Shown here: one piece after another, positions 1 through 64,000 of the stretch | Layout of the letters: every line of letters begins with the position of its first letter | How positions within the stretch are numbered: the first letter of the stretch is position 1 | From: a virus | Lineage: Duplodnaviria; Heunggongvirae; Uroviricota; Caudoviricetes | Direction: 5' to 3' (one strand) | Length of the DNA stretch: 64,000 nucleotides | Virus record (IMG/VR): IMGVR_UViG_3300045996_000667 | Location: 27,546 to 91,545 of that record | Notes under the pieces: generated by a model | Databases searched by the model: none | Seen by the model: the letters and a program-made list of their open reading frames with translations, nothing else | Told to the model about the DNA's origin: nothing | Translations under genes and position numbers: made by a program

Positions 1-1
1 T

Positions 2-94
2 CTTCAACGAATACGACACTGCCGTCGCTGAGCAACGTCGGTTCTTGGCCGACATGACCGACGAGGAGGCCCACCTCAAAGCCCAAGGCATGTA
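2..94 (+). CDS. 3' end of a gene that starts upstream of the window (partial)
   Basis: Open frame from the window edge to TAA at 92-94; TAATATG junction to the next ORF. Confidence 0.4.
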
Positions 95-96
95 AT

Positions 97-294
97 ATGT
101 GCGACCCGAACAGCGACGACTTCCAAACGGTGGTAGCCCTGTCCAAGTCTGTCAAGGATAAGGCGCTATCACGCGCTCTCAGGATTATCGTGCGCGCTCA
201 TGACATACCAGCAGCTATCAAGGATGTCCTGCTGACGGCCGCCGAGAGGATGCTGGACGCCTACGAAGCCACCATCGGACGGAGATATCACTAA
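97..294 (+). CDS. hypothetical protein
   Basis: ORF track; ATGA overlap with the next gene. Confidence 0.5.
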   Translation: MCDPNSDDFQTVVALSKSVKDKALSRALRIIVRAHDIPAAIKDVLLTAAERMLDAYEATIGRRYH

Positions 295-959
295 TGAGCG
301 AGTTAACCCACGAGGACTGGGTTGCCAAGGGCAACGAGCTGGCTGAAGAGTGGACAACCGGTGCCAGGTCCCACGAAGAGATCTTCGAAAGCCTAAGCAG
401 ATGGATAAAAACATGCCCATCTAAGAACCGCTCTTTGAAGGGCATCAATATTCCGCCTGACATGTTCGAATACGTGAGGGCCAAAGGCAGAGAAAAGAGG
501 CTCGAGGAAGAGGCGAAAAAAGAAGAAGATCTTGAGCGAATTGGCTTTGGAGAACGGGAAGAGGGCCAGACACCAGACCAGCGCGCACGACATGTGGCCA
601 AGGCCGCAGCCCTCGTATCTCTCGAAGCCTTGTTTTACGCCAAGGAAATACTGATTAACGAACTTGGCGATGTCGACGGCATGAAATACGCGCGTTCGCT
701 GCTAATGCCATCGATTGGAAACCTTTCGGAAGTCGTGAATCGGCCCGATAGCCTGCAGCGCGGTATTGAAATTGAATACAACGACAGCGGCCTAGTCGTG
801 TACTTCAAGCTGCGCCCAGTCATAGCCCATGAATGGACCCAGAAGTACGGCAGGCAGTACAACGACCGCGACAAGGCCCTCGGTGAAATAGACAAGTTCC
901 TCTACAAAATGACAGACGACGAAGCTTGGGACAGGGTCAACGGCAAGGATGATTACTGA
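294..959 (+). CDS. hypothetical protein (N-terminal EEIFESL motif)
   Basis: 221-aa ORF, tightly coupled to its neighbours. Confidence 0.6.
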   Translation: MSELTHEDWVAKGNELAEEWTTGARSHEEIFESLSRWIKTCPSKNRSLKGINIPPDMFEYVRAKGREKRLEEEAKKEEDLERIGFGEREEGQTPDQRARHVAKAAALVSLEALFYAKEILINELGDVDGMKYARSLLMPSIGNLSEVVNRPDSLQRGIEIEYNDSGLVVYFKLRPVIAHEWTQKYGRQYNDRDKALGEIDKFLYKMTDDEAWDRVNGKDDY

Positions 960-1162
960 TGCCCAACTACAAGGTCATCGTTGACGTCGTGACAACCCGC
1001 TCGGTCTACAAGGTTATCAAGGCTGACAGCCCCGAACAGGCGCTGGAAGAGGCCAAGGACCAGGAGGACGAGTGGCCAGAGTGGGACAACTTATACCAGC
1101 CTGAGACAGAGTGGAAGCTGGACCCAGAACTCTATCAGACTGACGAGGAGGCCGATGACTAA
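959..1162 (+). CDS. small acidic protein
   Basis: 67 aa, very acidic C-terminus (DEEADD); ATGA overlap. Confidence 0.5.
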   Translation: MPNYKVIVDVVTTRSVYKVIKADSPEQALEEAKDQEDEWPEWDNLYQPETEWKLDPELYQTDEEADD

Positions 1163-1277
1163 GATCACCCTGACATGCTCCAAATGTCGGCAGCAATTCA
1201 GGGTTGATATCACTGACACGATCAGCTACGACCCTAAGAAGATGTGCCCCGACTGCAAGCGAGGACATCATGGCTAA
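1155..1277 (+). CDS. small zinc-ribbon protein (CxxC..CxxC)
   Basis: 40-codon ORF 'MTKITLTCSKCRQQF...CPDCKRGHHG'; below the ORF-track cutoff. Confidence 0.35.
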   Translation: MTKITLTCSKCRQQFRVDITDTISYDPKKMCPDCKRGHHG

Positions 1278-1641
1278 GGAAGTCTGGGTCTATCGGAACC
1301 TGCGCCATGGCAGGACTGCTCGGCCGCTCTACTCTGTCATGCAGAATGGCAGGGTTGTCAGGCGTGTCAGGCGCATCCTTCTGACCGGTTGCCGATTCGT
1401 GGTCAGGGAAGGCGGGCGCCTGCGAACCGTTCGCGAAGGCCGGAAGAACGTTCACGCGTTCGTGGTTGGCACACCTGTCAGCAGCGCTTACGGCACTGAC
1501 AGGAACGGCAAGGACCTGCCAGCCAAGATCAGCTACAATCCGTACAAAGCCAGCACCTTCATGTCAGGAGAACATCCCGTCAAAGGCGCGCGAGCCGTGC
1601 TCATCAACGAGCGCGGAGTATCGGCGTGCTATACCGAGTGA
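1270..1641 (+). CDS. hypothetical basic protein
   Basis: In-frame ATG at 1270 within track ORF 1204..1641. Confidence 0.5.
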   Translation: MAKEVWVYRNLRHGRTARPLYSVMQNGRVVRRVRRILLTGCRFVVREGGRLRTVREGRKNVHAFVVGTPVSSAYGTDRNGKDLPAKISYNPYKASTFMSGEHPVKGARAVLINERGVSACYTE

Positions 1642-1654
1642 GGCGATACACATA

Positions 1655-2365
1655 ATGCTTGTGTCTATTGTGGAACGGAGCGGCGACCGCAAGCTCACAC
1701 GCGACAAGAACGTCTCGGCAACCTGGGTGCCCCAACAGTCCTGCCACGAGGACTGCCCTCTCAAGCGGAACGGGTGCTACGCCGAGGTCAACAAGTCCGG
1801 CCTGCACACGCATCGCATGAATGGCAAGGCTCGCAGGCACAAGAGGAGTCTGGCAGACCTGCGAGTGATGCTGGCCAGGCAGGAGGCTGACGGCATCATC
1901 AACAAGCTGACCGGCAAGCGGCAGCTGCGCGTTCACGTCGTGGGCGACTGCGCAACGCCAGAAGCTGCTAAACTGGTAGGCGCGGCCATGGTGGCGCACG
2001 AGGCCAAGCATGGCAAGGCGGCGTGGACGTATACCCACAGCTGGAGACGGATCCTGCCAAAGCACTGGCAGGGCGCGCGAGTGCTGGCAAGCTGTGAGAC
2101 GCCCGATCAGGTCCGGCAGGCGCTGGCTCGAGGCTACGCGGCCGCCCTGATAACGCCCCAGCACCCGTCGAACAAGGTCTATCAGTTTGGCGGGCTGAAC
2201 ATCGTGCCCTGCCCTGCCCAGTTCAAGGGTGGCAGGACTCAGGTGACCTGCGAGGATTGCACATTGTGCAAGTCGCCGGCTATGCTCAGGGAGCGCAACC
2301 TCGTCGTCGGCTTCCAGCCTGACGGCGGCACGAAGAACAAAGTGCTGAAGGTGATCAATGCCTAG
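1655..2365 (+). CDS. hypothetical protein (C-terminal CxxC)
   Basis: In-frame ATG at 1655 within track ORF 1466..2365; contains a palindrome copy at 2257. Confidence 0.55.
   Translation: MLVSIVERSGDRKLTRDKNVSATWVPQQSCHEDCPLKRNGCYAEVNKSGLHTHRMNGKARRHKRSLADLRVMLARQEADGIINKLTGKRQLRVHVVGDCATPEAAKLVGAAMVAHEAKHGKAAWTYTHSWRRILPKHWQGARVLASCETPDQVRQALARGYAAALITPQHPSNKVYQFGGLNIVPCPAQFKGGRTQVTCEDCTLCKSPAMLRERNLVVGFQPDGGTKNKVLKVINA
2257..2271. repeat. palindrome TTGCACATTGTGCAA
   Basis: Perfect 7-1-7 palindrome; encodes CTLCK. Confidence 0.9.
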
Positions 2366-2543
2366 AAAAAAACTCAAGGAGTTCATCATTCCCTGCCGAC
2401 TCACCTACACCGGCGAGGTAATCGTCAAGGGCACAGACGAGGATGATGCCCTTGAGAGATTCGAACGCGGCGAGTTCGAATACGAGGACCGGCAGGAATG
2501 CGTCAACTGGGAAGCCAAGGGCAACGCTCGGCCAAACGAATAG
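2358..2543 (+). CDS. hypothetical protein
   Basis: 61 aa, starts MPRKK. Confidence 0.45.
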   Translation: MPRKKLKEFIIPCRLTYTGEVIVKGTDEDDALERFERGEFEYEDRQECVNWEAKGNARPNE

Positions 2544-2867
2544 ATGCCAAGGAAGAAGAAAATGGCTAAGACATTAGCGGGCGAATTCTTCGGAGAACTG
2601 GCAAAGCTGAACCGGAGGGGTGAGTGGAGTTACCCCTCCAGCGACGGCAAGAGAGAATACACCGCCATCCACCACGGCGACGGCAAGCTGTCCTGCAACT
2701 GCATGGGCTGGACGCGCCAGATCAAGTCGCACTTCGAGAGCTTCTGGCACAACGGCAAGAGTTATACTCTGGCTGGAACGTATCGCTTCTGCACGCACGT
2801 CGCGCAGAGCATCCCGAAGACCGGCGGCAAGGCAGAAATTAGGGGAACAGACCTGTACGTACCATGA
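2544..2867 (+). CDS. SWIM-type zinc-finger small protein (EFFGEL motif near N-terminus)
   Basis: CNCMGW...CTHV is a CxCxnCxH (SWIM) pattern; starts MPRKK. Confidence 0.5.
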   Translation: MPRKKKMAKTLAGEFFGELAKLNRRGEWSYPSSDGKREYTAIHHGDGKLSCNCMGWTRQIKSHFESFWHNGKSYTLAGTYRFCTHVAQSIPKTGGKAEIRGTDLYVP

Positions 2868-3166
2868 CCCTCAAGATCACAGATCGGCACTACCAGTACA
2901 TCGAGTCGGAGGACTTCGAGCGATACATCTCTGAGCGGTGGAACATCCGGTTCAGCGTTGCAAGAGATGAACATGTATCATTTGGGTCCTATCTGGCCTA
3001 CGAGGATGTGCGCGGCAATCTCGACCGCTTCGACCGCGCAGACCTGTCCAACTTCCAGGTTGGCAAGTTGCCAGTCGGAAGCCGATTCACTCACACCCTG
3101 CTAAAGCACGCCATCGTGGATGGCGACTTGCAGCCCGGAAACGTGCTGATCTGCATCACGAAATAG
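2864..3166 (+). CDS. hypothetical protein
   Basis: ORF track. Confidence 0.5.
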   Translation: MTLKITDRHYQYIESEDFERYISERWNIRFSVARDEHVSFGSYLAYEDVRGNLDRFDRADLSNFQVGKLPVGSRFTHTLLKHAIVDGDLQPGNVLICITK

Positions 3167-3224
3167 CGGTTGACATTCCGATCGCGGTAGCGTAGGATTC
3201 CTACACACAAAACAGGAGTATTTT

Positions 3225-4358
3225 GTGGACGAAACACGACTGAAGATTCGCATTCTCGGCATCGCCCTGCAGGCCAACGTTCCCACCGTCATCGAATCCG
3301 ATCCGGGTGAAGCGAAGAGCTCCATCATGGCGGAAGTGTTCAATTCCTACAGGTGGCCGTTCAAGATCGTGAACGGTTCCTACATGGATCCTACCGACGT
3401 CGGAGGCTGGCCCATCAACGACAACGGAGCAATCATCCGCCAGGCTCCGAAGTGGGCTGTGGACTTCTCCGAGAAAACGCTGGGCGAGGAATCCGCTGCC
3501 ATCTTCTTGGAGGAACTGAATCTGGCTCCCAAGGCCGTTCAGAGCGCCTTCATGCGAGTCGTCCATGACCGTGAGGTTGGCGACATGAAACTGGGCGTCA
3601 ACGTCCGTCGTGTCGCGGCCATCAACCCGCCCGAGACGTCGGCCAACGGCTTCCTGTTCGACCCGCCGCTCGCCAATCGGTTCTTCCACCTCAAGTGGAA
3701 GCTGACCGTCGACTTCTGGACTCAGGCCATGATGGCCAACTTCCCGAAGATCGAAGCCCCCAGCCTGCCCGACTTCTGGGAGACGTATGTCCCGCAGTCG
3801 CAGGCAATCATCGCCGGCTTCATCATGCGCAAGAGCAATTTGATGAAGGCCATCCCGTCCGATGAATCACAGCGCAGCGGGCCGTTCCCGACGCCGCGCT
3901 CGTGGACCATGGCTGCTCGGCTCTGGGCTGCCGCCGACTCCATCGGTGCCGGTGAAGACGTTCGCCTCTCCCTTCTCGAGGGATGCGTCGGAACTGGCGC
4001 TGCTCGTGAATACCACACCTACCGCACCAGCATGGACCTGCCGAAGCCCGAGGACATGCTGAAGGACCCGAAGAAGGTCGTCTGGCCGAAGCGTGGTGAC
4101 CAGATCTACGCCGCCCTGTCATCGCTGGTAGGCTACGTGGCAGAGCGTGGCCAGCCTGACATCTGGGTCAAGTCATGGTCCGTCATGAACCACGTGGCCA
4201 AGACCCACCAGGACGTCGTCGTCGCCCTCGCGAAGCCGCTCGCCGCTCGCAGACCGGCAGGCGTGACCAAGCTGCCGGACAACTCCGAGATCGAGCACAT
4301 GTACAACTCGGTCGTTCTCGCATCCCGAGTCAAGGCTGAAAAGGCTGCGAGCAAATAA
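3225..4358 (+). CDS. MoxR/RavA-like AAA+ ATPase
   Basis: GTG start after AGGAG; deviant Walker A 'DPGEAKSS' as in RavA 'GPPGIAKS'; 'FLEELN' Walker B; 'NPPE...ANRF' sensor region. Confidence 0.6.
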   Translation: MDETRLKIRILGIALQANVPTVIESDPGEAKSSIMAEVFNSYRWPFKIVNGSYMDPTDVGGWPINDNGAIIRQAPKWAVDFSEKTLGEESAAIFLEELNLAPKAVQSAFMRVVHDREVGDMKLGVNVRRVAAINPPETSANGFLFDPPLANRFFHLKWKLTVDFWTQAMMANFPKIEAPSLPDFWETYVPQSQAIIAGFIMRKSNLMKAIPSDESQRSGPFPTPRSWTMAARLWAAADSIGAGEDVRLSLLEGCVGTGAAREYHTYRTSMDLPKPEDMLKDPKKVVWPKRGDQIYAALSSLVGYVAERGQPDIWVKSWSVMNHVAKTHQDVVVALAKPLAARRPAGVTKLPDNSEIEHMYNSVVLASRVKAEKAASK

Positions 4359-4361
4359 CAC

Positions 4362-5705
4362 ATGCCTCCGAGTCAGACATCACCGGCAGAACTGCTAGCT
4401 AAATCGACACCTCAGCAGAAGCTGGCAGCAGTCAAGATACTCGCCATGGACAACAGGCCGTACTTCAGTGCGGCCTATCACGCCCTTGTGCCAGTCGAAG
4501 TGGAGGACAAGTTCTTCCCGCAGGGACAGGCCACGATGGCTGTCGACAAGCACTGGCGACTCTACTGGGCACCGGGAATCTTCGACAAGTGGACCATCCC
4601 AGAGGTCGCCGGCGTGCTCTACCACGAGCTGAGCCACCTTCTGGGAGAACACTTCCAGCGGGCGGAAAAGTACGGCGAAGAATTCAACCAGACGGTATGG
4701 ATGGTAGCCACTGACTGCGCTATCAACTCGACCATCCAGTCAGAGATGGACGAACTGGCAAAGTCGGCCGCTACCAAGACAATCGAGGGCCTTCCCAAGG
4801 AAGGCTGCCTTCCCGAGAAGTGCAACCCGCCGCTGCCGAAAGGACAGACGGCCGAGTTCTACTACGAAGAACTGCTAAAGCAGGCCGAGAAGTCGCCCAA
4901 GTTCAAGGCCATCTTGGAGGGCATGGCGGCCAACTCGGACTGCGGTTCCGGCCAGCACGGTCAGCGTTGCGACCATGAACTGGCAACCGGTGCCAATGAT
5001 GACCGGCATGGCGGGCTGTCAGAAGCTGACGTCACGATGGTCAGGCTTCAGGTCGCCCATGACATCAAGGAGCAGGCTGGTAAGAAGGCCGGCAGCGTGC
5101 CGGGAGGCTGGGAACGCTGGGCCGACGACATCATGCAGCCGCAGGTCGATTACATGCGCTGGATTCGCGCAGCTGTCAGCAATGCCTATCAGGGCGTGGC
5201 TGGCAGGATCGACTATTCCTGGACGCGCCGCCATCGTCAGCAGGACGCCTACGGCAGATTCATCATGCCTGGCATGTATGCCCCTGATGTCAACGTTGGC
5301 ATAGTTGTCGACACGTCAGGCTCGATGAGTCAGGACCAGATCAGTCAGTGCGTGGCAGAAATCGGCAAGGCTCTGTCATGCCTTGGCAACAAGGAAGTCG
5401 TGGTCGCCTCCTGCGATTCCGGTGTCCACTCTATTCAGCGCATCACCCACAAGGGCCAGCTCGCACTCAGAGGTGGTGGTGGCACTGACATGGGTGTCGG
5501 CATTGCCAAGCTCGAAGAGGTTCGCCCGAAGATCAACCTGATGATCCTCCTGACAGACTGCGAAACGCCTTGGCCCGCCAAGCCGCCAAAGGCCAAGCTC
5601 GTACTCGTCAAGGTGGAAGGGAGCGGAGCGCCGCCGCCCTGGCCATGCTCGCTCGTGGAAATCGACCTCAAACGGCTCGGAACCAAGCAGAAGCAGGTAG
5701 CGTAA
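4362..5705 (+). CDS. VWA-domain protein with N-terminal HExxH metallopeptidase-like domain (DUF2201-like); partner of the AAA ATPase
   Basis: 'YHELSHLLGEH' HExxH; MIDAS 'VVDTSGSMS'. Confidence 0.65.
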   Translation: MPPSQTSPAELLAKSTPQQKLAAVKILAMDNRPYFSAAYHALVPVEVEDKFFPQGQATMAVDKHWRLYWAPGIFDKWTIPEVAGVLYHELSHLLGEHFQRAEKYGEEFNQTVWMVATDCAINSTIQSEMDELAKSAATKTIEGLPKEGCLPEKCNPPLPKGQTAEFYYEELLKQAEKSPKFKAILEGMAANSDCGSGQHGQRCDHELATGANDDRHGGLSEADVTMVRLQVAHDIKEQAGKKAGSVPGGWERWADDIMQPQVDYMRWIRAAVSNAYQGVAGRIDYSWTRRHRQQDAYGRFIMPGMYAPDVNVGIVVDTSGSMSQDQISQCVAEIGKALSCLGNKEVVVASCDSGVHSIQRITHKGQLALRGGGGTDMGVGIAKLEEVRPKINLMILLTDCETPWPAKPPKAKLVLVKVEGSGAPPPWPCSLVEIDLKRLGTKQKQVA

Positions 5706-5998
5706 TGCCCTGCGTCGGGTGCTACGACCTTGGAGACGTCTGCGCATGCGGATTCTGGGGTGACGACTGCCGTGGCTGTAACGTCGAAAGGCAACCGTGT
5801 TCTACGTGCTGCACTGGCATGTCTGCCCAGACTGTCAACACTCTTGGGCGTGCCGAAACGACTGCGGTGCGCCCAATCCTAGAGTCCGAATCGAAACCGC
5901 CTGCACAAAGTGCAAAACAAGTCCGAAGAATTCTTCGCAGCCCTAATATGCGGCAACTGGCTACGCTGCATCTACTGCAAGACCGTCGAATGGTTTAA
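5705..5998 (+). CDS. Cys-rich small protein
   Basis: ATG at 5705 in frame with track ORF 5570..5998; dense Cys pairs. Confidence 0.4.
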   Translation: MPCVGCYDLGDVCACGFWGDDCRGCNVERQPCSTCCTGMSAQTVNTLGRAETTAVRPILESESKPPAQSAKQVRRILRSPNMRQLATLHLLQDRRMV

Positions 5999-6137
5999 GT
6001 GCGACGAGACGATGTGTAACGACATCGGCCATCAAGTCATCTGCACTAAATGCCAACGCGACAGAGTCATGATTGCCAAGGACAGAGATGAGCGTGTCTG
6101 GCCAACTACCAACAGCTACAACCCACGACGACCTTGA
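5910..6137 (+). CDS. EFFxAL/zinc-ribbon family small protein
   Basis: MQNKSEEFFAAL then CxxC...CxxC. Confidence 0.45.
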   Translation: MQNKSEEFFAALICGNWLRCIYCKTVEWFKCDETMCNDIGHQVICTKCQRDRVMIAKDRDERVWPTTNSYNPRRP

Positions 6138-6423
6138 ATTCTGGGATGCGCTAGCCAACGAGGACCTTGTGTATTTTGAATCGTTCGGGGTATCCGGATT
6201 CACTAGGAGTTTTATAGACGAACCTGCTCCAACCATCAACATGCCAGATGGAAAAAGAAAGGTTCGCAGGGTTTTCGTCAACACGTCCATTACTAAAAGC
6301 ATCTACGTCAACTTTATTGACCGCAAGAACGAGACTATCGCCCACGTTGGCGTGTTCGCAGACAAAACAGCCGCTGTCAACTTTTTCAAAGGCCTAGCAG
6401 AGCATATCGACAAACATTTCTGA
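6073..6423 (+). CDS. hypothetical protein (LEFWDAL motif)
   Basis: ORF track; alternative ATG at 6089. Confidence 0.45.
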   Translation: MPRTEMSVSGQLPTATTHDDLEFWDALANEDLVYFESFGVSGFTRSFIDEPAPTINMPDGKRKVRRVFVNTSITKSIYVNFIDRKNETIAHVGVFADKTAAVNFFKGLAEHIDKHF

Positions 6424-7025
6424 TGAGATTCCTCGTCGCCTGCGAGTTCTCGGGGAAGGTCCGAGACGCCCTGATAGCTCGAGGCCACCAAGCCATCTCG
6501 TGCGACCTCCGACCAACTGACAGACCTGGCCCACACATTCAAGACGATATCAGGAAGGTCAACCTTAGCAAGTTTGACGGCCTGATCGCCTTCCCGCCCT
6601 GCACCAACCTCGCAGTGAGCGGCTCGAAACACTTCAAACACAAGCATCACTTGCAAGAGCAAGACTTGGCCCTCGTCAGGTTCCTGCTCACCGCTGACGT
6701 GCCGCTGATCGCGCTGGAAAATCCTGTCAGCATCATCAGCACGCACATCCGGCGACCTGATCAGATTATCCACCCCTGGCAGTTCGGCCATAAGGCGTGC
6801 AAAACCACGTGTTTATGGTTGAAAGGCCTGCCACCGTTGAAATATACTCGCGTGGTTGGGCCGCCGCCCAAGCGTTGGGAGGACGAACAGGAATGGCGGA
6901 AATGGAACAAGCTCCACCTTCTGGGCCAGACGAAGGACAGGGCAAAGATTCGCAGCACCACGTTCGACGGCGTGGCGCGAGCCATGGCAACACAGTGGAC
7001 ACAGAGGAGTTCTTCGAGTCGCTAG
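6423..7025 (+). CDS. mini C5-cytosine-methyltransferase-like protein (motifs I/IV/VI only, no target-recognition domain)
   Basis: 'ACEFSG', 'DI...FPPCTNLAVSGSK', 'ALENPVS' match MTase motifs I, IV (PCQ->PCT) and VI (ENV); only 200 aa. Confidence 0.5.
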   Translation: MRFLVACEFSGKVRDALIARGHQAISCDLRPTDRPGPHIQDDIRKVNLSKFDGLIAFPPCTNLAVSGSKHFKHKHHLQEQDLALVRFLLTADVPLIALENPVSIISTHIRRPDQIIHPWQFGHKACKTTCLWLKGLPPLKYTRVVGPPPKRWEDEQEWRKWNKLHLLGQTKDRAKIRSTTFDGVARAMATQWTQRSSSSR

Positions 7026-7237
7026 CACCAACTGGTCGACTCTACTGCAATAGATGCCATGAGTTAACAGAACACGCCATGCTAGGTGTTCACAAGTCTA
7101 GACTAGGACCTCTACCTAATTACCAAGCACGATTAGGCAGAGGACAATGGGTACAGGGAAAGTGCATCAAATGCAACTACATTGATTACTGGACAGAGTC
7201 CTCCCTTCAAGAAATGGAAATCGACTACCCACGATGA
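6995..7237 (+). CDS. EFFxAL/zinc-ribbon family small protein
   Basis: GTG-GAC start at 6995; (M)DTEEFFESL...CNRCHE...CIKCN. Confidence 0.5.
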   Translation: MDTEEFFESLAPTGRLYCNRCHELTEHAMLGVHKSRLGPLPNYQARLGRGQWVQGKCIKCNYIDYWTESSLQEMEIDYPR

Positions 7238-7575
7238 AGACAATCCTCGTCAAAAGCAACATCGATCCTGCCTGCCCTCGCCTCTACGTCAGGAATGCTG
7301 TCAAGGAGGATGGCAATGCTGTCATTCTTGACGAGCCTGTCGAGATGGACGAAGGCCCTACCAACGTGGTCAGCATTCACGACTGCTGTCAGTTCAATGC
7401 TGACATGGTGCAAATCATCAACACTCTGCTCGACCAGGCAGAGGAGAAGATTGACATGGCGATCAAGCTGGCAGCCGCCAACCTGCAGCCGCTGGTGCCG
7501 CCGATCAGCCCTGAGGAGGCTGAGAGGATTGCTCAAGATATCATCCTGAGAAAAGAACCAACGGTCTGGCACTAA
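7234..7575 (+). CDS. hypothetical protein
   Basis: ORF track. Confidence 0.5.
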   Translation: MKTILVKSNIDPACPRLYVRNAVKEDGNAVILDEPVEMDEGPTNVVSIHDCCQFNADMVQIINTLLDQAEEKIDMAIKLAAANLQPLVPPISPEEAERIAQDIILRKEPTVWH

Positions 7576-7576
7576 C

Positions 7577-7699
7577 ATGTGGATCTTTATCGACGTTCTG
7601 ATATTCCTCTACATGCTGTTCTGGCCTGAAGGGGCTATCATCTTCGGCGTCGGTTGCCTCATCGTAGTAGGCCTGATAAAGTGGCTGGAGAAGAAATAA
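7577..7699 (+). CDS. small 2-TM membrane protein
   Basis: 40-aa hydrophobic ORF; TAATG coupling to the ligase gene. Confidence 0.35.
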   Translation: MWIFIDVLIFLYMLFWPEGAIIFGVGCLIVVGLIKWLEKK

Positions 7700-8913
7700 T
7701 GCAGACTTGGCCTTTCAAATCTAAGAGCAGCGACAAGGACTACACGACAGTCCTGACAGACGACGGCAAGCTTGGTTGCAACTGCAAGGGCTACACCGTC
7801 CGGCGCGGCGACAGTGTCCGCGAATGCACTCACATGAGGGACGTAATCAAGATACACAAGTTTGACGTGGAGGTGCGAGGCGGCGAGTTCGTCTACGTCA
7901 AGAACCCACAACAGCAGCTTCCCATACTAAGTTCTGAAGGGGTAAAAGTTCAAAATGAAACTGCCCCCTCCAGCGATGTGCCTTTCGGATACATCCAGCC
8001 GATGCTGGCAGAAGCTCTCCTTGATGGGAGTGAACTGAACTACGCCGAATGGCTCGACGCTGTCCGAGTCATGATGGACAAGTATCTGGCTCAAGGATAC
8101 GTCTGCGAGAAGAAGTACGACGGACATCGCAAGATCGTCTACGTAGACAAGAACGGTGTCAGGGCGTGGTCGCGCCCCAAGTCCGGCGCTGGCAAGGTCG
8201 GGTTGCCCAGCCAGCTTCCTTCGCACATCGTTAAGGAACTGCGCCAGCTCGTGACCGGCAGGACCGAAGAACAGAGCGCCTACGGCACCTACGACTGCGA
8301 ACTGGTAGGCGGGTCAGAAACCGACATGTCGTCGGACGTGACTAGGCTCGACAAAGAACATGAGCGCTGTTTGGTCATCTTCGACGTGCTGCACCTGTCC
8401 AACATGAAGGTGCCGAGGTTGCCCTCGGGCAACCAGACCAAGCTGCCCTACAGGTCGCGTCGACAGATACTGACACACCTGTTCAACTTGACAGGAGTCG
8501 GGCTGAAGCATGTCAGGCTATCAGAAGTCATAGACAACGCCACCTTCGATCACGTAAAGAAAATCTGGGACAACGGCGGCGAGGGTGCGATGCTGAAGGA
8601 CCCAGACAGCACATACCAGCCAGGACGACGGTCCACTACGTGGCTCAAGATCAAGAAGCTGGAGCCGGTCCCGTATATCATCACCGGCTACGAGGCTGGC
8701 AAGAACGGACCTTATAGCAAGGTGACGCTCAAGGAGAAGAACAACCCAGCGATCAAGACGTCTGCCAAGACCAAGAACAACGCGTGGTTGAAGCGGTTCG
8801 CGGCTGACCCCGACAAGTATATCGGGGAGGAGCTGGTCTGCATCGTCCGTGGTCGCCATCCCAGCGGAAAGCCTCGCCACTGCATGTGGGATCATCTGGT
8901 AAACTACAACTGA
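7699..8913 (+). CDS. ATP-dependent DNA ligase with N-terminal SWIM zinc finger
   Basis: 'CNCKGY...CTHM' SWIM; ligase motif I 'KYDGHR'; 'PMLAE'. Confidence 0.75.
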   Translation: MQTWPFKSKSSDKDYTTVLTDDGKLGCNCKGYTVRRGDSVRECTHMRDVIKIHKFDVEVRGGEFVYVKNPQQQLPILSSEGVKVQNETAPSSDVPFGYIQPMLAEALLDGSELNYAEWLDAVRVMMDKYLAQGYVCEKKYDGHRKIVYVDKNGVRAWSRPKSGAGKVGLPSQLPSHIVKELRQLVTGRTEEQSAYGTYDCELVGGSETDMSSDVTRLDKEHERCLVIFDVLHLSNMKVPRLPSGNQTKLPYRSRRQILTHLFNLTGVGLKHVRLSEVIDNATFDHVKKIWDNGGEGAMLKDPDSTYQPGRRSTTWLKIKKLEPVPYIITGYEAGKNGPYSKVTLKEKNNPAIKTSAKTKNNAWLKRFAADPDKYIGEELVCIVRGRHPSGKPRHCMWDHLVNYN

Positions 8914-8914
8914 C

Positions 8915-9145
8915 ATGGCGCTACACCGTCCAGAACGTGGCGAGAGCATTCTCTGGAAGCAGTACGGCTTTCGCCATATAGCTAGGTCATCCACTCACAC
9001 ATTCTGCGGCCAGGACTTCGGATGGAGAATCGAACGCTACGAGGAATGGTCTAAGCGCTCGCCACACTACGCAACCAAAATCAAGTACGGTGAAGACACG
9101 CTACACAGACCGCTCTGCGGAAACTGCGCTAAACTGAAAGGCTGA
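8915..9145 (+). CDS. hypothetical Cys-containing protein
   Basis: ORF track. Confidence 0.45.
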   Translation: MALHRPERGESILWKQYGFRHIARSSTHTFCGQDFGWRIERYEEWSKRSPHYATKIKYGEDTLHRPLCGNCAKLKG

Positions 9146-9146
9146 C

Positions 9147-9422
9147 ATGACTGGCAAGGTTCGCACCATCTACGACAATCGCTACGTCGTAATGGCTGAG
9201 CGGCATGACGGCTCGACCATCGCTGACAACAACCTCACGGTGCGAGAGGTGTTCGCCTTGGTTGCGACCAGCATGGCCTACGCCAAGCGCGCGACAATCT
9301 GGGTGGACGACGGGGCACCTGTCACTGAGAGCGGCCCCGTTCAGAACATGGAAGACGCGATCAACTGGAAACAGCCTGACGACATCCTGACCGAGATGTT
9401 CAGAGCTAAGGAGGGACGATAG
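9147..9422 (+). CDS. hypothetical protein
   Basis: ORF track. Confidence 0.5.
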   Translation: MTGKVRTIYDNRYVVMAERHDGSTIADNNLTVREVFALVATSMAYAKRATIWVDDGAPVTESGPVQNMEDAINWKQPDDILTEMFRAKEGR

Positions 9423-9423
9423 C

Positions 9424-9669
9424 TTGGCCCGTCAAATCGCACCAAGGCTCGCCAACGGCGAAACACGTGAACCTCTCTACAACGGCCTGCCGCCGGCCAT
9501 CAAGCAAGGCATCGACGCCATCGCCAAGGACGAAAACAAGTCGCGCTCGTGGGTCATCGAGGAGGCCCTAGTTGATTATTTCCGGCTCGCCCGTCTACTC
9601 GGAAGAAAAAAGTACATCATTCCTTCTACGTGGAAGAAACCGACCCGTCGGAAGCTCATCCGGCCATAG
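9424..9669 (+). CDS. ribbon-helix-helix (CopG/Arc-like) DNA-binding protein
   Basis: TTG start; 'SRSWVIEEALVDYF' is an RHH signature. Confidence 0.55.
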   Translation: MARQIAPRLANGETREPLYNGLPPAIKQGIDAIAKDENKSRSWVIEEALVDYFRLARLLGRKKYIIPSTWKKPTRRKLIRP

Positions 9670-9695
9670 CCCTGATGTGCTACCATGTCAGCCGG

Positions 9696-10054
9696 ACTCG
9701 ATGCAGATCCGGCTGGAAATCACAGAGCGTCCGACATCGCGTAAGGCCCCGTCATTCGCTGCTACACCTGAGCGCCTGATTGAGGCTGTCATGTCGACCG
9801 CACCAGGGGGAGAGAACGATGGCAAGGCCGTCAAGTTCGTCAGCGATGACACGAACCTGACACCGCTCCGTCTCAAGATTGCTTACCTCTGCAATAAGGC
9901 GGGCCTCAAACTGCGCAGCCAGAAACTGAGGCCGCTCAACCGCAACATGCGTCGTCAAAAGGACCCCTACGAGGTCCTGCTTTGGGTGGAGGCACCGCGT
10001 GGAACTGGACCTGACCAACCTGACCGTGAAGAAGATTCGGAAAATGACACGTAA
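9696..10054 (+). CDS. hypothetical protein
   Basis: ATG at 9696 within track ORF 9572..10054. Confidence 0.45.
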
Positions 10055-10208
10055 GGAAGCCAGCGACGAAGGCTGGGACGACTACGAAACCAGATCGGTG
10101 ATAGAATTCTCGGACGGGACGCTGATCTACGCGTCTCGAGACGAGGAAGGAAACGGTCCAGGCGCGTTGTTCGGAAAAACCAAGGACGGCAAAGCGTTCT
10201 CACTCTAA
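9999..10208 (+). CDS. hypothetical protein
   Basis: ORF track; alternative ATG at 10044. Confidence 0.35.
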   Translation: MELDLTNLTVKKIRKMTRKEASDEGWDDYETRSVIEFSDGTLIYASRDEEGNGPGALFGKTKDGKAFSL

Positions 10209-10218
10209 GGAAGGTGTC

Positions 10219-10416
10219 ATGGCTGTCGAAACTGCCAGCGCTATTACGTTCTCTGAGGCACGGACAGTGTCAGTCTTCCTGCACGGTCGATTCCATGGGA
10301 CTATCGAAACGATGGGATCACGCTTCGAAGCTGCCACCAGAAGCCAGGTCGCCAAGGAATTCAGCGACTTCGACTCAGCCATGTCTTGGATCATCGATGA
10401 CATTCACGGCGACTAA
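10219..10416 (+). CDS. hypothetical protein
   Basis: ORF track. Confidence 0.45.
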   Translation: MAVETASAITFSEARTVSVFLHGRFHGTIETMGSRFEAATRSQVAKEFSDFDSAMSWIIDDIHGD

Positions 10417-10431
10417 TACACAAGGATTGCT

Positions 10432-10839
10432 ATGAAAGGTTGGCCGCTAGTTCATCCACAGGACGACGGCATTCGACCGGCAGGACCGCCTGACGAGTGC
10501 TTCTACTGTCACCAGAAGGTCGGAAAACCGCATAGCCCTGAATGCGTCATCGTCACACGGCGCGTCAGGGTCAGATACACCTTCGACATCGAGGTTGACG
10601 CCCCCTACCACTGGGACAAGGACGACTTCGAGTATCACCGCAACAACTCGTCCTGCCAGAACAACATGATCGATGACGTAGCTAACTACGCTGCGAACCT
10701 GGCCGATGAGTGCATGTGCGGCAGAGCGAACGCCGAGTTCGTAGGCGTTGTCGACAACACACCACGGCGCGAGACACGTTCCGACGACAACCACCCTGAC
10801 ATACCTTCGGAGTTCAAGACCACTGGACCTGTGCATTAA
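10432..10839 (+). CDS. hypothetical protein
   Basis: ORF track. Confidence 0.5.
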   Translation: MKGWPLVHPQDDGIRPAGPPDECFYCHQKVGKPHSPECVIVTRRVRVRYTFDIEVDAPYHWDKDDFEYHRNNSSCQNNMIDDVANYAANLADECMCGRANAEFVGVVDNTPRRETRSDDNHPDIPSEFKTTGPVH

Positions 10840-10841
10840 CG

Positions 10842-10870
10842 TTGACAAACACATGAATCTTGTGTATCAT
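10842..10870 (+). promoter_or_regulatory. sigma70-like promoter TTGACA-N17-TATCAT
   Basis: TTGACA at 10842, TATCAT at 10865; the GTG start of the next gene lies about 7 nt downstream, implying a leaderless transcript. Confidence 0.55.
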
Positions 10871-10876
10871 GGGTGA

Positions 10877-11242
10877 GTGATCGAAGATAAACTTACGAAA
10901 TTGTATCGGTCGTTCGTCCTCAAGAACAGCGACAAGCAGCAGCAGCTGCTCCATCTCCCGTGGGAGTGGGTGCTCTGTTACACCGAGGATAGCGAGGCCG
11001 ACTTTCGTGAGGTCCAGCGCGGCGTTCTTAAGCTTGAACTGCTCGACAAGACAGTCAAGGCTCGAGACAAGCGCTACAAAGTTGTCAGGCACAACGGGGC
11101 GGGCTGGACGAGCCTGCCCCGCACGTGGCTCCGCGACCGCAAGGCCAAGGACGGTGACACCGTAGAACTCTGGTTCTCTGACAACGCCACTCGCCTTTAC
11201 GTGATACTCAAGAAGCGGGAAGATGCTGTCAGCAGAAAGTAA
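10877..11242 (+). CDS. AbrB/MazE-like (swapped-hairpin) DNA-binding protein
   Basis: C-terminal '...WTSLPRTWL...DGDTVELWF...LYVILKK' resembles the SpoVT/AbrB fold. Confidence 0.5.
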   Translation: MIEDKLTKLYRSFVLKNSDKQQQLLHLPWEWVLCYTEDSEADFREVQRGVLKLELLDKTVKARDKRYKVVRHNGAGWTSLPRTWLRDRKAKDGDTVELWFSDNATRLYVILKKREDAVSRK

Positions 11243-11795
11243 CGAGTTCACCAACGGAACCAAGAAGCTCGGGGCTATCAACACATTCACCGGCAAGCGG
11301 TTCAACATCCTCGACCCGCAGCCTGACCAGATTGACATTCGTGACATCGCTGCTCACCTGTCAAAGCTATGCCGGTTCACAGGCTCCATTCGCTTTCACT
11401 ACTCGGTAGCGCAGCACTCCTACTACGCTTCCATGTTCTGTCAGCCTGGTTATGAGCTGGCCTGTCTGCTCCATGACGCCGCCGAGGCCTACATGAACGA
11501 CTTGAGCAGGCCGATCAAGCACGTGCCTGAGATGATCTGGTACCGCGAACAGGAACACAAAGTCTGGTCAGTCCTAGCCGACGTGTTCGGCCTGCCAGAC
11601 CCGCTGCCGCCGCACGTCAAGGAAATCGACAACCGCCTCGTCTGCACAGAAGGCTGGCAACTCCAACCGCATCCCAACCCTGACCACTGGTCATTCGCTG
11701 AGCATCTTCCACTGGCGATAGAAGAATGGACACCACGAATCGCGGAACAGATGTTTCTCCAGCGCTACTACCACCTGACAGCAACCCACTCGTAA
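11223..11795 (+). CDS. HD-domain phosphohydrolase (YfbR-like 5'-deoxynucleotidase)
   Basis: 'VAQHSYY...LLHDAAEAYMNDL' H..HD..E motifs. Confidence 0.65.
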   Translation: MLSAESNEFTNGTKKLGAINTFTGKRFNILDPQPDQIDIRDIAAHLSKLCRFTGSIRFHYSVAQHSYYASMFCQPGYELACLLHDAAEAYMNDLSRPIKHVPEMIWYREQEHKVWSVLADVFGLPDPLPPHVKEIDNRLVCTEGWQLQPHPNPDHWSFAEHLPLAIEEWTPRIAEQMFLQRYYHLTATHS

Positions 11796-11956
11796 CAGAG
11801 TTCTTCGAGGCACTAGAAGACTGGTCAGGATGGATGGACATGAACATCTGGTGCAGAGTGTGTGAGGAAGTCGTTCTGAAAAAGGTATATTGGTCGGACG
11901 ACATAGACGTATATCACTGCACAGTGTGCAAGAACGAAGTAACGGCAACGGCATAA
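11726..11956 (+). CDS. EFFxAL/zinc-ribbon family small protein
   Basis: 'LVTEFFEAL...CRVCEE...CTVCKN'; conserved part begins at the upstream TAA (11795); no canonical start there. Confidence 0.45.
   Translation: MDTTNRGTDVSPALLPPDSNPLVTEFFEALEDWSGWMDMNIWCRVCEEVVLKKVYWSDDIDVYHCTVCKNEVTATA
11917..11931. repeat. palindrome variant CTGCACAGTGTGCAA
   Basis: One mismatch from consensus. Confidence 0.7.
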
Positions 11957-11957
11957 C

Positions 11958-12437
11958 ATGGCTGACATCGGACGAGGCGACGGGTGGTGGCACAGGTGGT
12001 TCCTCGGCCTTGCCCAGTATTATTCAACGGCTTCCAAGGACCCGTCGACCAAGGTCGGAGCTGTCATTACTGACAGGCGCCGCCGCATCGTGGGGACCGG
12101 CTTCAACGGCTTCCCACAGGACATGCCTGACCGGACTGAATGGCTCAATGACAGGGCTGAGAAGTACTCTCGCATCATCCACGGCGAGGTCAACGCCCTG
12201 ATTATGGCTGGGTTCAGCGTGCCGGATGGCTCAACGCTTTACACTTGGCCGTTCATGCCCTGCGACCGCTGCGCTGTTATGATGATTCAGGCTGGCGTCA
12301 AACGGTTCGTCGCCCCAAGAGCCACTGCAGACCAGCTCGAGCGTTGGGGGCCTGCATTCATTCAGACAGAGGCCATATTGAAAGACTGCGGAGCGGAACT
12401 CATCCTTATGGAGAACTCATTTGCCGAGACGATTTGA
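11958..12437 (+). CDS. dCMP deaminase
   Basis: 'HGEVNAL' and 'PCDRCAVMMIQAGVKRFV' zinc-binding motifs. Confidence 0.85.
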   Translation: MADIGRGDGWWHRWFLGLAQYYSTASKDPSTKVGAVITDRRRRIVGTGFNGFPQDMPDRTEWLNDRAEKYSRIIHGEVNALIMAGFSVPDGSTLYTWPFMPCDRCAVMMIQAGVKRFVAPRATADQLERWGPAFIQTEAILKDCGAELILMENSFAETI

Positions 12438-13113
12438 GCAACCCACAGTCAACGTAGGTAAGCTCGGAGGCCGCGACGACACCGTCGAGACTCACCCGTG
12501 CTACGCCTCGATCGGCGTCAGCAGGGTCAGCGGACACGCCGTCCTTTTCAACTCAGGGTTCCCTCAGAACCACTACCTGACCATCAGGATCAGCGCTGCA
12601 GAACGCCACAGAAACCTGTCAAACGACTGGATTTTCGCTAGGAAGCAGTATATCGAGGTCGCCCTCACCGAGTCCCAGTGGGCCACGTTCGTCAGCTCAC
12701 CGAACACAGGCAGCGGTGTCCCCTGCACTCTGCACTACCTTCAGGGCGAAGACATCCCTCAGCTCCCTGAGCCGCCGAACAAGAACAACGAGTTCCGGCA
12801 TGAACTTAGCAAGGAGATGTCAGACGCGAAGGCAGACATCGCAGCTCTTGCCCAGTTCGTACGAGAGGCCAAGATGGCCAAGTCGACGCAGTCCGAGATC
12901 GAACGTCGACTGACGGCTATCGCTGCCGGCATCTCGGGTTCAATTCAGTTCGTTGTCGACCAGTTCGATGAGCACATCGAGAAGAAGGTTGAGGAGGCCA
13001 AGACAGAAGTCAACGCGTACCTCCAGGCAGTCATTACCAACGTGGGCATCGACGCTCTAAAGGCTGGAGCTGAACAGGCGAAGCTTGTAGGACAAACACA
13101 TACACAAGGATAG
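12421..13113 (+). CDS. hypothetical protein (C-terminal coiled coil)
   Basis: ORF track. Confidence 0.5.
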   Translation: MPRRFEQPTVNVGKLGGRDDTVETHPCYASIGVSRVSGHAVLFNSGFPQNHYLTIRISAAERHRNLSNDWIFARKQYIEVALTESQWATFVSSPNTGSGVPCTLHYLQGEDIPQLPEPPNKNNEFRHELSKEMSDAKADIAALAQFVREAKMAKSTQSEIERRLTAIAAGISGSIQFVVDQFDEHIEKKVEEAKTEVNAYLQAVITNVGIDALKAGAEQAKLVGQTHTQG

Positions 13114-13170
13114 TTTGATTCTCATCAAATTGCGACGTGACAATTCTGTTACAATTCGGGTGACCACACA

Positions 13171-13500
13171 ATGACGGTACACTTCGAAACGCTCGCTGAG
13201 AACATCCGCAAATGGATCATCAAGGTTAGGACTGACAGGTCTATCAGTCAGTCGGGACTGGCGAAGCTGTCATCGATGAGCATGGGCCACATGAATCGCA
13301 TCGAGAAGGGCGACACCAGCAACCTAAGCATTAGGACCCTTGTTAGGATTGCCAACTCTCTCGACCACGACGTCCGTATTGAGTTCGTAAAGCGCCGCAA
13401 GAACGACGACGACGAGAACGAAACGCCATCAGCCATAATGCATTACTCTGCACTCCTCTGTCTGATAGAGCTGGTTACCGTTGCCAGCCATATCCTATGA
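13171..13500 (+). CDS. HTH XRE-family transcriptional regulator
   Basis: 'QSGLAKLSSMSMGHMNRIEKGDTSNLSIRTLVRIANSL'; direct repeat ACAATTC x2 just upstream. Confidence 0.65.
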   Translation: MTVHFETLAENIRKWIIKVRTDRSISQSGLAKLSSMSMGHMNRIEKGDTSNLSIRTLVRIANSLDHDVRIEFVKRRKNDDDENETPSAIMHYSALLCLIELVTVASHIL

Positions 13501-14042
13501 ACGACACCATCATACTTGCCAGTGCGGCCAGTTTCGCAGCCGAGGCCCACAAGGGCCAAGTCCGTAAGGACCTGAACGAACCCTACATTGTCCATCCTCT
13601 CAGGGTTGGACACGCCGCTGCCAAGCTTGGCATGACTGTCAGCCAAGTCGCAGCTGCGTATCTCCACGACGTGGTCGAGGACACCCCGACACCGCTGCCC
13701 ACGGTGTACAACCTGTTCGGCCAGGAGATTGGCGACCTTGTCAAGGCCCTGACAAAGCCATGGCGGGATGAACATTCCCCGTCAGACGTTGACAAGGATG
13801 CCTACTATCACCTGATCCTCAACACGCCAGGCGCGCTCGACCTGAAGATGCTGGACAGGATTGACAACCTGAACGACTTCCGAAGGATGGCCGCCGCGTC
13901 AGTCGCTGGCCACAAGTGGGCAGAGAACTACGCTCGCAAGACTCGCAAGGAGTTCGCACCGCTGGTAGCCACCTATCGGGCCGGTGCCAGAATGCCACTG
14001 CTCTACCAACGCGCGCTCGAGATTCTCGAGGAGGCTCTGTAA
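13497..14042 (+). CDS. small alarmone hydrolase (RelA/SpoT-type HD (p)ppGpp hydrolase, Mesh1-like)
   Basis: 'HKGQVRK...PYIVHPLRVG...AAAYLHDVVEDT...KMLDRIDNL' matches the RelA/SpoT hydrolase motifs. Confidence 0.75.
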   Translation: MNDTIILASAASFAAEAHKGQVRKDLNEPYIVHPLRVGHAAAKLGMTVSQVAAAYLHDVVEDTPTPLPTVYNLFGQEIGDLVKALTKPWRDEHSPSDVDKDAYYHLILNTPGALDLKMLDRIDNLNDFRRMAAASVAGHKWAENYARKTRKEFAPLVATYRAGARMPLLYQRALEILEEAL

Positions 14043-14134
14043 ATGTTCTCGTGGCTATGGAGACTGTTTGGCCTCGGAGTGTGCGACAGGAACAGCGGGT
14101 CAACTCCCCACCCGCGTTGGGATAGCTGCAAGAA

Positions 14135-14398
14135 TTGGAGGCGGCTGTAATGGATATTAGACCTGAAGCCGTGTTCGTTCTGACATTGACTGAAAAAGAC
14201 TACAAACTTCTGTCAGCATGCGTAGCGGTCTGCGCCGGCGTAAAGGGCGTCAGGGTCAACCCCAAGGAGGCCCACGACATGAACCTGAAGATGACTGGAG
14301 TCCGTGAGGCGCACGCCGCTCAGCAGCTAGAGATTGCTCAGGCCGCCCGCCAGCGAGCGCTTACGCACGATCCCATCGACACTCCAGACCTTGGCTAA
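14135..14398 (+). CDS. hypothetical protein
   Basis: ORF track. Confidence 0.45.
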   Translation: MEAAVMDIRPEAVFVLTLTEKDYKLLSACVAVCAGVKGVRVNPKEAHDMNLKMTGVREAHAAQQLEIAQAARQRALTHDPIDTPDLG

Positions 14399-14480
14399 CT
14401 ACACATCGGTCTGCATAGACCATCGCTTCGTCTCCAGAAGCTTATCGCGCCGCTGCCCTCAGTGCCCAGCCACTGACACC

Positions 14481-14741
14481 ATGGAAACTCTATGGCCAGG
14501 TCTGACAGCTCCTGGCCGTTACGACGACAAAGGCTGGAAGAAGCTGGCATCGGCCCTGTTAAGACGTAGGCAGCAACGGAAAGAGATAGCAGAACGTCAG
14601 GCTAGGGATGAATTCAATCGCGGACTGCAATACCGGATCGTTAACCCACTGTCCCGTCCCGTTAAACCCGAACAGTGCCGGCCAGCCAAGCGCCGCGCCC
14701 AGAAAAGACAGCGGGAATTCTGGGACTCGCTTACGAAATGA
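14481..14741 (+). CDS. hypothetical basic protein (C-terminal REFWDSL)
   Basis: ATG at 14481 in track ORF 14334..14741; ATGA coupling at 14738. Confidence 0.35.
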   Translation: METLWPGLTAPGRYDDKGWKKLASALLRRRQQRKEIAERQARDEFNRGLQYRIVNPLSRPVKPEQCRPAKRRAQKRQREFWDSLTK

Positions 14742-15064
14742 ACAAAGACCCTCAGTGGTTTCGAACAGCCACAGGCATGGAGCTGTCGGACTTAAGCGGG
14801 CTACCAGAGTGGTTCTTTAACCGCCTGACGTATCGTATCTCCTTTGGCGTCAGGTACATACTAAAAGACCCCTGCGTTTACTGTATGCGCCGCATGCCGG
14901 CGAAACACAGAGGCCGCAAGGGTATTGGCCGCGACCACATAGTACCAAAATCGCTAGGTGGCCCTGACAGCTGGACCAACAGAGCGCCAGCATGCCACAA
15001 ATGTGACGCGCTCAAGGATCACCAGCCACTTTTAGTCTTCCTAGTTCGTAATCCATTAGCCTAA
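14738..15064 (+). CDS. HNH endonuclease
   Basis: 'CVYCMRR...DHIVPKSLGG...N...CHKCDALK'. Confidence 0.7.
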   Translation: MNKDPQWFRTATGMELSDLSGLPEWFFNRLTYRISFGVRYILKDPCVYCMRRMPAKHRGRKGIGRDHIVPKSLGGPDSWTNRAPACHKCDALKDHQPLLVFLVRNPLA

Positions 15065-15091
15065 TACAATAGCTAACCGACTAGCATCTAT

Positions 15092-15106
15092 TTGCACATT
15101 GTGCAA
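15092..15106. repeat. palindrome TTGCACATTGTGCAA
   Basis: Intergenic, about 25 nt upstream of the 15118/15123 start. Confidence 0.9.
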
Positions 15107-15122
15107 GAGATAATAGTCATGC

Positions 15123-16109
15123 TTGCCACTAAAAGGTTTCAAATGTCCTGCTGGGACTCCTACTGAAGGTAACGAGAACAGCTTCGACCACTGCGTCAAC
15201 GTCTGCCCGCACCGCTGCCAGCCTCGCGGTGTCCTTAAGGTTATCGCTGACAGGGAATCAGGCAATGAGCACGCTGGAGACATGCTCAGCCCGACAGCCA
15301 TGTCAGGCTGCCCACGCAAACTCAAGCTGACACGCACTGTCGACTACTATGAGGAGCCGCGCAAGCTCTACTGGGCCACGCGCGGCGCCCTCTACCACGC
15401 CTTCCTCGAAGCTGAGCTCCCAGACGTTGTCCAGGAGACGAGGGTCTATAAGTACATCACCAAGGGGCCAATGGCTCCATGGCTCATCTCTGGCCGCATT
15501 GACTACTATGACAGGCTGCTCAAGCGGATCGAGGACTACAAGACCAAGGCTGACAAGGCCCTAACCTACCTCTACAAAGAGGATCCAGACGAGCAGTATG
15601 TCTGGCAGTTGAACGTCTACCGATGGCTCCTACACGGTGGCCACATCGGCAGCAAGGACGGCCCGCAGATCTTCTGGCCGGTCGAGTCGCTCCAGTTGCA
15701 CTACCTGTTCATGGACAGGGTTATCAGCACTGGCGTGCCATTCGTAGAGACTATCAGGCAGAAGACCTCGCCCAACTACGGCAAGAAGTATCGCAACGAA
15801 GTCAAGGGTTCCCGTAAGGCTGCGGGCACCAACGAGTGGGGCTATACGAACTGGCAGTTCACTATCAAGGTGCCAGACGTTCCAGTCTACTCCTACGATC
15901 AAGTCGAAGAATACCTCATCGAGCGCGGGCCTAAGCGGCGGCGCGGGTTCGCTGAGCCTGATTACATGCCAGATGGCGTGATCGGGGATCCCGACAAGGG
16001 TTGGGAATGCCGCTTCTGTCCAGTGACCCGTGAGTGCAAGGCTTACGAGGACGCTAAAGCCATTCAGTCTGCCCAGACTGACGACGGCTTTCAGGGTTTC
16101 TTAGGGTAA
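15123..16109 (+). CDS. Cas4/RecB-like PD-(D/E)xK exonuclease with Fe-S cysteines
   Basis: 'GRIDYYD...IEDYKTK' nuclease core; C-terminal 'CRFCPVTRECK' (Cx2Cx5C). Confidence 0.6.
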   Translation: MPLKGFKCPAGTPTEGNENSFDHCVNVCPHRCQPRGVLKVIADRESGNEHAGDMLSPTAMSGCPRKLKLTRTVDYYEEPRKLYWATRGALYHAFLEAELPDVVQETRVYKYITKGPMAPWLISGRIDYYDRLLKRIEDYKTKADKALTYLYKEDPDEQYVWQLNVYRWLLHGGHIGSKDGPQIFWPVESLQLHYLFMDRVISTGVPFVETIRQKTSPNYGKKYRNEVKGSRKAAGTNEWGYTNWQFTIKVPDVPVYSYDQVEEYLIERGPKRRRGFAEPDYMPDGVIGDPDKGWECRFCPVTRECKAYEDAKAIQSAQTDDGFQGFLG

Positions 16110-16118
16110 GGCAAGTAA

Positions 16119-16805
16119 GTGTCAACAGGTTTTGAAGGTTTCAAAGACGACCGCGAAGTTTTCGTGAAGTCGACCCGCGACAAGCGGATGCTCGCCCAAG
16201 GCCAGACGTCAGTCTCGACTGTCGGCTTTGATGATTTCCGTAAGGGATATTTCCTCGACCTCACCAACAAGCGTGAAGTCGGCAAGTCGATGGACGTGGT
16301 TGTGCTGCGCGTCGACACCAAGCGCGTGCTCTTCTACGACAAGAAGAACCCAGCGCCGCCTGGCCACAAGGGGCCTCGCTGCGCCTCAGATGACGGCATT
16401 CTCCCGTCGGCTCGCATCAAGAACCCTCAGGCTGACGAGTGCGCCAGTTGCGAGTTCGCCAACAAGGACATGGTCTACACGGTCATTGCTATGGACGTGA
16501 ACGACACACGATCCAAGAGCGAGCCGATCATCTTCGAAATCGAGTTCAAGAGCACGCAGCTGAAGATCGTCCGCGCCTTCGTGAAGTCCATCCAGGACCG
16601 CAAGAAGAACGCTCGAGACTACGTGGTCACCATGAAGTCGGAGATGCAGGAAGCCGTAAAGGACGGCCAGAAAGTAACCTGGTATGTGCCGCGCTTCGAC
16701 AGCATCGCTCCGGTGCCCAGCGACGTCAAGGCTGAGGTCGAGGCGGCGTACAACTCGGTCAGCGGCATCCTGCCGATCGAGGAAGACGAGGAACCGGCGT
16801 TCTAA
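16119..16805 (+). CDS. hypothetical protein
   Basis: ORF track. Confidence 0.55.
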   Translation: MSTGFEGFKDDREVFVKSTRDKRMLAQGQTSVSTVGFDDFRKGYFLDLTNKREVGKSMDVVVLRVDTKRVLFYDKKNPAPPGHKGPRCASDDGILPSARIKNPQADECASCEFANKDMVYTVIAMDVNDTRSKSEPIIFEIEFKSTQLKIVRAFVKSIQDRKKNARDYVVTMKSEMQEAVKDGQKVTWYVPRFDSIAPVPSDVKAEVEAAYNSVSGILPIEEDEEPAF

Positions 16806-17017
16806 TGGCTGACAACAAGGTCGTCTATCAGGGTCCTAATTTTCTGACCCTCCTGCTCCTCCTGTTCATAACCCTTAAGCTGACAGGCCATATCACGTGG
16901 TCATGGTGGCTAGTGCTCGCCCCTCTCTGGGGCAGTATCCTATTCGCCCTAGGCTTCTTCCTCGTGGCCTGCATCATCGTCGGCATCGGTATCTCGAAAC
17001 GCGGGCGGCGCTGGTAA
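16805..17017 (+). CDS. small 2-TM membrane protein
   Basis: Hydrophobic 70 aa; TAATG coupling to the next gene. Confidence 0.5.
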   Translation: MADNKVVYQGPNFLTLLLLLFITLKLTGHITWSWWLVLAPLWGSILFALGFFLVACIIVGIGISKRGRRW

Positions 17018-17646
17018 TGGTAGCGCTAGCAGTCAAGGACAATCGGGCGGCCTACGTCAAGGACCGCCTGATTCAGATCAATAAGCACGCTGCCAGCATC
17101 ATCATCGAGTCTGGCACCCTGCTCAGGGAATACAAGGCTAACGGCTACGCCAAGGAGGACGGCTTCTCGTCGTTCGATGAGGCTATCGAGGCCTACCATT
17201 CCTCGGGGCTGCTTGACTACGGCGCTCGTCAGGCACGTTATCTCATCTCAGTCGTGGACATGGTTGACAACCTGTCCATCCCGGCAGAGAAGGTCGAGCA
17301 GATCGGCGTGAGCAAGCTGCGAGAGATCGCCGGCGTTCCTGGCGAAGGCGACAAGAAGGCCCTACTGGACAAGGCTGACAGCATGTCAGTGGCGGAAGTC
17401 CAGAAGGAAGCGAAGAAGCTGCGCGACAAGGCCCTCGGCAGGGAGTCAGACCCGCTCATCGTGACCGTGCTGAAGACGACCGAGTCTCAGCAGAAGATGT
17501 TCAACGAGTGCATCAGTGAAGCTCGCCGTATCTACGCGCTACCAGAGGAAATGTCAGAGGCGTCAATCCTGGTCGACGTCATCCTGACAGCTTGGTTCAA
17601 CGTCAGAGAACTACTAGAAGCCGAACAAGTGGAGGCCAGCCTGTGA
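17017..17646 (+). CDS. hypothetical protein
   Basis: ATG at 17017 within track ORF 16897..17646. Confidence 0.55.
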   Translation: MVALAVKDNRAAYVKDRLIQINKHAASIIIESGTLLREYKANGYAKEDGFSSFDEAIEAYHSSGLLDYGARQARYLISVVDMVDNLSIPAEKVEQIGVSKLREIAGVPGEGDKKALLDKADSMSVAEVQKEAKKLRDKALGRESDPLIVTVLKTTESQQKMFNECISEARRIYALPEEMSEASILVDVILTAWFNVRELLEAEQVEASL

Positions 17647-17861
17647 CAACGCTGTTCTTTATTGTGGTTATCCTGTGGGTTCTTACCTCTTTCTGGGGAT
17701 TGCACTGGCGCGCCGCTGCGCTTCGCGGCGACAGGCATTACTGGCAGTTGTCCGAGTACTGCAACAAGGTCACCGGAGAACTCCTCGCAATCAAGCTGAC
17801 ACTGGACAGCTACAACGCCTGCAAGGCTAACAAGAAACCTGCCAGCTCCTCAAAAACGTAA
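17644..17861 (+). CDS. small membrane protein
   Basis: GTG at 17644 within track ORF 17592..17861; N-terminal TM. Confidence 0.4.
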
Positions 17862-18158
17862 GAAGGTTGTCCTCACTGGGGACGCCTACCGACAACTGAC
17901 ACGGCGAGTCCTAGCCAGAGATGGCTGGGCTTGCCGTAGGTGTCAGTCCCGCCAGAATCTGCAAGTCCACCACACCTTCTTCAAGCGGTCCAATCTCAGG
18001 ATCGATGAAGACTGGAACCTTTGCACATTGTGCAACGTCTGTCACGACCTGGTAGAAAAACACAAGGTTCTTGTGCTTGGCAGCGACTGCAATGCTGTGA
18101 TACACTTCCGCTGGAGAGAGCATGCCGTACACGAACGGGAACACGACGACTCCCGCTG
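17800..18158 (+). CDS. HNH endonuclease ORF lacking a canonical start codon
   Basis: Open frame '...LARDGWACRRCQS...LQVHH...N...CTLCNVCHD' after the TGA at 17797; no ATG/GTG/TTG until codon ~75; +1 frame relative to the upstream gene. Confidence 0.45.
18021..18035. repeat. palindrome TTGCACATTGTGCAA
   Basis: Inside the HNH ORF. Confidence 0.9.
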
Positions 18159-18682
18159 ACTGGAGTGGGGCCTTCTTCAAGCCAGACATCGAGAAGCTCA
18201 TCAAGAAGTACTCTGGAAAGGGCGGCAGGAGAAAACTCGCAGGGGCTATAGCCCTGAACGCATTCGTCTACCGTCGATACCCCTACCCAGCCGGCTCTCG
18301 AGCCAAGGAGTTCATCCGGCGCGGACGCAAGGGCAAGACGCACCGAACCATGGCCGATGATCCCAAGCCGAAGACGCGGCACACTCGGCAGGACATGATC
18401 GATCTCAAGGCTGTCCAGCGCGTCAAAGTTCGGCTGGCGCTGACAGAGGACGGCACAATCTGGGCGAGGGTCGACATGTTCCTCGACCGACAGAAGGCGT
18501 TCGGTTGGCTGGAATGGAAGGGCGGCTGGCACTTCGTCACCGGAGTCAACCTGAACGACCAGAGGTTCACCATCGAAGGACAGGCAGAAGTATGGCATCA
18601 ACTGGGATTCATGGTCAGGGGAACAGGCGTCAGCCAGACGACTCTCAACTTCTTCCAGGGCCTGAGAATGCTGAAAGAGTAG
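18122..18682 (+). CDS. hypothetical protein
   Basis: ORF track. Confidence 0.5.
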   Translation: MPYTNGNTTTPADWSGAFFKPDIEKLIKKYSGKGGRRKLAGAIALNAFVYRRYPYPAGSRAKEFIRRGRKGKTHRTMADDPKPKTRHTRQDMIDLKAVQRVKVRLALTEDGTIWARVDMFLDRQKAFGWLEWKGGWHFVTGVNLNDQRFTIEGQAEVWHQLGFMVRGTGVSQTTLNFFQGLRMLKE

Positions 18683-18870
18683 AGGACTTCTTTCAGGCTC
18701 TGACACCGTCTATTGAGGACCACTGCCTCAAGTGTAATGGCAATGGCAAACTGCTGCTCGTTGGCGAAGGCCCAGAGGAAGGCGGGCCAACCACACTAGT
18801 ATTCTGCACACTCTGCCAGGAGGTCGACTATTGGGGAACAAAATACATCCTGAGACGTCACGGCATCTAG
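18592..18870 (+). CDS. EFFxAL/zinc-ribbon family small protein
   Basis: 'RVEDFFQAL...CLKCNG...CTLCQE'; motif starts at the upstream TAG (18682); nearest in-frame ATG is at 18592. Confidence 0.4.
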   Translation: MASTGIHGQGNRRQPDDSQLLPGPENAERVEDFFQALTPSIEDHCLKCNGNGKLLLVGEGPEEGGPTTLVFCTLCQEVDYWGTKYILRRHGI

Positions 18871-18872
18871 GC

Positions 18873-19058
18873 GTGGACAACGAGGAGTTCTTTGCGGCGC
18901 TCGCTAAGACATCGGAGATCTTCTGCTCGAAATGCTCCTGCGTAACCGTGTGGGCGTGGTCCCAGGAACTGGAGCATAGATACTGCATAATCGCGTGCAA
19001 TCAGTGCGATCACAAAACCACAGTCAGCCCAGTCATTAGACAACTTTTCGGATTCTAG
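18873..19058 (+). CDS. EFFxAL/zinc-ribbon family small protein
   Basis: GTG-GAC start directly after the TAG at 18870; (M)DNEEFFAAL...CSKC...CNQCDH. Confidence 0.5.
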   Translation: MDNEEFFAALAKTSEIFCSKCSCVTVWAWSQELEHRYCIIACNQCDHKTTVSPVIRQLFGF

Positions 19059-19061
19059 AAT

Positions 19062-20930
19062 ATGGAATGGCTCAAGCTTAGAGACTACCAGCACGAGAAC
19101 CTGAACGCCGTTGCGGTCAACTTCTTCGCCCGCCCCGAGGAGGCGGTCTGGCGACAGTTGACTGTCCTACCGACAGGGTGTGGCAAGACTGTTGTCGCTG
19201 GCACCCTGCGCCATCAGCCGACCATCCAACAGTGGCTGGACACCTTCCCAACTGGCCAGCGTAGGATCATGTTCATCGCTCACACCGATGAGCTGATCAA
19301 GCAGGCTGCCAAGAAGATCAAGCACTACAACCCTGACCTGAATGTCCAGGTTGAGAAGGCTGAACAGCACGCTGATATCGATGCTGACGTGGTTGTGGCC
19401 TCTGTCGCTACCCTTGCGGCCTCCAACGGGCGCCGGATGGGCAAGTTCGACTTTGACGACTTCCGCATCGTCATCATTGACGAGGCTCACCACGCTGTCG
19501 CTGGGTCCTATCAGCGTGTGATGCAATACTTCAAGTTCCTGCCACCTGACGACTTCATGCCGCAGCCTGATGGCCTGCAGCTTGAGGCGGCGCTGGCGTG
19601 GCAGCGGGACCGGCTGAAGAACTGGGACGCGGTCGCTCCCCGTAACCGGCTCCTGATGGGGATCACGGCCACCTCGCGTCGAGGCGACAAGATCGGCCTC
19701 GAGCTCGTGTTCCAGAAGATTGTCTTCCAGCGCAATATGCTGGACATGATCAAGGCGGGCTACCTCGCCAACATGCGAGCGCTGCGCATCAACAGCAACG
19801 TCAATCTGGACAACGTCAAGGTCGCCGGTCAGGACCTCGACCAGGTGCAACTTGGCGAGGCTATCAACACCGCTGAACGCAATCGCCTGATTGTCAAGTC
19901 CTGGCTGGAACATGCCAAGGGCAAGAAGACGATCGCCTTCACGGTCAACATCTCGCAGGCCACCAGCCTCGCTGCCGAGTTCCAAGCCAACGGCGTGCGC
20001 GCCGAGGCCGTGTCTGGCAAGACGACAGACGCTGACCGCGAGCGCATTCTGAAAGACTTCGAGCAGCGCCTTATCGACGTTATCGTCAACTGCCAGATCC
20101 TGACCGAGGGCTTCGATGACCCTGAAGTCGAGTGCATCATCATGGCTCGACCGACCAAGTCACAGCTGCTCTACGTGCAGATGGCGGGCCGTGGCGTGCG
20201 GCTGCATCCCTGTGACCCTGTCGGCGTCAAGAGGACCAAGACGCCTCTGGACAGGTTGAAGAAGCCCTACTGCCTCCTGCTCGACATCGTAGACGTGACC
20301 AGCAAGCACCGCCTGATAGCAGCTCCCACGCTGGTAGGACTGCCGGCCAACTTCGATACGCAGGGCGTCGACCTCGTGGAGATGGTGGACAAGATCGAGC
20401 AGATCAAGGCCAAGTCGCCCTACATCGACGTCGAGGCGATGACGGCCGATGGAGCCAAGACGCTGGACCAGATCGAAGTCCAGGCGCAGGAAGTCGACCT
20501 GTTCGAACCATTCCACGACCCAGACATGGAGGAGCACTCCAACCTTGCGTGGATGAAGACGGAGCCGAACCACTTCGAAGTCTCGTTCCCTGGCCCTGTG
20601 ACCAACGAGAGCCTTATCATTCAGCAGAACACCATCGGACAGTGGGAGGTGCTGCTCAAGGAGTTCGGACCACCTCGGCCGGTTGGAAAACCAGCGCTGA
20701 GCATGGAGGAAGCCTTCGACAGTGCTGAGATGTGGCTGGAAATCAACCGCTCGATGCGGGTTAATGACCTGAAGCGGGACGCGGGCTGGAGACAGGCGGC
20801 TCCCAATCCCAGGCAGATCAGCAAGATCAAGGGCTACAAGCTGAACGTCGACCCGAAGAAGATGACCAGAGGCGAGGCTGCCAGCATTATCAGCCTCATG
20901 GAATCTCGCAAACGAAAGGCAGGCCGATGA
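19062..20930 (+). CDS. SF2 DEAD/DEAH-box DNA helicase
   Basis: 'LPTGCGKT' (I), 'IIDEAHH' (II), 'TATSRRGD' (III), 'QMAGRGVR' (VI). Confidence 0.85.
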   Translation: MEWLKLRDYQHENLNAVAVNFFARPEEAVWRQLTVLPTGCGKTVVAGTLRHQPTIQQWLDTFPTGQRRIMFIAHTDELIKQAAKKIKHYNPDLNVQVEKAEQHADIDADVVVASVATLAASNGRRMGKFDFDDFRIVIIDEAHHAVAGSYQRVMQYFKFLPPDDFMPQPDGLQLEAALAWQRDRLKNWDAVAPRNRLLMGITATSRRGDKIGLELVFQKIVFQRNMLDMIKAGYLANMRALRINSNVNLDNVKVAGQDLDQVQLGEAINTAERNRLIVKSWLEHAKGKKTIAFTVNISQATSLAAEFQANGVRAEAVSGKTTDADRERILKDFEQRLIDVIVNCQILTEGFDDPEVECIIMARPTKSQLLYVQMAGRGVRLHPCDPVGVKRTKTPLDRLKKPYCLLLDIVDVTSKHRLIAAPTLVGLPANFDTQGVDLVEMVDKIEQIKAKSPYIDVEAMTADGAKTLDQIEVQAQEVDLFEPFHDPDMEEHSNLAWMKTEPNHFEVSFPGPVTNESLIIQQNTIGQWEVLLKEFGPPRPVGKPALSMEEAFDSAEMWLEINRSMRVNDLKRDAGWRQAAPNPRQISKIKGYKLNVDPKKMTRGEAASIISLMESRKRKAGR

Positions 20931-21058
20931 CGTATCTCAGGTCACGTTGGTTCTGTTCGTCACACGGCTGGTCTTGGAGTGCTGGCCACTTTATAGTATT
21001 GGCAGGACACCTGTACTGCCCTGACTGCGGCGCTCAGGTCAAGGAGGTTAAGCAGTGA
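20927..21058 (+). CDS. small Cys-containing peptide
   Basis: ATGA overlap with the helicase stop; 'CPDCG'. Confidence 0.3.
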   Translation: MTYLRSRWFCSSHGWSWSAGHFIVLAGHLYCPDCGAQVKEVKQ

Positions 21059-21588
21059 ACATCAAGGACTGGCCGTTCGAATGCTCAGACTGGACAGGTG
21101 AATGCCAGCACCGGACAACGGTCTGCCAGAAATGTGAGGACCCAGAATGCAAGCACGGGCCGTTCGGATTCAGGGACCATGCCTACGTCCCAGGCGAGGA
21201 GACGCATAAGGCCTTCCTAGGCCCTAACAAGACAGGAGAAGCTATGAGCTGCGCGCACACATTCGGCAGGTTCTGTTCGGAATGTCGGCCTGTCATCGAC
21301 TGCGATGACGCTCTATCCCTGCTAACCTCTGGCGATGTGACACTACCTATCAAGCCTGGTCAGCGGGTGTCCAAGGAACTAGCCCTATTCCTGAACAACG
21401 CTATAACCATCGTGGAGGCCCTCAGGAGCCTCCAGGTGATGTCAGGAACCGACAACCCTATGCTGACCCTTGTCGATGACTATCGTCGCTCTGAGGCCAA
21501 GCCAGAGGCCTCCACGAGGCCTACAGATGAAGAACAGTTCTGTCAGAACCCTGATACGTTCTTCTCAAGGTTTAACAAGCCTACTTAA
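21055..21588 (+). CDS. Cys-rich protein (Cx7Cx2Cx5C cluster)
   Basis: GTGA coupling; 'CAHTFGRFCSECRPVIDC'. Confidence 0.5.
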   Translation: MNIKDWPFECSDWTGECQHRTTVCQKCEDPECKHGPFGFRDHAYVPGEETHKAFLGPNKTGEAMSCAHTFGRFCSECRPVIDCDDALSLLTSGDVTLPIKPGQRVSKELALFLNNAITIVEALRSLQVMSGTDNPMLTLVDDYRRSEAKPEASTRPTDEEQFCQNPDTFFSRFNKPT

Positions 21589-21826
21589 ACCAGCCGTTCC
21601 TGGCAAAGCTATCAGCAATCCCGTCAATATTGAACAGGAGTGCAAAGCCAAAGACGGCGGCCACTATCCCTGCCAGCGTACAGGCCACCACCAACACCCA
21701 GAAGATGCCAGTCAGCCCTATCGCCCATGCTAGGGCGATCAAGATTGGCATCGCCATCCCTAGGCCAATCAACCTAACCCGCCTAGCCCGCCTCTTAATG
21801 TCTGGTCCAACCCAGTCAAAGTCCAT
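21581..21826 (-). CDS. small 2-TM membrane protein (lone minus-strand gene in the plus-strand block)
   Basis: Strong SD GGGAGG 6 nt upstream of the ATG on the minus strand; hydrophobic helices. Confidence 0.55.
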   Translation of the reverse strand: MDFDWVGPDIKRRARRVRLIGLGMAMPILIALAWAIGLTGIFWVLVVACTLAGIVAAVFGFALLFNIDGIADSFARNGWFK

Positions 21827-22063
21827 CCCGTTTCCTCCCTCACTACAGAGGCTACCAGCCCCTGCCAGAATTCTTACCCTAACGAAGTAGGTTGCGAAAA
21901 TTTCCCATATCTGCCTACAATAGCCTTAGGGGAGGAGGCGGTGCTAGATCTTCTTCTTAGATAGGATCTATGTACTACACACAACTAGCTATACTTGTAC
22001 CAACGTGGAACTAAGAGTAGGGAAAAAACTAAAGAGCAGTTTTTTCGTAGGAGCGAAGCTCCT

Positions 22064-22087
22064 ACGGCGCTGACGCGCCTTTTTTCT
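22064..22087 (+). terminator. Rho-independent terminator-like hairpin plus T6
   Basis: GGCGCtgacGCGCC followed by TTTTTT. Confidence 0.45.
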
Positions 22088-22150
22088 GGAGGAAGAGACT
22101 GGCTTCGCCCTCGGGCAACCCCTGGAACCGGCCACGAGCGAAGAATTGTG

Positions 22151-22185
22151 TTGACACACACAAGGAGCTTGTGTATTATGTGTCT
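22151..22185 (+). promoter_or_regulatory. strong sigma70-like promoter TTGACA-N17-TATTAT
   Basis: Near-consensus -35 and -10 with exact 17-bp spacer; AGGAG SD before the ATG at 22220. Confidence 0.65.
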
Positions 22186-22219
22186 ATCGCTGACGGCAAC
22201 TAGCCCTCACAGGAGACAC

Positions 22220-22975
22220 ATGTCAAAGCTACACCAGTTGATCGCAGTGGACGCCACCCTCAAGGGGAAGGCCACCGCTACGCTCAAGGACCTGACCCAC
22301 ACCTTCAAGAGCAAGGCCCACCTTTTCAGCGGGCACAAGAAGGTCTTCTATCCCTCCGCTGACGGCCAGGAAACCTCTGTCGAGTCAGAGCTGGCGGTCA
22401 ACACCAATGTTCCGAAGGAACTGGAGTGGATCACCGCCATGTTGGCGCCGGCGTTCGACAACGCATTCCAGATCGCTCTCGGCAATTCGTCGGCCAAGGC
22501 AGACGTGATGCTCAGCGGGAACGTCACTTTCCTGAGCGGCATCCCTGCGACCGCGCTTCTCGAGCTGGACAAGCGACTGACCGAGATTCAGCTCTTCGTT
22601 CAGGCGATCCCGACGCTCGACCCTGCCAAGGGCTTCAAGCCGGCCGATGACCAGGGCCACGGCATCTACGAGGCTCGCACCGAGAAGAAGGCGCGGACGG
22701 CCAAGCAGCAGAAGGCGCTGGTGCTATATCCTGCCACCCCTGAGCATCCGGCTCAGACGCAGCTCATCAGCGAGGACGTCAAGGTTGGCGACCTCGTGAG
22801 CCAGGAGTGGAGCGGCCTCATCACCGTCACCGCCAAGGGCGACATGCTCGATCGCGTCGAGGAGCTGCGCGTGGCCGTGAAGCGCGCCCTGTCGAAGGCG
22901 AACGATACCAACGTCGACACTAACTCGACCATCGGCTCGAAGGTGCTCGGATACATCTTCAAGGGCACTAAGTGA
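22220..22975 (+). CDS. hypothetical protein, probably highly expressed
   Basis: ATG at 22220 with strong promoter and SD upstream; no recognisable motif. Confidence 0.6.
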   Translation: MSKLHQLIAVDATLKGKATATLKDLTHTFKSKAHLFSGHKKVFYPSADGQETSVESELAVNTNVPKELEWITAMLAPAFDNAFQIALGNSSAKADVMLSGNVTFLSGIPATALLELDKRLTEIQLFVQAIPTLDPAKGFKPADDQGHGIYEARTEKKARTAKQQKALVLYPATPEHPAQTQLISEDVKVGDLVSQEWSGLITVTAKGDMLDRVEELRVAVKRALSKANDTNVDTNSTIGSKVLGYIFKGTK

Positions 22976-23139
22976 TTGTCGAGAAACTGCTGGTCGCCGC
23001 ACGAGACGAAGACGGCGTGGCTCAGCGCGGGAACGACTTTTCAAAGAGCGCCAAACAGCGTGCGCTTTTGTTCCGCGAGGCCGCAGCAGAACTCCTAAGG
23101 CTTCAGGTCGAATTGGAGCACTTCAAGGCTTCGTCATAG
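22971..23139 (+). CDS. small helical protein
   Basis: GTG start overlapping the upstream stop. Confidence 0.3.
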
Positions 23140-23440
23140 GATTCCCGGCGGGTTGTCTCGTCTCACAGCTTTCGGCTTCTGCGAGAGAGGCTATTGGGCT
23201 GTGTTGGCCCGCCCGGAAACAACTTGGGAGGGGATCTAGCCTCGCTGGCAGGCCGCTGCTAGAGCAGCCTAGCCAATGATGCCCCTCCCGACAGTATCTT
23301 TGCCAGTCTCTAACCACACTGGCAGCAAGTGGGTATAGGCTTAAATTTAGGCTCAAGGTTAGAACCAGTCGGAGCTGGTATCAAGCTTAAGTGGATGCCC
23401 AAAAGGTTAACGAACGGCCAGCACGCCTATTAGCACGTCG

Positions 23441-23520
23441 GACCTTTACTGGAGGTCGCCGGTTCGAATCCGGTCCCGCGCCCCAAAAACACATGCGCGG
23501 GTAGCTCAGCGGTAGAGCGA
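23441..23520 (+). ncRNA. tRNA-like element in permuted order: 3' half (variable AGGTC, T-arm GGTTCGAATCC, acceptor CCCGCGC-C-CCA), 9-nt spacer, then 5' half (acceptor GCGCGGG plus canonical D-arm TAGCTCAGCGGTAGAGC)
   Basis: The two acceptor strands pair perfectly with each other but neither has a partner in the normal orientation. Confidence 0.35.
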
Positions 23521-23621
23521 CAGTCTTAATAGCCAACCGGCGTCGGCTAACAGGTGAGGATAGCTCGTTCGGCATGATCTGCTAGGGACCTGCTAATAGC
23601 TCCTAGCGCTATCATACGATT

Positions 23622-23654
23622 ACAGGGCCGGTATTCAGGAACGAAGCCGGCCCT
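23622..23654 (+). other. stable hairpin (9-bp perfect stem CAGGGCCGG/CCGGCCCTG)
   Basis: Inverted repeat seen in the sequence; no T-run. Confidence 0.4.
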
Positions 23655-23667
23655 GCCTTAACTGCCC

Positions 23668-23820
23668 ATGACACCATCTGAAAAAGACTACTACCGCTAC
23701 TACGGGGAGACAGCTACAGAATGCTGTGAACAGTGCGGCAGATGGCACGACATTAACAAGAATCCCTGCAACAGGAAACAGGCTGCCAAAGTAGCAGCCG
23801 ACTCTGGCCCCGTCGATTAG
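23668..23820 (+). CDS. small Cys-containing peptide
   Basis: 50-aa ORF 'MTPSEKDYYRYYGETATECCEQCGRW...'; its 3' end overlaps the tRNA-like element. Confidence 0.3.
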   Translation: MTPSEKDYYRYYGETATECCEQCGRWHDINKNPCNRKQAAKVAADSGPVD

Positions 23821-23876
23821 CGGCAGGTCGTGCCCTCTTAGAGGGTGAGACGCGGGTTCGAATCCCGCCGGGGCCG
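23806..23876 (+). tRNA. tRNA-like gene with atypical anticodon arm (possible anticodon UUA)
   Basis: Perfect 7-bp acceptor GGCCCCG/CGGGGCC; T-arm GCGGG-TTCGAAT-CCCGC; anticodon region folds as CCCTC-TTA-GAGGG rather than a 7-nt loop. Confidence 0.35.
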
Positions 23877-23914
23877 TGCTTACACAACGAACGAGGCGTC
23901 ACCGCACGCCTACA

Positions 23915-23929
23915 ATGCACAATGTGCAA
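23915..23929. repeat. palindrome variant ATGCACAATGTGCAA
   Basis: 36 nt upstream of tRNA-Leu. Confidence 0.8.
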
Positions 23930-23950
23930 GAGGTGTAAGGCAACTTTTTA

Positions 23951-24034
23951 GGGACTGTGGTGGAAAGGCATACACGGCGGTCTTAGGAACCGCTGGGGCA
24001 ACCCGTGAAGGTTCAAATCCTTTCAGTCCCACCA
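23951..24034 (+). tRNA. tRNA-Leu (anticodon UAG), class II
   Basis: Acceptor GGGACTG/CAGTCCC; AC stem GCGGT/ACCGC; loop CTTAGGA; 13-nt variable arm; T-loop TTCAAAT; encoded CCA. Confidence 0.6.
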
Positions 24035-24040
24035 ACTCTC

Positions 24041-24277
24041 ATGGATTACAAGCTTCCTGACGGAACTCGTACTGACTTCCATCTTCTCTATCTCGAGAAG
24101 TGGTCCAAGGCTGCGCAGAAGCTTGACAGCCTGTTCAAGCCGCTCGGGTATCGATGCAATGCATACGATCCTGACTTCTCTATGGTGAGCGACGAGAGGG
24201 TCAACGGCATGAAAATGTACCACTCATTCACGCTACCAGCTCATGTAGCGATGTTCTTGATATCCCAGGTGAAATAG
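24041..24277 (+). CDS. hypothetical protein
   Basis: ATG at 24041 in frame with track ORF 24005..24277. Confidence 0.5.
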   Translation: MDYKLPDGTRTDFHLLYLEKWSKAAQKLDSLFKPLGYRCNAYDPDFSMVSDERVNGMKMYHSFTLPAHVAMFLISQVK

Positions 24278-24278
24278 C

Positions 24279-24515
24279 GTGCGCAAGTATTTGGTTCCCA
24301 GCTTTACCGTTCTAGTAGCGGTCTGTGTTTTCTTCGCTTTCATCCCTACCACCACGGTACCGGAACTGCCGACAAGCCCTGAGGCGTTCATTGCTGATCG
24401 CACACCAAGCGCACCACTCGTTTTCTATTTCAACGAGGTAGTCTTGGAGACGCCGAAGCCACCAAAGCGCAAAGTCCGCGCGACGTACCGATACGAGCGG
24501 CGGTTCGATAAGTAA
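24279..24515 (+). CDS. small secreted/membrane protein
   Basis: GTG start; N-terminal hydrophobic segment. Confidence 0.5.
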   Translation: MRKYLVPSFTVLVAVCVFFAFIPTTTVPELPTSPEAFIADRTPSAPLVFYFNEVVLETPKPPKRKVRATYRYERRFDK

Positions 24516-24521
24516 CAATTC

Positions 24522-24602
24522 GGGGAATTGGCCCAGCCTGGTCTACGGCGCTCGCTTTGGGAGCGAGAAATATCGGGGGTTCGAATCCCTCATTCCCCAC
24601 CA
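24522..24602 (+). tRNA. tRNA-Pro (anticodon UGG)
   Basis: Acceptor GGGGAAT/ATTCCCC; D-arm TGGCCCAGCCTGGT resembles E. coli tRNA-Pro; AC stem CTCGC/GCGAG; loop TTTGGGA; encoded CCA. Confidence 0.65.
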
Positions 24603-24603
24603 C

Positions 24604-24690
24604 GGAGAGTCGGGCTATTGGCTGGCCAAGCAGTCTTGAAAACTGTCGCCGGTAAAACGGCTGGGGGTTCGATTCCCTCACTCTCCGCCA
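24604..24690 (+). tRNA. tRNA-Ser (anticodon UGA), class II
   Basis: Acceptor GGAGAGT/ACTCTCC; loop CTTGAAA; long variable arm CGCCGGTAAAACGGCT; T-loop TTCGATT; encoded CCA. Confidence 0.6.
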
Positions 24691-24698
24691 CTCTTTAA

Positions 24699-24775
24699 GC
24701 CACCGTAGCTCAATCCGGTAGAGCAGCACATTTGTAATGTGACGGTTGCGGGTTCGATTCCTGCCGGTGGCTCCA
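24699..24775 (+). tRNA. tRNA-Thr (anticodon UGU)
   Basis: Acceptor GCCACCG/CGGTGGC; D-arm TAGCTCAATCCGGTAGAGC; loop TTTGTAA; T-loop TTCGATT; encoded CCA. Confidence 0.65.
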
Positions 24776-24841
24776 TCCTACCTAATACATTAGCTATCCT
24801 GTTAGGGTAAGTATTCTGGGTATGTCCTGTAAGCTAGCGAC

Positions 24842-25147
24842 ATGCTCAAGAAACTAGGCTTGCTGGCTGCCGGGGCTGTGTTTGGAGTCCTCATCTCCTT
24901 CGCACCAACAGCCTACGCACAGCTCACCATCAACTCTGGCGCTGTCATCTCGACGGACGTGTATGGCAATACCGTCATCGGGAACGGTAATTCTGCCACT
25001 CTCTTCCGGTCATCCCTGGCCGCTCCTACCAACACCAGCAACGGCATGTGCTGGATTCAGATCACGGGGTCTGGTACACGCACAGCCGAAATCAAGTGCA
25101 ATGACAACGGCGACGTTGTCACGCTGGCACAGGTCGTCAACCCATAA
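24842..25147 (+). CDS. small secreted protein (signal peptide, AYA|Q)
   Basis: N-terminal 'MLKKLGLLAAGAVFGVLISFAPTAYA'. Confidence 0.55.
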   Translation: MLKKLGLLAAGAVFGVLISFAPTAYAQLTINSGAVISTDVYGNTVIGNGNSATLFRSSLAAPTNTSNGMCWIQITGSGTRTAEIKCNDNGDVVTLAQVVNP

Positions 25148-28100
25148 TGAATATCCGTAAGGTTCTCGCAGCTGCTATCCTCGCTCTCGGAGTCCTGACA
25201 GGACGAGCAGAAGCTGCCACTCTCACCGTCTGCGCGACAGGCTGCACCTACACGAACAGCCAGCTTCAGACCGCGCTCAATGCGGCCGTCGCCGGCGACT
25301 CGGTGCTCTTGCAGGCTGGCTTCACATACGTCGGCAACTACACGTTGCGGCGACACGGTGGGGCGTCCAATGTCACCGTCCGAACTGGCGTGACATCGAC
25401 TGGTAGCATTATCAGCCTCGGCTCGTTCCCTGCTGCTGGCGTTCGCATGACGAACGCGCTGGCCACGACATACAACCTGGCAATCCTGAAGTCCAATATC
25501 AACAACGAGCCAGCTCTCCGAACCGCTGATCCCAGCGCCGGCGTGGCTACTCAGTATTGGGCCATCAAGTGGATCAAGATCATCGCCGGCGGAACCGGAG
25601 GCGCGTTCTACGGAGGCGGCGACCTACTGCGGCTCGGTGACGACAGCAATAGCACCGTTACCCAGATCTCAGAGATTCCAAGCAACTTCACCCTCGAGCA
25701 GTTCGTCCTCGCTGGCGACCCTGTTAAGGGTCAGTTCCGTGGGCTGTCGCTCCACGCCAACAACGTCACCGTCAAGGACTGCACGATCCAGGACATCAAG
25801 TCTAGTGCAGAGGGTCAGGGCGTGTTCATTAACAGCTCTGAGGGTCCTTATACGATTGACAACTGCTACATCGTTGGTAACGGCGAGAACGTGATTGCTG
25901 GCGGCGCTAGCGGTGCAGCTCGCCCGTCAGTAACGGTATCAGCTTCTCCAGCCCCGACGACCACCTCGGCAACGTTGTCAACCTTCAATGGTCTGCGCGT
26001 TGGGAAGCATCTCACCTTCGACGTTACGTTGGGCGGCACGACCGTTGAGCAGCTCACGAAGATTGTGTCTTGCGGGACATCAGTAGACGGCGCGCTGTGT
26101 ACCAGTGCCAACGTTACATTTACCGCACTTGACGCAGCGCCGAACGTGGGCGGTGATGTGGACTGGGGTCCTTCGCCAGCCAACCTAACGTTTACTAGGA
26201 ACCTTGTAGAAAAGCCACTCGACTGGCGGAACCCGATTCTTGGTACACCACAGAATCCTACCGCTTCAGGAGTGGCAGGCGGAACACTGACTGCTGGCAA
26301 CTACTCGTATCGCGTTGTGGCGCGCATGGGCATCGCCAACGCTGCTACGGCTCGGTCAACGGCCTCTACAGAGGTAGCCGCGACACTGTCTGAAACTGGA
26401 TCCGTTCGAATCACCTGGAGTCCAGTGACCAATGCAGAAACCTACTACATCTACGGTCGAAGCTCTGGAGCTCAGAACGTTCGATTTAGCGTTACGACTT
26501 CTGCGTGCAGTGCGACGGTATGCACATACACGGACACAGGTTCGGCTGGCACTACAGAGAGCGTCCCCACTTCGACCGGAACGACGTGGTTCATTAAGAA
26601 TATTTTCGAACTGAAGCACATGGACACAGCCCTAGTTGAGGGCAATGTGTTCAGCGGCTCATGGGCTGACGGACAGACTGGATACGCCATCGTATTTACT
26701 GTTTCCAATACCAGTAATGGCAACGACTCCACCATCCTGCGCCGCGTGACGTTCCGAAATAACATCGTTAAGAACGCAGCTGGCGGTGTGCAGATCGGCG
26801 GGCGCGATCTCAGCTCTGGAGTTCCATCCGCACGAACAGAAGACTTGACGTTCCATAACAATCTGTTCTTTGACATGGGCACAAGCTTCGGAGCCTCTAA
26901 CCGAGTATTCATTATCACGACTCGTGCCCATGCCAATATCTACCCCGCTGGCACACCCATGGGGCCAAGGAACATCACGCTAACGCATAACACATTTGCC
27001 CAGACATCTGGCAATGCGTTTATCTGGTTCGACCTGTTCAAGACAATCGAACAGGCAGTCGAGAATATGACTGTTAGCAACAACATATTCTACAAGCTGG
27101 GCTATGGAATGACAGGTGGTAACAGTTGTGGAGAGGGTGACTTTACTAACGCCTCTACGACTGGATGCTGGACGATGCACGTGACGGGCACGAGGAGCTG
27201 GCTCAAGAACCTCGGCGCTGACATTACCTGCGCGAACTACCCAGGCGGCAGCGCTCAGAACTTCTGCCCGTCGACTGCTACGCTGAGGAACGAGTTCACT
27301 GACTTCGATAACGACAACTACCTGCTGAAGTCGACATCTCCGTATCACAACGCCGGATCTGACGGCACTGACCTCGGTGCCAATATCTCTGCCATTGCTG
27401 CCTTCACCAATGTCGCCCTGTCAGGAGATGCTACTGGCGGCACGCCGGTTGTTCCTCCTACTATCACGACGTCTTCGCTACCAAGCGGCAACACAAGCAC
27501 TAACTACTCGGCCACAATGACAGCCACTGGATGTTCTGGTAGCTGCTCGTGGAGTGTTAGCGGGCAGCCGACTGGCGTGACCATGAGCGCGGCTGGCGTG
27601 TTTGATGGACGTCCAACAGTTCCAGGCACCTACACGGTTGTAGTGACCGCGACTTCAGCTGGCGTATCTAGCAACGCTACGTATACAGTAACCATCACCA
27701 GCCCGACACCAGTTCCAGACGAACCTACGACACCTCGGGCGCTGCGGCCGTCAATGTGGAACGGCAATTATTGCCGGTCATTCGTCGGACCAACGGAGCC
27801 TGAAGAGAACTCCACCACGGCTCTTAAGGTCTGCGACACATGGTGGGACACGACCAATATCGCGTTCAAGGTTCTGCAGGCTACTGGACCAGTGAAGGTG
27901 TGGACCACAGTGAGCGGCGGCGGGTCTAGCACCCAGCCTGCAAGCGTGATGGTCAACTCGTCAACAGTCAACATTACGCCTGGTAACAGTGGCGCTTACG
28001 CTGAAATCGTTGGTTCGGCTAGGCGTCGGTTCGTGTATGACACGCAGAACTTTACCCAGATCTCAATCGTTCTCACTCACCAGGCGTCAGACCTCAGCGC

Positions 28101-28314
28101 TGTGACGTTCAAGGTTGAGTATTGGAATGGTAGCGCATGGGCAGATGCAGGAGTATCTCAGACCGGTGGCACCGGCGACACGCTGATTCAGTCTGCCTAT
28201 GGAACGCTAGCATCCGGTGCTCGAGCCGCCAATACAATCTTCCGCGTTGTTGCGGCACATACCGGAACTGGTTCCGCTACTAGCATCAACAACCTTCAGA
28301 TCCTGTTCCGATAA
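25147..28314 (+). CDS. large signal-peptide protein with right-handed beta-helix repeats and C-terminal Ig-like domain (candidate tailspike/depolymerase or surface glycanase)
   Basis: N-terminal 'AILALGVLTGRAEA'; PbH1-like repeats ('NNIVKNAAGGVQIGG', 'TFHNNLFFD', 'LTHNTFAQTSGN'); 'putative Ig' segment 'LPSGNTSTNYSATMTATGCSGSCSWSVSG...GTYTVVVTATS'. Confidence 0.7.
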   Translation: MNIRKVLAAAILALGVLTGRAEAATLTVCATGCTYTNSQLQTALNAAVAGDSVLLQAGFTYVGNYTLRRHGGASNVTVRTGVTSTGSIISLGSFPAAGVRMTNALATTYNLAILKSNINNEPALRTADPSAGVATQYWAIKWIKIIAGGTGGAFYGGGDLLRLGDDSNSTVTQISEIPSNFTLEQFVLAGDPVKGQFRGLSLHANNVTVKDCTIQDIKSSAEGQGVFINSSEGPYTIDNCYIVGNGENVIAGGASGAARPSVTVSASPAPTTTSATLSTFNGLRVGKHLTFDVTLGGTTVEQLTKIVSCGTSVDGALCTSANVTFTALDAAPNVGGDVDWGPSPANLTFTRNLVEKPLDWRNPILGTPQNPTASGVAGGTLTAGNYSYRVVARMGIANAATARSTASTEVAATLSETGSVRITWSPVTNAETYYIYGRSSGAQNVRFSVTTSACSATVCTYTDTGSAGTTESVPTSTGTTWFIKNIFELKHMDTALVEGNVFSGSWADGQTGYAIVFTVSNTSNGNDSTILRRVTFRNNIVKNAAGGVQIGGRDLSSGVPSARTEDLTFHNNLFFDMGTSFGASNRVFIITTRAHANIYPAGTPMGPRNITLTHNTFAQTSGNAFIWFDLFKTIEQAVENMTVSNNIFYKLGYGMTGGNSCGEGDFTNASTTGCWTMHVTGTRSWLKNLGADITCANYPGGSAQNFCPSTATLRNEFTDFDNDNYLLKSTSPYHNAGSDGTDLGANISAIAAFTNVALSGDATGGTPVVPPTITTSSLPSGNTSTNYSATMTATGCSGSCSWSVSGQPTGVTMSAAGVFDGRPTVPGTYTVVVTATSAGVSSNATYTVTITSPTPVPDEPTTPRALRPSMWNGNYCRSFVGPTEPEENSTTALKVCDTWWDTTNIAFKVLQATGPVKVWTTVSGGGSSTQPASVMVNSSTVNITPGNSGAYAEIVGSARRRFVYDTQNFTQISIVLTHQASDLSAVTFKVEYWNGSAWADAGVSQTGGTGDTLIQSAYGTLASGARAANTIFRVVAAHTGTGSATSINNLQILFR

Positions 28315-28799
28315 TGCCAGTAACTCATCAGAAAGTCAGTGGTCAGTCCGATGGGGCTGACCCTGCTGACATCCAGCCCTCAGACTGGAACGCAACTCAC
28401 TTCTCGCCAGCATGGACAGTACTGGCAGCCTCTACAGGTGCGCTCGCAACGTGGTCAGTCATGCCGTCCTCGCTGACAGAGTATCTCGGCATTGACCGCG
28501 CGTTCAGGGTGCAGTATGACCTGACATATGCTACTCAGATGCGAATCCTTGCCCAAGTGGTCACGCCTGGCCCGACTGGAGCAGTGCTGCGAGTGCAGTA
28601 CTGGGATGGTTCGGCATGGCAGTATGCTGACGGCGCTACTGGACCTAGCGTAGCGATCGACGTGGCTGGCGATAAGGCCTCATCGTGGGTAACGCTGGTG
28701 GCTGGAGCCAAGCAGGACCGCATCCTTAGGATTGTTGGTCTGAATGGCGACAGCGTGGCCAGCCCTGTGTTCGGACTCGTAGCAGTTCAGGTGAAGTAA
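28314..28799 (+). CDS. paralogue of the C-terminal module of the beta-helix protein
   Basis: 'VQYWDGSAWQYADGA' vs 'VEYWNGSAWADAGVS'; similar C-terminal beta segment. Confidence 0.55.
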   Translation: MPVTHQKVSGQSDGADPADIQPSDWNATHFSPAWTVLAASTGALATWSVMPSSLTEYLGIDRAFRVQYDLTYATQMRILAQVVTPGPTGAVLRVQYWDGSAWQYADGATGPSVAIDVAGDKASSWVTLVAGAKQDRILRIVGLNGDSVASPVFGLVAVQVK

Positions 28800-29050
28800 T
28801 GCATACAGACGACCAGCTCCTAGCTTTCAATAACCAGATCGCCGGCAAAGCAGTCAAGTGGTGGGAGGTGCATAGCAGCGCTATGGGCCATGACCAGGAC
28901 GAGCTGTTCTTGCAGCTTAGTGATGGCTCGGTTGTTCGAATCTTCGCAGAACCTAGACAGTTCGGTGCTGCGCTAAGGATCGAGGCTCACGCGCGACTAC
29001 CTATTGGTAGACCGGTACGGAATCTACCGGAGGAAGCGAACAGACAGTAA
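28799..29050 (+). CDS. hypothetical protein
   Basis: ORF track. Confidence 0.45.
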   Translation: MHTDDQLLAFNNQIAGKAVKWWEVHSSAMGHDQDELFLQLSDGSVVRIFAEPRQFGAALRIEAHARLPIGRPVRNLPEEANRQ

Positions 29051-29430
29051 TGCCGTTCTACGCTGGAGCCTTTGACAACAATGCCTTCTACGTTGGCGGC
29101 GTTCCAGTTCCTGGCATGTGCCAAGTCACTGGCTCCTTCTACAACCCAAAGACTGGCCTGAAGATCATGTCTGGCCAGCTTCGGATTACTCCTAACGGGT
29201 TCAAACCGTTCGCCGGCTCTATCATCAGTCCATTGGTTGCCATCGTTGAGATTCCTCTTTCAGGCAATCTCGACTTCTATCTGGCTCCAAGCGAGGATGA
29301 CGGAGTCGACTACACCGTCGAACTCGACCCTGACCCTTCCAGCCCTGTACCACTCGCCATGCGTCCAGGCTACTTCAAGCGGACTTGGGAGATTCCTAAC
29401 CAAGCTTCCATCACCATTGCGGAGCTCTAA
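29050..29430 (+). CDS. hypothetical protein
   Basis: ORF track; TAATG coupling. Confidence 0.5.
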   Translation: MPFYAGAFDNNAFYVGGVPVPGMCQVTGSFYNPKTGLKIMSGQLRITPNGFKPFAGSIISPLVAIVEIPLSGNLDFYLAPSEDDGVDYTVELDPDPSSPVPLAMRPGYFKRTWEIPNQASITIAEL

Positions 29431-29651
29431 TGGGTAGGGCTGCCAGAGCTAACCTCTTGGCCGCTCGGGCAGAGTGTGACGGCGACTGTCGGCGCGAGAA
29501 GAAGCTGACAGAACTGGTCCCTTACCTGTTAGCCACTGACGGTACCCACTACTACGTTTGCACAATGTGCAAGCCCGCCTTCGAGCGAGAATTCATCGGC
29601 CAGCCCATCCGACCCTGTCAGTGCGAACGGTGCTTGACAACCACAAAATAA
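29430..29651 (+). CDS. zinc-ribbon small protein
   Basis: 'CDGDC...CTMCKP...CQCERC'; contains the palindrome at 29558. Confidence 0.45.
   Translation: MGRAARANLLAARAECDGDCRREKKLTELVPYLLATDGTHYYVCTMCKPAFEREFIGQPIRPCQCERCLTTTK
29558..29572. repeat. palindrome TTGCACAATGTGCAA
   Basis: Encodes CTMCK. Confidence 0.9.
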
Positions 29652-29698
29652 ACGTGTATTGTTGTTCCTGTCGATAGTTGACATTGCCCAGGACGGCA

Positions 29699-29740
29699 AG
29701 GCCTGACAGTGCTGGGAGGCTTCTGTCAGGCCTGTTTTTT
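29699..29740 (+). terminator. Rho-independent terminator
   Basis: 10-bp perfect stem GGCCTGACAG/CTGTCAGGCC followed by TTTTTT. Confidence 0.75.
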
Positions 29741-29827
29741 GGCGTAGTATACCGTTAGGGAGGCGGGCCGGTCTGTAGAACCGGCGGCCTAGTGCCTCGC
29801 GTGGTTCGACTCCACGATGCGCCACCA
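29741..29827 (+). tRNA. tRNA-Tyr (anticodon GUA), class II
   Basis: AC stem CCGGT/ACCGG; loop CTGTAGA; long variable arm; T-arm CGTGG-TTCGACT-CCACG; encoded CCA; D-arm assignment uncertain. Confidence 0.5.
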
Positions 29828-29843
29828 ACTTGTGTCTTTAGGT

Positions 29844-29927
29844 GTGGCCGATGGTAGTGTTGGACGCCGAGAGGCCTGCCACCGGACTGTGAATCCGGCC
29901 ACGCGGGTTCGATTCCCGCCGGTCACC
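29844..29927 (+). tRNA. tRNA-His-like (anticodon GUG) with about 12 extra nt in the D region
   Basis: Acceptor GTGGCCG/CGGTCAC with discriminator C; AC arm CCGGA-CTGTGAA-TCCGG; T-arm GCGGG-TTCGATT-CCCGC; 31 nt between acceptor and AC stem instead of ~19; no CCA. Confidence 0.35.
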
Positions 29928-30155
29928 CCTAAGGGCGCAACTGAGTCAGTCGTCTAGAAGCCTAGGATACTCGTCTCCAAAACCTGTGACGCTGGTGCGA
30001 ATCCAGCCTGACTCGCCAATGTATAAATTTCTCGCATTCATCGACGCTGCTTTTTGCGCTGTTAAAGGACACAAGGTCCAGTGGCGAGCAAGCGAAGCCA
30101 AGTGCTGCGTTATCTGTGACACGTGCAACCTTCTGCATTGGTGTAGACAAGTCGG

Positions 30156-30284
30156 ATGAAGCGCGCCCTCTTGCAGCTAGCCGCCTTCATATACGTACTC
30201 ACCTGTGCAACAGTTGCCGTAGTAATCATGGGCATGTGGTTTAAGTACGTTTTCGATCCTGTTATGCGTTGGATTTTCGGATGA
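30156..30284 (+). CDS. small single-TM peptide (MKRA...)
   Basis: 42-aa hydrophobic ORF; ATGA coupling; shares the 14-nt start region CGGATGAAGCGCGC with the next gene. Confidence 0.3.
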   Translation: MKRALLQLAAFIYVLTCATVAVVIMGMWFKYVFDPVMRWIFG

Positions 30285-30946
30285 AGCGCGCAACCTTCCG
30301 CGACTACCTCCGCACCCATCGCCGTCGCTGGTTGTTCCTGCGTCGGCCTTACGGCGAACTCTATCCACGCTGGCAGTTCTGGCGAGGCTATCGTCTTGAC
30401 GGCTTCCTGCCAGACATCTGGTACTACCTGAAGTGCCGCCTCTGGCATCAATACAACGTCGTCAGAGTTGACAGCCTTCACCCAACCTGGACAGACCGCA
30501 GCGAGCTGCTCCTGTATGCCAGCTTTACCATCCTGCGACATGCCGTTGAGCGCGAGGACTGGCTAAACAGCCGCGCCTATTTCATCGACGGCGACGAGTT
30601 CTTGAGATGGGATGGCCGCGATGAATGGCAGGAAGTGGCCACCCTGTATGACTGGTGGGTAAATGTCAGGCCTGCCAGAATCGACCCTACCGAATGGTGG
30701 GCCGATACCCTCAAGGCTCATGGCATGTATACCAGCATGCTTGAGCCTGACGAAAACTACGAGGTTATCGAGCACGCTGATGGCGGATGTACCGTCCGTG
30801 AGAGAGACGTTCCTGGCAATCCTGACAAGAAAGACTACCAGAATCTGATCCTGAGGATGAGTTCTGCCATGGAGCAGGGCTACGAGGATGAGGATGAACG
30901 CATGCTCAAGCGCCTCGCTGAGGTTCGGCTCTACCTGTGGACGTAG
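30281..30946 (+). CDS. hypothetical Trp/Arg-rich protein
   Basis: ATG at 30281 in frame with track ORF 30269..30946. Confidence 0.55.
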   Translation: MKRATFRDYLRTHRRRWLFLRRPYGELYPRWQFWRGYRLDGFLPDIWYYLKCRLWHQYNVVRVDSLHPTWTDRSELLLYASFTILRHAVEREDWLNSRAYFIDGDEFLRWDGRDEWQEVATLYDWWVNVRPARIDPTEWWADTLKAHGMYTSMLEPDENYEVIEHADGGCTVRERDVPGNPDKKDYQNLILRMSSAMEQGYEDEDERMLKRLAEVRLYLWT

Positions 30947-31068
30947 AGGTTGAGGAATTCTTTGAAGCCCTCGGAGCTTGGCGTTGTGCGATCTGCGATG
31001 AACTCGTGCTTGAGCCGTGTGACCCGTTTGATGTCTGCACCAAGTGCTACGGAGAAATCCCAGAATGA
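30937..31068 (+). CDS. EFFxAL/zinc-ribbon module A
   Basis: GTG-GAC start overlapping the upstream TAG; 'VEVEEFFEALGAWRCAICDE...CTKC'. Confidence 0.45.
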   Translation: MDVEVEEFFEALGAWRCAICDELVLEPCDPFDVCTKCYGEIPE

Positions 31069-31189
31069 GTTCTTCGAAGCGCTAGGGATGTGGCAGTGCC
31101 GCGTTTGCGATGAATACACAGACGACCGAAAAGACGATTTATTTCAAGACATCTGCCTCAGATGCTGGGCAGACGTCTACGGCCCCTGA
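31033..31189 (+). CDS. EFFxAL/zinc-ribbon module B
   Basis: 'NEFFEALGMWQCRVCDE...CLRC'; motif begins on the TGA of module A; ATG at 31033. Confidence 0.4.
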
Positions 31190-31328
31190 GTTCTTCGCGT
31201 CCCTCGGCCTGCGGAAGTGCTGCGTCTGTGATGAATACAAGGACAACTGTTCTCCTTGGCGGCGCGGCGGTCCCTATTCAGGATACCGCTTGCTGGAGCA
31301 GGTCTGCGACGACTGCATTCCCTTTTAG
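31110..31328 (+). CDS. EFFxAL/zinc-ribbon module C
   Basis: 'PEFFASLGLRKCCVCDE...CDDC'; motif begins on the TGA of module B. Confidence 0.4.
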   Translation: MNTQTTEKTIYFKTSASDAGQTSTAPEFFASLGLRKCCVCDEYKDNCSPWRRGGPYSGYRLLEQVCDDCIPF

Positions 31329-31357
31329 CTTGACAATAACGGCCAGATCGTCTAGGC

Positions 31358-31387
31358 TTGTCAATACACAATAAACACGTGTATCAC
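31358..31387 (+). promoter_or_regulatory. promoter-like TTGTCA-N18-TATCAC
   Basis: Same 'ACACGTGTATCACGTG' architecture as the other promoters; GGAGG SD before the ATG at 31399. Confidence 0.45.
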
Positions 31388-31398
31388 GTGGAGGCGAA

Positions 31399-31608
31399 AT
31401 GCTTGTCGTTAATCTGCTAGCCCTGCTAGCTCTGCTCTGTCTCGCCACGTTCGCGGTGTCCGTTGGCGCGTCAGTGGCCACCCAGTTGGCCATGTATTAC
31501 AGCGCCATCGTGGCCGTGTTCGTCATCCTTGGCACCGTCGTTCTGGTAGGCGCAGGACTCTCTGCCACCCTGCCCGTTCTCCTTCGAAAGGTCTTCAAGC
31601 GTGCTTAA
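31399..31608 (+). CDS. small 2-TM membrane protein (possible NfeD-like partner)
   Basis: Hydrophobic 69 aa immediately upstream of the SPFH gene. Confidence 0.5.
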   Translation: MLVVNLLALLALLCLATFAVSVGASVATQLAMYYSAIVAVFVILGTVVLVGAGLSATLPVLLRKVFKRA

Positions 31609-32455
31609 GAAGTTCGCCGTTCTCGCAGTCGTGGCAATGATGGCCACCGCCTGCACCACCGTCAAGCCTGGCACCGTTGGCATCGAGGTCAACAACTACG
31701 GCGCTGGCCGTGGCGTTCAGGACTATCCGATTCGGACAGGTCGCGTTATCTATAACCCGATCACGACCGACGTCTACGTGTTCCCGACGTCGCAGCAGCG
31801 CGCCCAGTGGTCGAAGTCCTCAGAAGAGGGCGGCGCGAACACGTCCGTCGAGTGCCGATCAAAGGAGGGCACGCAGGTCGCTCTCGATATCGCGGTCGCT
31901 TATCAGTTCACAGCCGACAAGGTGCCGGCGCTGTTCGTGAAGTTCCGCCAGTCCGCAGATGAAATTACGAGCAGCTATGTGCGGGATCAGGTTCGCAAGT
32001 CTCTGTGCTCAGTCACCGAGAAGATGCCGATTCTGGACATCCTCGGCCCGCGACTGACCGAGGTTGGCGACTCTGCCAAGAACCTCGTCAACACCGATAC
32101 GGCCGCCTACGGCATCACGTTCGACTACGTGAACATCATCGGCAAGCCGCACGTTGCATCGTCCGTCGAGCAGGCGATCAACAACGTCATCCAGCAGGTT
32201 CAGGCAGCCAATCAGGCCGAGGCCAAGACTCGCCAGATCACAGCCGAAGCTGCGCAGGCCATCGAGCGCGCCAAGGGCGAGGCACAGTCCATCGAGCTGA
32301 CAGCGCTGGCCCAAGCTAAGGCGAACGAAATCATCGCCAAGTCGCTGGAGCAGTTTGGCGACAAGGTGCTGCAGTCGAAGGCCATCGAGAAGTGGAACGG
32401 CGTATTGCCGACCGTAACAAGCACCGGAGCGGTGCCTTTCATTCCTGTCAAGTAA
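31601..32455 (+). CDS. SPFH/band-7 (flotillin/HflK-like) lipoprotein
   Basis: Lipobox-like 'MMATAC'; SPFH-like core '...QVALDIAVAYQFTADKVPALFVKF'; Ala/Glu-rich C-terminal coiled coil. Confidence 0.6.
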   Translation: MLKKFAVLAVVAMMATACTTVKPGTVGIEVNNYGAGRGVQDYPIRTGRVIYNPITTDVYVFPTSQQRAQWSKSSEEGGANTSVECRSKEGTQVALDIAVAYQFTADKVPALFVKFRQSADEITSSYVRDQVRKSLCSVTEKMPILDILGPRLTEVGDSAKNLVNTDTAAYGITFDYVNIIGKPHVASSVEQAINNVIQQVQAANQAEAKTRQITAEAAQAIERAKGEAQSIELTALAQAKANEIIAKSLEQFGDKVLQSKAIEKWNGVLPTVTSTGAVPFIPVK

Positions 32456-32637
32456 TGGCACTCACTGACACCCTCTACGTCTACGAGAACGAGGATGGCA
32501 TCTACGCAGCCACATCCCTCTCAGACCTGCTAGTAGAGGTCGACATCGAGAACGGCGAATCAGTCGCTGTCTACAAGCTGGAAAGTGTCAAGAAACTGAA
32601 GGCAGAGCCGACACTCGAAGACGATGAGCAGTCCTGA
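32455..32637 (+). CDS. small acidic protein
   Basis: ATG at 32455 in track ORF 32392..32637. Confidence 0.4.
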   Translation: MALTDTLYVYENEDGIYAATSLSDLLVEVDIENGESVAVYKLESVKKLKAEPTLEDDEQS

Positions 32638-32989
32638 CACCCAGTTCGAACTGTTCGACCTGACACCACGTGTTCATGGTCGCAAGGTTACCAAGACAAC
32701 GTCTCAGGCCGCGAAGCTTCTCAACAGGCATCGCGGCAACCTGATCACCAAGGCTCGAGCCATCGCTATCGACCTTGCGAAGGCTAACGGCACTGTCCAT
32801 AGCCGAGAGGTGCGGGCAGAAATGGACAAGCAGGGCCACCTGACCAACCCTGCCCTCGCTGACCACTGGCTCGGCGTGGTCTTTCGCTCGTCAGTCTTTG
32901 TCTGGACTGGCCAGTACTTCTCCTACCGTGACGACTCTCGCAACGTTCACGAGAGAACTGTCAAGGTCTGGAAGCTTCGCGAGAACTGA
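32624..32989 (+). CDS. hypothetical protein
   Basis: ORF track. Confidence 0.5.
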   Translation: MSSPDTQFELFDLTPRVHGRKVTKTTSQAAKLLNRHRGNLITKARAIAIDLAKANGTVHSREVRAEMDKQGHLTNPALADHWLGVVFRSSVFVWTGQYFSYRDDSRNVHERTVKVWKLREN

Positions 32990-32990
32990 C

Positions 32991-33155
32991 ATGAAGTCCT
33001 TTCTGCTTAACCCGATGGTGTTCAACTACACCATCCTAACTCTCTACGCCCTAAACGCTATGCGCTGGGGCGTCAGCGGCAAGTGGGCCGACATGTGCTA
33101 CTGGCTAAGCGCATTCGCTATTACCGCTACTGTCACCTGGGGATACAAGCACTAA
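32991..33155 (+). CDS. small 2-TM membrane protein
   Basis: ATG at 32991 in track ORF 32898..33155. Confidence 0.35.
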   Translation: MKSFLLNPMVFNYTILTLYALNAMRWGVSGKWADMCYWLSAFAITATVTWGYKH

Positions 33156-33307
33156 TGACATACACGGTAACTCCTCTCAACGAGCATGAGATCTGCCAGG
33201 TCCATGAACTCTGTGACGACGAGACTGGCGACATCATGGTCATCGTGGAATACATCGACGGCGACCTTCAGGCTTACCTAGACAAGCTCAGTGACGACGA
33301 AGACTAA
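33155..33307 (+). CDS. small acidic protein
   Basis: ATG at 33155 in track ORF 33083..33307; ends DDED. Confidence 0.35.
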   Translation: MTYTVTPLNEHEICQVHELCDDETGDIMVIVEYIDGDLQAYLDKLSDDED

Positions 33308-34787
33308 TGTGGCTCGTGGTACCTTCAACGTGCTTTCCCTCTGCAGCGGTGCGGGAATGCTGGATCTCGGACTCAGACTCGCTGTTCCAAGCGCTCGTAC
33401 AGTCTGCTACGTTGAAAGGGAAATCAGCGCAGTCCAAGTCTTGGCGGCGCGCATACAAGACGGAAGCCTGGACGCAGCGCCTGTTTGGTCAGATCTGCAC
33501 TCCTTCGACGGCCGCCCTTGGCGTGGAGTCGTGGATTGCATCATTGGCGGCTACCCGTGCCAGCCATTCTCCATTGCAGGCAAGCAGCGAGGTAAGCACG
33601 ACCCTCGCCACCTCTGGCCAACCATCGCAGACCTTGTTCGACTTGTTCGACCAGCCGTCTGCTTCTTCGAGAACGTCGCCCAGCACCTCAACAACGGCTA
33701 CCCAGAAGTCCACGAGGGACTGGAAGCAATTGGCTACCGACCTGAAGTCGGATTGTTTGAGGCGTTCGAAGTTGGCGCAAGCCATGCGCGACGTCGACTC
33801 TTCATCCTTGCGGTGGAAGACTCCGACCGCGCTGTCGAAACCCTCAGACGGCTCATACAACCCGCCTGGGCAAGCGCAGCTCGACTTGCAAGCGAAGAAC
33901 TGGGCCACGCCTACCGCGCGCATCTGGAAGGGCAGCGGAACAAAGGTCGTTCGCGACGACGGCAAGTCTCGGATGGACATGCTGGACTATCAGGCGGAAC
34001 AGGGCTTCTCCACCTGGCCCACGCCGATGGTGCCGAACGGCGGGCGCTCGATTGCGCATGCGGAAATTGTGGGGGCCACTGTCTACCACAACGGGAAGAA
34101 GGTGCAACGGGATCTTGGAGCGGCTGCCAAGATGTGGCCGACACCTCACGCGAACTGCACGAACGGAGCGGGTCGTCAGGGACGGCAAGGCGGGGAGAAC
34201 ATCCAGACAGCGGCATCGGTCTGGCCGACACCTCGAGCTTCGGACAACGAGAACCGCACGACACAGAATGCGCCCTCTCACGGAGTCTCCCATGGAGCGA
34301 CTCTCGCGGGGACGGCGGGGTCATGGCAGACGATTACTGCGACGGATGCCAAGAGTCGTGGATACAGCTACAGCAACGGGGATCACTCGAAGCCGTTCCT
34401 GTCGCTGACGGGGGAGGCGCAGACGTGGCCGACGCCGGTAGCGCAGGACGACAACAAGACGCCGGCGGCGCACATGGCGATGAAGGCGCGGATGAAGGGC
34501 GGGCCGAGGAAGAAGATTACATCTCTGTCCGTGATTTCTCAAGCCTTGGAATCTTTGCCCCAGGACCTAACCATCCTGTCTGGGCAGATATCATCCGAGA
34601 CTTCCCAGAATACTCCCCCGCCCTCACGGCGGAAGCTCAATCCAGCTTTCGTGACGTGGTTGATGGGCCTGCCCCGGAACTGGCTCTCAGGCGGCTCGAT
34701 CAGCTTCGAATTTTGGGAAACGGCGTCGTCCCAGCTGCTGCTGCAAGAGCTTTCTTATATCTGGGAAGGAAGCTAGTCGGTGTTTAA
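33291..34787 (+). CDS. C5-cytosine DNA methyltransferase, coding sequence split over two frames (frame 0 to +1 to frame 0)
   Basis: Frame 0 carries motif I 'LSLCSGAGMLDLG', IV 'GYPCQPFSIAGK', VI 'FFENV', VIII 'HARRRLFILAV' and C-terminal motif X 'LGNGVVPAAAARAF'. The +1 frame (track ORF 33307..34776) carries 7 'W(P/A/K)TPTAxD' repeats with synonymous codon variation, then motif IX 'VTWLMGLPRNW'. The frame-0 middle is Arg/Gly-rich junk. Confidence 0.7.
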   Translation: MTTKTNVARGTFNVLSLCSGAGMLDLGLRLAVPSARTVCYVEREISAVQVLAARIQDGSLDAAPVWSDLHSFDGRPWRGVVDCIIGGYPCQPFSIAGKQRGKHDPRHLWPTIADLVRLVRPAVCFFENVAQHLNNGYPEVHEGLEAIGYRPEVGLFEAFEVGASHARRRLFILAVEDSDRAVETLRRLIQPAWASAARLASEELGHAYRAHLEGQRNKGRSRRRQVSDGHAGLSGGTGLLHLAHADGAERRALDCACGNCGGHCLPQREEGATGSWSGCQDVADTSRELHERSGSSGTARRGEHPDSGIGLADTSSFGQREPHDTECALSRSLPWSDSRGDGGVMADDYCDGCQESWIQLQQRGSLEAVPVADGGGADVADAGSAGRQQDAGGAHGDEGADEGRAEEEDYISVRDFSSLGIFAPGPNHPVWADIIRDFPEYSPALTAEAQSSFRDVVDGPAPELALRRLDQLRILGNGVVPAAAARAFLYLGRKLVGV

Positions 34788-34937
34788 AGGGCTGTTCTGT
34801 CGCATAGGCCTGCACTGTTATCACCGCAAGCTATTCGAGATGAGAGCCAGCAAATTCTGCAAGCTCAGTAAAGTTCGTTGGGACCTTAACCGGTGCTGTC
34901 ATTGCCTAAAAGAGGCGTGGCATAAGTCGATATATCT

Positions 34938-35510
34938 ATGATTACACTGTTCAGAGACGCAGCGCTGGAAGAGATTGCCAAGATCACTGTCAACTTCCGC
35001 AATGTGGCGATCGCCGGCGGCTACGCTGCCTGCCCTGACAAGGCTGGCGACATTGACGTGTGGCTGCTAGACCAAGACATTAAGGGCAGCACTTGGAACC
35101 TGCAACACAGCATAGCCCTTCAGATTGACCGGACTGTCAATGCTTTCCGCAGGTTCCCAGATGATGTCCCTGAGCATGTCCAGAAGGATTATCAGGATAC
35201 CACCTTCGCATTGCTACGCGCCTATCACAGCAAGGTGTCTGGCAAGACCGTGCAGATTCTAGCGGCACCTGAGAAGACCTTACAGGAACTGGTAAACCGG
35301 TTCGACGTGTCCACGCATGCCATCGGCTACATGCTGGCAGACCCGTTCACACTTGTAAAGGGTAAGAACTGGACACCGATTGACCAGCAGCCGAGGGCCT
35401 GTCATCTCAATACGCCGGACAGTACTCGCGAGCGACTCGTGAAGCTGTGCGCACGCTACGGATTTCAACTGGACAAGGCTGACGAGTTCCTCTTGGACCT
35501 GTCCACGTAA
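34938..35510 (+). CDS. nucleotidyltransferase-fold protein
   Basis: 'AIAGGYAAC...AGDIDVWL' resembles the minimal NTase motif G[GS]..DhD. Confidence 0.5.
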   Translation: MITLFRDAALEEIAKITVNFRNVAIAGGYAACPDKAGDIDVWLLDQDIKGSTWNLQHSIALQIDRTVNAFRRFPDDVPEHVQKDYQDTTFALLRAYHSKVSGKTVQILAAPEKTLQELVNRFDVSTHAIGYMLADPFTLVKGKNWTPIDQQPRACHLNTPDSTRERLVKLCARYGFQLDKADEFLLDLST

Positions 35511-35680
35511 TGTCGAACTACCAGTTCGCTGCGGTTCTGGCAGGAATCCCAGCGACACTAGGCATGGCACATCTGGCCATGTATCTGCGCTTTGGTATAC
35601 CTGCCGAAGGCTGGGCGTCGTTAACCTGCTTGTTCCTGTCAGTGCCAGGATGGGTCAAGCTTTTCAGGACTAAGAATAAG
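35510..35680 (+). CDS. small 2-TM membrane protein
   Basis: 56-aa hydrophobic ORF; TAAGTGA coupling to the next gene. Confidence 0.35.
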
Positions 35681-36978
35681 TGAGCTATCAGGCAATAGTT
35701 ACTAGTTTGCACAATGTGCGAAAGCATCCCAACGCGGATCGCTTGAACCTCGCCACTGTGCATGGCCACCAGGTGGTGGTCGGCCTCGAGGCCAAGGAAG
35801 GTGATCGAGGCGTGTTCTTCCCCTGCGACGGGCAACTCTCCGAGGCCATGGCCGAGGCTAACGACCTTGTCGGCTACACTGACCCAGCCACCGGAGAGAA
35901 GAAGGGTGGCTTCTTCGCGAAGAATCGCAGGGTGCGAGCGCAGAAGTTTCGTGGTGAGAAGTCTGACGGCTTCTTCATCGAGCTTGACAAATTGGCCTTT
36001 ACCGGCTATGATCTGTCTACTCTGGAGGACGGCTTCGCCTTCACAGAGCTAGGCGGCGTTCAGGTCTGTCAGAAGTATTACACTCCTGCCACGCGGGCCA
36101 AGATGTCCAGACCTGGTCAGGCGCGCAAGCAGCGCAACCTGATCTTCCCTGAGCACATCGACACAGCCCAGTTCCGCTACAACTCACATCGCATCCCTGT
36201 CGGCGCGGTCGTGTACATCACCGAGAAGGCGCATGGCACTTCTGGCAGGTATGGCAATGTGGCAGAGACGACGCCGATGTCAGGCTGGCAGAAGTTCTGG
36301 GCCAAGCTGGCAGGATTCATCGGAAGGTTTGACCCTGCAACAGAGTTCTTCGGCTATCAGCATCTGTCAGGCTCTCGCCGGGTAGTGCTGGACAAGCAGC
36401 CAGAAGCTGCCAGTTACTACGGGACCAACAGTTTCCGCGAGGACGTCGTCGCCGGCATCGAGCTGCACAAGGGCGAAGTGCTCTACTTCGAGATTGTTGG
36501 CGACGTGGCAGAAGGTCAGCCCATCATGCCTGTCCACACTGTCAAGGATGAACTGAAGGACATCCAGAAGCAGTATGGCAAGAAGATGGATTACAGGTAT
36601 GGCACATTGTCAGGCGAACACAAGATGCTTGTGTATCGTGTGACTCGGCTCAACGAGGACGGCGTCGAAACAGACCTGTCGTGGCAACAGGTCAAGCAGC
36701 GGTGCAAGGAGCTGGGCCTGCAGACTGTGCCGGAACTGGACATGATGTTCACGACTGACGATAGTGACATCTCTCGCCAGATGTTGACAGACACTGTCGA
36801 GGCGCTAACAGACGGCCCGTCAACACTGGACAGCTCGCACATTCGCGAGGGTGTCGTGGTGCGCGTCGAGTCTGACCAGGGCACGTGGTTCTTCAAGAAC
36901 AAGTCGTGGGCCTTCGGCGTACTGGAAGGCTACATCAAGGACTCGGACACCTACGTGGATACCGAGGAAGCAGCGTGA
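35680..36978 (+). CDS. RNA ligase (Rnl2-like) with N-terminal tRNA-binding (CsaA/Trbp111-like) domain
   Basis: N-terminal 'HPNADRLNLATVHGHQVVVGLEAKEGD...FPCDG'; ligase motif I 'ITEKAHGTSGR' (cf. T4 Rnl2 'EKIHGTN'); 'EGVVVRVE...FFKNKSWAF' motifs IV/V. Confidence 0.75.
   Translation: MSYQAIVTSLHNVRKHPNADRLNLATVHGHQVVVGLEAKEGDRGVFFPCDGQLSEAMAEANDLVGYTDPATGEKKGGFFAKNRRVRAQKFRGEKSDGFFIELDKLAFTGYDLSTLEDGFAFTELGGVQVCQKYYTPATRAKMSRPGQARKQRNLIFPEHIDTAQFRYNSHRIPVGAVVYITEKAHGTSGRYGNVAETTPMSGWQKFWAKLAGFIGRFDPATEFFGYQHLSGSRRVVLDKQPEAASYYGTNSFREDVVAGIELHKGEVLYFEIVGDVAEGQPIMPVHTVKDELKDIQKQYGKKMDYRYGTLSGEHKMLVYRVTRLNEDGVETDLSWQQVKQRCKELGLQTVPELDMMFTTDDSDISRQMLTDTVEALTDGPSTLDSSHIREGVVVRVESDQGTWFFKNKSWAFGVLEGYIKDSDTYVDTEEAA
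35707..35721. repeat. palindrome variant TTGCACAATGTGCGA
   Basis: Codons 10-14 of the RNA ligase gene. Confidence 0.85.
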
Positions 36979-37217
36979 ACGAATCGACACCAGAAGAAAT
37001 TGCCGCAGCCAAGGCGGTCAGGGGCCTCGCAGCGAACATCATCGCTCTCTGCGAGGGCTGGCCTCCACATGAGATTGCCGCAGCCCTAGCAATGGCGCTT
37101 GGGTTCGTATTAGCCACGGAGATGGATGAGCCGCACGATGTCCTCGAGGAAACCTACGACCAACTCACTGCCATTATTGACGACTTCAGAGAGTCCCTCC
37201 CAGCCGGATCCCTCTGA
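36975..37217 (+). CDS. hypothetical protein
   Basis: GTGA coupling; in frame with track ORF 36885..37217. Confidence 0.4.
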   Translation: MNESTPEEIAAAKAVRGLAANIIALCEGWPPHEIAAALAMALGFVLATEMDEPHDVLEETYDQLTAIIDDFRESLPAGSL

Positions 37218-37626
37218 GATCTACATCCCGACGACTCGGGAAATCTCGAAGCTGGTCACGTTCTACCTCAAGAACGTGCGCAACCACTCGAAGGACGAAT
37301 ACATCGGCCTGTTCAGGAACATCCAGGCGATGATGCGCCGGGGCCGAGTGACCATGAACGACGTCAGCGCCGCGCTCCAGAACTACGCAGCTGACGAATA
37401 CGTACGGTCGCTCGACCAGCGACTGCGCAAGCACATTCGCGTGTTCTTCAAGGAAGAGAACATCCTCCAGTGGATCACGCCTGTGCCCAAGAGCGGCAAG
37501 CAGCCTGAGGCATCCCTGTCCAACGTCGACAGGCTGACCGTTCGCAATAAGGGTGTCAACGTTCCCATCGCCGTGACGCCTGCCAAGACCTACGAGCCGG
37601 ACCCAGAATCTGACAATGCGCTATAA
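37126..37626 (+). CDS. hypothetical protein (start uncertain)
   Basis: ORF track; no in-frame start after the upstream stop, so it overlaps by 40-90 nt. Confidence 0.4.
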   Translation: MSRTMSSRKPTTNSLPLLTTSESPSQPDPSEIYIPTTREISKLVTFYLKNVRNHSKDEYIGLFRNIQAMMRRGRVTMNDVSAALQNYAADEYVRSLDQRLRKHIRVFFKEENILQWITPVPKSGKQPEASLSNVDRLTVRNKGVNVPIAVTPAKTYEPDPESDNAL

Positions 37627-38023
37627 CCTGACCCACCTAGAAGAACTGCGACACGTGCCCAACGTTGGCATGATTGTCGAGCAGATTGACCATGCTGCCA
37701 CAATCTCGTCAGACGAGATGCGCCGCTACGGCATCTCGCTACCGTCAGTTTTCCCAGGAGGACCACCAGTCGAAGGCAAAGTTGTCAGGCCGCCCATGAA
37801 GGCTGAGATTGATACGTATCTCAGGTTCTTAGTTGTTGACGCCTACATCGGCTTCATGGAATCGCGCACACAGGCCGACCAGGAGAAGCAGGAGATTCCA
37901 GACTCGGAAATCGAAGGCATCCTCTCGTATGTTGATCCCATGTTTGAGGTCAGCATTACGGGACTGGAAGGAGGCCCAGAAGGGTTCCTAACCGCACGAA
38001 TCGCACGTCGTCTCACTTGGTAA
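37616..38023 (+). CDS. hypothetical protein
   Basis: ORF track. Confidence 0.5.
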   Translation: MRYNLTHLEELRHVPNVGMIVEQIDHAATISSDEMRRYGISLPSVFPGGPPVEGKVVRPPMKAEIDTYLRFLVVDAYIGFMESRTQADQEKQEIPDSEIEGILSYVDPMFEVSITGLEGGPEGFLTARIARRLTW

Positions 38024-38433
38024 CACACGGTCTCAGCAACACTCCAGAATACAGGGTATGGGCAGCCGCCAAGAGCAGGTGCTCAAACCCTAACGACCCA
38101 GCATATCCGGAGTATGGCGGTAGAGGCATTCTAATGTGCGAGAGGTGGAGGATTAGTTTTTCATCCTTCATCTGCGATATGGGTCAGCGGCCTCCTAAGC
38201 ATACGCTGGAAAGAATCGACAACAACAAGGGCTATTCTCCTGATAACTGCAAGTGGGCCACGCAGTCGGAGCAAGCCCGTAACAAGCGCAAATATAAACA
38301 GAAGAATAAGCCGACTCACTGCGTGCGGGGCCACGACCTTAGCGCTGCAAAGATTCGAGCAAACGGTACAAGAATGTGCCGAACGTGTGACGCAATTCGT
38401 GCCAAGGGAAGACGTGCCGCTACCAATATATAG
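38017..38433 (+). CDS. HNH_3-family homing-endonuclease-like protein
   Basis: 'YGGRGILMCERWR...F..F..DMG.RP...LERIDNNKGYSPDNCKWAT..EQ..N'. Confidence 0.5.
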   Translation: MVTHGLSNTPEYRVWAAAKSRCSNPNDPAYPEYGGRGILMCERWRISFSSFICDMGQRPPKHTLERIDNNKGYSPDNCKWATQSEQARNKRKYKQKNKPTHCVRGHDLSAAKIRANGTRMCRTCDAIRAKGRRAATNI

Positions 38434-40198
38434 CAATGGTGAAGCTCTATCTTATGTTCAGTCCAAGGGTTGGAAACACAAAACCAGCGGTGAAGAACTG
38501 GTCCTCGAGATTTGCCCGTTTTGCGGCAAAGGCCCTTTTAAGTTCTATCTTAATAACTCAAGCGGCCTGTATTCCTGCAAGTTCGGCTCCTGCGGAGAAC
38601 AAGGAAACTTCTACCAGCTCCAGCGTCACCTCGGGGACAACGAGCCTGTATCCCCGCTTAAACAGCAGACCGAACAAAAGCCGACTAAGAGCTGGGCACT
38701 CTCTGAAATCGCCCACCTTGAGAAGGCGCTCCACGAGAGCGAGGCGGCGCTAGCCTATCTGACAGGCCGTGGCATCACGGCCGAAACTGCCAAGGCCTGG
38801 CACCTAGGCCTGAAGAAAGACAACAACGACGTCGAGTGGCTGCTTATACCCTACATCCATAACGGGGAGATTGTCGACGTCAAGTATCGCAGCCTGCCAC
38901 CGGCCGAGAAGCGCTTCCAGCGCAAGGGCGGCGGCATGTCCATTCTGTTCGGTCAGCATCTGCTCGACAAGCACAAGGGCGACGACGAGCGCGTCCTCTA
39001 CATGGTCGAGGGTGAGCTGGATGCCATCACCATGTGGCAGCAGGGCTTCTCGCCAGTCCTGTCAACTACGACAGGATCTGCTTCATTTGCTGTCGAATGG
39101 TACGACGCGATCGAGAAGTACAACCCCAACAAGGTTGTCATCTGCTACGACTCCGACGCCGCTGGCCAGAAGGGCGCCGAGAAGCACGTCAAGAAGTTCG
39201 AACAGGACAACCGGACAGTCCTGAATATCGTCCTGCCAGACGCTAAGGACGCGAACGAATACTTCCAGACTCACAGCTCTGAAGACTTCGAGCGCCTAGT
39301 CAAGGCTGCCGCCACCCAGGAGATGCCAAGCTGCCTGTCCATGTCGACAGTGCTTGACAAGCTTGAGGAGCAGCTCTGGCTGTCGACGGACGCCTTTGAC
39401 GGCATCCCTAGCCAGTTCGAAGACATCAATACCATGGTGGGCGGCGGCTATTGGAACGGTCAGCTTGTCGTTCTGTCAGGCACGTCAGGCACTGGCAAGA
39501 CTAGCTTCCTCTTACAGGAGCTACTCCATACTGCCAAGATGCAGAATCCGACATTCCTGATGTGTCTGGAAATGCCGACCATCATGATGATGCGCAAGAT
39601 CATCGAGAAGGAATACGGCGTTCCGATGCTGAAGATTCGGCAGGAGCACGTCGAGCAGTATCGTCAGAACCTGTCCAAGGTTCCACTCTATCTGGGTGAC
39701 AAGGGCAGCACGCTGGAAGATGTTGAGCAGACTATTAGGGCTGCCGTAAAGCGCTACGACCTGAAGTGTGTGGCCTTTGATAACCTGAACTACTTTGTCA
39801 GGAGCATCGAACACGAGGCCCAGGAAATCGGCAAGGTGACGAAGCGGATGAAGGAGCTGGCCGTAGAGCTCCATATCCCCATCATCATGGTCAGCCAGTT
39901 GCGCAAGTTCGATGACGAGCAGCGCGCCCCGCACAAGGGCGACTTGAAGGGCGCGAGCGCTATCGATCAAGACGCCGACTCCATCATCCTGCTATGGCGC
40001 CGACGAAACAAGTCAGAGGTCAAGACGTTCGGAGCTAACGGAGCTGGCTTCGTTGGCAACCAGTCGCCCTACACACTGGTCAGGGTCGACAAGGCACGCT
40101 ACGCCGCCGGCGGTGAGACTTACCTCTACTTCGAGGGCAGCAGGTCGACCTATCGCGATCTGACACCAGGTGAGCAGGAAGGAATGAGGAAGAGCTAA
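38387..40198 (+). CDS. bifunctional DNA primase/helicase (T7 gp4-like: Zn finger + TOPRIM + DnaB-like helicase)
   Basis: Cys4 finger 'CPFCG...CKFGSC'; TOPRIM 'MVEGELD', 'CYDSDAAG'; Walker A 'GTSGTGKTSFLL'; H4 'KGASAIDQDADSIILL'. Confidence 0.85.
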   Translation: MTQFVPREDVPLPIYSNGEALSYVQSKGWKHKTSGEELVLEICPFCGKGPFKFYLNNSSGLYSCKFGSCGEQGNFYQLQRHLGDNEPVSPLKQQTEQKPTKSWALSEIAHLEKALHESEAALAYLTGRGITAETAKAWHLGLKKDNNDVEWLLIPYIHNGEIVDVKYRSLPPAEKRFQRKGGGMSILFGQHLLDKHKGDDERVLYMVEGELDAITMWQQGFSPVLSTTTGSASFAVEWYDAIEKYNPNKVVICYDSDAAGQKGAEKHVKKFEQDNRTVLNIVLPDAKDANEYFQTHSSEDFERLVKAAATQEMPSCLSMSTVLDKLEEQLWLSTDAFDGIPSQFEDINTMVGGGYWNGQLVVLSGTSGTGKTSFLLQELLHTAKMQNPTFLMCLEMPTIMMMRKIIEKEYGVPMLKIRQEHVEQYRQNLSKVPLYLGDKGSTLEDVEQTIRAAVKRYDLKCVAFDNLNYFVRSIEHEAQEIGKVTKRMKELAVELHIPIIMVSQLRKFDDEQRAPHKGDLKGASAIDQDADSIILLWRRRNKSEVKTFGANGAGFVGNQSPYTLVRVDKARYAAGGETYLYFEGSRSTYRDLTPGEQEGMRKS

Positions 40199-40812
40199 TG
40201 CCTATTATCACTTCAGCGGACTCTCAACGAGCGCAGGCCATGCTCAATCAGGTGGCCAGCGAAACGAATTTCGGCAGTGGCAGCGACCGTACCGCCTTCC
40301 TGCGAGAAGTCGCGGCTCGCCTCGGTGGGAGCTGGGGCCTCGCTGGTTCGCCTGGATACCCGTACAACGACACGCTGGCGTGGTACACTGGACCGAACGC
40401 CAACGTCGTCATGTTCACGGTTTTGACCGACGGCAACGAGCTTCAGTGGCGCTTCAAAGGGGCGGAAGTAGGGGTCTGGCTAGACCCTGTCACGCTGAAA
40501 CGACGGAGCGAGGATGACGACGAAGAGACAGGACCCGGCCCAACGGGACCGCTCCCCCAGATCCCGCGCAACCTAGACCCACGAGCCATCAAGGTTGGAG
40601 AGCAGGTCGCCACACGAATCTTCAACACCGGAGCATTTGCCGAGGTCGGTGTCAAGGGAAAACAGGCGTCGTTCGGAATCCTAGCCATCTCTGCCGTCGC
40701 GGCTGTTGCAGCCGACTGGGCCATCAAACTGGCGCTGAAGGTGCCGAAGAAGCCGCCGACAGAGGACGACAAGGATGAGCTGGATGACAGGATTCAGGAC
40801 ATCTTCTCCTAG
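40198..40812 (+). CDS. hypothetical protein
   Basis: TAATG coupling; ORF track. Confidence 0.55.
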   Translation: MPIITSADSQRAQAMLNQVASETNFGSGSDRTAFLREVAARLGGSWGLAGSPGYPYNDTLAWYTGPNANVVMFTVLTDGNELQWRFKGAEVGVWLDPVTLKRRSEDDDEETGPGPTGPLPQIPRNLDPRAIKVGEQVATRIFNTGAFAEVGVKGKQASFGILAISAVAAVAADWAIKLALKVPKKPPTEDDKDELDDRIQDIFS

Positions 40813-40822
40813 CGTTTTTTGC

Positions 40823-40851
40823 TGGACACACACGCTAGTTTCGTGTATCAT
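40823..40851 (+). promoter_or_regulatory. promoter-like TGGACA-N17-TATCAT
   Basis: Preceded by a T6 run after the upstream stop; followed at 40891-40927 by a 9-bp perfect-stem hairpin (GGCTAGGAG/CTCCTAGCC) in the 5' UTR of the 40936 gene. Confidence 0.5.
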
Positions 40852-40935
40852 GTGTATTGTTACAAGCGTCGTTTACTCCATCAACCAAACGGCTAGGAGT
40901 GTTCCTTCAGGTGGGCTGCTCCTAGCCATTCCTCA

Positions 40936-41394
40936 ATGACGGTAGACGACGTTCATAACGAGTTGCACTTTGTGCAATACGAGCCGACGCTAAGAGGCAT
41001 CCAGGCGATCTGGAAGTCGATTCAGCAGAAGCAGTCCGAAGCTCGAAAAGATCCAAGCAAGGTCAAAGCCTACAAGGGGTTCCTGACACGCTGTATCACG
41101 AAGCTGAAGGACGACAAGATGTCCGACGAGCAGCAACTGTCGGCGGCTAAAGAATTCTGGGCCTGGTATGACCAGCAGGTCGAGCGGTACAAAATCGCTG
41201 AACTGCAGTCTCGCCGGTTCCCACCCTACTGGGAAGCATGGTCGGAGAAGCATCTCCCAGCCCAGTGGGCCGAAGTAATGATGGCGTTCAACGCCGTTAT
41301 TGAAGACACGTCCAAGCGGACGCTCGAGAACCTGAAGCGCGCTTACGTGGAGATGTTTCAAGCTTACGCGTCGTTTCATGCCGAGAGTAGTTGA
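40936..41394 (+). CDS. hypothetical protein
   Basis: ORF track. Confidence 0.5.
   Translation: MTVDDVHNELHFVQYEPTLRGIQAIWKSIQQKQSEARKDPSKVKAYKGFLTRCITKLKDDKMSDEQQLSAAKEFWAWYDQQVERYKIAELQSRRFPPYWEAWSEKHLPAQWAEVMMAFNAVIEDTSKRTLENLKRAYVEMFQAYASFHAESS
40963..40977. repeat. palindrome variant TTGCACTTTGTGCAA
   Basis: Codons 10-14 of the 40936 gene. Confidence 0.7.
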
Positions 41395-41587
41395 CGGGGT
41401 AGCCATCACTGAGAGGAATCGGTTCAGCGTTTACGTTCGACCGAAGGATAGCCAAGGGCTAGCAGACCTCCAGAAATGGCTCGCCGGGTTCACCAAGGCT
41501 GGCATCAGGGCGGCACTCATTCTCACTGATAAGGGATACGCGCTGTACCGTGCTGACATGGTGGACATGTTCGATGAAGTTGACTAA
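41378..41587 (+). CDS. hypothetical protein
   Basis: ORF track. Confidence 0.4.
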   Translation: MPRVVDGVAITERNRFSVYVRPKDSQGLADLQKWLAGFTKAGIRAALILTDKGYALYRADMVDMFDEVD

Positions 41588-41610
41588 TCGGCCGGTGCGC
41601 GCTCGCGCAC

Positions 41611-41958
41611 ATGGGCAACGGGGATAGGTATTACCGACAGGTCACTGCATCTGTCTTGAACCATTACATCGAGTTCGAAGATGGTCTAGTTCCAGGAGAG
41701 GCTGGAGACTATTTCGAGCCGAGGATTATCGACTACCGGATCGACGTCGAGCGGGCTGTTAAGGCTGAGCTTGGCCACCAGGGATTCGATGTCCTGCTAT
41801 ACATCCATAAGGATGGCATGACACATGCTGAAGCTCTGCAAATGGCTGGAGTGTATGAAAAGCATCCAGCGAGGCATGTGATCGACCTAGAGAAAAGGCT
41901 AGGAAAGGCGCTGGTCAGGAAGAATTTGCTTGACTTTACTCTCTACCTCAGGCGATAA
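41611..41958 (+). CDS. hypothetical protein
   Basis: ORF track. Confidence 0.5.
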   Translation: MGNGDRYYRQVTASVLNHYIEFEDGLVPGEAGDYFEPRIIDYRIDVERAVKAELGHQGFDVLLYIHKDGMTHAEALQMAGVYEKHPARHVIDLEKRLGKALVRKNLLDFTLYLRR

Positions 41959-42009
41959 TTCTTCCACATTCGTTGTTTTTCGTAACCCAGCGTCGTCGGA
42001 GCAGGAAGC

Positions 42010-42285
42010 GTGGACAAACTTCGTGTACTGGTCGAGCAAGCAATGCTGATGAGTATGCAGGTTGAGCAGAGAGAGTGCCCAATAGAAACGCATCAAGCCC
42101 GCGCGCAACCCTTTGTTGACCTCGTATGCAGCGTCGTTCAACGCTGCGCTGAAATCGCTGAGAGCTATGCCTGCATGAATGGCTACAGCGACGACTTGAG
42201 CGAGGAAATTTGCGACGGCACGAAGGACACAATCCTGCGAGCATACATCGCCGCAGACACAACAAAGGCTAGCGGCGGTCAGTAA
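42010..42285 (+). CDS. hypothetical protein
   Basis: GTG-GAC start. Confidence 0.45.
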   Translation: MDKLRVLVEQAMLMSMQVEQRECPIETHQARAQPFVDLVCSVVQRCAEIAESYACMNGYSDDLSEEICDGTKDTILRAYIAADTTKASGGQ

Positions 42286-42376
42286 ATCTACGGTCGATGA
42301 GGCTGGTCCATACGACAGCCTCATATTTCGGCCCTGTAATACAAGCAATTCTTGTGTATCTTGTGTAGGCATTCCT

Positions 42377-43033
42377 TTGACGTGTATAGCTGGACTCGTT
42401 GACCGAAGAACTGGCGACGTCTATCTGGGCGGTGACAGCGCTGCGGTGAACGAGGGCTTCGACATGATGACGATAAGCCAGCAGAAGGTTTTCGTCAAGG
42501 GACAGTTCGCCTTCGGATACGCTGGAGAATTCAGGTTCGGACAGATTCTCAGATCTCTGTTCAATCCTCCTTACTTCGACGGGTCTGTCAGCGTTGACGA
42601 CTTCCTGGCTGGGGAGTTCATGGACGAACTCAGGAAGACAGCCAAGGAACTGGGCTGGACTAGAACCGACTCAGACGGGCGCGACCAAGGTGGTCTTGCG
42701 CTCATTGGATTTCAGGGACGGATATTCATCATGCAGGAAAGCTTCGACATCATTGAGCCAGCTGACGGCGCAGCCTCGATTGGCGCAGGCCAGGCCTACG
42801 CCCTTGGCGCAATGAAGGTGCTTGGCGACTTCGGCGTGCCTCACGAGGAGGCCGTTCGCAAGGCCCTACAGGTGTCGGAATACTACTGCAGCGGTGTTCG
42901 TGCTCCGTTCCACATTGTGAAACTTGGTCTAACGGATGGAAAACAGGAGCGCCCGACAAGAAAGACTCGCGGCGGAAATTCTAAGCGAAATTCGGGAAAA
43001 GCGAGACGAACGACGCGAAGCAGCAATCAGTAG
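42377..43033 (+). CDS. HslV/proteasome-like N-terminal-nucleophile peptidase
   Basis: TTG start then Thr1: 'MTCIAGLVDRRTGDVYLGGDSAAV...VFVKGQFAFGYAGEF' parallels HslV '[21 protein letters not shown]...KVIAGFAGGTADAF'. Confidence 0.65.
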   Translation: MTCIAGLVDRRTGDVYLGGDSAAVNEGFDMMTISQQKVFVKGQFAFGYAGEFRFGQILRSLFNPPYFDGSVSVDDFLAGEFMDELRKTAKELGWTRTDSDGRDQGGLALIGFQGRIFIMQESFDIIEPADGAASIGAGQAYALGAMKVLGDFGVPHEEAVRKALQVSEYYCSGVRAPFHIVKLGLTDGKQERPTRKTRGGNSKRNSGKARRTTRSSNQ

Positions 43034-43244
43034 TCTGGCAGACGCCATCATTGCGGCTATCAGGCAGAGAGGCCTGACCCAGATTGAAGTCGCTGCTCTG
43101 TCTGGCAGTGCTCCCATGACTGTCAGCAGGCTTTACGGTCGTAACAACATGAAAATCTCCACTGCCGCCGACCTCGCCGGCGCAATGGGACTGCGGCTCA
43201 AGTTCTCGCTTGAGCCTGAAGAGGACAATGCAGAAACTGTTTAG
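42936..43244 (+). CDS. HTH XRE-family regulator
   Basis: 'GLTQIEVAALSGSAPMTVSRLYGRNNMKISTAADLAGAMGL'. Confidence 0.55.
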   Translation: MENRSARQERLAAEILSEIREKRDERREAAISSLADAIIAAIRQRGLTQIEVAALSGSAPMTVSRLYGRNNMKISTAADLAGAMGLRLKFSLEPEEDNAETV

Positions 43245-43458
43245 TTTGTTCCTGAAGTTCTGGAGCCAGACGCTCAAGCGCGAGGCCCAGGTCGAAGGCA
43301 TCAAGGAAGCGATCCAGTCAGTCAAGAACATGAAGGTCGCCCTGTCGGAAAGGATTCAGACCGACAAGGCCAACGCAACGGCTGCCATGATGGCGCTGGC
43401 TGCGGAAGTCAAGAAGCTGGACGACGCTCAGACCGACCTCGATGGCTTGGGGCTGTAG
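43210..43458 (+). CDS. hypothetical protein
   Basis: ORF track. Confidence 0.4.
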   Translation: MSLKRTMQKLFSLFLKFWSQTLKREAQVEGIKEAIQSVKNMKVALSERIQTDKANATAAMMALAAEVKKLDDAQTDLDGLGL

Positions 43459-44284
43459 GATCCTGCTCGACTCGTATGGTGGCCGCTCCCCACGGCTGAC
43501 CACTTTCGAGCTTACCTATCCGCGTTTCATCCACGCGGAGTTCATGACGCATCGCATGTTCTCAAGGAACGCTGCCAGCTCGCGGGCGATTCCTATTGAG
43601 AAGATGATCGAGATGGTCATGACCGATCCGGCAATGCCGGTGTGGTGGGGAAAGAACCAGAAGGGCATGCAGGCGCTGGAGCAGCTCGACGCTCCTACGC
43701 AGAAGAAGGCGGCCTACAGTTGGCTTAAGGCTAGAGACGAGGCTGTCGAGTCAGTTAGGTATCTCAATGGTCTTGACCTCCACAAGCAGCTTGCTAATCG
43801 ACTGCTAGAGCCGTGGATGTGGATCACCGTGATCTGCTCTGCCACCGAGTACAACAACTTCTTCAACCTGCGCGCTCACCCTGATGCCCAGCCCGAGTTC
43901 CAGAAGCTGGCAAGGATGATGGCGCGGGAATATCTCTACAACGTGCCAGAGGAACGGCACCTCCACGCTCCTTTGCTCCAGCCAGACGAATATGGCATGG
44001 ACGAGCTGGAGATGAAGGAAGTTTCTGTCGGCCGCTGCGCTCGCGTGTCATACCTGACCCACGATGGCAGGCGTGACAAGTCGGCAGACATTGACCTGCA
44101 TAACAGGCTGCTTGTCTCTGGCCATTGGTCACCATTCGAACACGTCGCTGAACTAGCCGAGGATCCCAAGGCGCGCAGTGGCAACTTCACTGGCTGGGTC
44201 CAGTATCGGAAACAGTTCCGCAACGAGAATCGTGAAACCTACAGCTACACTCCGGACATCATCTTTGCCGACAATCTGCGCTGA
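43442..44284 (+). CDS. thyX: flavin-dependent thymidylate synthase ThyX
   Basis: ThyX signature 'RHRMFSRNAASSRAIP' (RHRx7S). Confidence 0.85.
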   Translation: MAWGCRILLDSYGGRSPRLTTFELTYPRFIHAEFMTHRMFSRNAASSRAIPIEKMIEMVMTDPAMPVWWGKNQKGMQALEQLDAPTQKKAAYSWLKARDEAVESVRYLNGLDLHKQLANRLLEPWMWITVICSATEYNNFFNLRAHPDAQPEFQKLARMMAREYLYNVPEERHLHAPLLQPDEYGMDELEMKEVSVGRCARVSYLTHDGRRDKSADIDLHNRLLVSGHWSPFEHVAELAEDPKARSGNFTGWVQYRKQFRNENRETYSYTPDIIFADNLR

Positions 44285-44490
44285 TAACCATCCGAAGATT
44301 GTCCATTACAGCCAGGAATGTCCGCTCTGCCATAGCCTCACCGGCATCGCAGCGCTGACAGACCAGCTCGACGTTTGCCACTATGACCTCAGGACAGCTC
44401 GAGAAGCCACAGGAAACTAAGCCGCCGTTCCGAACCAACGAGGACGTCAAAGGTCCCGTCTGGGCTGGAGAACAAGGCGACTACTAGGAC

Positions 44491-44859
44491 ATGAAACGTA
44501 CAACACTAGGAAAGAAACTCAACCTGCCTCAGGGCCATATCATCGGTGCCCGCTGGGGAAACATCCCTGCCAAGTTTGTTAGGGCGCGCGTCGTCACGCT
44601 GACCGTGGCTGACCACCCGTCCAAGGACTACTGGGCGCGGCCATTCGTCGGCTATGACCGACGGGCGATCGAGATGACCATCCTGAACAGGGCTGGCGAC
44701 GTCGTTCACCAGTTCTATCTGGATGACAACGAAGGCAAGGGTGTCAAGGAACTCACAGTCGGCGGGGCTAATCCCGAGGGCTTCAAGATTCTCTTCCCAG
44801 CTGCCATCGTTCTAGATGCCTCCATCGCCCCGACCTACGGACTCACCACGAAGAACTAA
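44491..44859 (+). CDS. hypothetical protein
   Basis: ORF track. Confidence 0.5.
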   Translation: MKRTTLGKKLNLPQGHIIGARWGNIPAKFVRARVVTLTVADHPSKDYWARPFVGYDRRAIEMTILNRAGDVVHQFYLDDNEGKGVKELTVGGANPEGFKILFPAAIVLDASIAPTYGLTTKN

Positions 44860-45004
44860 GTGTGCCTTCTGCTCCTGGCAGTTGACACATCGGGTCCAAA
44901 ATGACAGTGGCAGCTTCTCTCGACTTTGGCGTTGCACATTGTGCAATCGAGAAATAGCTGCCACTTCGTTCGCCGGTCCTGACCACTCTCAGTCGTCTAG
45001 GTAA
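44816..45004 (+). CDS. small zinc-ribbon protein
   Basis: 'CAFCS...CTLCN'; contains the palindrome at 44932. Confidence 0.35.
   Translation: MPPSPRPTDSPRRTKCAFCSWQLTHRVQNDSGSFSRLWRCTLCNREIAATSFAGPDHSQSSR
44932..44946. repeat. palindrome TTGCACATTGTGCAA
   Basis: In the loop of a 9-bp-stem hairpin (44910-44972). Confidence 0.9.
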
Positions 45005-45166
45005 TCCTCCCAGTCCTCTTCGATTGCTAGGCATATCGTCCCGTCAGCATATGACCGGATGCATAGGCTAGTAGGAATCGAGCCGCGCTCTATCGGCCAC
45101 TGGTGAAGCGTGTACCGCTCCTCCACACTGACCGTTCCATGGGCTGCTGGTTTGTCATCCATGACG
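44993..45166 (-). CDS. small acidic protein (last gene of the minus-strand block)
   Basis: 57-aa ORF 'MDDKPAAHGTVSVEERY...'; below the track cutoff. Confidence 0.3.
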
Positions 45167-45296
45167 TCCTTCCCGTAGGCGCTTAGCCTTCTCGCTAAGC
45201 TTGGTTAGCTTCTCGACAAGCTCCTGATCGCGTTGCGGCTGCCGCCAGATTCGCAGGAGTGTCTTGAACAGACGAACAACCACAACGCACCTCCCA

Positions 45297-45593
45297 TTAC
45301 TCTAGAGCTCCAAAAAATTCATCGTTCTTATCCAAGGGACGCCGACACCACTGGCAGATGATTACGCCTTTGAAATCGACAGGCTTATGAGGCTGTGGAT
45401 CGTGGTGCTCGTTTGGTCCCTCGGCTAGGTCTGACAGGCAGTCGTCGCACCGGTCGCATGGCCACGTGCCCATAGACGACCAAGCCTGACGCCTGCCGCA
45501 CTTACATCTCAGGTATCGCATGTCTGTCCTAGTCCCGTAGCTGCCAGATACTAGGAAGTGGCTGCCGGGATGGCTTACCTGATAACTTGACAT
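45297..45593 (-). CDS. Cys-rich small protein ending in DEFFGALE
   Basis: 'CKCGRR...CDRCDDC...CQWC' and the EFFxAL-type motif at the C-terminus. Confidence 0.5.
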   Translation of the reverse strand: MSSYQVSHPGSHFLVSGSYGTRTDMRYLRCKCGRRQAWSSMGTWPCDRCDDCLSDLAEGPNEHHDPQPHKPVDFKGVIICQWCRRPLDKNDEFFGALE

Positions 45594-46318
45594 CCGACAC
45601 GGATACCAAGCGCTCTCAGGATGCCAGGCACCTTGGCCTCGCAGCCCACGCCCTGAAGCTTGTTCTGGGTGTCTGCCAGTTCTATCCGGAGACTGCCAAT
45701 TTCTGTCATCAACTCTTGGATGCGAGCATCCCGCTGCTCCACCTCATTAAAGGCTTCCTGGCGCGTTCTGATAGCCTCGGCTAGCTGACCCTTAGCCGCT
45801 AGTAGATCGTTCTCCAGGGAGGCAATACGGGCCGCTAGGACGGCTTCCTGACCATTGCTAGTCGGAGGTAGGACCGGAGGGGTCACCGCGCCGCCTCCAC
45901 AGGGCCTCGGAGCGTAGGGTGGGCCTCCCAAGTCGCGCCATTCCCACACTAGGTGCCCAGGTGCCCCGTCCCTTAGGGGACTGAACGGATGGCTGTAATA
46001 GCCGAGGTCGTCAGGCTGGGCGGTCGGCAGGAAGATGCGGCCAGCGATTCGCCCGCCGCCGCCAATCTGCTGTGTCAGCCCGTAGTAGCCATTGTCGGTA
46101 GGCACGACATTGGGATGGTAGCCAGCCGGCAACCCAGAGGCGCGAAGCACCTCAGCGAAGTCATCTGCAGGCTGGCCCTCCTCCCTACCAATGAGGCTGA
46201 AGAAGTAAGCCTTCGGATCGCTAAGGACGCCATTGTGGCAGCCAGGCACCTGAGCACTGGCCACGGTTGCACATTGTGCAAAGATCGCAGCGAGCATGAA
46301 TGTCTTAAAGTAGTTCAT
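45575..46318 (-). CDS. secreted protein with C-terminal coiled coil (candidate lysis/spanin-like or cell-wall protein)
   Basis: Signal peptide 'MLAAIFAQCATVASA|Q'; Gly/Pro-rich middle; coiled-coil tail. Confidence 0.5.
   Translation of the reverse strand: MNYFKTFMLAAIFAQCATVASAQVPGCHNGVLSDPKAYFFSLIGREEGQPADDFAEVLRASGLPAGYHPNVVPTDNGYYGLTQQIGGGGRIAGRIFLPTAQPDDLGYYSHPFSPLRDGAPGHLVWEWRDLGGPPYAPRPCGGGAVTPPVLPPTSNGQEAVLAARIASLENDLLAAKGQLAEAIRTRQEAFNEVEQRDARIQELMTEIGSLRIELADTQNKLQGVGCEAKVPGILRALGIRVGCQVIR
46267..46281. repeat. palindrome TTGCACATTGTGCAA
   Basis: Codons 13-17 of the minus-strand gene starting at 46318. Confidence 0.9.
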
Positions 46319-46838
46319 TGTCTGCCTCGTACTCGTTTGAGAGCGCTTCTAGATCGGCCTCCTCAAGTCGTAGGCGGCGAAGCTCGAAGTTCTCAATTCG
46401 TTTAATCCAGTTGCAGTTAGCGCACAGAAGCTGATACCTACCGTCGGTATCGTTCAGCGCCCTAAGATATATTGCGTAATGCCCAATAGCTCTGCGCTCC
46501 TCAGCGCCATCGCCGTGAACATGATCCAGCTGGAGTACGCGAGGATCATTAAACGGACAGCGGTTGCATTTATTTCCATATTTCTCTAACACCTTGTGTC
46601 GTAGTGTTCGGCGGTAAGAGTTTAGCCTCTCTTTGTTTTCTGCTTTGTGCCTAGAGGCGTATCGCCTTGCACCAGTTCGTGTCTTATCCTTGTCTCGCTT
46701 TACCTTTCCGGCATTGTATCTGGAACGGTTGTAGGAGTTAACGCACGACTTACACCACGTACTGATCCTTCTTGTATTACTTAAGAACGAGAATTCTGAT
46801 TCAAACTTGCTCGTTCCGCATTTAGTGCATTTCCTCAT
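46305..46838 (-). CDS. HNH endonuclease
   Basis: 'CNRCPF...LQLDHVHGDG...N...LCANCN'. Confidence 0.7.
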   Translation of the reverse strand: MRKCTKCGTSKFESEFSFLSNTRRISTWCKSCVNSYNRSRYNAGKVKRDKDKTRTGARRYASRHKAENKERLNSYRRTLRHKVLEKYGNKCNRCPFNDPRVLQLDHVHGDGAEERRAIGHYAIYLRALNDTDGRYQLLCANCNWIKRIENFELRRLRLEEADLEALSNEYEADNELL

Positions 46839-47497
46839 CGCAGTCTGTCAATGACCCCCAGATCTAGCCACTTGCTAAACTTGTCAGGCTCTCTCAGGAT
46901 GTCCGAGTGCCCGCAGTGGTCGCAGGCAGTGTTCCTATCCGCCCGATAGGCCTTGCGCTCGCCGCCCACCCTGCCATCACCGAACTGCCCTGCAATCTGG
47001 ATAGAGTCGTCGCCGGTAGGGTCATAGAGATGTTCCCAATATGAAATGTGAGGCCTCGCCTTAGCGGTCTGAGCATCCATGTCAGCCCTGAGCGGGCTGG
47101 CCACGCTAATCAGTTTGTTGACTGGGCAGGGCTTGTCGTTCTTGCGAGGGCCGCCAACGGCATACAGCACGACCTGGAGTCCGTGGCTGTGAGCGATAAT
47201 GTTGCGGTCCTTCAAGGGGATGCTGGCTAGGTAGTAGCGAAGAGCTCGCCCGCCGGCGCGCCAGTCTCGGTGCTCCTTACTGCCGAACCAGTTCTGCGGG
47301 AGCCAACCGAACGCGCCATCGAGATCACCTGACCATTCGAACGGCTCTGCCGGGTCGAATAGGATGATGCCGTGGCTGTTGAGGAACTGAATGAAGGGAT
47401 GCTCGGCCTCGTACCAGTGCTTGTAGTGCGGTGGCGGGGTGTCTTCGTTGCAGAAGCCGCTGGTGCCGAATACGGGGATAACCTTGACGATGCCCAT
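46835..47497 (-). CDS. alpha/beta-hydrolase esterase/lipase (candidate lysis esterase)
   Basis: Nucleophile-elbow-like 'AHSHG'; adjacent to the endolysin. Confidence 0.5.
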   Translation of the reverse strand: MGIVKVIPVFGTSGFCNEDTPPPHYKHWYEAEHPFIQFLNSHGIILFDPAEPFEWSGDLDGAFGWLPQNWFGSKEHRDWRAGGRALRYYLASIPLKDRNIIAHSHGLQVVLYAVGGPRKNDKPCPVNKLISVASPLRADMDAQTAKARPHISYWEHLYDPTGDDSIQIAGQFGDGRVGGERKAYRADRNTACDHCGHSDILREPDKFSKWLDLGVIDRLR

Positions 47498-47536
47498 GAG
47501 GGATGCTGGGGCCGAACCCAGCCCTCGTGTTACCGA

Positions 47537-47770
47537 CTACAGGAACTTGATGTCCCGTGTGCCGTCTAGACCTTCCTCCAGCTCGATGTTCAGCTGGGGC
47601 TGCAGCTTGGCGAAGATTTCTGGCCTAATCTGAATTGCCAAGCGGCCACGTTTCGTGCGATACAGAACACCCTTCGATGAGAGCAGCGCGTTGCGAACAC
47701 GGGCGCCGCGAGGTGTGTCGATGATGTCGTTGACGTCGATTGCAATTACTCGAGACTCTGTCGATTTATC
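47537..47770 (-). CDS. hypothetical protein
   Basis: GTG start 14 nt after the endolysin stop, within track ORF 47537..47860. Confidence 0.35.
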   Translation of the reverse strand, partial: DKSTESRVIAIDVNDIIDTPRGARVRNALLSSKGVLYRTKRGRLAIQIRPEIFAKLQPQLNIELEEGLDGTRDIKFL

Positions 47771-47784
47771 AAACACTGAGATAC

Positions 47785-48255
47785 CTAGACCGTTGCTAGC
47801 AGCGTGTCCATCGCTAGCCACACTGCGCGAATCCCGCCTGCTTGATAGTGCTGTTGGCACTCCTTGACCGACATGCCAGGCAGTTCAACATGCGGTTTGT
47901 CTACGAACTTCCAGTCCCCACCCCACGCCAAGCCAACAGCCTTGGCAGCATCGCCAATCTCTGACCAGACGCTATCCTTGGCAACCCAGTCAGGCTTGCC
48001 AGCCACGTAGGGACACACGTCTACGGCCAAGCCGTAGTTGTGATTCGACTCGCCACCCTTGGCCTTGGTGACGATCTTGCCAGGCGCTGTTCGGCCCTTG
48101 GCATACAGGGCATCCTGCTCTGCAAAGGTTCGCAGGCCCTGAACGACTTCTATCTGGATGCTGTAGTTGTCCATCAAGGCTTCTGCCATCTGATAGACCC
48201 TGCTAGCGAGCACAGGATGAACCTGCTCCAGCCTCTTGATAGATGTCTTAGTCAC
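47785..48255 (-). CDS. endolysin, peptidase M15 (L-Ala-D-Glu/VanY-like)
   Basis: 'GGESNHNYGLAVDV' and 'WGGDW..DKPHVE' Zn-binding motifs. Confidence 0.75.
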   Translation of the reverse strand: MTKTSIKRLEQVHPVLASRVYQMAEALMDNYSIQIEVVQGLRTFAEQDALYAKGRTAPGKIVTKAKGGESNHNYGLAVDVCPYVAGKPDWVAKDSVWSEIGDAAKAVGLAWGGDWKFVDKPHVELPGMSVKECQQHYQAGGIRAVWLAMDTLLATV

Positions 48256-48787
48256 GCGAGTTCATGACCTCGTGGAACAACTCGGTGCCGGCAATCGCGA
48301 GGTCGCCAACTCCCCTGTTGTTCTTGATGTAGTAGTCGTACGGATAGTCATCGAGCTGGACTTCCGTAATGTGGTTTGGATCCCTGTCAGCCGTTACGAA
48401 GACAGTTCCGTCAGGGTTATAGCGAGTCACGTTCACCATGACACCGCCGACAGACCTGATAAACTCGGCCTCGTTGGTCTGCCTGACATCGGTCACTAGG
48501 GCAACCGGCGGCCGCATCTCCTCGATGAACCAGTAGAGCGCCTTAATCCAGACCAGAGGGTCAGCCCTGCGAAGGTCCTGTCCGACGAACTGCAGGAGGC
48601 TGCCATCCTTCTTGGTCATGCCGTAGCTTGACCGGCAGACAGCCTTGAGAGCATCTGCAAACGCGAACCGGCGAACCTGTCGAGGGTGCATCGAGACGAT
48701 CCCCTCGGCTACTGTGTCCTTGCCGTGCCTAGCCTTGTGACCAAGGCCGATGAACGTGACGCCTGGAATTGGCGCGAACTCAGCCAA
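48248..48787 (-). CDS. deoxynucleoside monophosphate kinase (T4 gp1-like)
   Basis: 'VTFIGLGHKARHGKDTVAEGIVS' vs T4 Dnk 'LIFLSGVKRSGKDTTADFI'. Confidence 0.65.
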   Translation of the reverse strand: MAEFAPIPGVTFIGLGHKARHGKDTVAEGIVSMHPRQVRRFAFADALKAVCRSSYGMTKKDGSLLQFVGQDLRRADPLVWIKALYWFIEEMRPPVALVTDVRQTNEAEFIRSVGGVMVNVTRYNPDGTVFVTADRDPNHITEVQLDDYPYDYYIKNNRGVGDLAIAGTELFHEVMNSRD

Positions 48788-48977
48788 GGTCTTTGGTCAT
48801 CCAGTGAATGTCGATGTCCCAGTCGTTGAGTTCCTTGCCAGGCAACACTTTCACTAAATCTAGCGGCTTGAACTTCTTAGCGGCTTCCTCTGCTTCTGCG
48901 AACGAGTTTGCCGTTACGTCAACTCCCACCTGAAGCACGACTTTAAACGTTACGTGAACTTTCTGTTTCTCTGCCAT
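48780..48977 (-). CDS. hypothetical protein
   Basis: ORF track. Confidence 0.45.
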   Translation of the reverse strand: MAEKQKVHVTFKVVLQVGVDVTANSFAEAEEAAKKFKPLDLVKVLPGKELNDWDIDIHWMTKDLG

Positions 48978-49768
48978 TAGCCCTTGTAAACCTTGCCATT
49001 TACCGCAAAGCGGTTGTTAGTAATAACGACTACGGAGTCGTTGTAGGACCCGTCTGGGAAGATGTAGCCGTAGAGGAAGCCTGTGAGCCAGCTGTTAGGC
49101 GCGCTTCTGCCATAGCCAGGAGCCTTTTTGCAAAGGCACGGCACAGCGATCGAAGTGCGGGCGTCTGTAATATCAATAGCGCTAATCTTCGTAGCACTCT
49201 GAAAAGTGTGGAAATGGCCATAGCGGATCGACCTTTCGTAGGCGAGGATGGCGGCATTCGCGTGGTAGCGCCCGCCCAACGTGTCGCCGTGCATGAAGTG
49301 CAGCTTGCCAATCTTGGCAACGCCGCCCTGAGGGATGACCGTCCAGCCGGACTCTGTCAGCCCGAGGAGCTGGTCGATGTCGACAATGCCTTCCAGACCT
49401 GGGTAGTCCTCGAGGAGGTCTAGGAGAAAGCGCTCATGATTGCCAAGGATGATGATCTTCTGGGCGTCACCGGCCACTTCGTTGATAGGAGCGAGGAGGC
49501 CGTCCTTGGCGTGGCGGGTATCCTCGACAACGCGAAGCCCCTCGATGGACTTGCGCTTGCTCTTGTTCCAATGGGAAACGGCGCCCAGATCGAGCAGGTC
49601 GCCACCGTGAATGAAGATGTCTGGCTTGAAATCCGAGGCGAACTGCAGGACCGCGTCAATCGCCCGCGCGTCGTGCATCTCGACCTTCTTGCCCTGCTTA
49701 TTCTCAGACCCGTAGTGCGTGTCGGTGATGAAAATAAACTTCTTGGGCTCCTTGTTCTTTTCTGCCAA
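48977..49768 (-). CDS. calcineurin-like metallophosphoesterase
   Basis: 'ITDTHYG', 'HGGDLLD', 'ILGNHERF', 'GHFH' motifs. Confidence 0.75.
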   Translation of the reverse strand: MAEKNKEPKKFIFITDTHYGSENKQGKKVEMHDARAIDAVLQFASDFKPDIFIHGGDLLDLGAVSHWNKSKRKSIEGLRVVEDTRHAKDGLLAPINEVAGDAQKIIILGNHERFLLDLLEDYPGLEGIVDIDQLLGLTESGWTVIPQGGVAKIGKLHFMHGDTLGGRYHANAAILAYERSIRYGHFHTFQSATKISAIDITDARTSIAVPCLCKKAPGYGRSAPNSWLTGFLYGYIFPDGSYNDSVVVITNNRFAVNGKVYKG

Positions 49769-49770
49769 GT

Positions 49771-50100
49771 TTAGGTAACCTTTAGAAGGCGCTTAAGCGC
49801 GTGATATCTATCAGCGCCTAGCCGTTCCTTGATGAGACGATAGAGGCCTGTCTTCCAACTGACGTGAATGTCAGCCGAGGCAATCATGAACAGCAGACTA
49901 GCGATCTGGTCGTCGTCAAAACGAGCATGGTCGAAGGTCTTGCAGTTCAGGCTGATGATGGCGTCATACAACTTGGCCCCGCGAAGGTCAGCCGAGAACA
50001 ACGTCTTGTTGCTCAGGTCCTGACCTCGCAGGTCCTCATCGCGTAGAATCGCACCCACCAGGTCATCGTCCTTGTGGATTTTCACACTCACAGAATACAC
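49771..50100 (-). CDS. pentapeptide-repeat protein
   Basis: 'EDLRGQDLSNKTLFSADLRGAKL' tandem A(D/N)LxX-type pentapeptides. Confidence 0.6.
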   Translation of the reverse strand: MYSVSVKIHKDDDLVGAILRDEDLRGQDLSNKTLFSADLRGAKLYDAIISLNCKTFDHARFDDDQIASLLFMIASADIHVSWKTGLYRLIKERLGADRYHALKRLLKVT

Positions 50101-50144
50101 GAGGATTCTGTGGGTTTTGCCCTATTTGATTAGGTATGGGAGGG

Positions 50145-53100
50145 CTAAATCGCGCGCCAGCCGGTATTACCGGTGCCCGATTCCTTCACATAAAGGGTAG
50201 TGCTCGTGCCGCCGGCCGTGTTCAGGTAGATCGAACCAGGCGGTGCCGTCACGGTGCCTTCCGGTGTGCCAGTTCCCTGCAGGATCTGTCCTGAAGCGGC
50301 TGCCGAATACGCTGCGATAGGCACGCTATTCTGTTGCGTTCCCTCTACGCCCAATAGGTTATAGGTGTTCACAGCAATGTCAGACATGTAAGTCACGTCA
50401 GGCAGGAACACTGTTACATAGTTGGTCGAGATGGTCACCTCTGTTCCGGTTGGCGCAATCTCATTCGTTACGCCATCACCTTTGAATATGATAGGCGCAC
50501 CAGCGTAGCTTCCGTTGCGAATGATGTATCCCGCTAGGTCCGAGTCGTCGTCAGGTATAGGGATCACCACGGTGGTTCCCTCTGCCCTCACGACTGCTGA
50601 CGCTTCGCTCATGACGATGTTGTTGGTGCGAGGATATCGGACCCTGAATACTGCGCTCTGTTTAGAGTATCGGTATTCTCCAGTTTCGCTGTTGAAGCTA
50701 AACGGCCTAGCGTAGAACGTCTCGTCCTTCTGCGACCGGGTGAATTCGAACGTAGTCGTAAACCTTCCCCAGTAGTTCGGCTGACCCCAGCCTGTATCGT
50801 CCTTGCGGACTTCGATGCCGTCAGCCCCAGGCGGAAGACCTGCTACCGCGACTGAAGCTACAAGGTGGTCGGCAGTGAACAGGTAGTTCGTAAGATTTGG
50901 TGGATTCGGTAGTCCGTCAACGATGTCAGCCAGCTCGTCAGCGTCATCCACCGAGATGACTGGATCCTCAAGACTGGTCCTTCGCTTGAGCAGCAGCTCA
51001 CGCAAGACAGTCTCGTATCTAGTGACGGGTCCGAATGTGACGTCAAACCGGTAAGCATTCTTACCAAGGAATGCGCTATTGATAGTCCTGAGAGTCACCC
51101 ACTCGTCAATCTGGCTATCTGGCAAATCGATCCGTAGCCTGACAGCGTCACCAGGCATTGGCCAGATTCTCAGTTCTGTCGGCGTGCCCTCCACGGCCTC
51201 GAAGGAATATGATCCTTCGTAGTGCGAGGACTGGTTGTCGAGCAGATACGCTTGCGCCAAGGCAAGACACTCGTCAGAGTTGCGAGGCGTCGGGTTGATG
51301 TCGTCAGCCCGGATAATCTTCTGCCGCACTCCGTCGTCCCTGAACAGCGCCTTCTCGGCAGCAATCGACTCTGTGTTGCGCACACGGGCCGACGCCTGCT
51401 GCTTGCGGTAGTAAGTGATCTCGATTTCAGATCCAGACTTTGGAATCGTAATCACCTGAGGCACTGACTCTCGAGACTTCGTGTATAGCTCAGCAATCTG
51501 CGCCGGCGTCAGTACCACTCCCCTGAACAGAGCAACCTCGTCTAGCGCACCGAAGAACGTCCCGCCAGTGGTTGACACGCCGTTATAGAACTGTCCCATG
51601 CAACACGCAGCGACATGGTTAGTCATGCTAATAGACGCACCGGCATCCGGTTGACCGTCTATATACAGCGAGGTGAGCGGGTCGTTGTGTGTCCAGACGA
51701 CGTTGTGCCACGCACCATCTGCCAGTCCTGTCCGGATCGACGGCACCAGCGCTGAGGCCGCGCTCGCGCCACCAGTCCTCAGGAATAGCTGTCCATTGCT
51801 GATAAATATCTCACGTCCGAGGTCGCCAGTATCCCTAGTCGTCCATAGAATCTGCTCAGCGCTATCATTGACGGGAGTCCTGAACCAGAACGAAACAGTG
51901 AACTGTGAGCCCATCTGAATCTGGTTCGCCATGATAACGTTGGTAGCGTAGGTAAAACCTAGCGCCGTTCCACCCTCACCGATGGCACCTTCCTGACCGA
52001 AGACAGGTGCCGTCAACTGTCCGTAGCCACCGTTATCGGCCTGGAAGGCATTACCAGATGAATCATAGGCGAACAGTCCAGACGTCTCCTCAAACCTTAG
52101 GTAGTGTGAGGGCTGGTAGCGCTTAATAAGGCTCGTATATGATACGTCCTTCAGTGGGGACTCAGACGCATACCAGTTCAGTTTGCCTTTGCCGTCGTCT
52201 ACCGTAATCTCGCATCGGCCGCCATCCAGATACGACCCGATCTTCGTAGTCTTTCCGTTCACCGTGACGATGGCCTGCTGAGGCCTCGAGACACGGACGA
52301 AGTTCATCACGAAGTGGGCGTCCTGGCTGATTAGCGGCGTATACAGTGCGAACGGTTCTGGGGACTGGTCCGTCAGCATTGCCAGCACTTCCCTCGTGGC
52401 CGATGTCACGTTCTCTTCGTCGTCGTTGTTGATCTCCTCGACCTGCCACGACACCGTAGAGTAGGGGTAGAAGTTATTCGTGATGGAGGCCGAAAACCAG
52501 TTCGACGTGCTGTATGCCTGCCCCTGCCCATACGGACGTTTGATGTGCAGAAACTTACGAAGGATGTAGTGCCTAGACTTCTTGAACCAGTAGACCTGAG
52601 GCTGAATGGCTCCATTGAATACTGGCTGAAGCAGACCCCATTCCGATGTCGTCGTGAACAGGTTCATATACCAGCCGGCGAACATGTTCGCAGTGCTGAC
52701 AGTGTCTGATGTGTGCAGGCCTCCTAGGTACGCCACGCCCGCAGCTGTGCTGGGATTGAAATAGATCTCGCCGTCGCGGCACTCTATCACTCCCGCTAGT
52801 TCGATGGGCTTTACAGCACGCAGAAATGTTGTGAACGTTCCAAGGCCTTCCCCGCCAACGATGTTCAGAGCGCCATCGAATGGCTGGATGAAATTCGATG
52901 GGTCCTCTACTTCCCAGGTTCCAGAGTCCAGTGAGCCTGTCAGATCGTCATCGATGATCTTGTTCTCTTCTAGGCCGAATGGTTCGAAGGCAAGGTTATG
53001 GAATCCCTGATAGCCGTCTGAGACGAACTTCTCAGTGACGACGTCTGCTGGCTCATCCTCGCCAAAGACTGTCACGTCGTTGACGATGTCCTTGGATACG

Positions 53101-53789
53101 CGCCTAACGGTTGCCACGTATGGCACCCACCTAGGATCGTCTTCGTCAATGGTCAGGTTATAAAGCGGATCTCCGGTCGAGTTTACCTCATCCTGTGGTC
53201 CATAGTAGAGTAGGCTCTCCAGAACCCAACAGGCGAAGCCATCAGCCTTGGCGAAGTCAGCTGCAACGTCCGACCACTTCTTGTCCGTGTCAACCTCGTA
53301 AAGCATCTCCAGGCCGCCGTCTGACACGCCTGACAGGTCATAGGGAACCTGGTCAGGGAACATGCGACGAATCAGGTCTGACAGAATGAACCCGCGAGTT
53401 TTGTTGACATACGTGACTGGCGGCAGTCTATGGATATTGGCTAGATATTCCTCAGACGTGCAAGTCAGGTCGTAGCCCCACTGGACGGAACCGTCGGGGG
53501 CTTCACCCATTACGGTAGGCTCAGGCTCCTCTGTAACGTAGCCTGTGAACAGAACGCCATCGGTCGTGAGTCGGTGGCGCCTATCCCACGTAGTATCCAC
53601 GAACTTGACAAACGCACCTCTCCTAGGAGCTACCCAGTTGGCTAGCTCAGGAAGGCGGGCGACCCTGAAGTTGAACACCTGAGGAAGGTTCATCTCGTGC
53701 TGCACGAACCCATCCGGATCCTCTATGAACTTGGAGAAGTCCCTCAGGCCCCACCCGTCTCGATTGTCAAGATACAGATACTGTGCCAT
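50145..53789 (-). CDS. large tail fibre/baseplate protein with LamG (concanavalin-A-like) domain
   Basis: 1214 aa; 'LRFEETSG...SFWFRT...DGAWHNVVWT...LYIDG' matches the Laminin_G_3 pattern; position downstream of the tape-measure gene. Confidence 0.65.
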   Translation of the reverse strand: MAQYLYLDNRDGWGLRDFSKFIEDPDGFVQHEMNLPQVFNFRVARLPELANWVAPRRGAFVKFVDTTWDRRHRLTTDGVLFTGYVTEEPEPTVMGEAPDGSVQWGYDLTCTSEEYLANIHRLPPVTYVNKTRGFILSDLIRRMFPDQVPYDLSGVSDGGLEMLYEVDTDKKWSDVAADFAKADGFACWVLESLLYYGPQDEVNSTGDPLYNLTIDEDDPRWVPYVATVRRVSKDIVNDVTVFGEDEPADVVTEKFVSDGYQGFHNLAFEPFGLEENKIIDDDLTGSLDSGTWEVEDPSNFIQPFDGALNIVGGEGLGTFTTFLRAVKPIELAGVIECRDGEIYFNPSTAAGVAYLGGLHTSDTVSTANMFAGWYMNLFTTTSEWGLLQPVFNGAIQPQVYWFKKSRHYILRKFLHIKRPYGQGQAYSTSNWFSASITNNFYPYSTVSWQVEEINNDDEENVTSATREVLAMLTDQSPEPFALYTPLISQDAHFVMNFVRVSRPQQAIVTVNGKTTKIGSYLDGGRCEITVDDGKGKLNWYASESPLKDVSYTSLIKRYQPSHYLRFEETSGLFAYDSSGNAFQADNGGYGQLTAPVFGQEGAIGEGGTALGFTYATNVIMANQIQMGSQFTVSFWFRTPVNDSAEQILWTTRDTGDLGREIFISNGQLFLRTGGASAASALVPSIRTGLADGAWHNVVWTHNDPLTSLYIDGQPDAGASISMTNHVAACCMGQFYNGVSTTGGTFFGALDEVALFRGVVLTPAQIAELYTKSRESVPQVITIPKSGSEIEITYYRKQQASARVRNTESIAAEKALFRDDGVRQKIIRADDINPTPRNSDECLALAQAYLLDNQSSHYEGSYSFEAVEGTPTELRIWPMPGDAVRLRIDLPDSQIDEWVTLRTINSAFLGKNAYRFDVTFGPVTRYETVLRELLLKRRTSLEDPVISVDDADELADIVDGLPNPPNLTNYLFTADHLVASVAVAGLPPGADGIEVRKDDTGWGQPNYWGRFTTTFEFTRSQKDETFYARPFSFNSETGEYRYSKQSAVFRVRYPRTNNIVMSEASAVVRAEGTTVVIPIPDDDSDLAGYIIRNGSYAGAPIIFKGDGVTNEIAPTGTEVTISTNYVTVFLPDVTYMSDIAVNTYNLLGVEGTQQNSVPIAAYSAAASGQILQGTGTPEGTVTAPPGSIYLNTAGGTSTTLYVKESGTGNTGWRAI

Positions 53790-54026
53790 TTACTTTGAGC
53801 GTCGAATGTCGTCCCTGAGATTGCGAAGCTCGATAACGACCTGCTCCAGCTTGCCGTCTATCAAGTAGATTCGCTTGATATCTTCCTGGTGGTCGGCTAG
53901 TTGCTTCTTCATCTGCTCGATTTCTGTAGCTGCAACTGCCTGTTGACGCCACGCCGTCAAGGCGCTAGCCCCAACTGCCAGCACGCCAGACAGGGCGTAG
54001 CTAATTACTTTCTCTCTGAATTCCAT
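53790..54026 (-). CDS. small membrane-anchored coiled-coil protein
   Basis: N-terminal TM 'ISYALSGVLAVGASALTAW' then coiled coil. Confidence 0.45.
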   Translation of the reverse strand: MEFREKVISYALSGVLAVGASALTAWRQQAVAATEIEQMKKQLADHQEDIKRIYLIDGKLEQVVIELRNLRDDIRRSK

Positions 54027-54061
54027 GGTTCGTCCCCGAGCAGATTGGAGCCCGCTCTATG

Positions 54062-54340
54062 TCAAGACTGGAGTGCTGGGCCATCCTCGAGGCCTGTTGT
54101 TTCACTCCTATCCGATAGCTTTAAAGTTAGCATCGAAGCTGGAACTGAGTCGGCGTCTGCCGCCTCCCCCATCGCCAACTTGATACCGGCTACGACGCCA
54201 CGGGCAGCCAAGATGTCATTCTTGCGTTGCTCCATGGCTAGTCGTAGAGCCGCTAGTTCCCTGTCCATTCTGTCGAAGTCGGCACACAGGCCTGCCAGCC
54301 GGTGCTCTGCTTCTTTGCACAATGTGCGAAGTTGTTCCAT
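54062..54340 (-). CDS. hypothetical coiled-coil protein
   Basis: ORF track; palindrome at codons 4-8. Confidence 0.45.
   Translation of the reverse strand: MEQLRTLCKEAEHRLAGLCADFDRMDRELAALRLAMEQRKNDILAARGVVAGIKLAMGEAADADSVPASMLTLKLSDRSETTGLEDGPALQS
54315..54329. repeat. palindrome variant TTGCACAATGTGCGA
   Basis: Codons 4-8 of the minus-strand gene starting at 54340. Confidence 0.85.
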
Positions 54341-54385
54341 CCTATATATGTTACACGTCCTCTGACTTTTCCTTACCCTAACGTA

Positions 54386-54709
54386 TTAGACGTTTGGCAG
54401 GATATTCTCAAGCTGTGCCAGCGCTTGCGCCTGGGTCGCTGCGTCAGCAGCGTTGAATCTGCGCATTAGGTTGCCGGCGAAGTTGTCCCTGTACTGCTGG
54501 ACGAGAATGTCAATAGGTCCTGACAGGACGTCCTGGACGTAATCTTCCAGTTCGACGCCAACGGACGTTGACTTCTGTGCCACGGCTGTGCGCTCCTCGT
54601 CGCTAAGCACGACGGTAACTGAAAGTGGTGTTGTGCTGTTAAAGTTGAAAGTAGCCATTAGATGATGTCGTATTCGATTGTGAGTGAGAGCCAGTCGCCG
54701 GCAGCCCAT
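54386..54709 (-). CDS. hypothetical protein
   Basis: ORF track. Confidence 0.45.
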   Translation of the reverse strand: MGCRRLALTHNRIRHHLMATFNFNSTTPLSVTVVLSDEERTAVAQKSTSVGVELEDYVQDVLSGPIDILVQQYRDNFAGNLMRRFNAADAATQAQALAQLENILPNV

Positions 54710-56427
54710 ATCATTGGGGTGACAGCTGTGATGCCGCCAGCCAGGCCGTTGACGTTAACAGGAGTCACGGTTGTGCTGCTGACGTAGTTGACTGTAGCGC
54801 CGTAGTGTCCAGCAGCGCTGGCGTCATAAATTGTCCCGTAGCCCATGATGTCGGCACCGATAATGTTCGGGACAGACTGGAATGGCAACGAGAACGTATG
54901 GACACCAGACCCTACCGCTGATCCCGCCCCGAAGACGAAGAAGATTTTGGCGATACACGTCTTGCCTATTAGCGTGTATTTGCCACTAACGGTAGAGGCA
55001 CCGATAGTGTTGGCCGTTCCGGTGTTGCCCCACGTTGGCGTGTAAGACGTCCAGTTACCCATCGGCACCGTGCGTGTGCGCTCGTAGATTTCACCCGCAA
55101 TAGATACTCTAAACTGAGATACCGGTGTCCTCGGGTTCGTGCCTGCCGTGGCGTTGTATACAGAGAGTCCTGACAGCCTGTTCGCGCTAACGATTAGGCC
55201 GTTCTGCGACGTGTCATCTAGGTTCCAGTTTGTGCCATCGAATGCGATGTTGTAGGTAGTGTCGAACTGGCCAGCAACTGATAGCGCCATGCGTCCGGAT
55301 CCGCCGGATCCGCTGGTGAGCTGAAACTCAGGGCGAATCCTCGTGACCTTCACGTTACCTAGGAGACTGAGAAGTCCTGTCGACCTGTTTAGCGTTAGGA
55401 GCGATGATGGCGAAGCAAAACTGTCATCCAGTGTCCTGATTGACAGAATCTGAGACTCAGTCTGAATGTCCCAGTTCTTTAGGCCCACGCCCTGGTCTGT
55501 TTCGCTGAACCTCAGCGCTGGTGCCGTGGCCGAAATAGTCGTGGCAGGTCCTGACGGAGTGACCATGTCCTCAAACGTGCTGCCATCGTTAGAGAACTGC
55601 CACCTTGACGTGCTGACGTTGTATCTCAGCTCTGGTGTGTTAGACGCTTGGTTAGCCCTGAGTCGCTTCGTTGTCGCTGATGCAGTCGTTCCGAGTGTCA
55701 GGCTGTCGGCAGCTGTTGACATTACAGAACCAGTTGGCAGGTAGTTGGCGAGTGCCTGGCCCCTAGACGCCTGCACAAATGTCCCGATCTGGGCCGTCGG
55801 AAGGTTTGGAACTGACCAGTAGTTGTACCAATACCCAGACTTGTGGTTGACTGGCTTAGACGTGTCTGTCGGATCGGGGTCATACTCGACGTAGTATGCT
55901 ACGCCTGACGGTGATGCTCCGACAGTCGCGTAGACACTCTGGTTGATATACCCACCCGTCGTATTGACCGTTGGTAGCGCACCAGACGGTGCGAGTCCTG
56001 TATCTGCGTATGACGTCGATGATGTCGTGGCGATGAGCAGTTCAGAACCAGCCGTCCTGCCATAAACACGGTACTGGGCCGCTCCGGTTACGGCACTCCA
56101 CGAGACGAGGTTATAGTTCGACCCGCTGAGCGTGGCGTTGCCGTTGCTAATAGAAACAGTATCGCTAGGAGTGGTGTAGTTCCCGTCAGCGTCAACAGCA
56201 ACAACCCTGTATCCGTAAGACGTAGATCCAGCTACCCCTACAACAGACACTGACACATCTGACGGTGCTGACAGCGTTGTTAGGTCGATAACCACTGGAA
56301 CAGGCGCCACCTTGGTTCCGTCGACACTAATGATATCCTGCTGCAGCGTCAGCGTCAGGCGGCCAGTCTTTATCTTCGCACCGATCGCGTTGTATACGTA
56401 TCCGACAATCTGTGTCAGTGTTGCCAT
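54658..56427 (-). CDS. minor tail protein (Ig/FN3-like beta-rich)
   Basis: 589 aa directly downstream of the tape-measure gene; ATGA-type coupling at 56427. Confidence 0.55.
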   Translation of the reverse strand: MATLTQIVGYVYNAIGAKIKTGRLTLTLQQDIISVDGTKVAPVPVVIDLTTLSAPSDVSVSVVGVAGSTSYGYRVVAVDADGNYTTPSDTVSISNGNATLSGSNYNLVSWSAVTGAAQYRVYGRTAGSELLIATTSSTSYADTGLAPSGALPTVNTTGGYINQSVYATVGASPSGVAYYVEYDPDPTDTSKPVNHKSGYWYNYWSVPNLPTAQIGTFVQASRGQALANYLPTGSVMSTAADSLTLGTTASATTKRLRANQASNTPELRYNVSTSRWQFSNDGSTFEDMVTPSGPATTISATAPALRFSETDQGVGLKNWDIQTESQILSIRTLDDSFASPSSLLTLNRSTGLLSLLGNVKVTRIRPEFQLTSGSGGSGRMALSVAGQFDTTYNIAFDGTNWNLDDTSQNGLIVSANRLSGLSVYNATAGTNPRTPVSQFRVSIAGEIYERTRTVPMGNWTSYTPTWGNTGTANTIGASTVSGKYTLIGKTCIAKIFFVFGAGSAVGSGVHTFSLPFQSVPNIIGADIMGYGTIYDASAAGHYGATVNYVSSTTVTPVNVNGLAGGITAVTPMIWAAGDWLSLTIEYDII

Positions 56428-59400
56428 TAACTTAGTCCCTGTCTCTCTGCTCTGGTCATCGCCTCACCGGTCCCAAGATTCGTGTTGCCTCCACGGCCTC
56501 CCCTTGGTCCACCACCGCCAGGCGCTGGTCCACGGCCAGAGCCTCCACCATTGGATCCACCAGATCCACCTGTATTATTTGTAGTGTTGCTGGTGTTGAT
56601 ATTGATGTCACCGATCTGCACACGAATCTGTGGGAATCCAGGCGGCGGATTGAAGATGATGCCCTCACCGTTCTCTACGATGGCGTCGATGAGGTCCTGC
56701 ACTTCTTTCCACTTTTCGACACGATCCTGGGCCTGCTTCAGTTGAAGTCTGCCCATCTTCTCTTCGAGGTCGTATCTGTTTCCAGATATGTCAAAGATGG
56801 AGCCTTCAATGTCTCGAATCTGCTCAGCGTATTTCAGTCGAATGTTGTTCAGCTTCAACTGCTCGTTCAGCTTGTCGACCTGCTTATCGAGTTCTGTGTA
56901 TTCCTTCTGAAGAGACTTCAGTCGCTTTTCCTGGTTCTTCCTGAGCTCTTCCTCTTCCTCAGCAAAGTCGACCCTCTTCTCCTCTGCGAGCTGATCACGC
57001 AGGTCCGACAGCTCGTCCCTTGCCTTGTTGCGGGCGTCAGTGATCTCCCTAGCTTTTGTTACGGCGATAGATTCCTGAGCCTCAAGGACGCCGCGCCGAC
57101 GAATCTCTGCCTCATCGAGCAGCGCCTGACGCATGACGTCACGGATCTTGTCCTCGATTTCGAGGATCTTCTTGGCGTGATCCTCGCGCTTCTCGCTGAA
57201 CTCGGCCCACTCCTCCTCGTTCTCCTTGGCGAGTTCTGCGGCTTCCTCGTCCAGTGCCAAGCGGCGCTCCGCTGTGTCGGCTAGCTGCTCATACAGTCCA
57301 GCCTGCTCTTCGATCAAGTCTAGGACCTTGAAAGCCGATGACAGTGCGTCAGCGTTGAAACTGTCCATCTGGCTGACCAAGTTCTTCTTGGCGCTATTGA
57401 GTGTAAGGTTAAACATGTCTGCGACGTTGCGCAGAGCTTCGTTATACTCCTTTGACCCGTATTCAAACGTCGCAAGATATTCCTTTGTCGTCGCCTCAAG
57501 ATCGAACAGCATCCTAGCGAAGTCGGCATACGGGCCGTCTCCGATATTGAGGTCCCGCAGTTTTTCATCGAAGCTCTTGCGAACCTGCTCGATGCGCTTC
57601 TGCACCTCCTCGAGCTGCTGGTCGAACTGTGGCAGCATCTCCTTCAAAGCTGCCCTACCAGACTTGCTGCTTGAGAAACGCCTGACAGCCGCCGCGCGCT
57701 CTGCCTCTAGACGACGCTGCGCGTCTGCTAGTCCAATCACGCCGTTCCCTAGGGCCTTGGTAACCTCGTTGATGCTTTCGCTCATCGATTCCTTGGCCTT
57801 CTCGACGGCGCGGGTATACAGCGCAGTGGCAATCGAGATGGCTGCGCCGGCACCCAAGAACGCGCCGCCAATGGCTGCGCTCAAACCGGTCGCCGCGCCG
57901 TCCTTCATGCCTAGGCCCCCTGAGAACGCTGACAGGAAGCCTGTTCCGCCTGATAGGCCTGCCGCCTTGGCCTTGGCCATGGCACCACGGACAGAGTCGA
58001 CAGTGCCGGCGAACTGATTCGCCAGTCCCATCGCCTGATTGAAGCCCTGCGCTATGTTCGTCATAACGCCGGTACCATCCACGTCAAGCGTTGCCAGTGA
58101 GTTGGCAACGTCTCCCAGCGCGGCCGTCAGGCCACGAGCTGCCACCATCGCCCGGGTCGCCGTGTCTTCCAGCGACTCCAGGTGAGAGTTGATCTCCCTG
58201 ATACGAGAGGCATACTGAGCCAGCCTTGACGGATCCCTTTCAAGGGTCATCAACTGTGTCAGGCCTGCACGCTCTGACCTTAGTGCCGCGATCTGATCAG
58301 CGTCGTTCTGGCGTGTCGACTCTGCATACTGAGCCACGGACAGACGACCAGTCGCGAACTGGCGGTCCAGTCGTTCCTGGTTGGCTGTCAGGTCGTTCAC
58401 CTGATTGTTGTAGACTTCGACGTCCTTGGTGAGCTGGCGATAAGCCTTCGCGCTCTCAACCACGTCGCGCAGCTGCTGCGTAAGCTTCTGGCCTTCTCCG
58501 CGCTCCTTTAGGCCGGCGAACTGGCGCTCAATCGTCTCGATCAGGTTCTGGATCTGAGTCTCGACTTTCTCCTCTGAGTCTCCGAAGATGGTGGCAAGCA
58601 AGCCGTCCACGTCGTTCTGTGCACTGATGCGTAGACGTGCGAGGGCGGCCTGACGTCCGCTCTCGTCAGCGCCAACCCTGAAGTTCAGGAGAGTGTTGGC
58701 TGTCTGGGCCTCAGTTCTGCGAGCCTCGATGCCGGCCCGGTACTCAGTACCCTTCTTCTTGGCTTCTGCTTCTGTTAGTGGATTCTTGCCTGAACGCCAA
58801 ATCTTGTTGACGTGCTCGTCTAGGTCCTCCTCCATCTTGTCGTACATCCGCATCTGTGTGTCGATGCGTTCACGCTGGATGGCGAGGATGTTCATCTGCA
58901 TTTCCTCCTCGCTGATCAGCTCATTCTTGCGCATGATCTGCTGCTGCTCTTCGAGCAGTTCTAGAACTGACAGGGCCTGCTTTAGCCTCTCATCCCACTG
59001 ATTAGTCCATGACCGGTCTGTTCGCGTCTCGTCCTCTGGCTCCTGAGGCCTAGGCATAATGCTGGACGGAGTCTCCGCAGCTCGCCTTGCCGCAGCATGC
59101 GCAGCGACAGCTGCTTTATAGCCTAGGAACTGGCTGAGATTCTTCTGCAGACCCAGCGCGATCTGGTCTGCTCGTGTAGCCTCTTGTAGCTTTCCTAGTA
59201 CGTCTGCTCCTATCTCGCCGCCTGTAGCAGCCTGCTGTAGCTTGGCTTCCTCTGCTTCCTTGTACAGTTGCCTAGCCTTTTCGCGCACTGCTTCTGCGGT
59301 GGATATCCACTGGTTCTCTGACTGAAGAATAAGCTTCAGTTCGTTGAAGTATCCAGTGGCAAGTTCCTTCTGCTCTTCAAGGGCCTCAATCCTAGCGGCG

Positions 59401-62258
59401 GCCTTCTTTCTCTCGGCGTCAGACAGGGTTCCGCTCTCAAGCTCCTTGTATAGCTTCGTCTGCTCCTGAATGAGCCTAGCCCATCCGTCTGGACCACCAA
59501 TTGTTTTGTTTAGCAGTTCACTTGTTACGTTAGCGCCCTGACCGAAGGTAGCTCTAAGGGCGTTTGCTCTGGTTATCGGATCTTCACTATTAAGGTTCTT
59601 GGCGTTCTTGGCAGCGGCGTCAAAGACTCGGCCCTGAGCCACAAGCGCCTGAGCCTCGGCGGCCGCCTTGGCGGCTTCCTTGACTTCGATGTAGCGGCTG
59701 ATGAGGAATCCGAGGCCAGCAACGGCGACAGCGATGACACCGCCTATCGCCATGTTCTTAAGCGTTCCTAGGAACATGGATCCCGCCGAATTCGCCGCAG
59801 TCTGCGCGGCTGTCAACTGGCCCGTCGCCTGAGTGAGCAGGCCGAGTTTAACGGCTAGGTTCTGGACGACGCCAACAACGATCTGGCCGGACTTCAGGAG
59901 GTCCGTATACCAGCCACCCAGTCCCCTCATCTTCTGGAAGGCTGCCACAACTAGGGCTAGCTTTGCCAGTGTGATAATGGTAGCAGAATTCTGGGCCGCG
60001 AACGTGGTCATCTTCACCATGACGGTGACCACGCCCTGCGCGAATTCCATCAGCGCCCGAGTGCCGTTCGCTATGCCACGCACCCACACCTGGACGTCCT
60101 TGCCGCCCTGTCCGACTAGGTGTTTGCCAAACTCTGTCAGGTCTGCTGTGACTTCGCGCATCGAGCCGCGAATGACAGCGAACATGAACTCGACGTCTTC
60201 CTTTAGTTTTAGTGTGTCTGAGTTGTCCTTGTCGAACAGAAGACCCTGAATACCGCCCTTGCCATTTGAGCCTGTCATGGCCCGCTTGAACAGGTCTACG
60301 AACGGTCCCGTAAACTGGGCACCCACCATGCCCATGAATTCCTTGAACGACTCCTTCATCGCTCCGAAGGTCTTCGCGGCGCGATCGCCAACCTTGGCGT
60401 ATGAGTCTAGGGCTGCTTCAACGACCTTGAAGCGGGTAGCTGAGTTCTTTAGGTCATCGCTGTCAAGACCAAGCGCTGCAACCAGTCGGTTGCGCGTAAG
60501 CACACGTCCCTGTAGCAGGGCGAGCACGGCGGTGCGGGCGTCCTGAAATGGAACCTTAAGCAGCGAGGCTGCGATGGCTGTAGATTTGGTGAGGTGCTGG
60601 GCTTCTTCAAGACCGCCGCCTAGGCGTGAGATCTGCGGCAGGATGGACACGTAGATGTCCATAAGGTCCTGCGTAGAACCGACGACCGACAGCGCGGCGC
60701 GCTGCATGACCGACCACTGCTCGTTGGCGACACCCTGCAGGATATTGAGGCTGGCCGCCCCTTCGACAAGCTGGCCCTGAGCATCCTTAATCTTGAAATG
60801 CTCGTTCAAGCTGGCAGAGAGGGCAAGCTTCTGCAGTTCTGACTGTTCTAGGAACTGGAAGCCAGCGACCACCACTGACTTGATGGCCATCTCAATGGCC
60901 TGGGTGGTATCCCTAACAAGGCGGAAGAAGATTAGCCACTTGGCCATGAGGCTGACAGACCGTGTCAGCTCGTCGCCAATACCACGCTTCGTCTTGAGTA
61001 GTTTCTTCGCCTCGCTGTCAGCGTCTGCTAGGTTCTTCCTGACATGAGCTGCCTGGGTTTTGGCATTACGGAGAGCCTCTTCAACCTTAGCAATCTCGTT
61101 CTTGTTCAGACCCCTGCCAGGAGCGCCTAGGAACTGGTCAGAACCCTTTAGGCCGATAGACGCAGGGGCGACGTTGGCGCGCTCTGCCTGGCCCTGGAGG
61201 CGATTGAACACACGGGTAGCGGCCTGCTCCTTTTCCTTCTGCCTCTCAAGGAAGCGGGCGTGTGACCGCGCGCTGGCGGCGTCTAGCTTGTTCTCGCGGT
61301 CTATTGCACGTTCGCTGGCAGCCTTCTCGCGGCGCTCCTTCTGCTCGAGCTTGTCGAACATGTCGGAGGCATACTTCTGACCGGCGCGCTGCCGCCTCGC
61401 CTCTGCCTCTTCCTGCTTGCGAATCGACTCCAGCGCCTTCTGGTGGGCGACTTCGACCCCACGGCGCTCCTTGGCAATCGCGGCGTTCTCGGCTTCCTTG
61501 GCGTCCGTGATGAGACGCATACGAGCGATCTGCTCGTCCAGAAGCTTGACGTGCTGAGTCTCTGCGAGGCCCCTGCTGCGGGCGTTCTCCATCTCGGCCT
61601 TGCGAGATGTCTCCAGCATCTGGAGCTTCGCCCGTGAGGCCTTCTCGTATTCCTCGACCAGTCTGCGGATATCACCAACGCGCTCTGGGTTCAGGAACTC
61701 CGCGCCGGGCGATCCGTCCTTCTTCATCGAGCGAGAGATGAGGAAGTCCTCGTTCAGACCCATGCCTCGGGCCTGCATGTCGCTCTGGATTAGCGTGCGC
61801 GCAGAGGCACCCAGTCGGCTGATGCGAGCCTCGTAGGCGCGAACGGTGGCGTTGAACTGGGCGTCTAGACGGGAAGTGATCTCGCGCAGCTGCGCCGAGG
61901 CGACGTTAGCGCCGGCGGTAGCACCTGACGAGATGGCCTTGCTGATAGTCTGGCTGACGTTCTGACCACTGCGAGAAGCTGCCTGCTCGATGGCCTTGAA
62001 CGCTGTGCTCGATTCCTTGAGGGAGTCGGTAATCTGCTTACCGACCTTGCGGAATTCTGAGGCGATGTGACCGGATGTCTCTCTGAATCCAGTACGAAGC
62101 GTCGTCTGGAGAGACATAAACTGCTTCAGGTCAATCTTGACCCGAATGCCCTGGCTAAGGGTCTTGTCGATATCCTTGAACTGGTCTTTGACCTGCTTGA
62201 GGCCGTTTACGAGCTTGCTTACGTCTGCGCCAATCTCGTAAACTGTCTTCTTAGCCAT
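56427..62258 (-). CDS. tail tape-measure protein
   Basis: 1943 aa, long coiled-coil/alpha-helical sequence, Gly-rich C-terminal 'GGSGGSNGGGSGRGPAPGGGGPRGGRGG'. Confidence 0.85.
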   Translation of the reverse strand: MAKKTVYEIGADVSKLVNGLKQVKDQFKDIDKTLSQGIRVKIDLKQFMSLQTTLRTGFRETSGHIASEFRKVGKQITDSLKESSTAFKAIEQAASRSGQNVSQTISKAISSGATAGANVASAQLREITSRLDAQFNATVRAYEARISRLGASARTLIQSDMQARGMGLNEDFLISRSMKKDGSPGAEFLNPERVGDIRRLVEEYEKASRAKLQMLETSRKAEMENARSRGLAETQHVKLLDEQIARMRLITDAKEAENAAIAKERRGVEVAHQKALESIRKQEEAEARRQRAGQKYASDMFDKLEQKERREKAASERAIDRENKLDAASARSHARFLERQKEKEQAATRVFNRLQGQAERANVAPASIGLKGSDQFLGAPGRGLNKNEIAKVEEALRNAKTQAAHVRKNLADADSEAKKLLKTKRGIGDELTRSVSLMAKWLIFFRLVRDTTQAIEMAIKSVVVAGFQFLEQSELQKLALSASLNEHFKIKDAQGQLVEGAASLNILQGVANEQWSVMQRAALSVVGSTQDLMDIYVSILPQISRLGGGLEEAQHLTKSTAIAASLLKVPFQDARTAVLALLQGRVLTRNRLVAALGLDSDDLKNSATRFKVVEAALDSYAKVGDRAAKTFGAMKESFKEFMGMVGAQFTGPFVDLFKRAMTGSNGKGGIQGLLFDKDNSDTLKLKEDVEFMFAVIRGSMREVTADLTEFGKHLVGQGGKDVQVWVRGIANGTRALMEFAQGVVTVMVKMTTFAAQNSATIITLAKLALVVAAFQKMRGLGGWYTDLLKSGQIVVGVVQNLAVKLGLLTQATGQLTAAQTAANSAGSMFLGTLKNMAIGGVIAVAVAGLGFLISRYIEVKEAAKAAAEAQALVAQGRVFDAAAKNAKNLNSEDPITRANALRATFGQGANVTSELLNKTIGGPDGWARLIQEQTKLYKELESGTLSDAERKKAAARIEALEEQKELATGYFNELKLILQSENQWISTAEAVREKARQLYKEAEEAKLQQAATGGEIGADVLGKLQEATRADQIALGLQKNLSQFLGYKAAVAAHAAARRAAETPSSIMPRPQEPEDETRTDRSWTNQWDERLKQALSVLELLEEQQQIMRKNELISEEEMQMNILAIQRERIDTQMRMYDKMEEDLDEHVNKIWRSGKNPLTEAEAKKKGTEYRAGIEARRTEAQTANTLLNFRVGADESGRQAALARLRISAQNDVDGLLATIFGDSEEKVETQIQNLIETIERQFAGLKERGEGQKLTQQLRDVVESAKAYRQLTKDVEVYNNQVNDLTANQERLDRQFATGRLSVAQYAESTRQNDADQIAALRSERAGLTQLMTLERDPSRLAQYASRIREINSHLESLEDTATRAMVAARGLTAALGDVANSLATLDVDGTGVMTNIAQGFNQAMGLANQFAGTVDSVRGAMAKAKAAGLSGGTGFLSAFSGGLGMKDGAATGLSAAIGGAFLGAGAAISIATALYTRAVEKAKESMSESINEVTKALGNGVIGLADAQRRLEAERAAAVRRFSSSKSGRAALKEMLPQFDQQLEEVQKRIEQVRKSFDEKLRDLNIGDGPYADFARMLFDLEATTKEYLATFEYGSKEYNEALRNVADMFNLTLNSAKKNLVSQMDSFNADALSSAFKVLDLIEEQAGLYEQLADTAERRLALDEEAAELAKENEEEWAEFSEKREDHAKKILEIEDKIRDVMRQALLDEAEIRRRGVLEAQESIAVTKAREITDARNKARDELSDLRDQLAEEKRVDFAEEEEELRKNQEKRLKSLQKEYTELDKQVDKLNEQLKLNNIRLKYAEQIRDIEGSIFDISGNRYDLEEKMGRLQLKQAQDRVEKWKEVQDLIDAIVENGEGIIFNPPPGFPQIRVQIGDININTSNTTNNTGGSGGSNGGGSGRGPAPGGGGPRGGRGGNTNLGTGEAMTRAERQGLS

Positions 62259-62267
62259 TAGACCTCG

Positions 62268-62909
62268 CTACTTTGCCAGTTCAATTCCCCACGCATCTTT
62301 CAGGTGGGGTGTGGTGTCGTCGTCGTTGATAAACCCGTCACGATCTAGTCGGTCCTGAACGGGTGTGGCTTCCCTGATGGCCAGCAAGAGGAGCCTGAGG
62401 TGGCCGTTGATTACCTGCCTGATTTCCTGTCGCGTGGGCAGTGTGTCTTCGTCGTTGTCGAGCTCCTGTAGCGCGTTCCAGAGCAGGTTCTCGACTTGCG
62501 CAATCGTCTTTCGGATAAAGCCTCTGGAGAGATTGCCAGGGTGCCTAACCCACTTCCGAACTACAACCCTGCCCTGCCTTGAGTCGTAGTAGACCAACCG
62601 CTTAGCCCTACGAGGCTCGATCCGATACCAGGAACTGTGATACTTAGGACTGGGAATGTCTTCTGGGATACTGAGGACAATGTCGCCAGGCTTGTTAGGG
62701 GTAGGGTCTGAGGTGCGGGGGCTGGAGCCGTATTCCAAGATGACCCAGTAGTCGTGGCCCTGCACGGTAAGACCGCCACGAACAATGGGGACTGTCTTAC
62801 CGCCGTATTCCTCACTATCACCCTGCTGGAGGTCGCGCAGGACCTTTTCCAGCTCCTCGCCAATCCTGTCTCCCTTTCCTCGAAAGGTGACCTTCCCTGT
62901 CAGTTCCAT
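62268..62909 (-). CDS. hypothetical tail-region protein
   Basis: TAATG coupling to the upstream gene. Confidence 0.5.
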   Translation of the reverse strand: MELTGKVTFRGKGDRIGEELEKVLRDLQQGDSEEYGGKTVPIVRGGLTVQGHDYWVILEYGSSPRTSDPTPNKPGDIVLSIPEDIPSPKYHSSWYRIEPRRAKRLVYYDSRQGRVVVRKWVRHPGNLSRGFIRKTIAQVENLLWNALQELDNDEDTLPTRQEIRQVINGHLRLLLLAIREATPVQDRLDRDGFINDDDTTPHLKDAWGIELAK

Positions 62910-63103
62910 TAGATGGGCATGGCTTGATAGGCCATGTACTCCTCTGTTGTGAGCTGATCGATAGGCTTACCGTTGAACAGTGGCATCTCAGCCACGTTGT
63001 CGGTAAACGTCTGTTCGCCCTTGGCTCGGCGGCTCTCAACGGCTGCGTCGAGGCGCTTCTTATTGATCCAGGCGGCGTGCTGCATCATGATGATTTGCGG
63101 CAT
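62909..63103 (-). CDS. hypothetical small protein
   Basis: ORF track. Confidence 0.45.
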   Translation of the reverse strand: MPQIIMMQHAAWINKKRLDAAVESRRAKGEQTFTDNVAEMPLFNGKPIDQLTTEEYMAYQAMPI

Positions 63104-63159
63104 CGTGAGCCGCAGGCACTGCTCGTAGGACCAGTGGTAGGTCTGGGCGAAGTTATCGA

Positions 63160-63693
63160 TTAGGATGCAGGCGTTTCCTCGGCTGTCGTATCCGTAGGTT
63201 CTGTCGGAAGTGTCGTCGGCAGAAGCTCCTCGATCGCCTTGCCGAGACGTGGAAAAAAATCCGCGAACTCTTGGACAATCTGGTTGTGCTTAATCTGCAT
63301 CAGGACGACTTCGAGCAGCGCCTGCGGACGGTGGCCAAGACGCTTGACCTCGTCAATCTTGATCTTGGGTTCCGACATCTTGCAGCAGAGCCACGCCATC
63401 TTCGGCAGCTCCTTGCCAGCAAGCTTCAGGATTGCGCCGAAGTCTAGGCTCATGGGGTCGAACCCTAGCTTCAGTTCGCCGCCTTCGTTGCTCACGTTGA
63501 AGGCGTTGTAACACTCAGAGATGATTGGGCGGGCCAGCTCGCAAAACTCGATGTACGCGTCGTAGTCGAGGTCCATCATCTCGAAGGTCTTTGACTCTCC
63601 GGTACGAGGGTTTGAGAGCGTAAAGGTTCCGACCGGTTCGTTTCGGCGGGCGCGGGCGATATCAGATACTGTTAGACTCATGGTGGTTTGCAC
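63160..63693 (-). CDS. putative tail assembly chaperone (start either GTG at 63693 or ATG at 63681)
   Basis: Position upstream of the tape-measure gene; acidic C-terminus; palindrome sits at or just upstream of the start. Confidence 0.4.
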   Translation of the reverse strand: MQTTMSLTVSDIARARRNEPVGTFTLSNPRTGESKTFEMMDLDYDAYIEFCELARPIISECYNAFNVSNEGGELKLGFDPMSLDFGAILKLAGKELPKMAWLCCKMSEPKIKIDEVKRLGHRPQALLEVVLMQIKHNQIVQEFADFFPRLGKAIEELLPTTLPTEPTDTTAEETPAS

Positions 63694-63702
63694 AATGTGC
63701 GA
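63688..63702. repeat. palindrome variant TTGCACAATGTGCGA
   Basis: 7 nt upstream of the ATG at 63681 on the minus strand. Confidence 0.85.
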
Positions 63703-63822
63703 ACAGTGGGCCGAACACCGCTCGAGACAGAGATAGCTCTATTCTCAGATTAGCAGCGGCTAACGCAGTGAATTGATTGGGATTAGCTAAGTAGTGACAG
63801 GACTGTCAGTTGCTGGGCGGAA

Positions 63823-63860
63823 AAAGAAAAAGGGCTGACCTGCTCGTACCAGGCCAGCCC
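63823..63860 (-). terminator. Rho-independent terminator on the minus strand
   Basis: Minus strand reads GGGCTGGCCTGG-tacgag-CAGGTCAGCCC then TTTTTCTTTTTCC, directly after a gene ending at 63886. Confidence 0.7.
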
Positions 63861-63885
63861 TATCAGTTGGTTGTCAGCCGAATAA

Positions 63886-64000
63886 TTAGTCGAGAACGTG
63901 CATGGTGACGAAGGCTTCGACCGAACCACCGCTCGCGCCGACGTTGAACAGATACAGGTCTGCGTCAACCTTCAGAACGCGGGCGTCGTCTTCCTGGTCA
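63886..64000 (-). CDS. 3' end of a minus-strand gene that starts beyond the window (likely major tail or capsid protein)
   Basis: Open frame ending '...AFVTMHVLD*' with the strong terminator just downstream. Confidence 0.5.
   Translation of the reverse strand, partial: DQEDDARVLKVDADLYLFNVGASGGSVEAFVTMHVLD

What the first reader, a model, noticed from the sequence alone, without database searches (positions are those of the whole stretch)
23441..23520. tRNA halves in permuted order with perfectly complementary acceptor strands
At 23441-23486 there is a canonical tRNA 3' portion: variable loop AGGTC, T-arm GCCGG-TTCGAAT-CCGGT, acceptor CCCGCGC, discriminator C, CCA. No complementary 5' acceptor strand lies upstream. 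Nine nucleotides later (23496) begins a canonical tRNA 5' portion: GCGCGGG-TA-GCTC-AGCGGTA-GAGC. Its downstream sequence forms no anticodon or T arm. The two halves are each other's exact acceptor partners. This arrangement (3' half, short linker, 5' half) is that of circularly permuted tRNA genes or two-piece tmRNA genes, neither known in phages. It could alternatively be the scar of a recombination or integration event within a tRNA gene.
Basis: seen in the sequence. Interest (0 to 1): 0.65.

Follow-up and report, generated by a model that had tools for sequence, protein, structure and literature searches.

The report
tRNA-mimic RNA partnered with DUF7873
The "scrambled tRNA" is real: it is the tRNA-shaped core of a conserved non-coding RNA that follows one uncharacterised gene (DUF7873) in hundreds of phages and bacteria, and it resembles bacterial Y RNAs but I found it annotated nowhere.

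Summary
A T arm, a 3' acceptor strand, C-CCA, a 9-nt linker, a perfectly complementary 5' acceptor strand and a D arm lie in that order. No tRNA or tmRNA is called there. It is neither a scar nor a permuted tRNA gene. It is the tRNA-like domain of a structured RNA placed directly downstream of a DUF7873 gene. A covariance model built without the window, from elements found through the protein, hits 23436-23543 at 78 bits (E 2e-26). 67 of 80 DUF7873 loci in IMG/VR carry the element within 750 nt downstream, against 0 in 378 kb elsewhere on that strand. All five helices covary. The same pair occurs in 70 of 80 bacterial loci fetched (at least 586 found) and in cultured phages, unannotated. The closest known kind is YrlA, the tRNA-like bacterial Y RNA. 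Rfam scores stay below threshold (39 vs 69 bits), the Ro60-binding motif is not enriched, and Ro60 genes are adjacent in only a few loci. The encoded N-CCA (76%) and U at -1 (62%) suggest RNase P opens the acceptor loop, as in M. smegmatis YrlA. The function is inferred: a tRNA-mimicking RNA-protein particle.

The parts
22151..22179 (+). sigma-70-like promoter (TTGACA-17-TATTAT, 11/12), preceded by a terminator-like hairpin at 22066-22079; probable start of the DUF7873 + RNA transcription unit
   Evidence: it is the only promoter-like site in 22000-24900, and none lies between the gene and the RNA. Consensus match only.
22220..22975 (+). DUF7873 gene (251 aa from the first Met; PF25283, E 5.5e-65)
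   Evidence: The AF2 model has pLDDT 91.9 and shows (beta-beta-alpha) x3. No structural or sequence relative of known function was found.
23222..23423 (+). probable 5' domain of the RNA (boundaries uncertain): long hairpin GGGAGGGG...CCCCUCCC (23227-23291), hairpin 23301-23325, and repeats of RCU-YAR (GGCUUAAA, AGGCUCAAGG, GUUAGA, AAGCUUAAG), ending in the family motif CCCAAAAGG
   Evidence: The YAR-RCU motif occurs 140 times vs 32 +/- 5 expected in the 150 nt upstream of family elements. The homology of the window's 5' part is only loosely alignable.
23424..23441 (+). 5' strand of the stalk (pairs with 23537-23556)
   Evidence: MFE fold. Family-wide, own flanks pair better than swapped flanks (-31.1 vs -23.1 kcal/mol).
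23448..23452 (+). anticodon-stem analogue, 3' side (tRNA positions 39-43, ACUGG)
   Evidence: this helix is 93% paired and shows all six pair types.
23453..23457 (+). variable loop AGGUC (C48 can form the Levitt pair with G15)
23458..23474 (+). T arm GCCGG-UUCGAAU-CCGGU
23475..23481 (+). 3' acceptor strand CCCGCGC
   Evidence: all 7 pairs covary, 100% paired in 45 sequences
23482..23485 (+). discriminator C plus encoded CCA
   Evidence: N-CCA is present in 59 of 78 family elements
23486..23494 (+). remainder of the acceptor loop AAAACACAU, ending in U(-1); presumed 3' trailer, with the RNase P site between 23494 and 23495
   Evidence: U at -1 in 48 of 78 elements. Cleavage is inferred, not shown.
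23495..23501 (+). 5' acceptor strand GCGCGGG
23502..23518 (+). U8-A9 and D arm GCUC-AGCGGUA-GAGC (with G18 G19)
23519..23524 (+). G26 and anticodon-stem analogue, 5' side (27-31, ACAGU)
23525..23536 (+). 3' side of the internal loop, reading C32-U33-UAA-U-A GCCAA (half of an anticodon loop)
   Evidence: U-YAR at this position in 61 of 89 elements vs 31.5 expected
23537..23556 (+). 3' strand of the stalk
23436..23543 (+). extent of the match to family covariance model R1 (78.0 bits)

Best explanation
The two tRNA halves are one unit: the tRNA-like domain of a structured non-coding RNA of roughly 120-340 nt (about 23222/23424 to 23556). It is co-transcribed with the DUF7873 gene just upstream, and together they form a conserved two-part module found in phages and bacteria. 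The domain keeps the nucleotides an L-shaped tRNA body needs (U8, G15-C48, G18G19, T54-A58, G53-C61). Its acceptor stem is a hairpin, and its anticodon stem opens into a stalk formed by the RNA's own flanks. This is the architecture of YrlA-type bacterial Y RNAs. In the window's copy the acceptor loop reads C-CCA-AAAACACA-U(-1). I infer that RNase P cuts before G23495 and that 3' exonucleases trim back to CCA. That would give a two-piece RNA with a tRNA-like end, held together by the acceptor stem, the anticodon-stem analogue and the stalk, as shown experimentally for M. smegmatis YrlA. I infer that the particle acts as a tRNA mimic, either as a scaffold or as a decoy. It would bind DUF7873 and tRNA-recognising host or phage enzymes, and Ro60 where present, in tRNA surveillance, repair or counter-defence. 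That fits its position inside phage tRNA gene arrays. Shown: family membership, structure, and synteny with DUF7873. Inferred: co-transcription, RNase P processing, protein binding and function.
For: Family and structure:
- Model R1, built from 25 protein-anchored elements without the window, hits 23436-23543 at 78.0 bits, E 2.4e-26. The next hits (24.7 bits or less) are junctions between neighbouring tRNAs.
- On 106 aligned matches, 96.7% of cells pair vs 59.5% in shuffles, and all 20 pairs show double changes. On an unfitted MAFFT alignment the acceptor stem pairs in 100% of cells and the T stem in 99%.
- Acceptor stems differ in every locus, for example GCGCGGG, CGGCCCU and GGCCCUU.

Synteny, tested in both directions:
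- A DNA-pattern search found elements, and 14 of 14 with enough flank have DUF7873 just upstream.
- A protein search found 348 viral loci. Of 80 fetched, 67 carry the element within 750 nt downstream. Elsewhere there are 0 hits in 378 kb on the same strand, 1 in 438 kb on the opposite strand, and 2 in 2.19 Mb of shuffled DNA. The model R1 recovers most of the remaining loci.
- In bacteria, at least 586 loci in species-representative genomes encode DUF7873, and 70 of 80 fetched have 1-2 elements after the gene.
- In cultured phages (Gordonia Ziko, Klebsiella KpLz-2_45, Rhizobium RHph_TM30) the element is unannotated and lies within tRNA arrays.

Processing signals: N-CCA in 59 of 78 elements, U(-1) in 48 of 78. 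The precedent is RNase P cleavage and a CCA tail on M. smegmatis YrlA, which has a 7-bp stem (PMC4201824).

Transcription: there is a promoter-like site only upstream of the gene.

Link to Y RNAs:
- The only Rfam family matched is YrlA (31-42 bits).
- TROVE (Ro60) genes lie adjacent on the same strand in L085, L120, L072 and L199.
- RNA-repair genes lie nearby: RlaP in one related viral locus, Band_7 in two related loci and in the window, and an Rnl-type RNA ligase in the window (context from PMC7824862).
Against: - There are no expression or end-mapping data, so transcription, cleavage and stability are untested.
- The local MFE is no better than shuffles (z = -0.68), and it prefers an alternative V hairpin that competes with the anticodon-stem analogue.
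- DUF7873-RNA binding rests on synteny alone. The protein has no recognisable RNA-binding fold.
- 19 of 78 elements lack CCA and close the acceptor stem with a long coaxial hairpin, so a free CCA end cannot be the family's common requirement.
- Ro60 is adjacent in only about 4 of 160 loci, and none was found in the window's ORFs of 326 aa or more.
- Bacterial neighbours are unconserved, with 104 Pfam families among 108 flanking ORFs. This gives no pathway context.
Confidence: 0.6

Rival explanations
1. It is a genuine YrlA Y RNA. It is bound through its stalk by a Ro60 (Rsr) protein, supplied by the host or encoded elsewhere in the phage, and tethers it to an exoribonuclease such as PNPase. 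DUF7873 would be incidental or accessory.
For: RF02553 is the only Rfam family hit, and the match is full-length over the same T / acceptor-like / D order. TROVE genes sit next to the DUF7873-RNA pair on the same strand in L085, L120, L072 and L199. That meets the proximity criterion of Chen et al..
Against: Scores of 31-42 bits stay under the gathering score of 69 everywhere, and are absent at E<=0.01 in the TROVE-adjacent loci that were scanned (L085, L120), which are the ones that matter most. The Rsr-site motif GNCGAAN0-1G occurs in 4 of 89 elements vs 3.97 expected. No TROVE domain was found in the window or among the 25 most frequent of 104 Pfam families hit by 108 ORFs flanking the bacterial loci; a phmmer search with the phage TROVE proteins over all 80 bacterial loci hit only L199. 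DUF7873 was not found in Mycobacterium phages, the classical Ro60/YrlA carriers as I recall them.
Confidence: 0.2
2. It is a cis-acting processing or stability element. The tRNA-like 3' UTR recruits RNase P to separate the DUF7873 mRNA from the downstream tRNA array, or it protects the mRNA's 3' end. It would have no role in trans.
For: It lies directly after the stop codon with no promoter of its own. tRNA genes follow it. The RNase P determinants U(-1) and N-CCA are enriched.
Against: A mere cleavage signal does not need a D arm, a covarying anticodon-stem analogue and stalk, a conserved 5' domain with repeated motifs, or tandem copies. Variants with a closed hairpin lack the cleavage signals. 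The bacterial copies are not followed by tRNA arrays.
Confidence: 0.12
3. It is a circularly permuted tRNA gene. The transcript's ends would be cut and ligated (the phage encodes an RNA ligase) and the acceptor loop opened, yielding a working tRNA, possibly reading Leu codons.
For: All tRNA body elements are present. U33 followed by a Leu-type triplet (UAA in the window; CAG/UAG/UAA/CAA/AAG in 35 of 51 elements) sits at the anticodon position. An Rnl-type ligase is encoded at 35680-36978.
Against: No bulge-helix-bulge motif or known bacterial splicing endonuclease applies, from established knowledge of the Cyanidioschyzon and archaeal systems. Position 37 is U in the window. The discriminator varies (U25, C22, A16, G15), whereas Leu identity needs A73. 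There is a short variable loop instead of the class II arm. The conserved stalk and 5' domain would be discarded. Closed-stem variants exist. The dedicated protein partner would be unexplained.
Confidence: 0.04
4. It is a two-piece (permuted) tmRNA gene.
For: The gene order matches (3' acceptor with CCA, linker, 5' acceptor). An upstream small-protein gene recalls the smpB-ssrA arrangement. There is a partial 24.8-bit beta_tmRNA match over the tRNA-like domain of L135.
Against: ARAGORN, which models permuted tmRNAs, finds none. No tmRNA family matches at E<=10 in the window. There is a canonical D stem and no G3:U70. No conserved tag reading frame exists among relatives. DUF7873 has no SmpB-like fold.
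Confidence: 0.02
5. It is a recombination or integration scar, or the remnants of two decayed tRNA genes.
For: It lies beside a tRNA cluster. Junctions between neighbouring tRNAs do give weak hits to the same models (also noted in PMC4201824).
Against: Conservation in more than 100 loci from phages and bacteria, with compensatory changes in every helix, fixed synteny and enriched processing signals.
Confidence: 0.01

Closest known systems
YrlA (Rfam RF02553), the tRNA-like bacterial and phage Y RNAs bound by Ro60/Rsr (Chen et al. 2014, PMC4201824)
   Same: The order is the same: V, T arm, acceptor-like hairpin, D arm, mounted on a stem formed by the RNA's 5' and 3' parts. The tRNA tertiary nucleotides are kept. 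Both closed and RNase P-opened acceptor versions exist (M. smegmatis YrlA has a 7-bp stem, is cut by RNase P and carries CCA). Tandem copies occur (YrlA and YrlB). Both occur in phages.
   Different: Rfam scores are about half the gathering score. The Ro60-site motif is not enriched. The constant neighbour is DUF7873, not Ro60. CCA is usually encoded rather than added. There is an extra 5' domain with a GNRA hairpin and RCU-YAR repeats, and a half anticodon loop (U33-YAR) facing the internal loop.
Two-piece tmRNA genes (alpha-proteobacteria, some cyanobacteria and beta-proteobacteria)
   Same: Permuted gene order with an encoded CCA, an excised linker, and two RNA pieces held together by base pairing.
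   Different: No tag frame, pseudoknot series, G3:U70 or SmpB. The D arm is canonical here. The large domain lies upstream of the tRNA-like part, not downstream.
Circularly permuted tRNA genes of Cyanidioschyzon merolae and other algae and archaea
   Same: The 3' half lies upstream of the 5' half with a short linker across the acceptor ends. RNase P and 3' processing are presumed to open the linker.
   Different: Those genes mature through a bulge-helix-bulge splice and a circular intermediate into a normal tRNA. Here the anticodon-side ends are extended into a conserved stalk and domain, and nothing indicates joining.
tRNA-like processing signals and mimics (mascRNA of MALAT1, plant-virus 3' tRNA-like structures)
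   Same: A tRNA shape inside a longer transcript is recognised by RNase P or the CCA-adding enzyme.
   Different: Those have normal strand order or pseudoknotted acceptors. None has a dedicated upstream protein gene or this permutation.

Membership tests
DUF7873-associated tRNA-like RNA (family defined here, model R1) | Match to a covariance model built from other members | tested here: met
   78.0 bits, E 2.4e-26 at 23436-23543. The model was built without the window sequence.
DUF7873-associated tRNA-like RNA (family defined here, model R1) | Located on the same strand within about 750 nt downstream of a DUF7873 gene | tested here: met
   The gene ends at 22975 and the T arm starts at 23458. 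This holds in 67 of 80 viral and 70 of 80 bacterial loci.
DUF7873-associated tRNA-like RNA (family defined here, model R1) | Flanks pair to form an anticodon-stem analogue and a stalk | tested here: met
   The window has 4 bp CAGU/ACUG plus 16 bp of stalk. Family-wide, 4.04 of 5 positions pair vs 2.86 for swapped partners, and the helix is 93% paired.
YrlA (RF02553) | Reaches Rfam's gathering score (69 bits) | tested here: not met
   39.3 bits in the window and 31-42 bits in relatives.
YrlA (RF02553) | tRNA-like module in the order T arm, acceptor-like stem-loop, D arm | tested here: met
YrlA (RF02553) | GNCGAAN0-1G motif near the 5' end (presumed Rsr contact; PMC4201824) | tested here: not met
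   The window has GUCGGAC at the aligned position. The motif occurs in 4 of 89 family members vs 3.97 in shuffles.
YrlA (RF02553) | Encoded near a Ro60/TROVE gene on the same strand | tested here: not met
   No TROVE domain in the window's ORFs of 326 aa or more. It is met in only 4 related loci: L085, L120, L072 and L199. The rest of the source genome was not visible.
YrlA (RF02553) | Bound by Ro60/Rsr in vivo | not testable with these tools
   Needs immunoprecipitation or binding assays.
Two-piece tmRNA | Tag reading frame with a resume codon; alanine identity G3:U70; reduced D arm | tested here: not met
   ARAGORN finds none. No tmRNA Rfam hit at E<=10. The third pair is G3-C70 and the D stem is a full 4 bp. 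No frame is conserved among relatives.
Canonical tRNA gene | Contiguous cloverleaf with an anticodon arm | tested here: not met
Permuted tRNA gene (Cyanidioschyzon type) | 3' half, linker, 5' half, with complementary acceptor strands | tested here: met
Permuted tRNA gene (Cyanidioschyzon type) | Termini form a bulge-helix-bulge splice motif that yields a closed 7-nt anticodon loop and a functional tRNA | tested here: inconclusive
   The flanks form a long stalk with an asymmetric 6/12-nt internal loop, and no 3-nt bulges are evident. Whether the ends are joined cannot be tested without RNA data.

The most novel reading that the evidence does not exclude
DUF7873 plus its tRNA-like RNA is a previously unrecognised, self-contained ribonucleoprotein. 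It occurs in at least 586 loci of bacterial species-representative genomes and in hundreds of phages. Its RNA presents a full tRNA body, an acceptor end made by RNase P, and several leucine-anticodon-like loops (RCU-YAR). It would work as a decoy, sensor or adaptor in conflicts centred on tRNA, for example by soaking up or reporting anticodon nucleases or acceptor-end toxins. That would make it a new class alongside Ro60-Y RNA and tmRNA-SmpB.
Probability: 0.3. Interest if true: 0.9.

Novelty: new variant of a known kind. Interest (0 to 1): 0.72.

Why it matters
A tRNA-shaped RNA with a dedicated partner gene of unknown fold recurs across Actinomycetota, Myxococcota, Planctomycetota, Acidobacteriota and phages of Vibrio, Klebsiella, Rhizobium, Ralstonia, Gordonia and cyanobacteria. 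Yet it is absent from Rfam, and the three cultured-phage records I inspected do not annotate it; in Gordonia phage Ziko it is overlapped by a called CDS.

Three things would follow if the reading is right:
- It would give DUF7873 a first functional handle.
- It would extend the Y RNA (tRNA-mimic) idea beyond Ro60.
- It would bear on why phages carry tRNA arrays, because the module sits inside them.

It also flags a systematic annotation gap: tRNA finders skip it, and gene callers place short ORFs over it.

Tried and rejected
- Intron-split tRNA: I looked for a 5' acceptor partner upstream. GCGCGGG at 23025 is not followed by a D arm.
- tmRNA: ARAGORN and the Rfam tmRNA models find nothing. I read the relatives by eye for a conserved tag frame and found none.
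- Close phage relatives by DNA: only a tRNA-sized match to Pelagibacter phage HTVC011P.
- Exact 21-mer of the T arm plus acceptor strand in IMG/VR: 0 hits.
- Conserved neighbours: none beyond DUF7873 in phages or in bacteria.
- YrlA Rsr-site motif: not enriched.
- Literature: 'DUF7873' gives 0 papers. Searches for permuted tRNA in phages, tRNA-like decoys, and Y RNAs in phages found nothing describing this module. Two key reviews and papers were not held, and the supplements of Chen et al. were not held either.
- Full fold of the 5' domain: RNAalifold on five close relatives gave a plausible but weakly supported model. I did not resolve it.

Full report
**1. Observation**

The sequence at 23441-23520 is as described. 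In order it reads:
- variable loop AGGUC (23453-57);
- T arm GCCGG-UUCGAAU-CCGGU (23458-74);
- CCCGCGC (23475-81), then C and CCA (23482-85);
- nine bases AAAACACAU (23486-94);
- D arm GCUC-AGCGGUA-GAGC (23504-18).

The acceptor strands are 7/7 complementary. ARAGORN finds eight tRNAs in the window but nothing here, and no tmRNA. Rfam at gathering thresholds likewise finds nothing here. The single upstream GCGCGGG (23025) is a chance heptamer, with 11 matches in the window against 13.4 expected, and no D arm follows it.

**2. First lead**

A permissive Rfam scan gave one relevant hit: RF02553 YrlA ('Y RNA-like'). The match is full-length over 23435-23546 at 39.3 bits, E 1.2e-6, below the gathering score of 69.

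Chen et al. 2014 described YrlA RNAs (PMC4201824). They carry a tRNA-like module in exactly this order: V, T arm, an acceptor-like stem closed by a loop, then the D arm. The module sits on a stem made by the RNA's ends. They were reported near Ro60 genes in 254 bacteria and 22 phages. M. smegmatis YrlA has a 7-bp acceptor-like stem, is cut by RNase P and carries CCA. So the 'permuted halves' layout has a known precedent, including in phages.

**3. Relatives and synteny**

The ORF just upstream (22220-22975) is a DUF7873 protein (PF25283, E 5.5e-65). Its two closest IMG/VR relatives carry the same element downstream, with quite different but still perfectly paired acceptor stems and a conserved C-CCA-AAAAA loop.

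I tested the link in both directions.
- From the RNA side: a DNA pattern that used only the T loop and the loop sequence retrieved 51 viral loci, about 16 of them with the permuted layout. All 14 with enough upstream DNA have DUF7873 immediately upstream on the same strand.
- From the protein side: a protein-profile search found 348 viral loci. In 67 of the 80 fetched, a simple layout detector finds 78 elements within 750 nt downstream of the gene. It finds 0 in 378 kb elsewhere on that strand, 1 in 438 kb on the opposite strand, and 2 in 2.19 Mb of shuffled sequence.

A covariance model built from 25 of these protein-anchored elements, without the window, scores the window site at 78.0 bits (E 2.4e-26). 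The next window hits (24.7 bits or less) are junctions between adjacent tRNAs. The model also recovers most loci the detector missed. The closest relative, L054, has about 115 nt inserted in the acceptor loop.

**4. Structure**

On an unfitted MAFFT alignment of 45 elements, the acceptor stem pairs in 100% of cells, the T stem in 99% and the D stem in 94%, with double changes at every pair. On the model-fitted alignment of 106 matches, 96.7% of cells pair against 59.5% in shuffles. The anticodon-stem analogue reaches 93% with all six pair types, although that alignment leans toward the model.

A test independent of any alignment gives the same answer. Each element's own flanks form 4.04 of 5 anticodon-stem pairs, against 2.86 for swapped partners. 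Own flanks also form a more stable duplex, -31.1 against -23.1 kcal/mol.

In the window the stalk is 23424-23441 with 23537-23556. That MFE is not better than shuffles (z = -0.68).

Upstream lies a 5' domain. In the L001-type relatives it begins with a GNRA-capped hairpin, followed by a helix (UUGGGUG with CACCCAA) whose sequence differs between relatives while the pairing is kept. It contains repeats of an RCU-YAR string, 140 occurrences against 32 +/- 5 expected. The same string sits at tRNA positions 32-38 just after the anticodon-stem analogue: U33 followed by CAG, UAG, UAA, CAA or AAG in 35 of 51 cases. All of these are leucine anticodons. I could not decide whether these strings are anticodon-loop mimics, protein-binding sites, or strands of helices or kissing contacts.

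**5. Processing signals**

In the unbiased, protein-anchored set, the 3' acceptor strand is followed by N-CCA in 59 of 78 elements. The base before the 5' acceptor strand is U in 48 of 78. Loops run from 7 to 43 nt.

U(-1), a 12-bp acceptor/T helix and a 3' CCA are known bacterial RNase P determinants (established knowledge). Together with the M. smegmatis precedent, this points to cleavage before G23495 and trimming back to A23485.

The 19 elements without CCA instead extend the acceptor stem with a coaxial hairpin. A free CCA end therefore cannot be what the whole family needs. This argues for mimicry of the tRNA body rather than aminoacylation.

**6. Distribution and context**

DUF7873 has about 950 relatives in the protein collection. 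It occurs in 74 sequenced phages: Vibrio, Gordonia, Rhizobium, Klebsiella and Serratia jumbo phages, Arthrobacter, Ralstonia phiRSL1, Rhodococcus and cyanophages. Every listed record that carries annotation calls it a 'hypothetical protein'.

In Ziko, KpLz-2_45 and RHph_TM30 the gene lies within or next to tRNA genes. It is followed by an unannotated gap holding the element, and in Ziko a called CDS overlaps it.

At least 586 loci in bacterial species-representative genomes also encode DUF7873. In 70 of 80 fetched loci, one or two tandem elements follow the gene, and the first often has a tRNA-Leu-type D arm. Bacterial neighbours are not conserved, with 104 Pfam families among 108 flanking ORFs. 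The module therefore looks self-contained.

Ro60 (TROVE) genes lie adjacent on the same strand in L085, L120, L072 and L199. A DUF2828/DUF7788 protein lies adjacent in L073, and RlaP, Band_7, TPM and Metallophos genes also occur nearby. The window itself has an Rnl-type RNA ligase, Band_7 and a MoxR-vWA pair, but no TROVE protein. Iyer et al. 2021 note that some jumbo phages pair ROT/TROVE with a tRNA-like RNA within RNA-repair gene sets (PMC7824862).

**7. The protein**

**8. Interpretation**

Identity is well supported (about 0.9): the finding is the tRNA-like domain of a conserved DUF7873-linked non-coding RNA.

The mechanism is inferred, with these rough probabilities:
- co-transcription from the promoter-like site at 22151-22179;
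- RNase P opening of the acceptor loop in this copy (about 0.5-0.6);
- action as a tRNA-mimicking particle with DUF7873, and sometimes Ro60, in tRNA surveillance, repair or counter-defence (about 0.35).

Rivals:
- A true Ro60-dependent YrlA (0.2). It fails the score, motif and neighbour tests.
- A purely cis-acting processing or stability element (0.12). It does not explain the D arm, stalk, 5' domain or tandem copies.
- A permuted tRNA gene that matures into a tRNA (0.04).
- A two-piece tmRNA (0.02).
- A recombination scar (0.01).

**9. Novelty**

The kind of RNA is known: a tRNA-mimic non-coding RNA with a closed or RNase P-opened acceptor stem, also found in phages. This lineage is not. It is absent from Rfam 15 at any family's threshold. 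It has a different constant protein partner, extra RNA features and a very wide distribution. I found no paper on it in the held library. I therefore rate it a new variant of a known kind, with a real chance that the DUF7873-RNA pair is a distinct ribonucleoprotein system.

Noticed in passing
window 23805-23877 (+): This tRNA has anticodon UUA. ARAGORN calls it 'tRNA-Stop', and Rfam's tRNA model scores it 48.8 bits. It is a possible ochre (UAA) suppressor at the head of the phage tRNA array, which hints at stop-codon readthrough or recoding.
   Followed up: no
window 23805-24775 and 29741-30018 (+): Two tRNA clusters lie here: Stop, Leu, Pro, Ser and Thr, then Tyr, His and Trp. The DUF7873-RNA module sits immediately upstream of the first cluster, as in Gordonia phage Ziko. 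In Rhizobium phage RHph_TM30 the module lies inside the tRNA array.
   Followed up: partly
window 35680-36978 (+), 31601-32455 (+), 3225-5705 (+), 48977-49768 (-): These ORFs have an RNA-repair or conflict flavour: an Rnl-type RNA ligase (PF09414, phrog_968, weak TIGR02306), a Band_7/SPFH protein, a MoxR-like AAA_5 protein with DUF2201 (vWA-like metallopeptidase), and a Metallophos protein.
   Followed up: partly
window 23227-23291 (+): A long hairpin, GGGAGGGG...CCCCUCCC, lies between the DUF7873 gene and the tRNA-like domain. It may be an expanded form of the GNRA-capped hairpin that opens the RNA in relatives. A 55-aa ORF (22972-23139) also lies in this spacer, and L001 has an ORF at the same place.
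   Followed up: no
L001 27-142 and about 330-420: A tRNA-like sequence (Rfam tRNA, 48.4 bits) carries a 47-nt insertion in the D loop, and a second similar copy lies about 300 nt downstream. These may be tRNAs with D-loop insertions. A weak second YrlA-like hit lies at L001 195-317.
   Followed up: no
L137-L216 (bacterial loci), e.g. L203 4830-5030, L154 4811-5070: Bacterial DUF7873 genes are followed by two tandem permuted tRNA-like domains about 150 nt apart. The first usually has a class II / tRNA-Leu-type D arm (GCGGAAUUGGUAGACGC or GCCCAA..GGCAGAGGC). About 11 viral loci also have tandem copies.
   Followed up: partly
L054 3960-4140: The closest IMG/VR relative of the window's DUF7873 carries the element about 700 nt further downstream, after two inserted ORFs. 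It has about 115 nt inserted in the acceptor loop and one mismatch in the acceptor stem.
   Followed up: partly
L134 (Gordonia phage Ziko, MK919478.1) 3988-4197: The annotated CDS gp126 ('hypothetical protein') overlaps the 5' part of the tRNA-like element (T54 at 4158; model R1 match 4132-4263). It is probably a spurious gene call over an RNA gene.
   Followed up: partly
window 23668-23820 (+): A 50-aa ORF runs into the 5' end of the suppressor-like tRNA at 23805. A G+C-rich hairpin without a U tract (23623-23656) precedes it.
   Followed up: no

Follow-up and report, generated by a model that had tools for sequence, protein, structure and literature searches.

M.EcoHK31I (YGGCCR, from E. coli) is described in PMC2836561 and PMC3404938 as a C5-cytosine methyltransferase composed of two polypeptides, both of which are needed for activity. 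As these papers summarize the source study (Lee, Kam and Shaw, 1995), the beta polypeptide carries motif IX and has its coding sequence within the alpha gene but in a different frame; the N-terminal part of beta is partly dispensable. M.AquI (CYCGRG) is a two-chain C5 methyltransferase as well, a natural split enzyme whose chains reassemble; in the outline given in PMC3404938, the larger subunit comprises motifs I-VIII together with a portion of the variable region, and the smaller one the rest of this region and motifs IX-X.

The locus described here lies in a 64,000-nucleotide stretch of viral DNA, the whole of which is referred to as the window. Like M.EcoHK31I, it has motifs I-VIII and X on one ORF (alpha) and motif IX on a second ORF in another frame (beta). 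A preliminary description of this DNA had taken the arrangement for a single methyltransferase gene interrupted by changes of frame. The division into a catalytic and a repeat frame holds; the interruption does not, both frames being open from end to end, a feature that had been overlooked. The comparisons presented below suggest that the locus is probably an intact, unbroken C5-cytosine DNA methyltransferase gene, decoded in two frames over its full length.

Results

Two reading frames at one locus

Alpha occupies the frame of the catalytic motifs (frame 0) and beta the +1 frame. In the ORF listing, both are open along the entire gene and nearly co-extensive (Table 1). Counted from the GTG at 33309, alpha is 492 aa long; a second possible GTG, at 33291, yields the 498 aa form of the listing (33291..34787). 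The overlapping start codons of the two ORFs read TAATGTGG, with the beta start 2 nt from that of alpha. Searching phage genomes at the nucleotide level revealed nothing closely related to the window gene; the matches were short, with 78-83% identity.

Table 1. Positions of the two ORFs and of their motifs in the window.
Feature	Position	Strand	Frame or remarks
Alpha ORF (methyltransferase frame, frame 0)	33309..34787	+	GTG start 33309, TAA stop 34785-34787
Beta ORF (+1 frame)	33307..34776	+	ATG to TAG, 489 aa
Shared start region, TAATGTG	33305..33311	+	upstream-ORF TAA 33305-33307, beta ATG 33307-33309, alpha GTG 33309-33311
Alpha-frame constrained segment, motifs I-VIII	33333..33812	+	from codon-phase divergence
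Motif I, LSLCSGAGMLDLG (contains LCSGAG)	33333-33371	+	alpha
Motif IV, GYPCQPFS	33549-33572	+	alpha
Motif VI, FFENV	33663-33677	+	alpha
Motif VIII, HARRRLFILA	33783-33812	+	alpha
Beta-frame constrained segment, WxTP repeats	33814..34458	+	from codon-phase divergence
Six WxTP units	33814, 33901, 34015, 34135, 34222, 34426	+	beta
Degenerate WxTP unit, WQTITATD	34324	+	beta
Alpha-frame constrained island, IFAPGPNHPVW ... FPEYSPA	34551..34622	+	between repeats and motif IX
Motif IX(-like), RKLNPAFVTWLMGLPRNW	34630-34683	+	beta
Motif X, RRLDQLRILGNGVVPAAAARAF	34689-34754	+	alpha

Motifs I, IV, VI, VIII and X were all found in frame 0, where the preliminary description had placed them. The seven WxTP repeats (one of them degenerate) and the motif IX-like stretch that it had assigned to the +1 frame were likewise found there, and frame-specific selection (see below) agrees with the assignment. 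Alpha consists of motifs I-VIII, an unconstrained linker, a FAPGP..W / FPEYSPA segment and motif X; the linker includes the stretch from EDSDRAVETLRR to EEEDYISVR. Beta consists of an N-terminal MWLVVP, about 165 aa without amino-acid constraint, the seven repeats, motif IX and a tail. The WxTP-repeat segment is presumed to be the target-recognition domain.

Profile searches reflect this division. The Pfam DNA_methylase profile (PF00145) matches alpha at residues 12-182 only (E 6.8e-28, 98.5 bits with a cut-off of 22), covering just positions 1-168 of its 324. TIGR00675 scores 72.4 bits, under its cut-off of 100.65, and is likewise restricted to positions 1-172 of 329. A phmmer search with alpha matched M.HhaI and M.HaeIII (residues 73-173). 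Motifs I, IV, VI and VIII all reside in one chain, alpha; no single polypeptide unites the target-recognition domain with motifs IX and X under a full-length profile match. The +1 frame holds motif IX, the catalytic frame motif X.

Both frames are open beyond chance and across homologues

In the window, chance was gauged by synonymous resampling using the window's own codon usage. Over motifs I-VIII, 3.45 stops were expected in the beta frame and zero were seen (P of zero = 0.02); over the repeat region, 10.8 were expected in the alpha frame and 0 observed, with 0 of 3000 resamples stop-free. Among 28 other window genes, the longest open run in an alternative frame measured 189 codons. For the family, synonymous codons were permuted within each of 61 genes. 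The beta frame had 14 stops over motifs I-VIII as opposed to 121.8 expected, and the alpha frame 0 over the repeats as opposed to 195. The two frames are thus open far beyond chance. An artefact of GC-rich composition was rejected on the basis of the resampling, the within-gene permutation (61 genes), the +2-frame control described next and the 28 window genes.

The family set comprised 79 non-redundant complete homologous genes, including those of phages phi1026b and Alfacinha3. Within it, the longest beta-open run has a median of 96% of gene length, and between 10 and 85% of the gene the beta frame contains 14 stops versus about 870 in the third (+2) frame. Both frames are stop-free in approximately 78 of the 79 homologues. 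The two-frame layout was found in 38 of 40 viral-contig loci, and also in Burkholderia phage phi1026b gp67 and Acidovorax phage Alfacinha3 gp46. When beta residues 1-165 served as the sole query, 2504 cluster representatives were retrieved, nearly all of them aligned from residue 1. From these searches, the family would appear to comprise several thousand phage and prophage relatives, which at 50% identity fall into some 2500 clusters or more. The full-length beta homologues are annotated "hypothetical protein" and have no Pfam domain.

Taken as a single sequence, a layout of this sort resembles two compensating indels. The preliminary description had proposed assembly errors or inactivation by two indels, which it saw as slightly supported by an HNH ORF elsewhere in the window (at 17800) without a start codon. 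This ORF does lack a start codon. Nonetheless, artefact or recent decay is strongly disfavored and to our mind hardly conceivable. The window's long genes are intact (1943, 1214, 1055, 622 and 603 aa), and the identical beta-frame ORF (JGI call P0001, 296 aa) has been recorded for three metagenome contigs, each about 124-126 kb long, one of which was read. Around 78 of 79 diverged homologues, GenBank and RefSeq phages among them, have the same layout, and purifying selection acts on each frame within the segments that belong to it, whereas a pseudogene would gather stops in both. Neither an unconserved disruption, nor accumulating stops, nor a loss of selection was found. The preliminary description had also held that a single uninterrupted ORF upon re-sequencing would reveal a sequencing artefact; this point is moot since two uninterrupted ORFs are already present.

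Selection alternates between the frames

Divergence by codon phase was pooled over 18 independent homologue pairs. At alpha phases 1/2/3 it amounts to 0.145/0.084/0.319 in motifs I-VIII, 0.312/0.113/0.102 in the repeat region and 0.146/0.112/0.321 after motif IX; in the repeat region, therefore, the most variable positions are beta third positions. Along the gene, selection acts in the order alpha (motifs I-VIII), beta (WxTP), alpha (FPPGP..W..P.L.PA), beta (motif IX) and alpha (motif X).

Single columns, analyzed in 20 loci, bear out the shorter segments. The alpha island (family consensus F.PGP.D...W......P.L.PA) hardly varies in alignment A2. At its P, G, P and W columns, pi(a1) and pi(a2) are zero or close to it, the G column having 0.39/0.19; pi(a3) is about 0.7 at P, G and P, and W has a single codon. 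Motif IX follows the beta pattern LNP.FVEWLMGWP, with L, N, P, F, L, M and P 84-100% conserved. Most of its variation falls on beta third positions (pi(a1) 0.28-0.74), a2 and a3 being mostly near 0. In motif X, the residues of the G, N, P and A columns never change, and third positions vary freely.

Throughout motifs I-VIII, alpha third-position pi is about 0.6 (75 loci; also the 14 closest loci). These positions are near saturation, so the beta frame is unconstrained over this segment. Consistently, no amino-acid constraint was found on the N-terminal 165 residues of beta, except for the first 6-7. There, the beta frame retains M(x)W.[YH][VIL]P, using synonymous codons for Pro, whereas the alpha reading varies. 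No selection for low hydrophobicity or for hydrophilic spacer readings was detected. Both frames are under purifying selection in their own segments; judged by divergence, each segment shows a non-selected frame that seems merely to be kept stop-free. The window subfamily has at least four frame switches and other subfamilies up to six or seven, some with additional ones that include a beta-selected tail past motif X.

The alternation bears on a further proposal of the preliminary description, a frameshift-dependent enzyme. A +1 shift after motif VIII (around 33812) and a -1 shift between motifs IX and X (around 34686-34700) would produce one polypeptide with the canonical I-VIII / target-recognition domain / IX / X organization. 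A chimera built by hand in this manner does display canonical motif order and spacing, and it aligns in one piece with Wachhund gp69, a mycobacteriophage methylase annotated in a single frame (27% identity over 98% of the chimera's length). However, with an alpha island between two beta-selected segments, the reading frame would have to shift a minimum of four times, and in some subfamilies more often, rather than undergo the one or two discrete changes of programmed frameshifting. A conserved slippery or shift-prone site at both junctions was looked for in more than 20 loci and not found; the junctions in at least 24 loci have no slippery heptamer, stop or rare codon in common. Many loci encode WIVAH, which closes alpha motif VIII, and the first LWPTP of beta with shared nucleotides. 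Frameshifting also leaves unexplained why beta is stop-free over motifs I-VIII and alpha over the repeats, as well as the conservation of the beta ATG and of the beta N-terminal motif. We consider it very unlikely that the enzyme arises in this way.

Start codons of alpha and beta

A beta start upstream from motif I is present in 57 loci, and in 46 of these it lies 2-5 nt from the alpha start. The arrangements found in homologous loci include NTGAATG, ATGTG and ATGACNTG. Inspection by eye identified GGAGG-like Shine-Dalgarno sequences upstream of the paired starts in several loci. The 5' beta start is not universal: upstream from motif I, 11 loci are devoid of a start in the beta frame, and mycobacteriophage (Cheoctovirus) relatives have an internal +1-frame island only.

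These exceptions are in line with another possibility, namely that alpha and beta are two proteins of which beta initiates internally, shortly before the repeats, leaving the 5' part of its ORF untranslated. In the accounts of M.EcoHK31I consulted, beta indeed initiates at internal Met codons. The beta reading of motifs I-VIII is free of amino-acid constraint, and in the Cheoctovirus methylases a beta-phase selected island of about 130 codons with LPTP repeats is all there is of the +1 frame, which is closed upstream. An internal start, however, does not account for the scarcity of beta stops over motifs I-VIII; nor does it account for an ATG 2-5 nt from the alpha start or for the beta N-terminal motif. 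A variant in which alpha and beta have separate functions is unlikely because beta holds motif IX and repeats that lie within single-chain relatives, and because alpha is without a constrained target-recognition domain or motif IX. Altogether, we rate internal initiation or separate functions as rather unlikely.

Structure predictions

AlphaFold2 predicts order in alpha over its own constrained segments and disorder over those constrained in beta. pLDDT values are 86-98 for residues 1-220, 30-40 for 226-409, 70-87 for 410-435 and 83-96 for 456-490. An exception is a long, confidently predicted helix at residues 173-221. The alpha reading of the motif IX bases (RDVVDGPAP) has a pLDDT below 50. 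Beta is modeled poorly (mean pLDDT 60; repeats 40-70), and a Foldseek search with its model against the PDB returned no match. Beta residues 21-60 reach unexpectedly high confidence despite the lack of beta-frame constraint, which we treat as a probable by-product of alpha-derived conservation in the alignment.

Discussion

The likely explanation for these data is that the gene gives rise to a pair of polypeptides, each about 490 aa long, that are co-initiated and overlap fully; the large, catalytic domain would come from alpha, the target-recognition repeats and motif IX from beta. Since the partner of the constrained frame is only kept stop-free, two proteins would be interleaved with almost no true double constraint. 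Alpha would contain motifs I-VIII, the F.PGP..W..P.L.PA segment and motif X, connected by joining stretches free in sequence; beta would begin with a short N-terminal motif and continue with a freely varying spacer across the catalytic region, the WxTP target-recognition part, motif IX and a tail. Both start codons would be used, probably through a single ribosome-binding site or by coupling to the stop codon of the upstream ORF. By analogy with M.EcoHK31I, the two chains might then associate to recreate the large-domain/small-domain build of a monomeric C5 methyltransferase. The preliminary description had named placement of the WPTP repeats in a separate protein as contrary to its single-gene interpretation; this comes close to where the evidence points.

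Some observations sit less easily with two proteins. Stretches of about 165 residues in beta and about 230 in alpha would act as spacer free of constraint, an unusual feature in a protein. The missing signature of hydrophilic spacer selection, a 5' beta start that is not universal and the poor AlphaFold2 model of beta are further points on this side.

Whether the arrangement applies to the family as a whole is, in our estimate, about an even chance: its 2500 or so clusters, at the least, would then encode the enzyme as co-initiated, completely overlapping polypeptides whose functional segments are interleaved between frames. With both frames translated, a segment could switch frame via a compensated pair of indels at little cost, and this would explain the different placement of segments among subfamilies.

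If both ORFs are translated, they form a same-strand overlap of about 1.5 kb that covers virtually 100% of both genes and is conserved in thousands of genes from phages and prophages. Few same-strand overlaps in prokaryotic viruses would be longer or more widespread, and this one would represent a distinct "interlaced gene" architecture, systematically missed by annotation pipelines. As constraint alternates between frames, neither protein would pay much for the overlap. The architecture would account for many Pfam-less "hypothetical proteins" and for inconsistent annotation of the same gene. PGAP labels the E. coli prophage copies partial pseudogenes, though both frames are intact there. The alpha "variable region" of such enzymes may turn out to be spacer, with the real target-recognition domain in beta. 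The family would offer a natural system for studying dual initiation, the assembly of two proteins from one mRNA and the evolution of overlapping genes, and would bear on predicting which phages methylate their DNA against restriction.

How does the locus relate to known systems? The subunits of M.AquI are encoded by separate genes; unlike in that enzyme, motif X of the window locus remains on the catalytic chain and the ORFs overlap completely. With dnaX, prfB and the tail chaperones G/GT, the locus shares the distribution of one function's protein information over two frames of one mRNA. These cases rely on a defined slippery site, soon past which the 0 frame ends, whereas the window family is without a conserved slippery site and both frames reach the end of the gene.

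The annotated phage homologues phi1026b gp67, Alfacinha3 gp46 and the Dcm of Klebsiella phage ST13-OXA48phi12.5 have the same architecture, with both frames open, at 32-39% amino-acid identity to the window. Each is annotated as a single CDS (alpha in phi1026b and the Klebsiella phage, beta in Alfacinha3), and none as an overlapping pair. The Cheoctovirus methylases, such as Wachhund gp69, are built from the same blocks: motifs I-VIII, (L/W)PTPxAxD repeats, EWMMGWPxGW and GNGVVP. Unlike in the window, most of the repeats and motifs IX and X are in the catalytic frame; in Wachhund gp69, the LPTP repeats, EWMMGWPAGW and GNGVVP are all in one frame. The Cheoctovirus +1 frame is closed over the first 112 codons or so (the first 30 in Wachhund), and its selected island holds one or two repeats only.

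Beyond the M.EcoHK31I and M.AquI papers, no prior description of the family-wide two-frame layout was found in full-text literature searches. As far as the available descriptions of M.EcoHK31I go, its beta is a short ORF internal to the alpha gene, whereas the window beta is co-extensive with alpha (489 versus 492 aa). The same descriptions assign the target-recognition domain to alpha; in the window, the variable region is beta-selected and predicted to be disordered in alpha. Compared by description, the window locus also differs in that the constrained segments of its two frames are interleaved. These differences notwithstanding, the two-frame design likely extends the M.EcoHK31I case, and if so, what has been a single known oddity would become the first example of a widespread architecture.

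Two co-extensive open frames in one methyltransferase gene

The preliminary description of the region 33291-34787, made by a model from the sequence alone, depicted a C5-cytosine methyltransferase divided between two frames, with a +1 and a -1 shift needed to join its parts. The division is real: motifs I, IV, VI, VIII and X lie in the frame of the GTG at 33309 (alpha), while the WxTP repeats, which presumably form the target-recognition domain (TRD), and a motif IX-like segment lie in the +1 frame (beta). What had been missed is that both frames run uninterrupted, as nearly co-extensive ORFs. The Pfam DNA_methylase match is limited to alpha residues 12-182. At the start, the beta ATG shares bases both with the upstream ORF's stop codon and with the alpha-frame GTG.

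Features of the window (positions in nucleotides)
Feature	Position	Strand	Frame or source
Alpha ORF, 498 aa	33291..34787	+	ORF listing
Beta ORF, 489 aa	33307..34776	+	ORF listing
Overlapping starts, TAATGTGG	33305-33312		alpha and beta
Motif I, LSLCSGAGMLDLG	33333-33371	+	alpha
Motif IV, GYPCQPFS	33549-33572	+	alpha
Motif VI, FFENV	33663-33677	+	alpha
Motif VIII, HARRRLFILA	33783-33812	+	alpha
Six WxTP units	33814, 33901, 34015, 34135, 34222, 34426	+	beta
Degenerate repeat, WQTITATD	34324	+	beta
Motif IX-like, RKLNPAFVTWLMGLPRNW	34630-34683	+	beta
Motif X, RRLDQLRILGNGVVPAAAARAF	34689-34754	+	alpha
HNH-like ORF, containing DGWACRRCQSRQNLQVHHTFFKRSNLRIDEDWNLCTLCNVCHDLVEKH	17798-18159	+	
ORF upstream of the HNH-like ORF	17592-17861		

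Synonymous resampling with the codon usage of the window predicted 3.45 beta-frame stops over motifs I-VIII (probability of none, 0.02) and 10.8 alpha-frame stops over the repeats, where 0 of 3000 resamples were stop-free. Across 28 other genes of the window, open runs in an alternative frame reach 189 codons at most. Assembly error or a pseudogene, including the indel errors or double-indel inactivation suggested at first, is strongly disfavoured: the long genes of the window are intact, records show an identical beta-frame ORF on three metagenome contigs, about 124-126 kb in length, of which one was retrieved and checked, and the open two-frame layout recurs family-wide.

The HNH-like ORF does lack a start codon, as had been pointed out. 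It follows a stop codon, its first ATG, GTG or TTG comes only at 18028, well within the domain, and it overlaps the 3′ end of the upstream ORF in a different frame. Translation may begin at a non-canonical start, or a frameshift may link it to that ORF.

The layout recurs across homologues

About 120 homologous loci were fetched from viral and metagenome contigs, and stops were counted in 79 non-redundant complete genes. The longest beta-open run covers a median of 96% of gene length; within 10-85% of gene length there are 14 beta-frame stops versus about 870 in the +2 frame, the sole outlier being a mycobacteriophage gene. Permuting synonymous codons within each of 61 genes, which preserves the gene's own codon usage, predicted 121.8 beta-frame stops over motifs I-VIII (14 observed) and 195 alpha-frame stops over the repeats (0 observed).

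Protein searches return homologues of two sorts, alpha-like throughout or beta-like throughout. The former carry MADT repeats, FPPGP..W and RMADG..DRLR.LGNGVVP. The motifs that appear in one reading are shifted forms of the other frame's motifs: RMADG is the -1 reading of EWLMG, MADT that of WPTP, and WRTSQ the +1 reading of LENVS. PHROGs assigns alpha to phrog_363, whereas beta is split over phrog_1008 and phrog_27243. Annotation has settled on either frame. Gp67 of Burkholderia phage phi1026b is the alpha frame, the +1 frame being fully open with WATP/WPTP repeats and RRRLNPAFACWLMGWPTWW. The deposited "cytosine-specific methyltransferase" of Acidovorax phage Alfacinha3 (gp46; L003 1496-2662) is the beta-frame ORF (MWLYIPSNF...); its motif I-VIII/X frame, with a GTG start 2 nt later, is unannotated and fully open too. 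The Dcm gene of a Klebsiella phage and its E. coli prophage copies have the same layout.

In E. coli cS100a (NZ_CM176582.1; L127 601-1770) and nine other E. coli genomes, RefSeq/PGAP splits the homologue into two partial pseudogenes, labelled "missing C-terminus" and "missing N-terminus"; in the one copy read, that of cS100a, both frames are uninterrupted. What misled PGAP seems to be the alpha reading of the repeats, which evolves fast. In phi1026b (L002 1493-3613) the beta frame has no stop at the gene end and continues into a downstream ParB-like gene (706 open codons), making a beta-ParB fusion product possible; in related Burkholderia phages, "chromosome partitioning protein" is annotated over the methyltransferase match. 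P0119, a 396-aa protein from a Logan assembly, has the catalytic N-half, WPTV repeats and motif IX all in one frame. Its frame switches inside motif VIII (APHKEKDCSSWPTV in place of APHKRERLF...) and motif X is absent; it may be a one-base deletion variant, natural or artefactual.

Selection alternates between the frames

Codon-phase divergence was measured in 18 independent homologue pairs with mismatches at 11-28% of their aligned bases. For alpha phases 1, 2 and 3, the per-site differences are 0.145, 0.084 and 0.319 over motifs I-VIII, 0.312, 0.113 and 0.102 from the WxTP repeats to motif IX, and 0.146, 0.112 and 0.321 after motif IX. The beta third position being alpha phase 1, the frame read is alpha, then beta, then alpha. 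Mapping the C-terminal part column by column in 20 loci resolves finer switches: F.PGP.D...W and P.L.PA are alpha-selected (positions 1 and 2 invariant or nearly so, third-position per-site diversity, pi, about 0.7, W single-codon), LNP.FVEWLMGWP is beta-selected, and R...LR..GNGVVP..A returns to alpha. Sliding maps show additional switches in some subfamilies, such as beta-selected ETWP.SG.MRNG or LTWK..TP.GR between motifs VI and VIII. In one subfamily (L006, L007, L014 and L063) a beta tail past alpha motif X (...HMRGALS.LP.ASG.WIW...) is beta-phase selected; beta is therefore apparently read through motif X to a conserved C-terminal segment.

The third positions of alpha approach saturation over motifs I-VIII (pi about 0.6, conserved four-fold residues included), whether 75 loci are taken or the 14 closest to the window. 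No amino-acid constraint on the beta reading was found there in either set, and this stretch of beta is thus unconstrained, merely held open.

Two proteins or a frameshift

The two-frame layout is a genuine, conserved feature with biological meaning. The best-supported model, a probable one on sequence evidence, is that two fully overlapping, interleaved predicted polypeptides make up one methyltransferase. Alpha would supply the large domain for catalysis, in which free linkers join motifs I-VIII, the F.PGP island and motif X; beta would supply the small domain (a free spacer, then the repeat target-recognition region and motif IX). The two would presumably associate, given the canonical large/small-domain division of C5 methyltransferases (PMC3404938) and the precedent of M.EcoHK31I.

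Alpha and beta start codons lie 2-5 nt apart in 46 of the 57 loci whose beta start is upstream of motif I, arranged as NTGAATG (26 loci), ATGTG (8, the window among them) or ATGACNTG (12). By eye, GGAGG-like Shine-Dalgarno sequences precede both starts in several loci. The beta N-terminal motif M(x)W[LCY][YH][VIL]P is conserved, its Pro codon free at the third position, and in alpha these bases give varied readings (VARGTF, VALHSI, MVLPPR, METRPR and others), a beta-frame signature at the extreme N-terminus. Beta residues 1-165 alone, the +1 reading of the catalytic domain, matched 2504 proteins at E <= 1e-3 (672 at E <= 1e-10) among 1.84 billion cluster representatives. Nearly all of the 150 matches listed start at residue 1 in the query and match alike, so that gene callers agree on one beta start across thousands of relatives; these proteins lack Pfam domains, and most of them are unnamed or called "hypothetical". 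Internal initiation of beta, the main rival, is rather unlikely.

Simple programmed frameshifting, in which one +1 and one -1 shift yield a single polypeptide, is less likely still, and with it the frameshift-dependent enzyme initially considered. A two-shift product loses the alpha-selected F.PGP..W..P.L.PA island between the beta segments, or else at least four shifts are required. No slippery site, stop or rare codon is common to the junctions; many loci encode the end of motif VIII (WIVAH) on the very nucleotides that also encode the first LWPTP; and frameshifting leaves the openness of the unused halves of both frames unexplained. Two full-length translations are the simplest model covering every observation.

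Structure models

Built with 103 homologues, the AlphaFold2 model of alpha largely fits the map of constraint. Predicted confidence (pLDDT) is 86-98 over residues 1-220 (the catalytic domain and a long helix, 173-221, extending into the linker), 30-40 over the repeats (226-409), 70-87 at FAPGP..W (410-435), below 50 over motif IX (439-455) and 83-96 at motif X (456-490). The beta model is weak (mean 60; repeats 40-70; motif IX about 82). Beta residues 21-60 (33367-33486) nevertheless score 84-96 despite the lack of beta-frame amino-acid constraint. We regard this as an artefact, caused by conservation that the alignment takes from alpha: alternative-frame alignments apparently inherit enough conservation and covariation from the real frame to give a confident-looking model, which calls for care when overlapping ORFs are validated by structure.

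Comparison with known methyltransferases

The literature searched, whose coverage was incomplete, held no description of this family-wide two-frame architecture, which is weak evidence of novelty. Its significance lies in its scale, the length of overlap, the rule of alternating constraint and the consequences for annotation.

M.EcoHK31I is a two-chain C5 methyltransferase requiring both chains for activity; alpha carries motifs I-VIII, the predicted TRD and motif X, and beta, with motif IX, lies wholly in another frame inside the alpha gene (PMC2836561; PMC3404938). In M.AquI, the larger subunit has motifs I-VIII together with some of the variable region, the smaller the remainder and motifs IX-X (PMC3404938). 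The window gene, judged from its sequence, would work as an alpha/beta type like M.EcoHK31I. It differs in that beta is co-extensive with alpha, with adjoining start, and bears the selected repeats; in addition, the "variable region" of alpha is a spacer free of constraint, and segments under constraint are interleaved between the two frames. The methylases of mycobacteriophage Cheoctovirus (L045, L128-L133), annotated as single-frame, do confine most of their parts to a single frame. They nonetheless have a +1-frame island, about 130 codons long, with LPTP repeats (...SETLPTSGMTRNG...SSLPTPRAS...LMPTPRATDG...), whose beta-phase substitution patterns mark selection in beta; this frame, closed upstream, opens near codon 112 and stays open to 219-245 in six of the seven, and the island's stop falls exactly where the main frame resumes with LLPTPVARDFKG. 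This arrangement is intermediate and M.EcoHK31I-like.

Follow-up and report, generated by a model that had tools for sequence, protein, structure and literature searches.

The open reading frame (ORF) at positions 35680-36978 of the window, the 64,000-nucleotide stretch of phage DNA that we analyzed, encodes an RNA ligase, and this assignment is firm. The product is a classic ATP-dependent polynucleotide ligase with Rnl5 architecture and falls within a large phage clade, PHROG 968; from sequence comparison, we place it in a divergent clade that is sister to Rnl5 and do not regard it as an orthologue of DraRnl. The enzyme probably reseals broken RNA, tRNA above all. Our confidence is high in its identity and mechanism and moderate in this biological role.

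A preliminary description of this DNA had presented the gene as an Rnl2-like RNA ligase fused to a tRNA-binding domain. The ORF was real and lay on the plus strand at exactly the coordinates given there. The label, on the other hand, had to be corrected to an Rnl5-type ligase, as a built-in N-terminal OB domain is a hallmark of Rnl5 and the family had already been annotated as RNA ligase. Thus, the protein is an ordinary member of a large annotated phage family and a plausible RNA-repair enzyme, not a new type of fusion. The features discussed below are listed in Table 1.

Table 1. Positions in the window of the ligase gene, its domains and motifs, and other features considered in this work
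Feature	Position	Strand	Details
Rnl5-type ATP-dependent RNA ligase gene	35680..36978	+	GTG start, 432 aa
N-terminal OB-fold domain, residues 1-135	35680..36084	+	HPNADRL motif (16-22), invariant D50
Nucleotidyltransferase (adenylyltransferase) domain	36175..36906	+	residues about 166-409
Motif I EKAHGTS, residues 182-188	36223..36243	+	K183, H185, G186, T187, S188 invariant in 37 sequences
Motif III region EVLYFEIVG	36475..36501	+	E266, E271, G274 invariant (alignment)
Motif IV REGVVVR	36844..36864	+	E390, G391, R395 invariant (alignment); aligns with NgrRnl REGLVF (HMMER)
Motif V KNKS	36895..36906	+	K406, K408 invariant (alignment)
Acidic C-terminal tail DTYVDTEEAA, short, conserved	36949..36975	+	D427, E429 invariant; E430 nearly
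25-nt element ACACAAG-AT-GCTTGTGTATCGTGTG	36618..36642	+	hairpin ACACAAG-ATG-CTTGTGT and TATCGT -10-like hexamer
Palindrome TTGCACAATGTGCGA, one copy of the TTGCACAWTGTGCAA family	35707..35721	.	within codons 10-14
Two tRNA clusters, eight tRNAs	23805..30018 (23805-24775, 29741-30018)	+	ARAGORN
Calcineurin-type metallophosphoesterase	48977..49768	-	Pfam Metallophos 1.3e-9; phrog_221 2.5e-29
dNMP kinase	48248-48787	-	
HD_4 protein, candidate 2',3'-phosphoesterase	13497-14042		
ATP-dependent DNA ligase	7654-8913		PF01068 3.4e-22

The ligase gene and its start codon

The GTG start codon of the ligase gene overlaps the stop codon of an upstream 57-aa ORF as GTGA. The JGI metagenome annotation (P0001) gives a shorter product of 420 aa that begins at a GTG at 35716. 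Because the N-terminal sequence MSYxAIV was conserved across 36 aligned homologues, with Y3 and A5 invariant, the start at 35680 is the better choice. A search of GenBank phages yielded no nucleotide match to the ligase gene or to the surrounding 25 kb, and the phage is known from metagenomes only (JGI 3300044648).

Assignment to the Rnl5 family

The Pfam RNA_ligase profile (PF09414), one of the searches proposed in the preliminary description, matched residues 178-400 at 1.9e-9, which is above the cut-off, and PHROG 968 "RNA ligase" matched the full length of the protein at 1.2e-63. The NCBIfam equivalog model for DraRnl/DRB0094 (TIGR02306) aligned at 1.4e-13 over residues 9-190 only, with 50.5 bits against a cut-off of 151 bits. 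The Rnl5 definition, the phage homologues, and the role of the N-terminal domain have been described previously, and in this architecture an N-terminal OB module precedes a C-terminal nucleotidyltransferase domain to which nothing further is appended (PMC4408790, PMC7261155).

Among solved structures, sequence searches reached only the Naegleria gruberi RNA ligase entries, via the N-terminal domain; the catalytic domain alone produced only chance matches to PDB sequences. Since the catalytic domain matches nothing solved by sequence, the motif-by-motif alignment to NgrRnl is based on fold and conservation instead of a superposition of residues. An AlphaFold model computed from 37 sequences was confident (pLDDT 90.4), and a Foldseek search with the whole model placed NgrRnl first (4e-17).

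The family proved to be large. A profile search recovered 4945 representatives (50% identity clusters) at E<=1e-3 and 1423 at E<=1e-30. Full-length relatives were found by tblastn in 379 GenBank phages (296 of them mycobacteriophages), most of which carried the annotation "RNA ligase," and the best match, at 40% identity, was in a Vibrio jumbo phage. Homologues of DraRnl in Aeromonas, Caulobacter, Mycobacterium, and Sinorhizobium phages were noted earlier by the Shuman laboratory (PMC4408790).

The catalytic domain

All six nucleotidyltransferase motifs were invariant in the alignment, with K183, E271, Y319, E390, K406, and K408 among the invariant residues, and motifs Ia (GSRRV) and IIIa (LVYRV) were present and conserved. 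Motif I and the later ligase motifs were found and conserved as the preliminary description had claimed, and its comparison of motif I with that of Rnl2 was borne out as well, as the motif is of the KxHGTS type. Of 71 family members encoded at viral loci, 70 had this type. K183 is the lysine predicted to accept AMP. After K408 of motif V come only 24 residues, which form one helix and the acidic tail, so the ligase lacks a C-terminal domain. Acidic tails are common across the ligase family.

The N-terminal OB domain

The N-terminal domain carries the sequence HPNADRLNL at residues 16-24. In Pfam, it gave a weak, sub-threshold match to the PHA02142 OB-fold domain (PF21189, 1.4e-4, residues 7-98). 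An AF2 model of the domain had a pLDDT of 91, and the top 13 Foldseek matches to this model were all NgrRnl (9e-7 to 8e-6), followed only by OB folds of the tRNA_bind class. Invariant D50 aligned with Asp53 of NgrRnl. For Arg4 and Lys121 of NgrRnl, whose counterparts take a superposition to place, K132 is a candidate.

It had been claimed that the N terminus matches the CsaA/Trbp111/EMAP-II tRNA-binding fold. The HPNADRL motif was present and the fold class was shared; however, the tRNA_bind profile (PF01588) that was named as a check gave no match at E<=1, and the profile of the domain reached PheRS-beta only at E 1.1 and over 21 residues. The sequence link of the OB domain to tRNA_bind is confined to the HPNADRL motif, and the domain itself is the usual N-terminal domain of Rnl5 enzymes.

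Work on NgrRnl indicates what such a domain does. The NgrRnl domain contacts the ATP gamma-phosphate and a metal via Arg4, Asp53, and Lys121, and its deletion cripples adenylylation but not the sealing of a pre-adenylylated nick (PMC7261155, PMC4408790). Its demonstrated role is to aid ligase adenylylation and not to recognize tRNA (PMC7261155). Trbp111-type folds bind RNA 3' ends (PMC11286949), and the OB domain of the phage ligase may have an added RNA-binding role. The phage domain ties the Rnl5 N-terminal domain to tRNA-binding OB folds more clearly than NgrRnl does.

Neighbors of the ligase gene in related viral loci

ORFs were called and clustered in 80 viral loci that contained a ligase homologue, and neighbors were counted within 10 kb. 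These loci are related to one another and not phylogenetically independent, and the counts are raw numbers with no background rate set against them. Of the 80 loci, 46 had a fusion of a P-loop kinase (AAA_33) and an HD domain (Pnk-HD; phrog_505 "polynucleotide kinase"), 40 a Pol-beta nucleotidyltransferase (phrog_388), 29 metallophosphoesterases, 22 a Ro-like DUF2828/vWA protein, and 32 one or more tRNA genes (five or more in 14). In mycobacteriophage Lumos, a kinase of the Pnk-HD cluster is located 2.8 kb upstream of the ligase gene and nine tRNAs are located downstream. The pattern supports an RNA-repair role for the ligase family, and the family is tied to end-healing enzymes and tRNA arrays in that they are often encoded adjacent to it.

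The end-healing cassette accompanied distant homologues (35-38% identity), but neither the closest relatives (55-60%) nor the phage studied here showed it. The phage has one fixed gene order in common with the three relatives closest to it (55-60% identity), in which the ligase gene is followed by two conserved small ORFs, primase-helicase, and ThyX, and no repair partners were found near the ligase in the three relatives. The ligase gene of this lineage thus lies a short way upstream of the primase-helicase gene, within a replication module that is conserved, and this position fits another nucleic-acid repair role equally well.

Possible partners in this phage

The phage's own tRNA set, part of the pathway first proposed, was confirmed as eight tRNA genes. 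The two clusters end 5.7 kb upstream of the ligase gene, and their products are possible ligase substrates or functional partners.

The identities previously given to the metallophosphoesterase and the dNMP kinase also held. The metallophosphoesterase gene is located 12 kb from the ligase gene on the opposite strand, beside endolysin and dNMP kinase genes (lysis and nucleotide-metabolism genes). It is at best a weak candidate for 3'-end healing, with no positional link to the ligase. As a member of the ligase-associated phosphoesterase clusters it was rejected, as its match to one of them reached only E 0.003. The HD_4 protein was linked to the ligase neither by position nor by homology to ligase-associated clusters. 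An upstream nucleotidyltransferase-like ORF at 34938-35510 (phrog_1614, 3e-7) was considered as a conserved RlaP-like partner and discarded, as it was present in no other ligase locus and did not match the ligase-associated nucleotidyltransferase cluster.

The statement that no polynucleotide kinase could be recognized held for the window and for the 82.6 kb examined. Cluster HMMs found no homologue of the Pnk-HD or nucleotidyltransferase clusters in the window. A strict P-loop search of the window revealed no such kinase, as the only strict Walker A motif was that of the primase-helicase, and the precomputed Pfam annotation contained no polynucleotide kinase across positions 8857-91472 (82.6 kb) of the 124,145-nucleotide contig. 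Therefore, the healing-and-sealing pathway proposed with the phosphoesterase was incomplete: no kinase was found for it, and the phosphoesterase gene was distant and on the other strand. That this lineage has the ligase without the kinase that usually accompanies it makes one ask which host nuclease the ligase answers.

Two further genes concern DNA joining. Because the phage has a separate ATP-dependent DNA ligase, the RNA ligase is not needed for this task, and the idea that it is the phage's sole ligase was rejected. A Ku gene is located at contig positions 15302-16165, just outside the window.

DNA elements inside the gene

The preliminary description had reported a promoter-like element inside the ligase gene at 36606-36640. 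The element is present, and its position is shifted from, but overlaps, this interval (Table 1). One near copy was found at 22158, with none expected by chance. The 7-bp hairpin and a TATNNT hexamer are common to the element at 36618 and to sites at 10849 and 22158, and the latter two are good sigma-70-type promoters with TTGACA, a 17-nt spacer that contains the hairpin, and TATCAT or TATTAT. The 36618 element was rejected as an internal promoter because it has no -35 hexamer, lies on conserved motif IIIa codons (the peptide encoded is HKMLVYRV), and was absent from the promoter scan.

The palindrome reported at codons 10-14 was real and was one of 13 TTGCACAWTGTGCAA sites in the window (21 strand matches versus 0.38 expected). 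These sites are mostly intergenic or close to gene starts, and a regulator of the phage probably uses the palindrome as an operator.

Proposed mechanism and biological role

The invariant motifs and the fold suggest the three-step chemistry of ligases. Lys183 of motif I would attack ATP to form ligase-AMP, and the N-terminal OB domain would close over the active site and, as its NgrRnl counterpart does, help to orient pyrophosphate, the leaving group. The AMP would then pass to a 5'-phosphate end, and a 3'-OH RNA end would attack and seal the break. Going by DraRnl, NgrRnl, and Rnl2, the enzyme most likely acts on a break, such as a nick, whose ends are kept together by a duplex or stem. We infer this substrate from relatives at 17-24% identity, since a literature search turned up no published biochemistry on any protein of the phage clade (PHROG 968).

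In vivo, the job of the enzyme would be to reseal broken RNA, tRNA above all, during infection, which would counter host ribonucleases and complement the phage tRNA genes. As no kinase or dedicated phosphatase partner was evident, we propose that the ends are healed by a further factor or that the breaks already have 3'-OH and 5'-phosphate ends, the kind that PIN/VapC-type metal-dependent nucleases produce. The anti-defense and tRNA-repair reading offered at the outset is plausible, but it is not new: papers on mycobacteriophages have interpreted the combination of ligase, polynucleotide kinase, and tRNAs as tRNA repair and counter-defense (PMC5511906, PMC13148394). Several studies have interpreted phage ligase, Pnk, and RlaP in terms of RNA repair (PMC7824862, PMC12776372, PMC5511906), and a comparative study of jumbo phages followed the same repair logic (PMC7824862).

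The main rival to RNA repair is that the ligase seals DNA nicks with a ribo-patch, in which a 3'-OH end with a few ribonucleotides lies beside a 5'-phosphate DNA end. Replication of the phage, processing of primers, repair of breaks, or circularization of the genome could give rise to such nicks. This role was proposed for the Deinococcus Rnl5 enzyme. For DraRnl to act, a duplex nick must present at least two 3' ribonucleotides, and when the enzyme is deleted, reassembly of the genome after irradiation is delayed (PMC5397189). The fixed order of ligase, primase-helicase, and ThyX in the phage and the three relatives closest to it, with no RNA-repair partners nearby, is consistent with ribo-patch sealing, as is the presence of Ku and an ATP-dependent DNA ligase in the phage. 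However, the phage already has a dedicated DNA ligase, about 39 kb separate Ku from the ligase, and the neighbors conserved in the family at large comprise enzymes that heal RNA ends, Ro-like proteins, and tRNA arrays. Furthermore, the Lumos ligase occupies the same replication-module position and has both Pnk and tRNAs, so the two roles cannot be told apart by position. We regard ribo-patch sealing as unlikely for the phage ligase.

The idea that the OB domain is a dedicated tRNA-binding module, which would make the enzyme a tRNA-specific ligase that acts in healing and sealing with the calcineurin-type phosphoesterase, appeared doubtful. The profile results for tRNA_bind and PheRS-beta argued against such a module, as did the findings that the homologous domain of NgrRnl serves adenylylation and that NgrRnl seals generic nicked duplexes (PMC7261155, PMC4408790). 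The location of the phosphoesterase gene by endolysin and dNMP kinase, and the lack of a kinase in the DNA covered, spoke against the pathway. A related idea, which we put forward as speculation and consider improbable, is that the Trbp111-like OB domain of the phage clade, with its HPNADRL motif, kept or regained RNA-end or tRNA binding. The enzyme would then be a self-sufficient tRNA ligase that reseals the 3'-OH/5'-phosphate breaks made by metal-dependent anticodon nucleases (PIN/VapC type) without a kinase-phosphatase partner; if true, this would explain why the phage lineage has the ligase alone.

Finally, a misread DNA ligase or mRNA capping enzyme is disfavored as highly improbable: motifs I-V are common to all covalent nucleotidyltransferases and the phage's real DNA ligase also weakly matches Pfam RNA_ligase, but no Pfam DNA-ligase or capping-enzyme profile matched the protein at E<=1.

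Comparison with known systems

Among known enzymes, the phage protein is closest to NgrRnl of Naegleria gruberi (PDB 5COT) and DraRnl of Deinococcus radiodurans (DRB0094). The three share an OB N-terminal domain, a C-terminal nucleotidyltransferase domain, and the absence of a C-terminal domain. In contrast to these enzymes, to which it is 17-24% identical, the phage protein is about 90 residues longer, with insertions in the catalytic domain, keeps HPNADRL in the OB domain, and has a conserved acidic C-terminal tail. Its motif I is KxHGTS, whereas that of canonical Rnl5 is KxDG, and a His occupies the position of the metal-binding Asp172 of NgrRnl.

Members of the mycobacteriophage "RNA ligase" phamily (for example, Lumos gp93 and LeBron gp85) are full-length homologues with 32% identity and are equal to the phage protein in length and motifs. 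The Lumos/LeBron-type ligases are encoded in early or replication regions close to tRNA arrays, and LeBron also encodes Band-7-like and Ro-like proteins (PMC13148394). The mycobacteriophages have a Pnk-HD-type polynucleotide kinase close by, whereas the 82.6 kb examined of the phage studied here contains none.

The motif I of T4 RNA ligase 2 and kinetoplastid REL1 is of the E-K-x-H-G-T-N/S type, which is common to the phage EKAHGTS. These enzymes have an N-terminal catalytic domain and a signature helical C-terminal domain, whereas the phage protein has neither, and superposition on Rnl2-family structures (T4 Rnl2/REL1) covered only about 181-196 residues. With the OB domains of Trbp111, CsaA, EMAP-II, and PheRS-beta B2, the phage protein has the fold in common, with no significant profile match; unlike the Trbp111-class domains, the phage domain belongs to the active site of a ligase.

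Putative regulatory elements in the phage genome and the ligase gene

The palindrome TTGCACAWTGTGCAA, 13 to 16 bp long, occurred at 13 sites in the window, and we observed 21 strand matches in the window versus the 0.38 that were expected. Most of the sites were intergenic or located no more than about 50 nt from gene starts, and one copy was found in codons 10 to 14 of the ligase gene. The palindrome looks like an operator for a regulator encoded by the phage.

Two strong σ70-type promoters were also identified, and the 17-nt spacer of each contained a 7-bp hairpin (ACACAAG nnn CTTGTGT). Three additional copies of this hairpin, as well as a match to the σ70 consensus within the ligase gene, are listed in the table.

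Coordinates of the features (window positions unless a contig is named)
Feature	Position	Description
Palindrome TTGCACAWTGTGCAA sites	2258, 5902, 11918, 15093, 18022, 23916, 29559, 35708, 40965, 44933, 46268, 54316, 63689
Strong σ70-type promoters (2)	10849-10881; 22158-22190	TTGACA + TATNAT, 17-nt spacer
Other hairpin copies (3)	1648, 18060, 36618	Without a good -35 hexamer
σ70 consensus match inside ligase gene	35984-36012, sense strand	11/12; TTGACA, 17 nt, TATGAT
tRNA, anticodon TTA (ochre suppressor)	23805-23877	ARAGORN prediction
SPFH/Band-7 gene	31601-32455	3.2 kb upstream of ligase
C5 DNA methyltransferase ORF	33291-34787	498 aa; Pfam match to N-terminal motifs
Second ORF, different frame	33307-34776	489 aa; completely overlaps the methyltransferase ORF
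ORF directly upstream of ligase	34938-35510	Pol-beta-type nucleotidyltransferase motif GG...DIDVW
ATP-dependent DNA ligase of the phage	7654-8913
Ku homologue	Contig Ga0456369_0000067, 15302-16165 (L089 6446-7309)	Outside the window
Small HD_4 (RelA/SpoT-type HD) phosphohydrolase	13497-14042

The sequence of the anticodon-TTA tRNA was regular and cloverleaf-like. This predicted ochre suppressor stood in contrast to the stop codon usage of the phage, as TAA was the most common stop codon (40 of 89 ORFs when ORFs were chosen greedily).

Inteins in the ligase family

Some members of the ligase family were 600 to 816 aa long (P0134, P0168, and P0187, and also P0139, P0171, P0184, and P0197) because an intein was inserted exactly at motif I. 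A LAGLIDADG homing endonuclease was often present in these inteins.

Genes in the ligase neighborhood and elsewhere in the phage

Approximately nine other viral loci had a homologue of the SPFH/Band-7 gene close to the ligase. Mycobacteriophage LeBron is likewise listed as having a Band-7-like gene (PMC13148394). The ORF directly upstream of the ligase matched phrog_1614 (3e-7) and had no Pfam match; none of the other ligase loci among those examined carried a counterpart.

The C5 DNA methyltransferase ORF had a GNG motif close to its end, and an unusual insert, approximately 250 residues long, lay between this motif and the N-terminal motifs. The overlapping 489-aa ORF contained repeated WPTP motifs and yielded no Pfam match. 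Possible causes of this arrangement are frameshifting, a target-recognition region of an unusual kind, and a frame that is open by chance.

The HD_4 protein may hydrolyze alarmones or act as a different phosphoesterase. Finally, the DNA ligase and Ku pair of the phage was reminiscent of the end-joining genes found in some mycobacteriophages.
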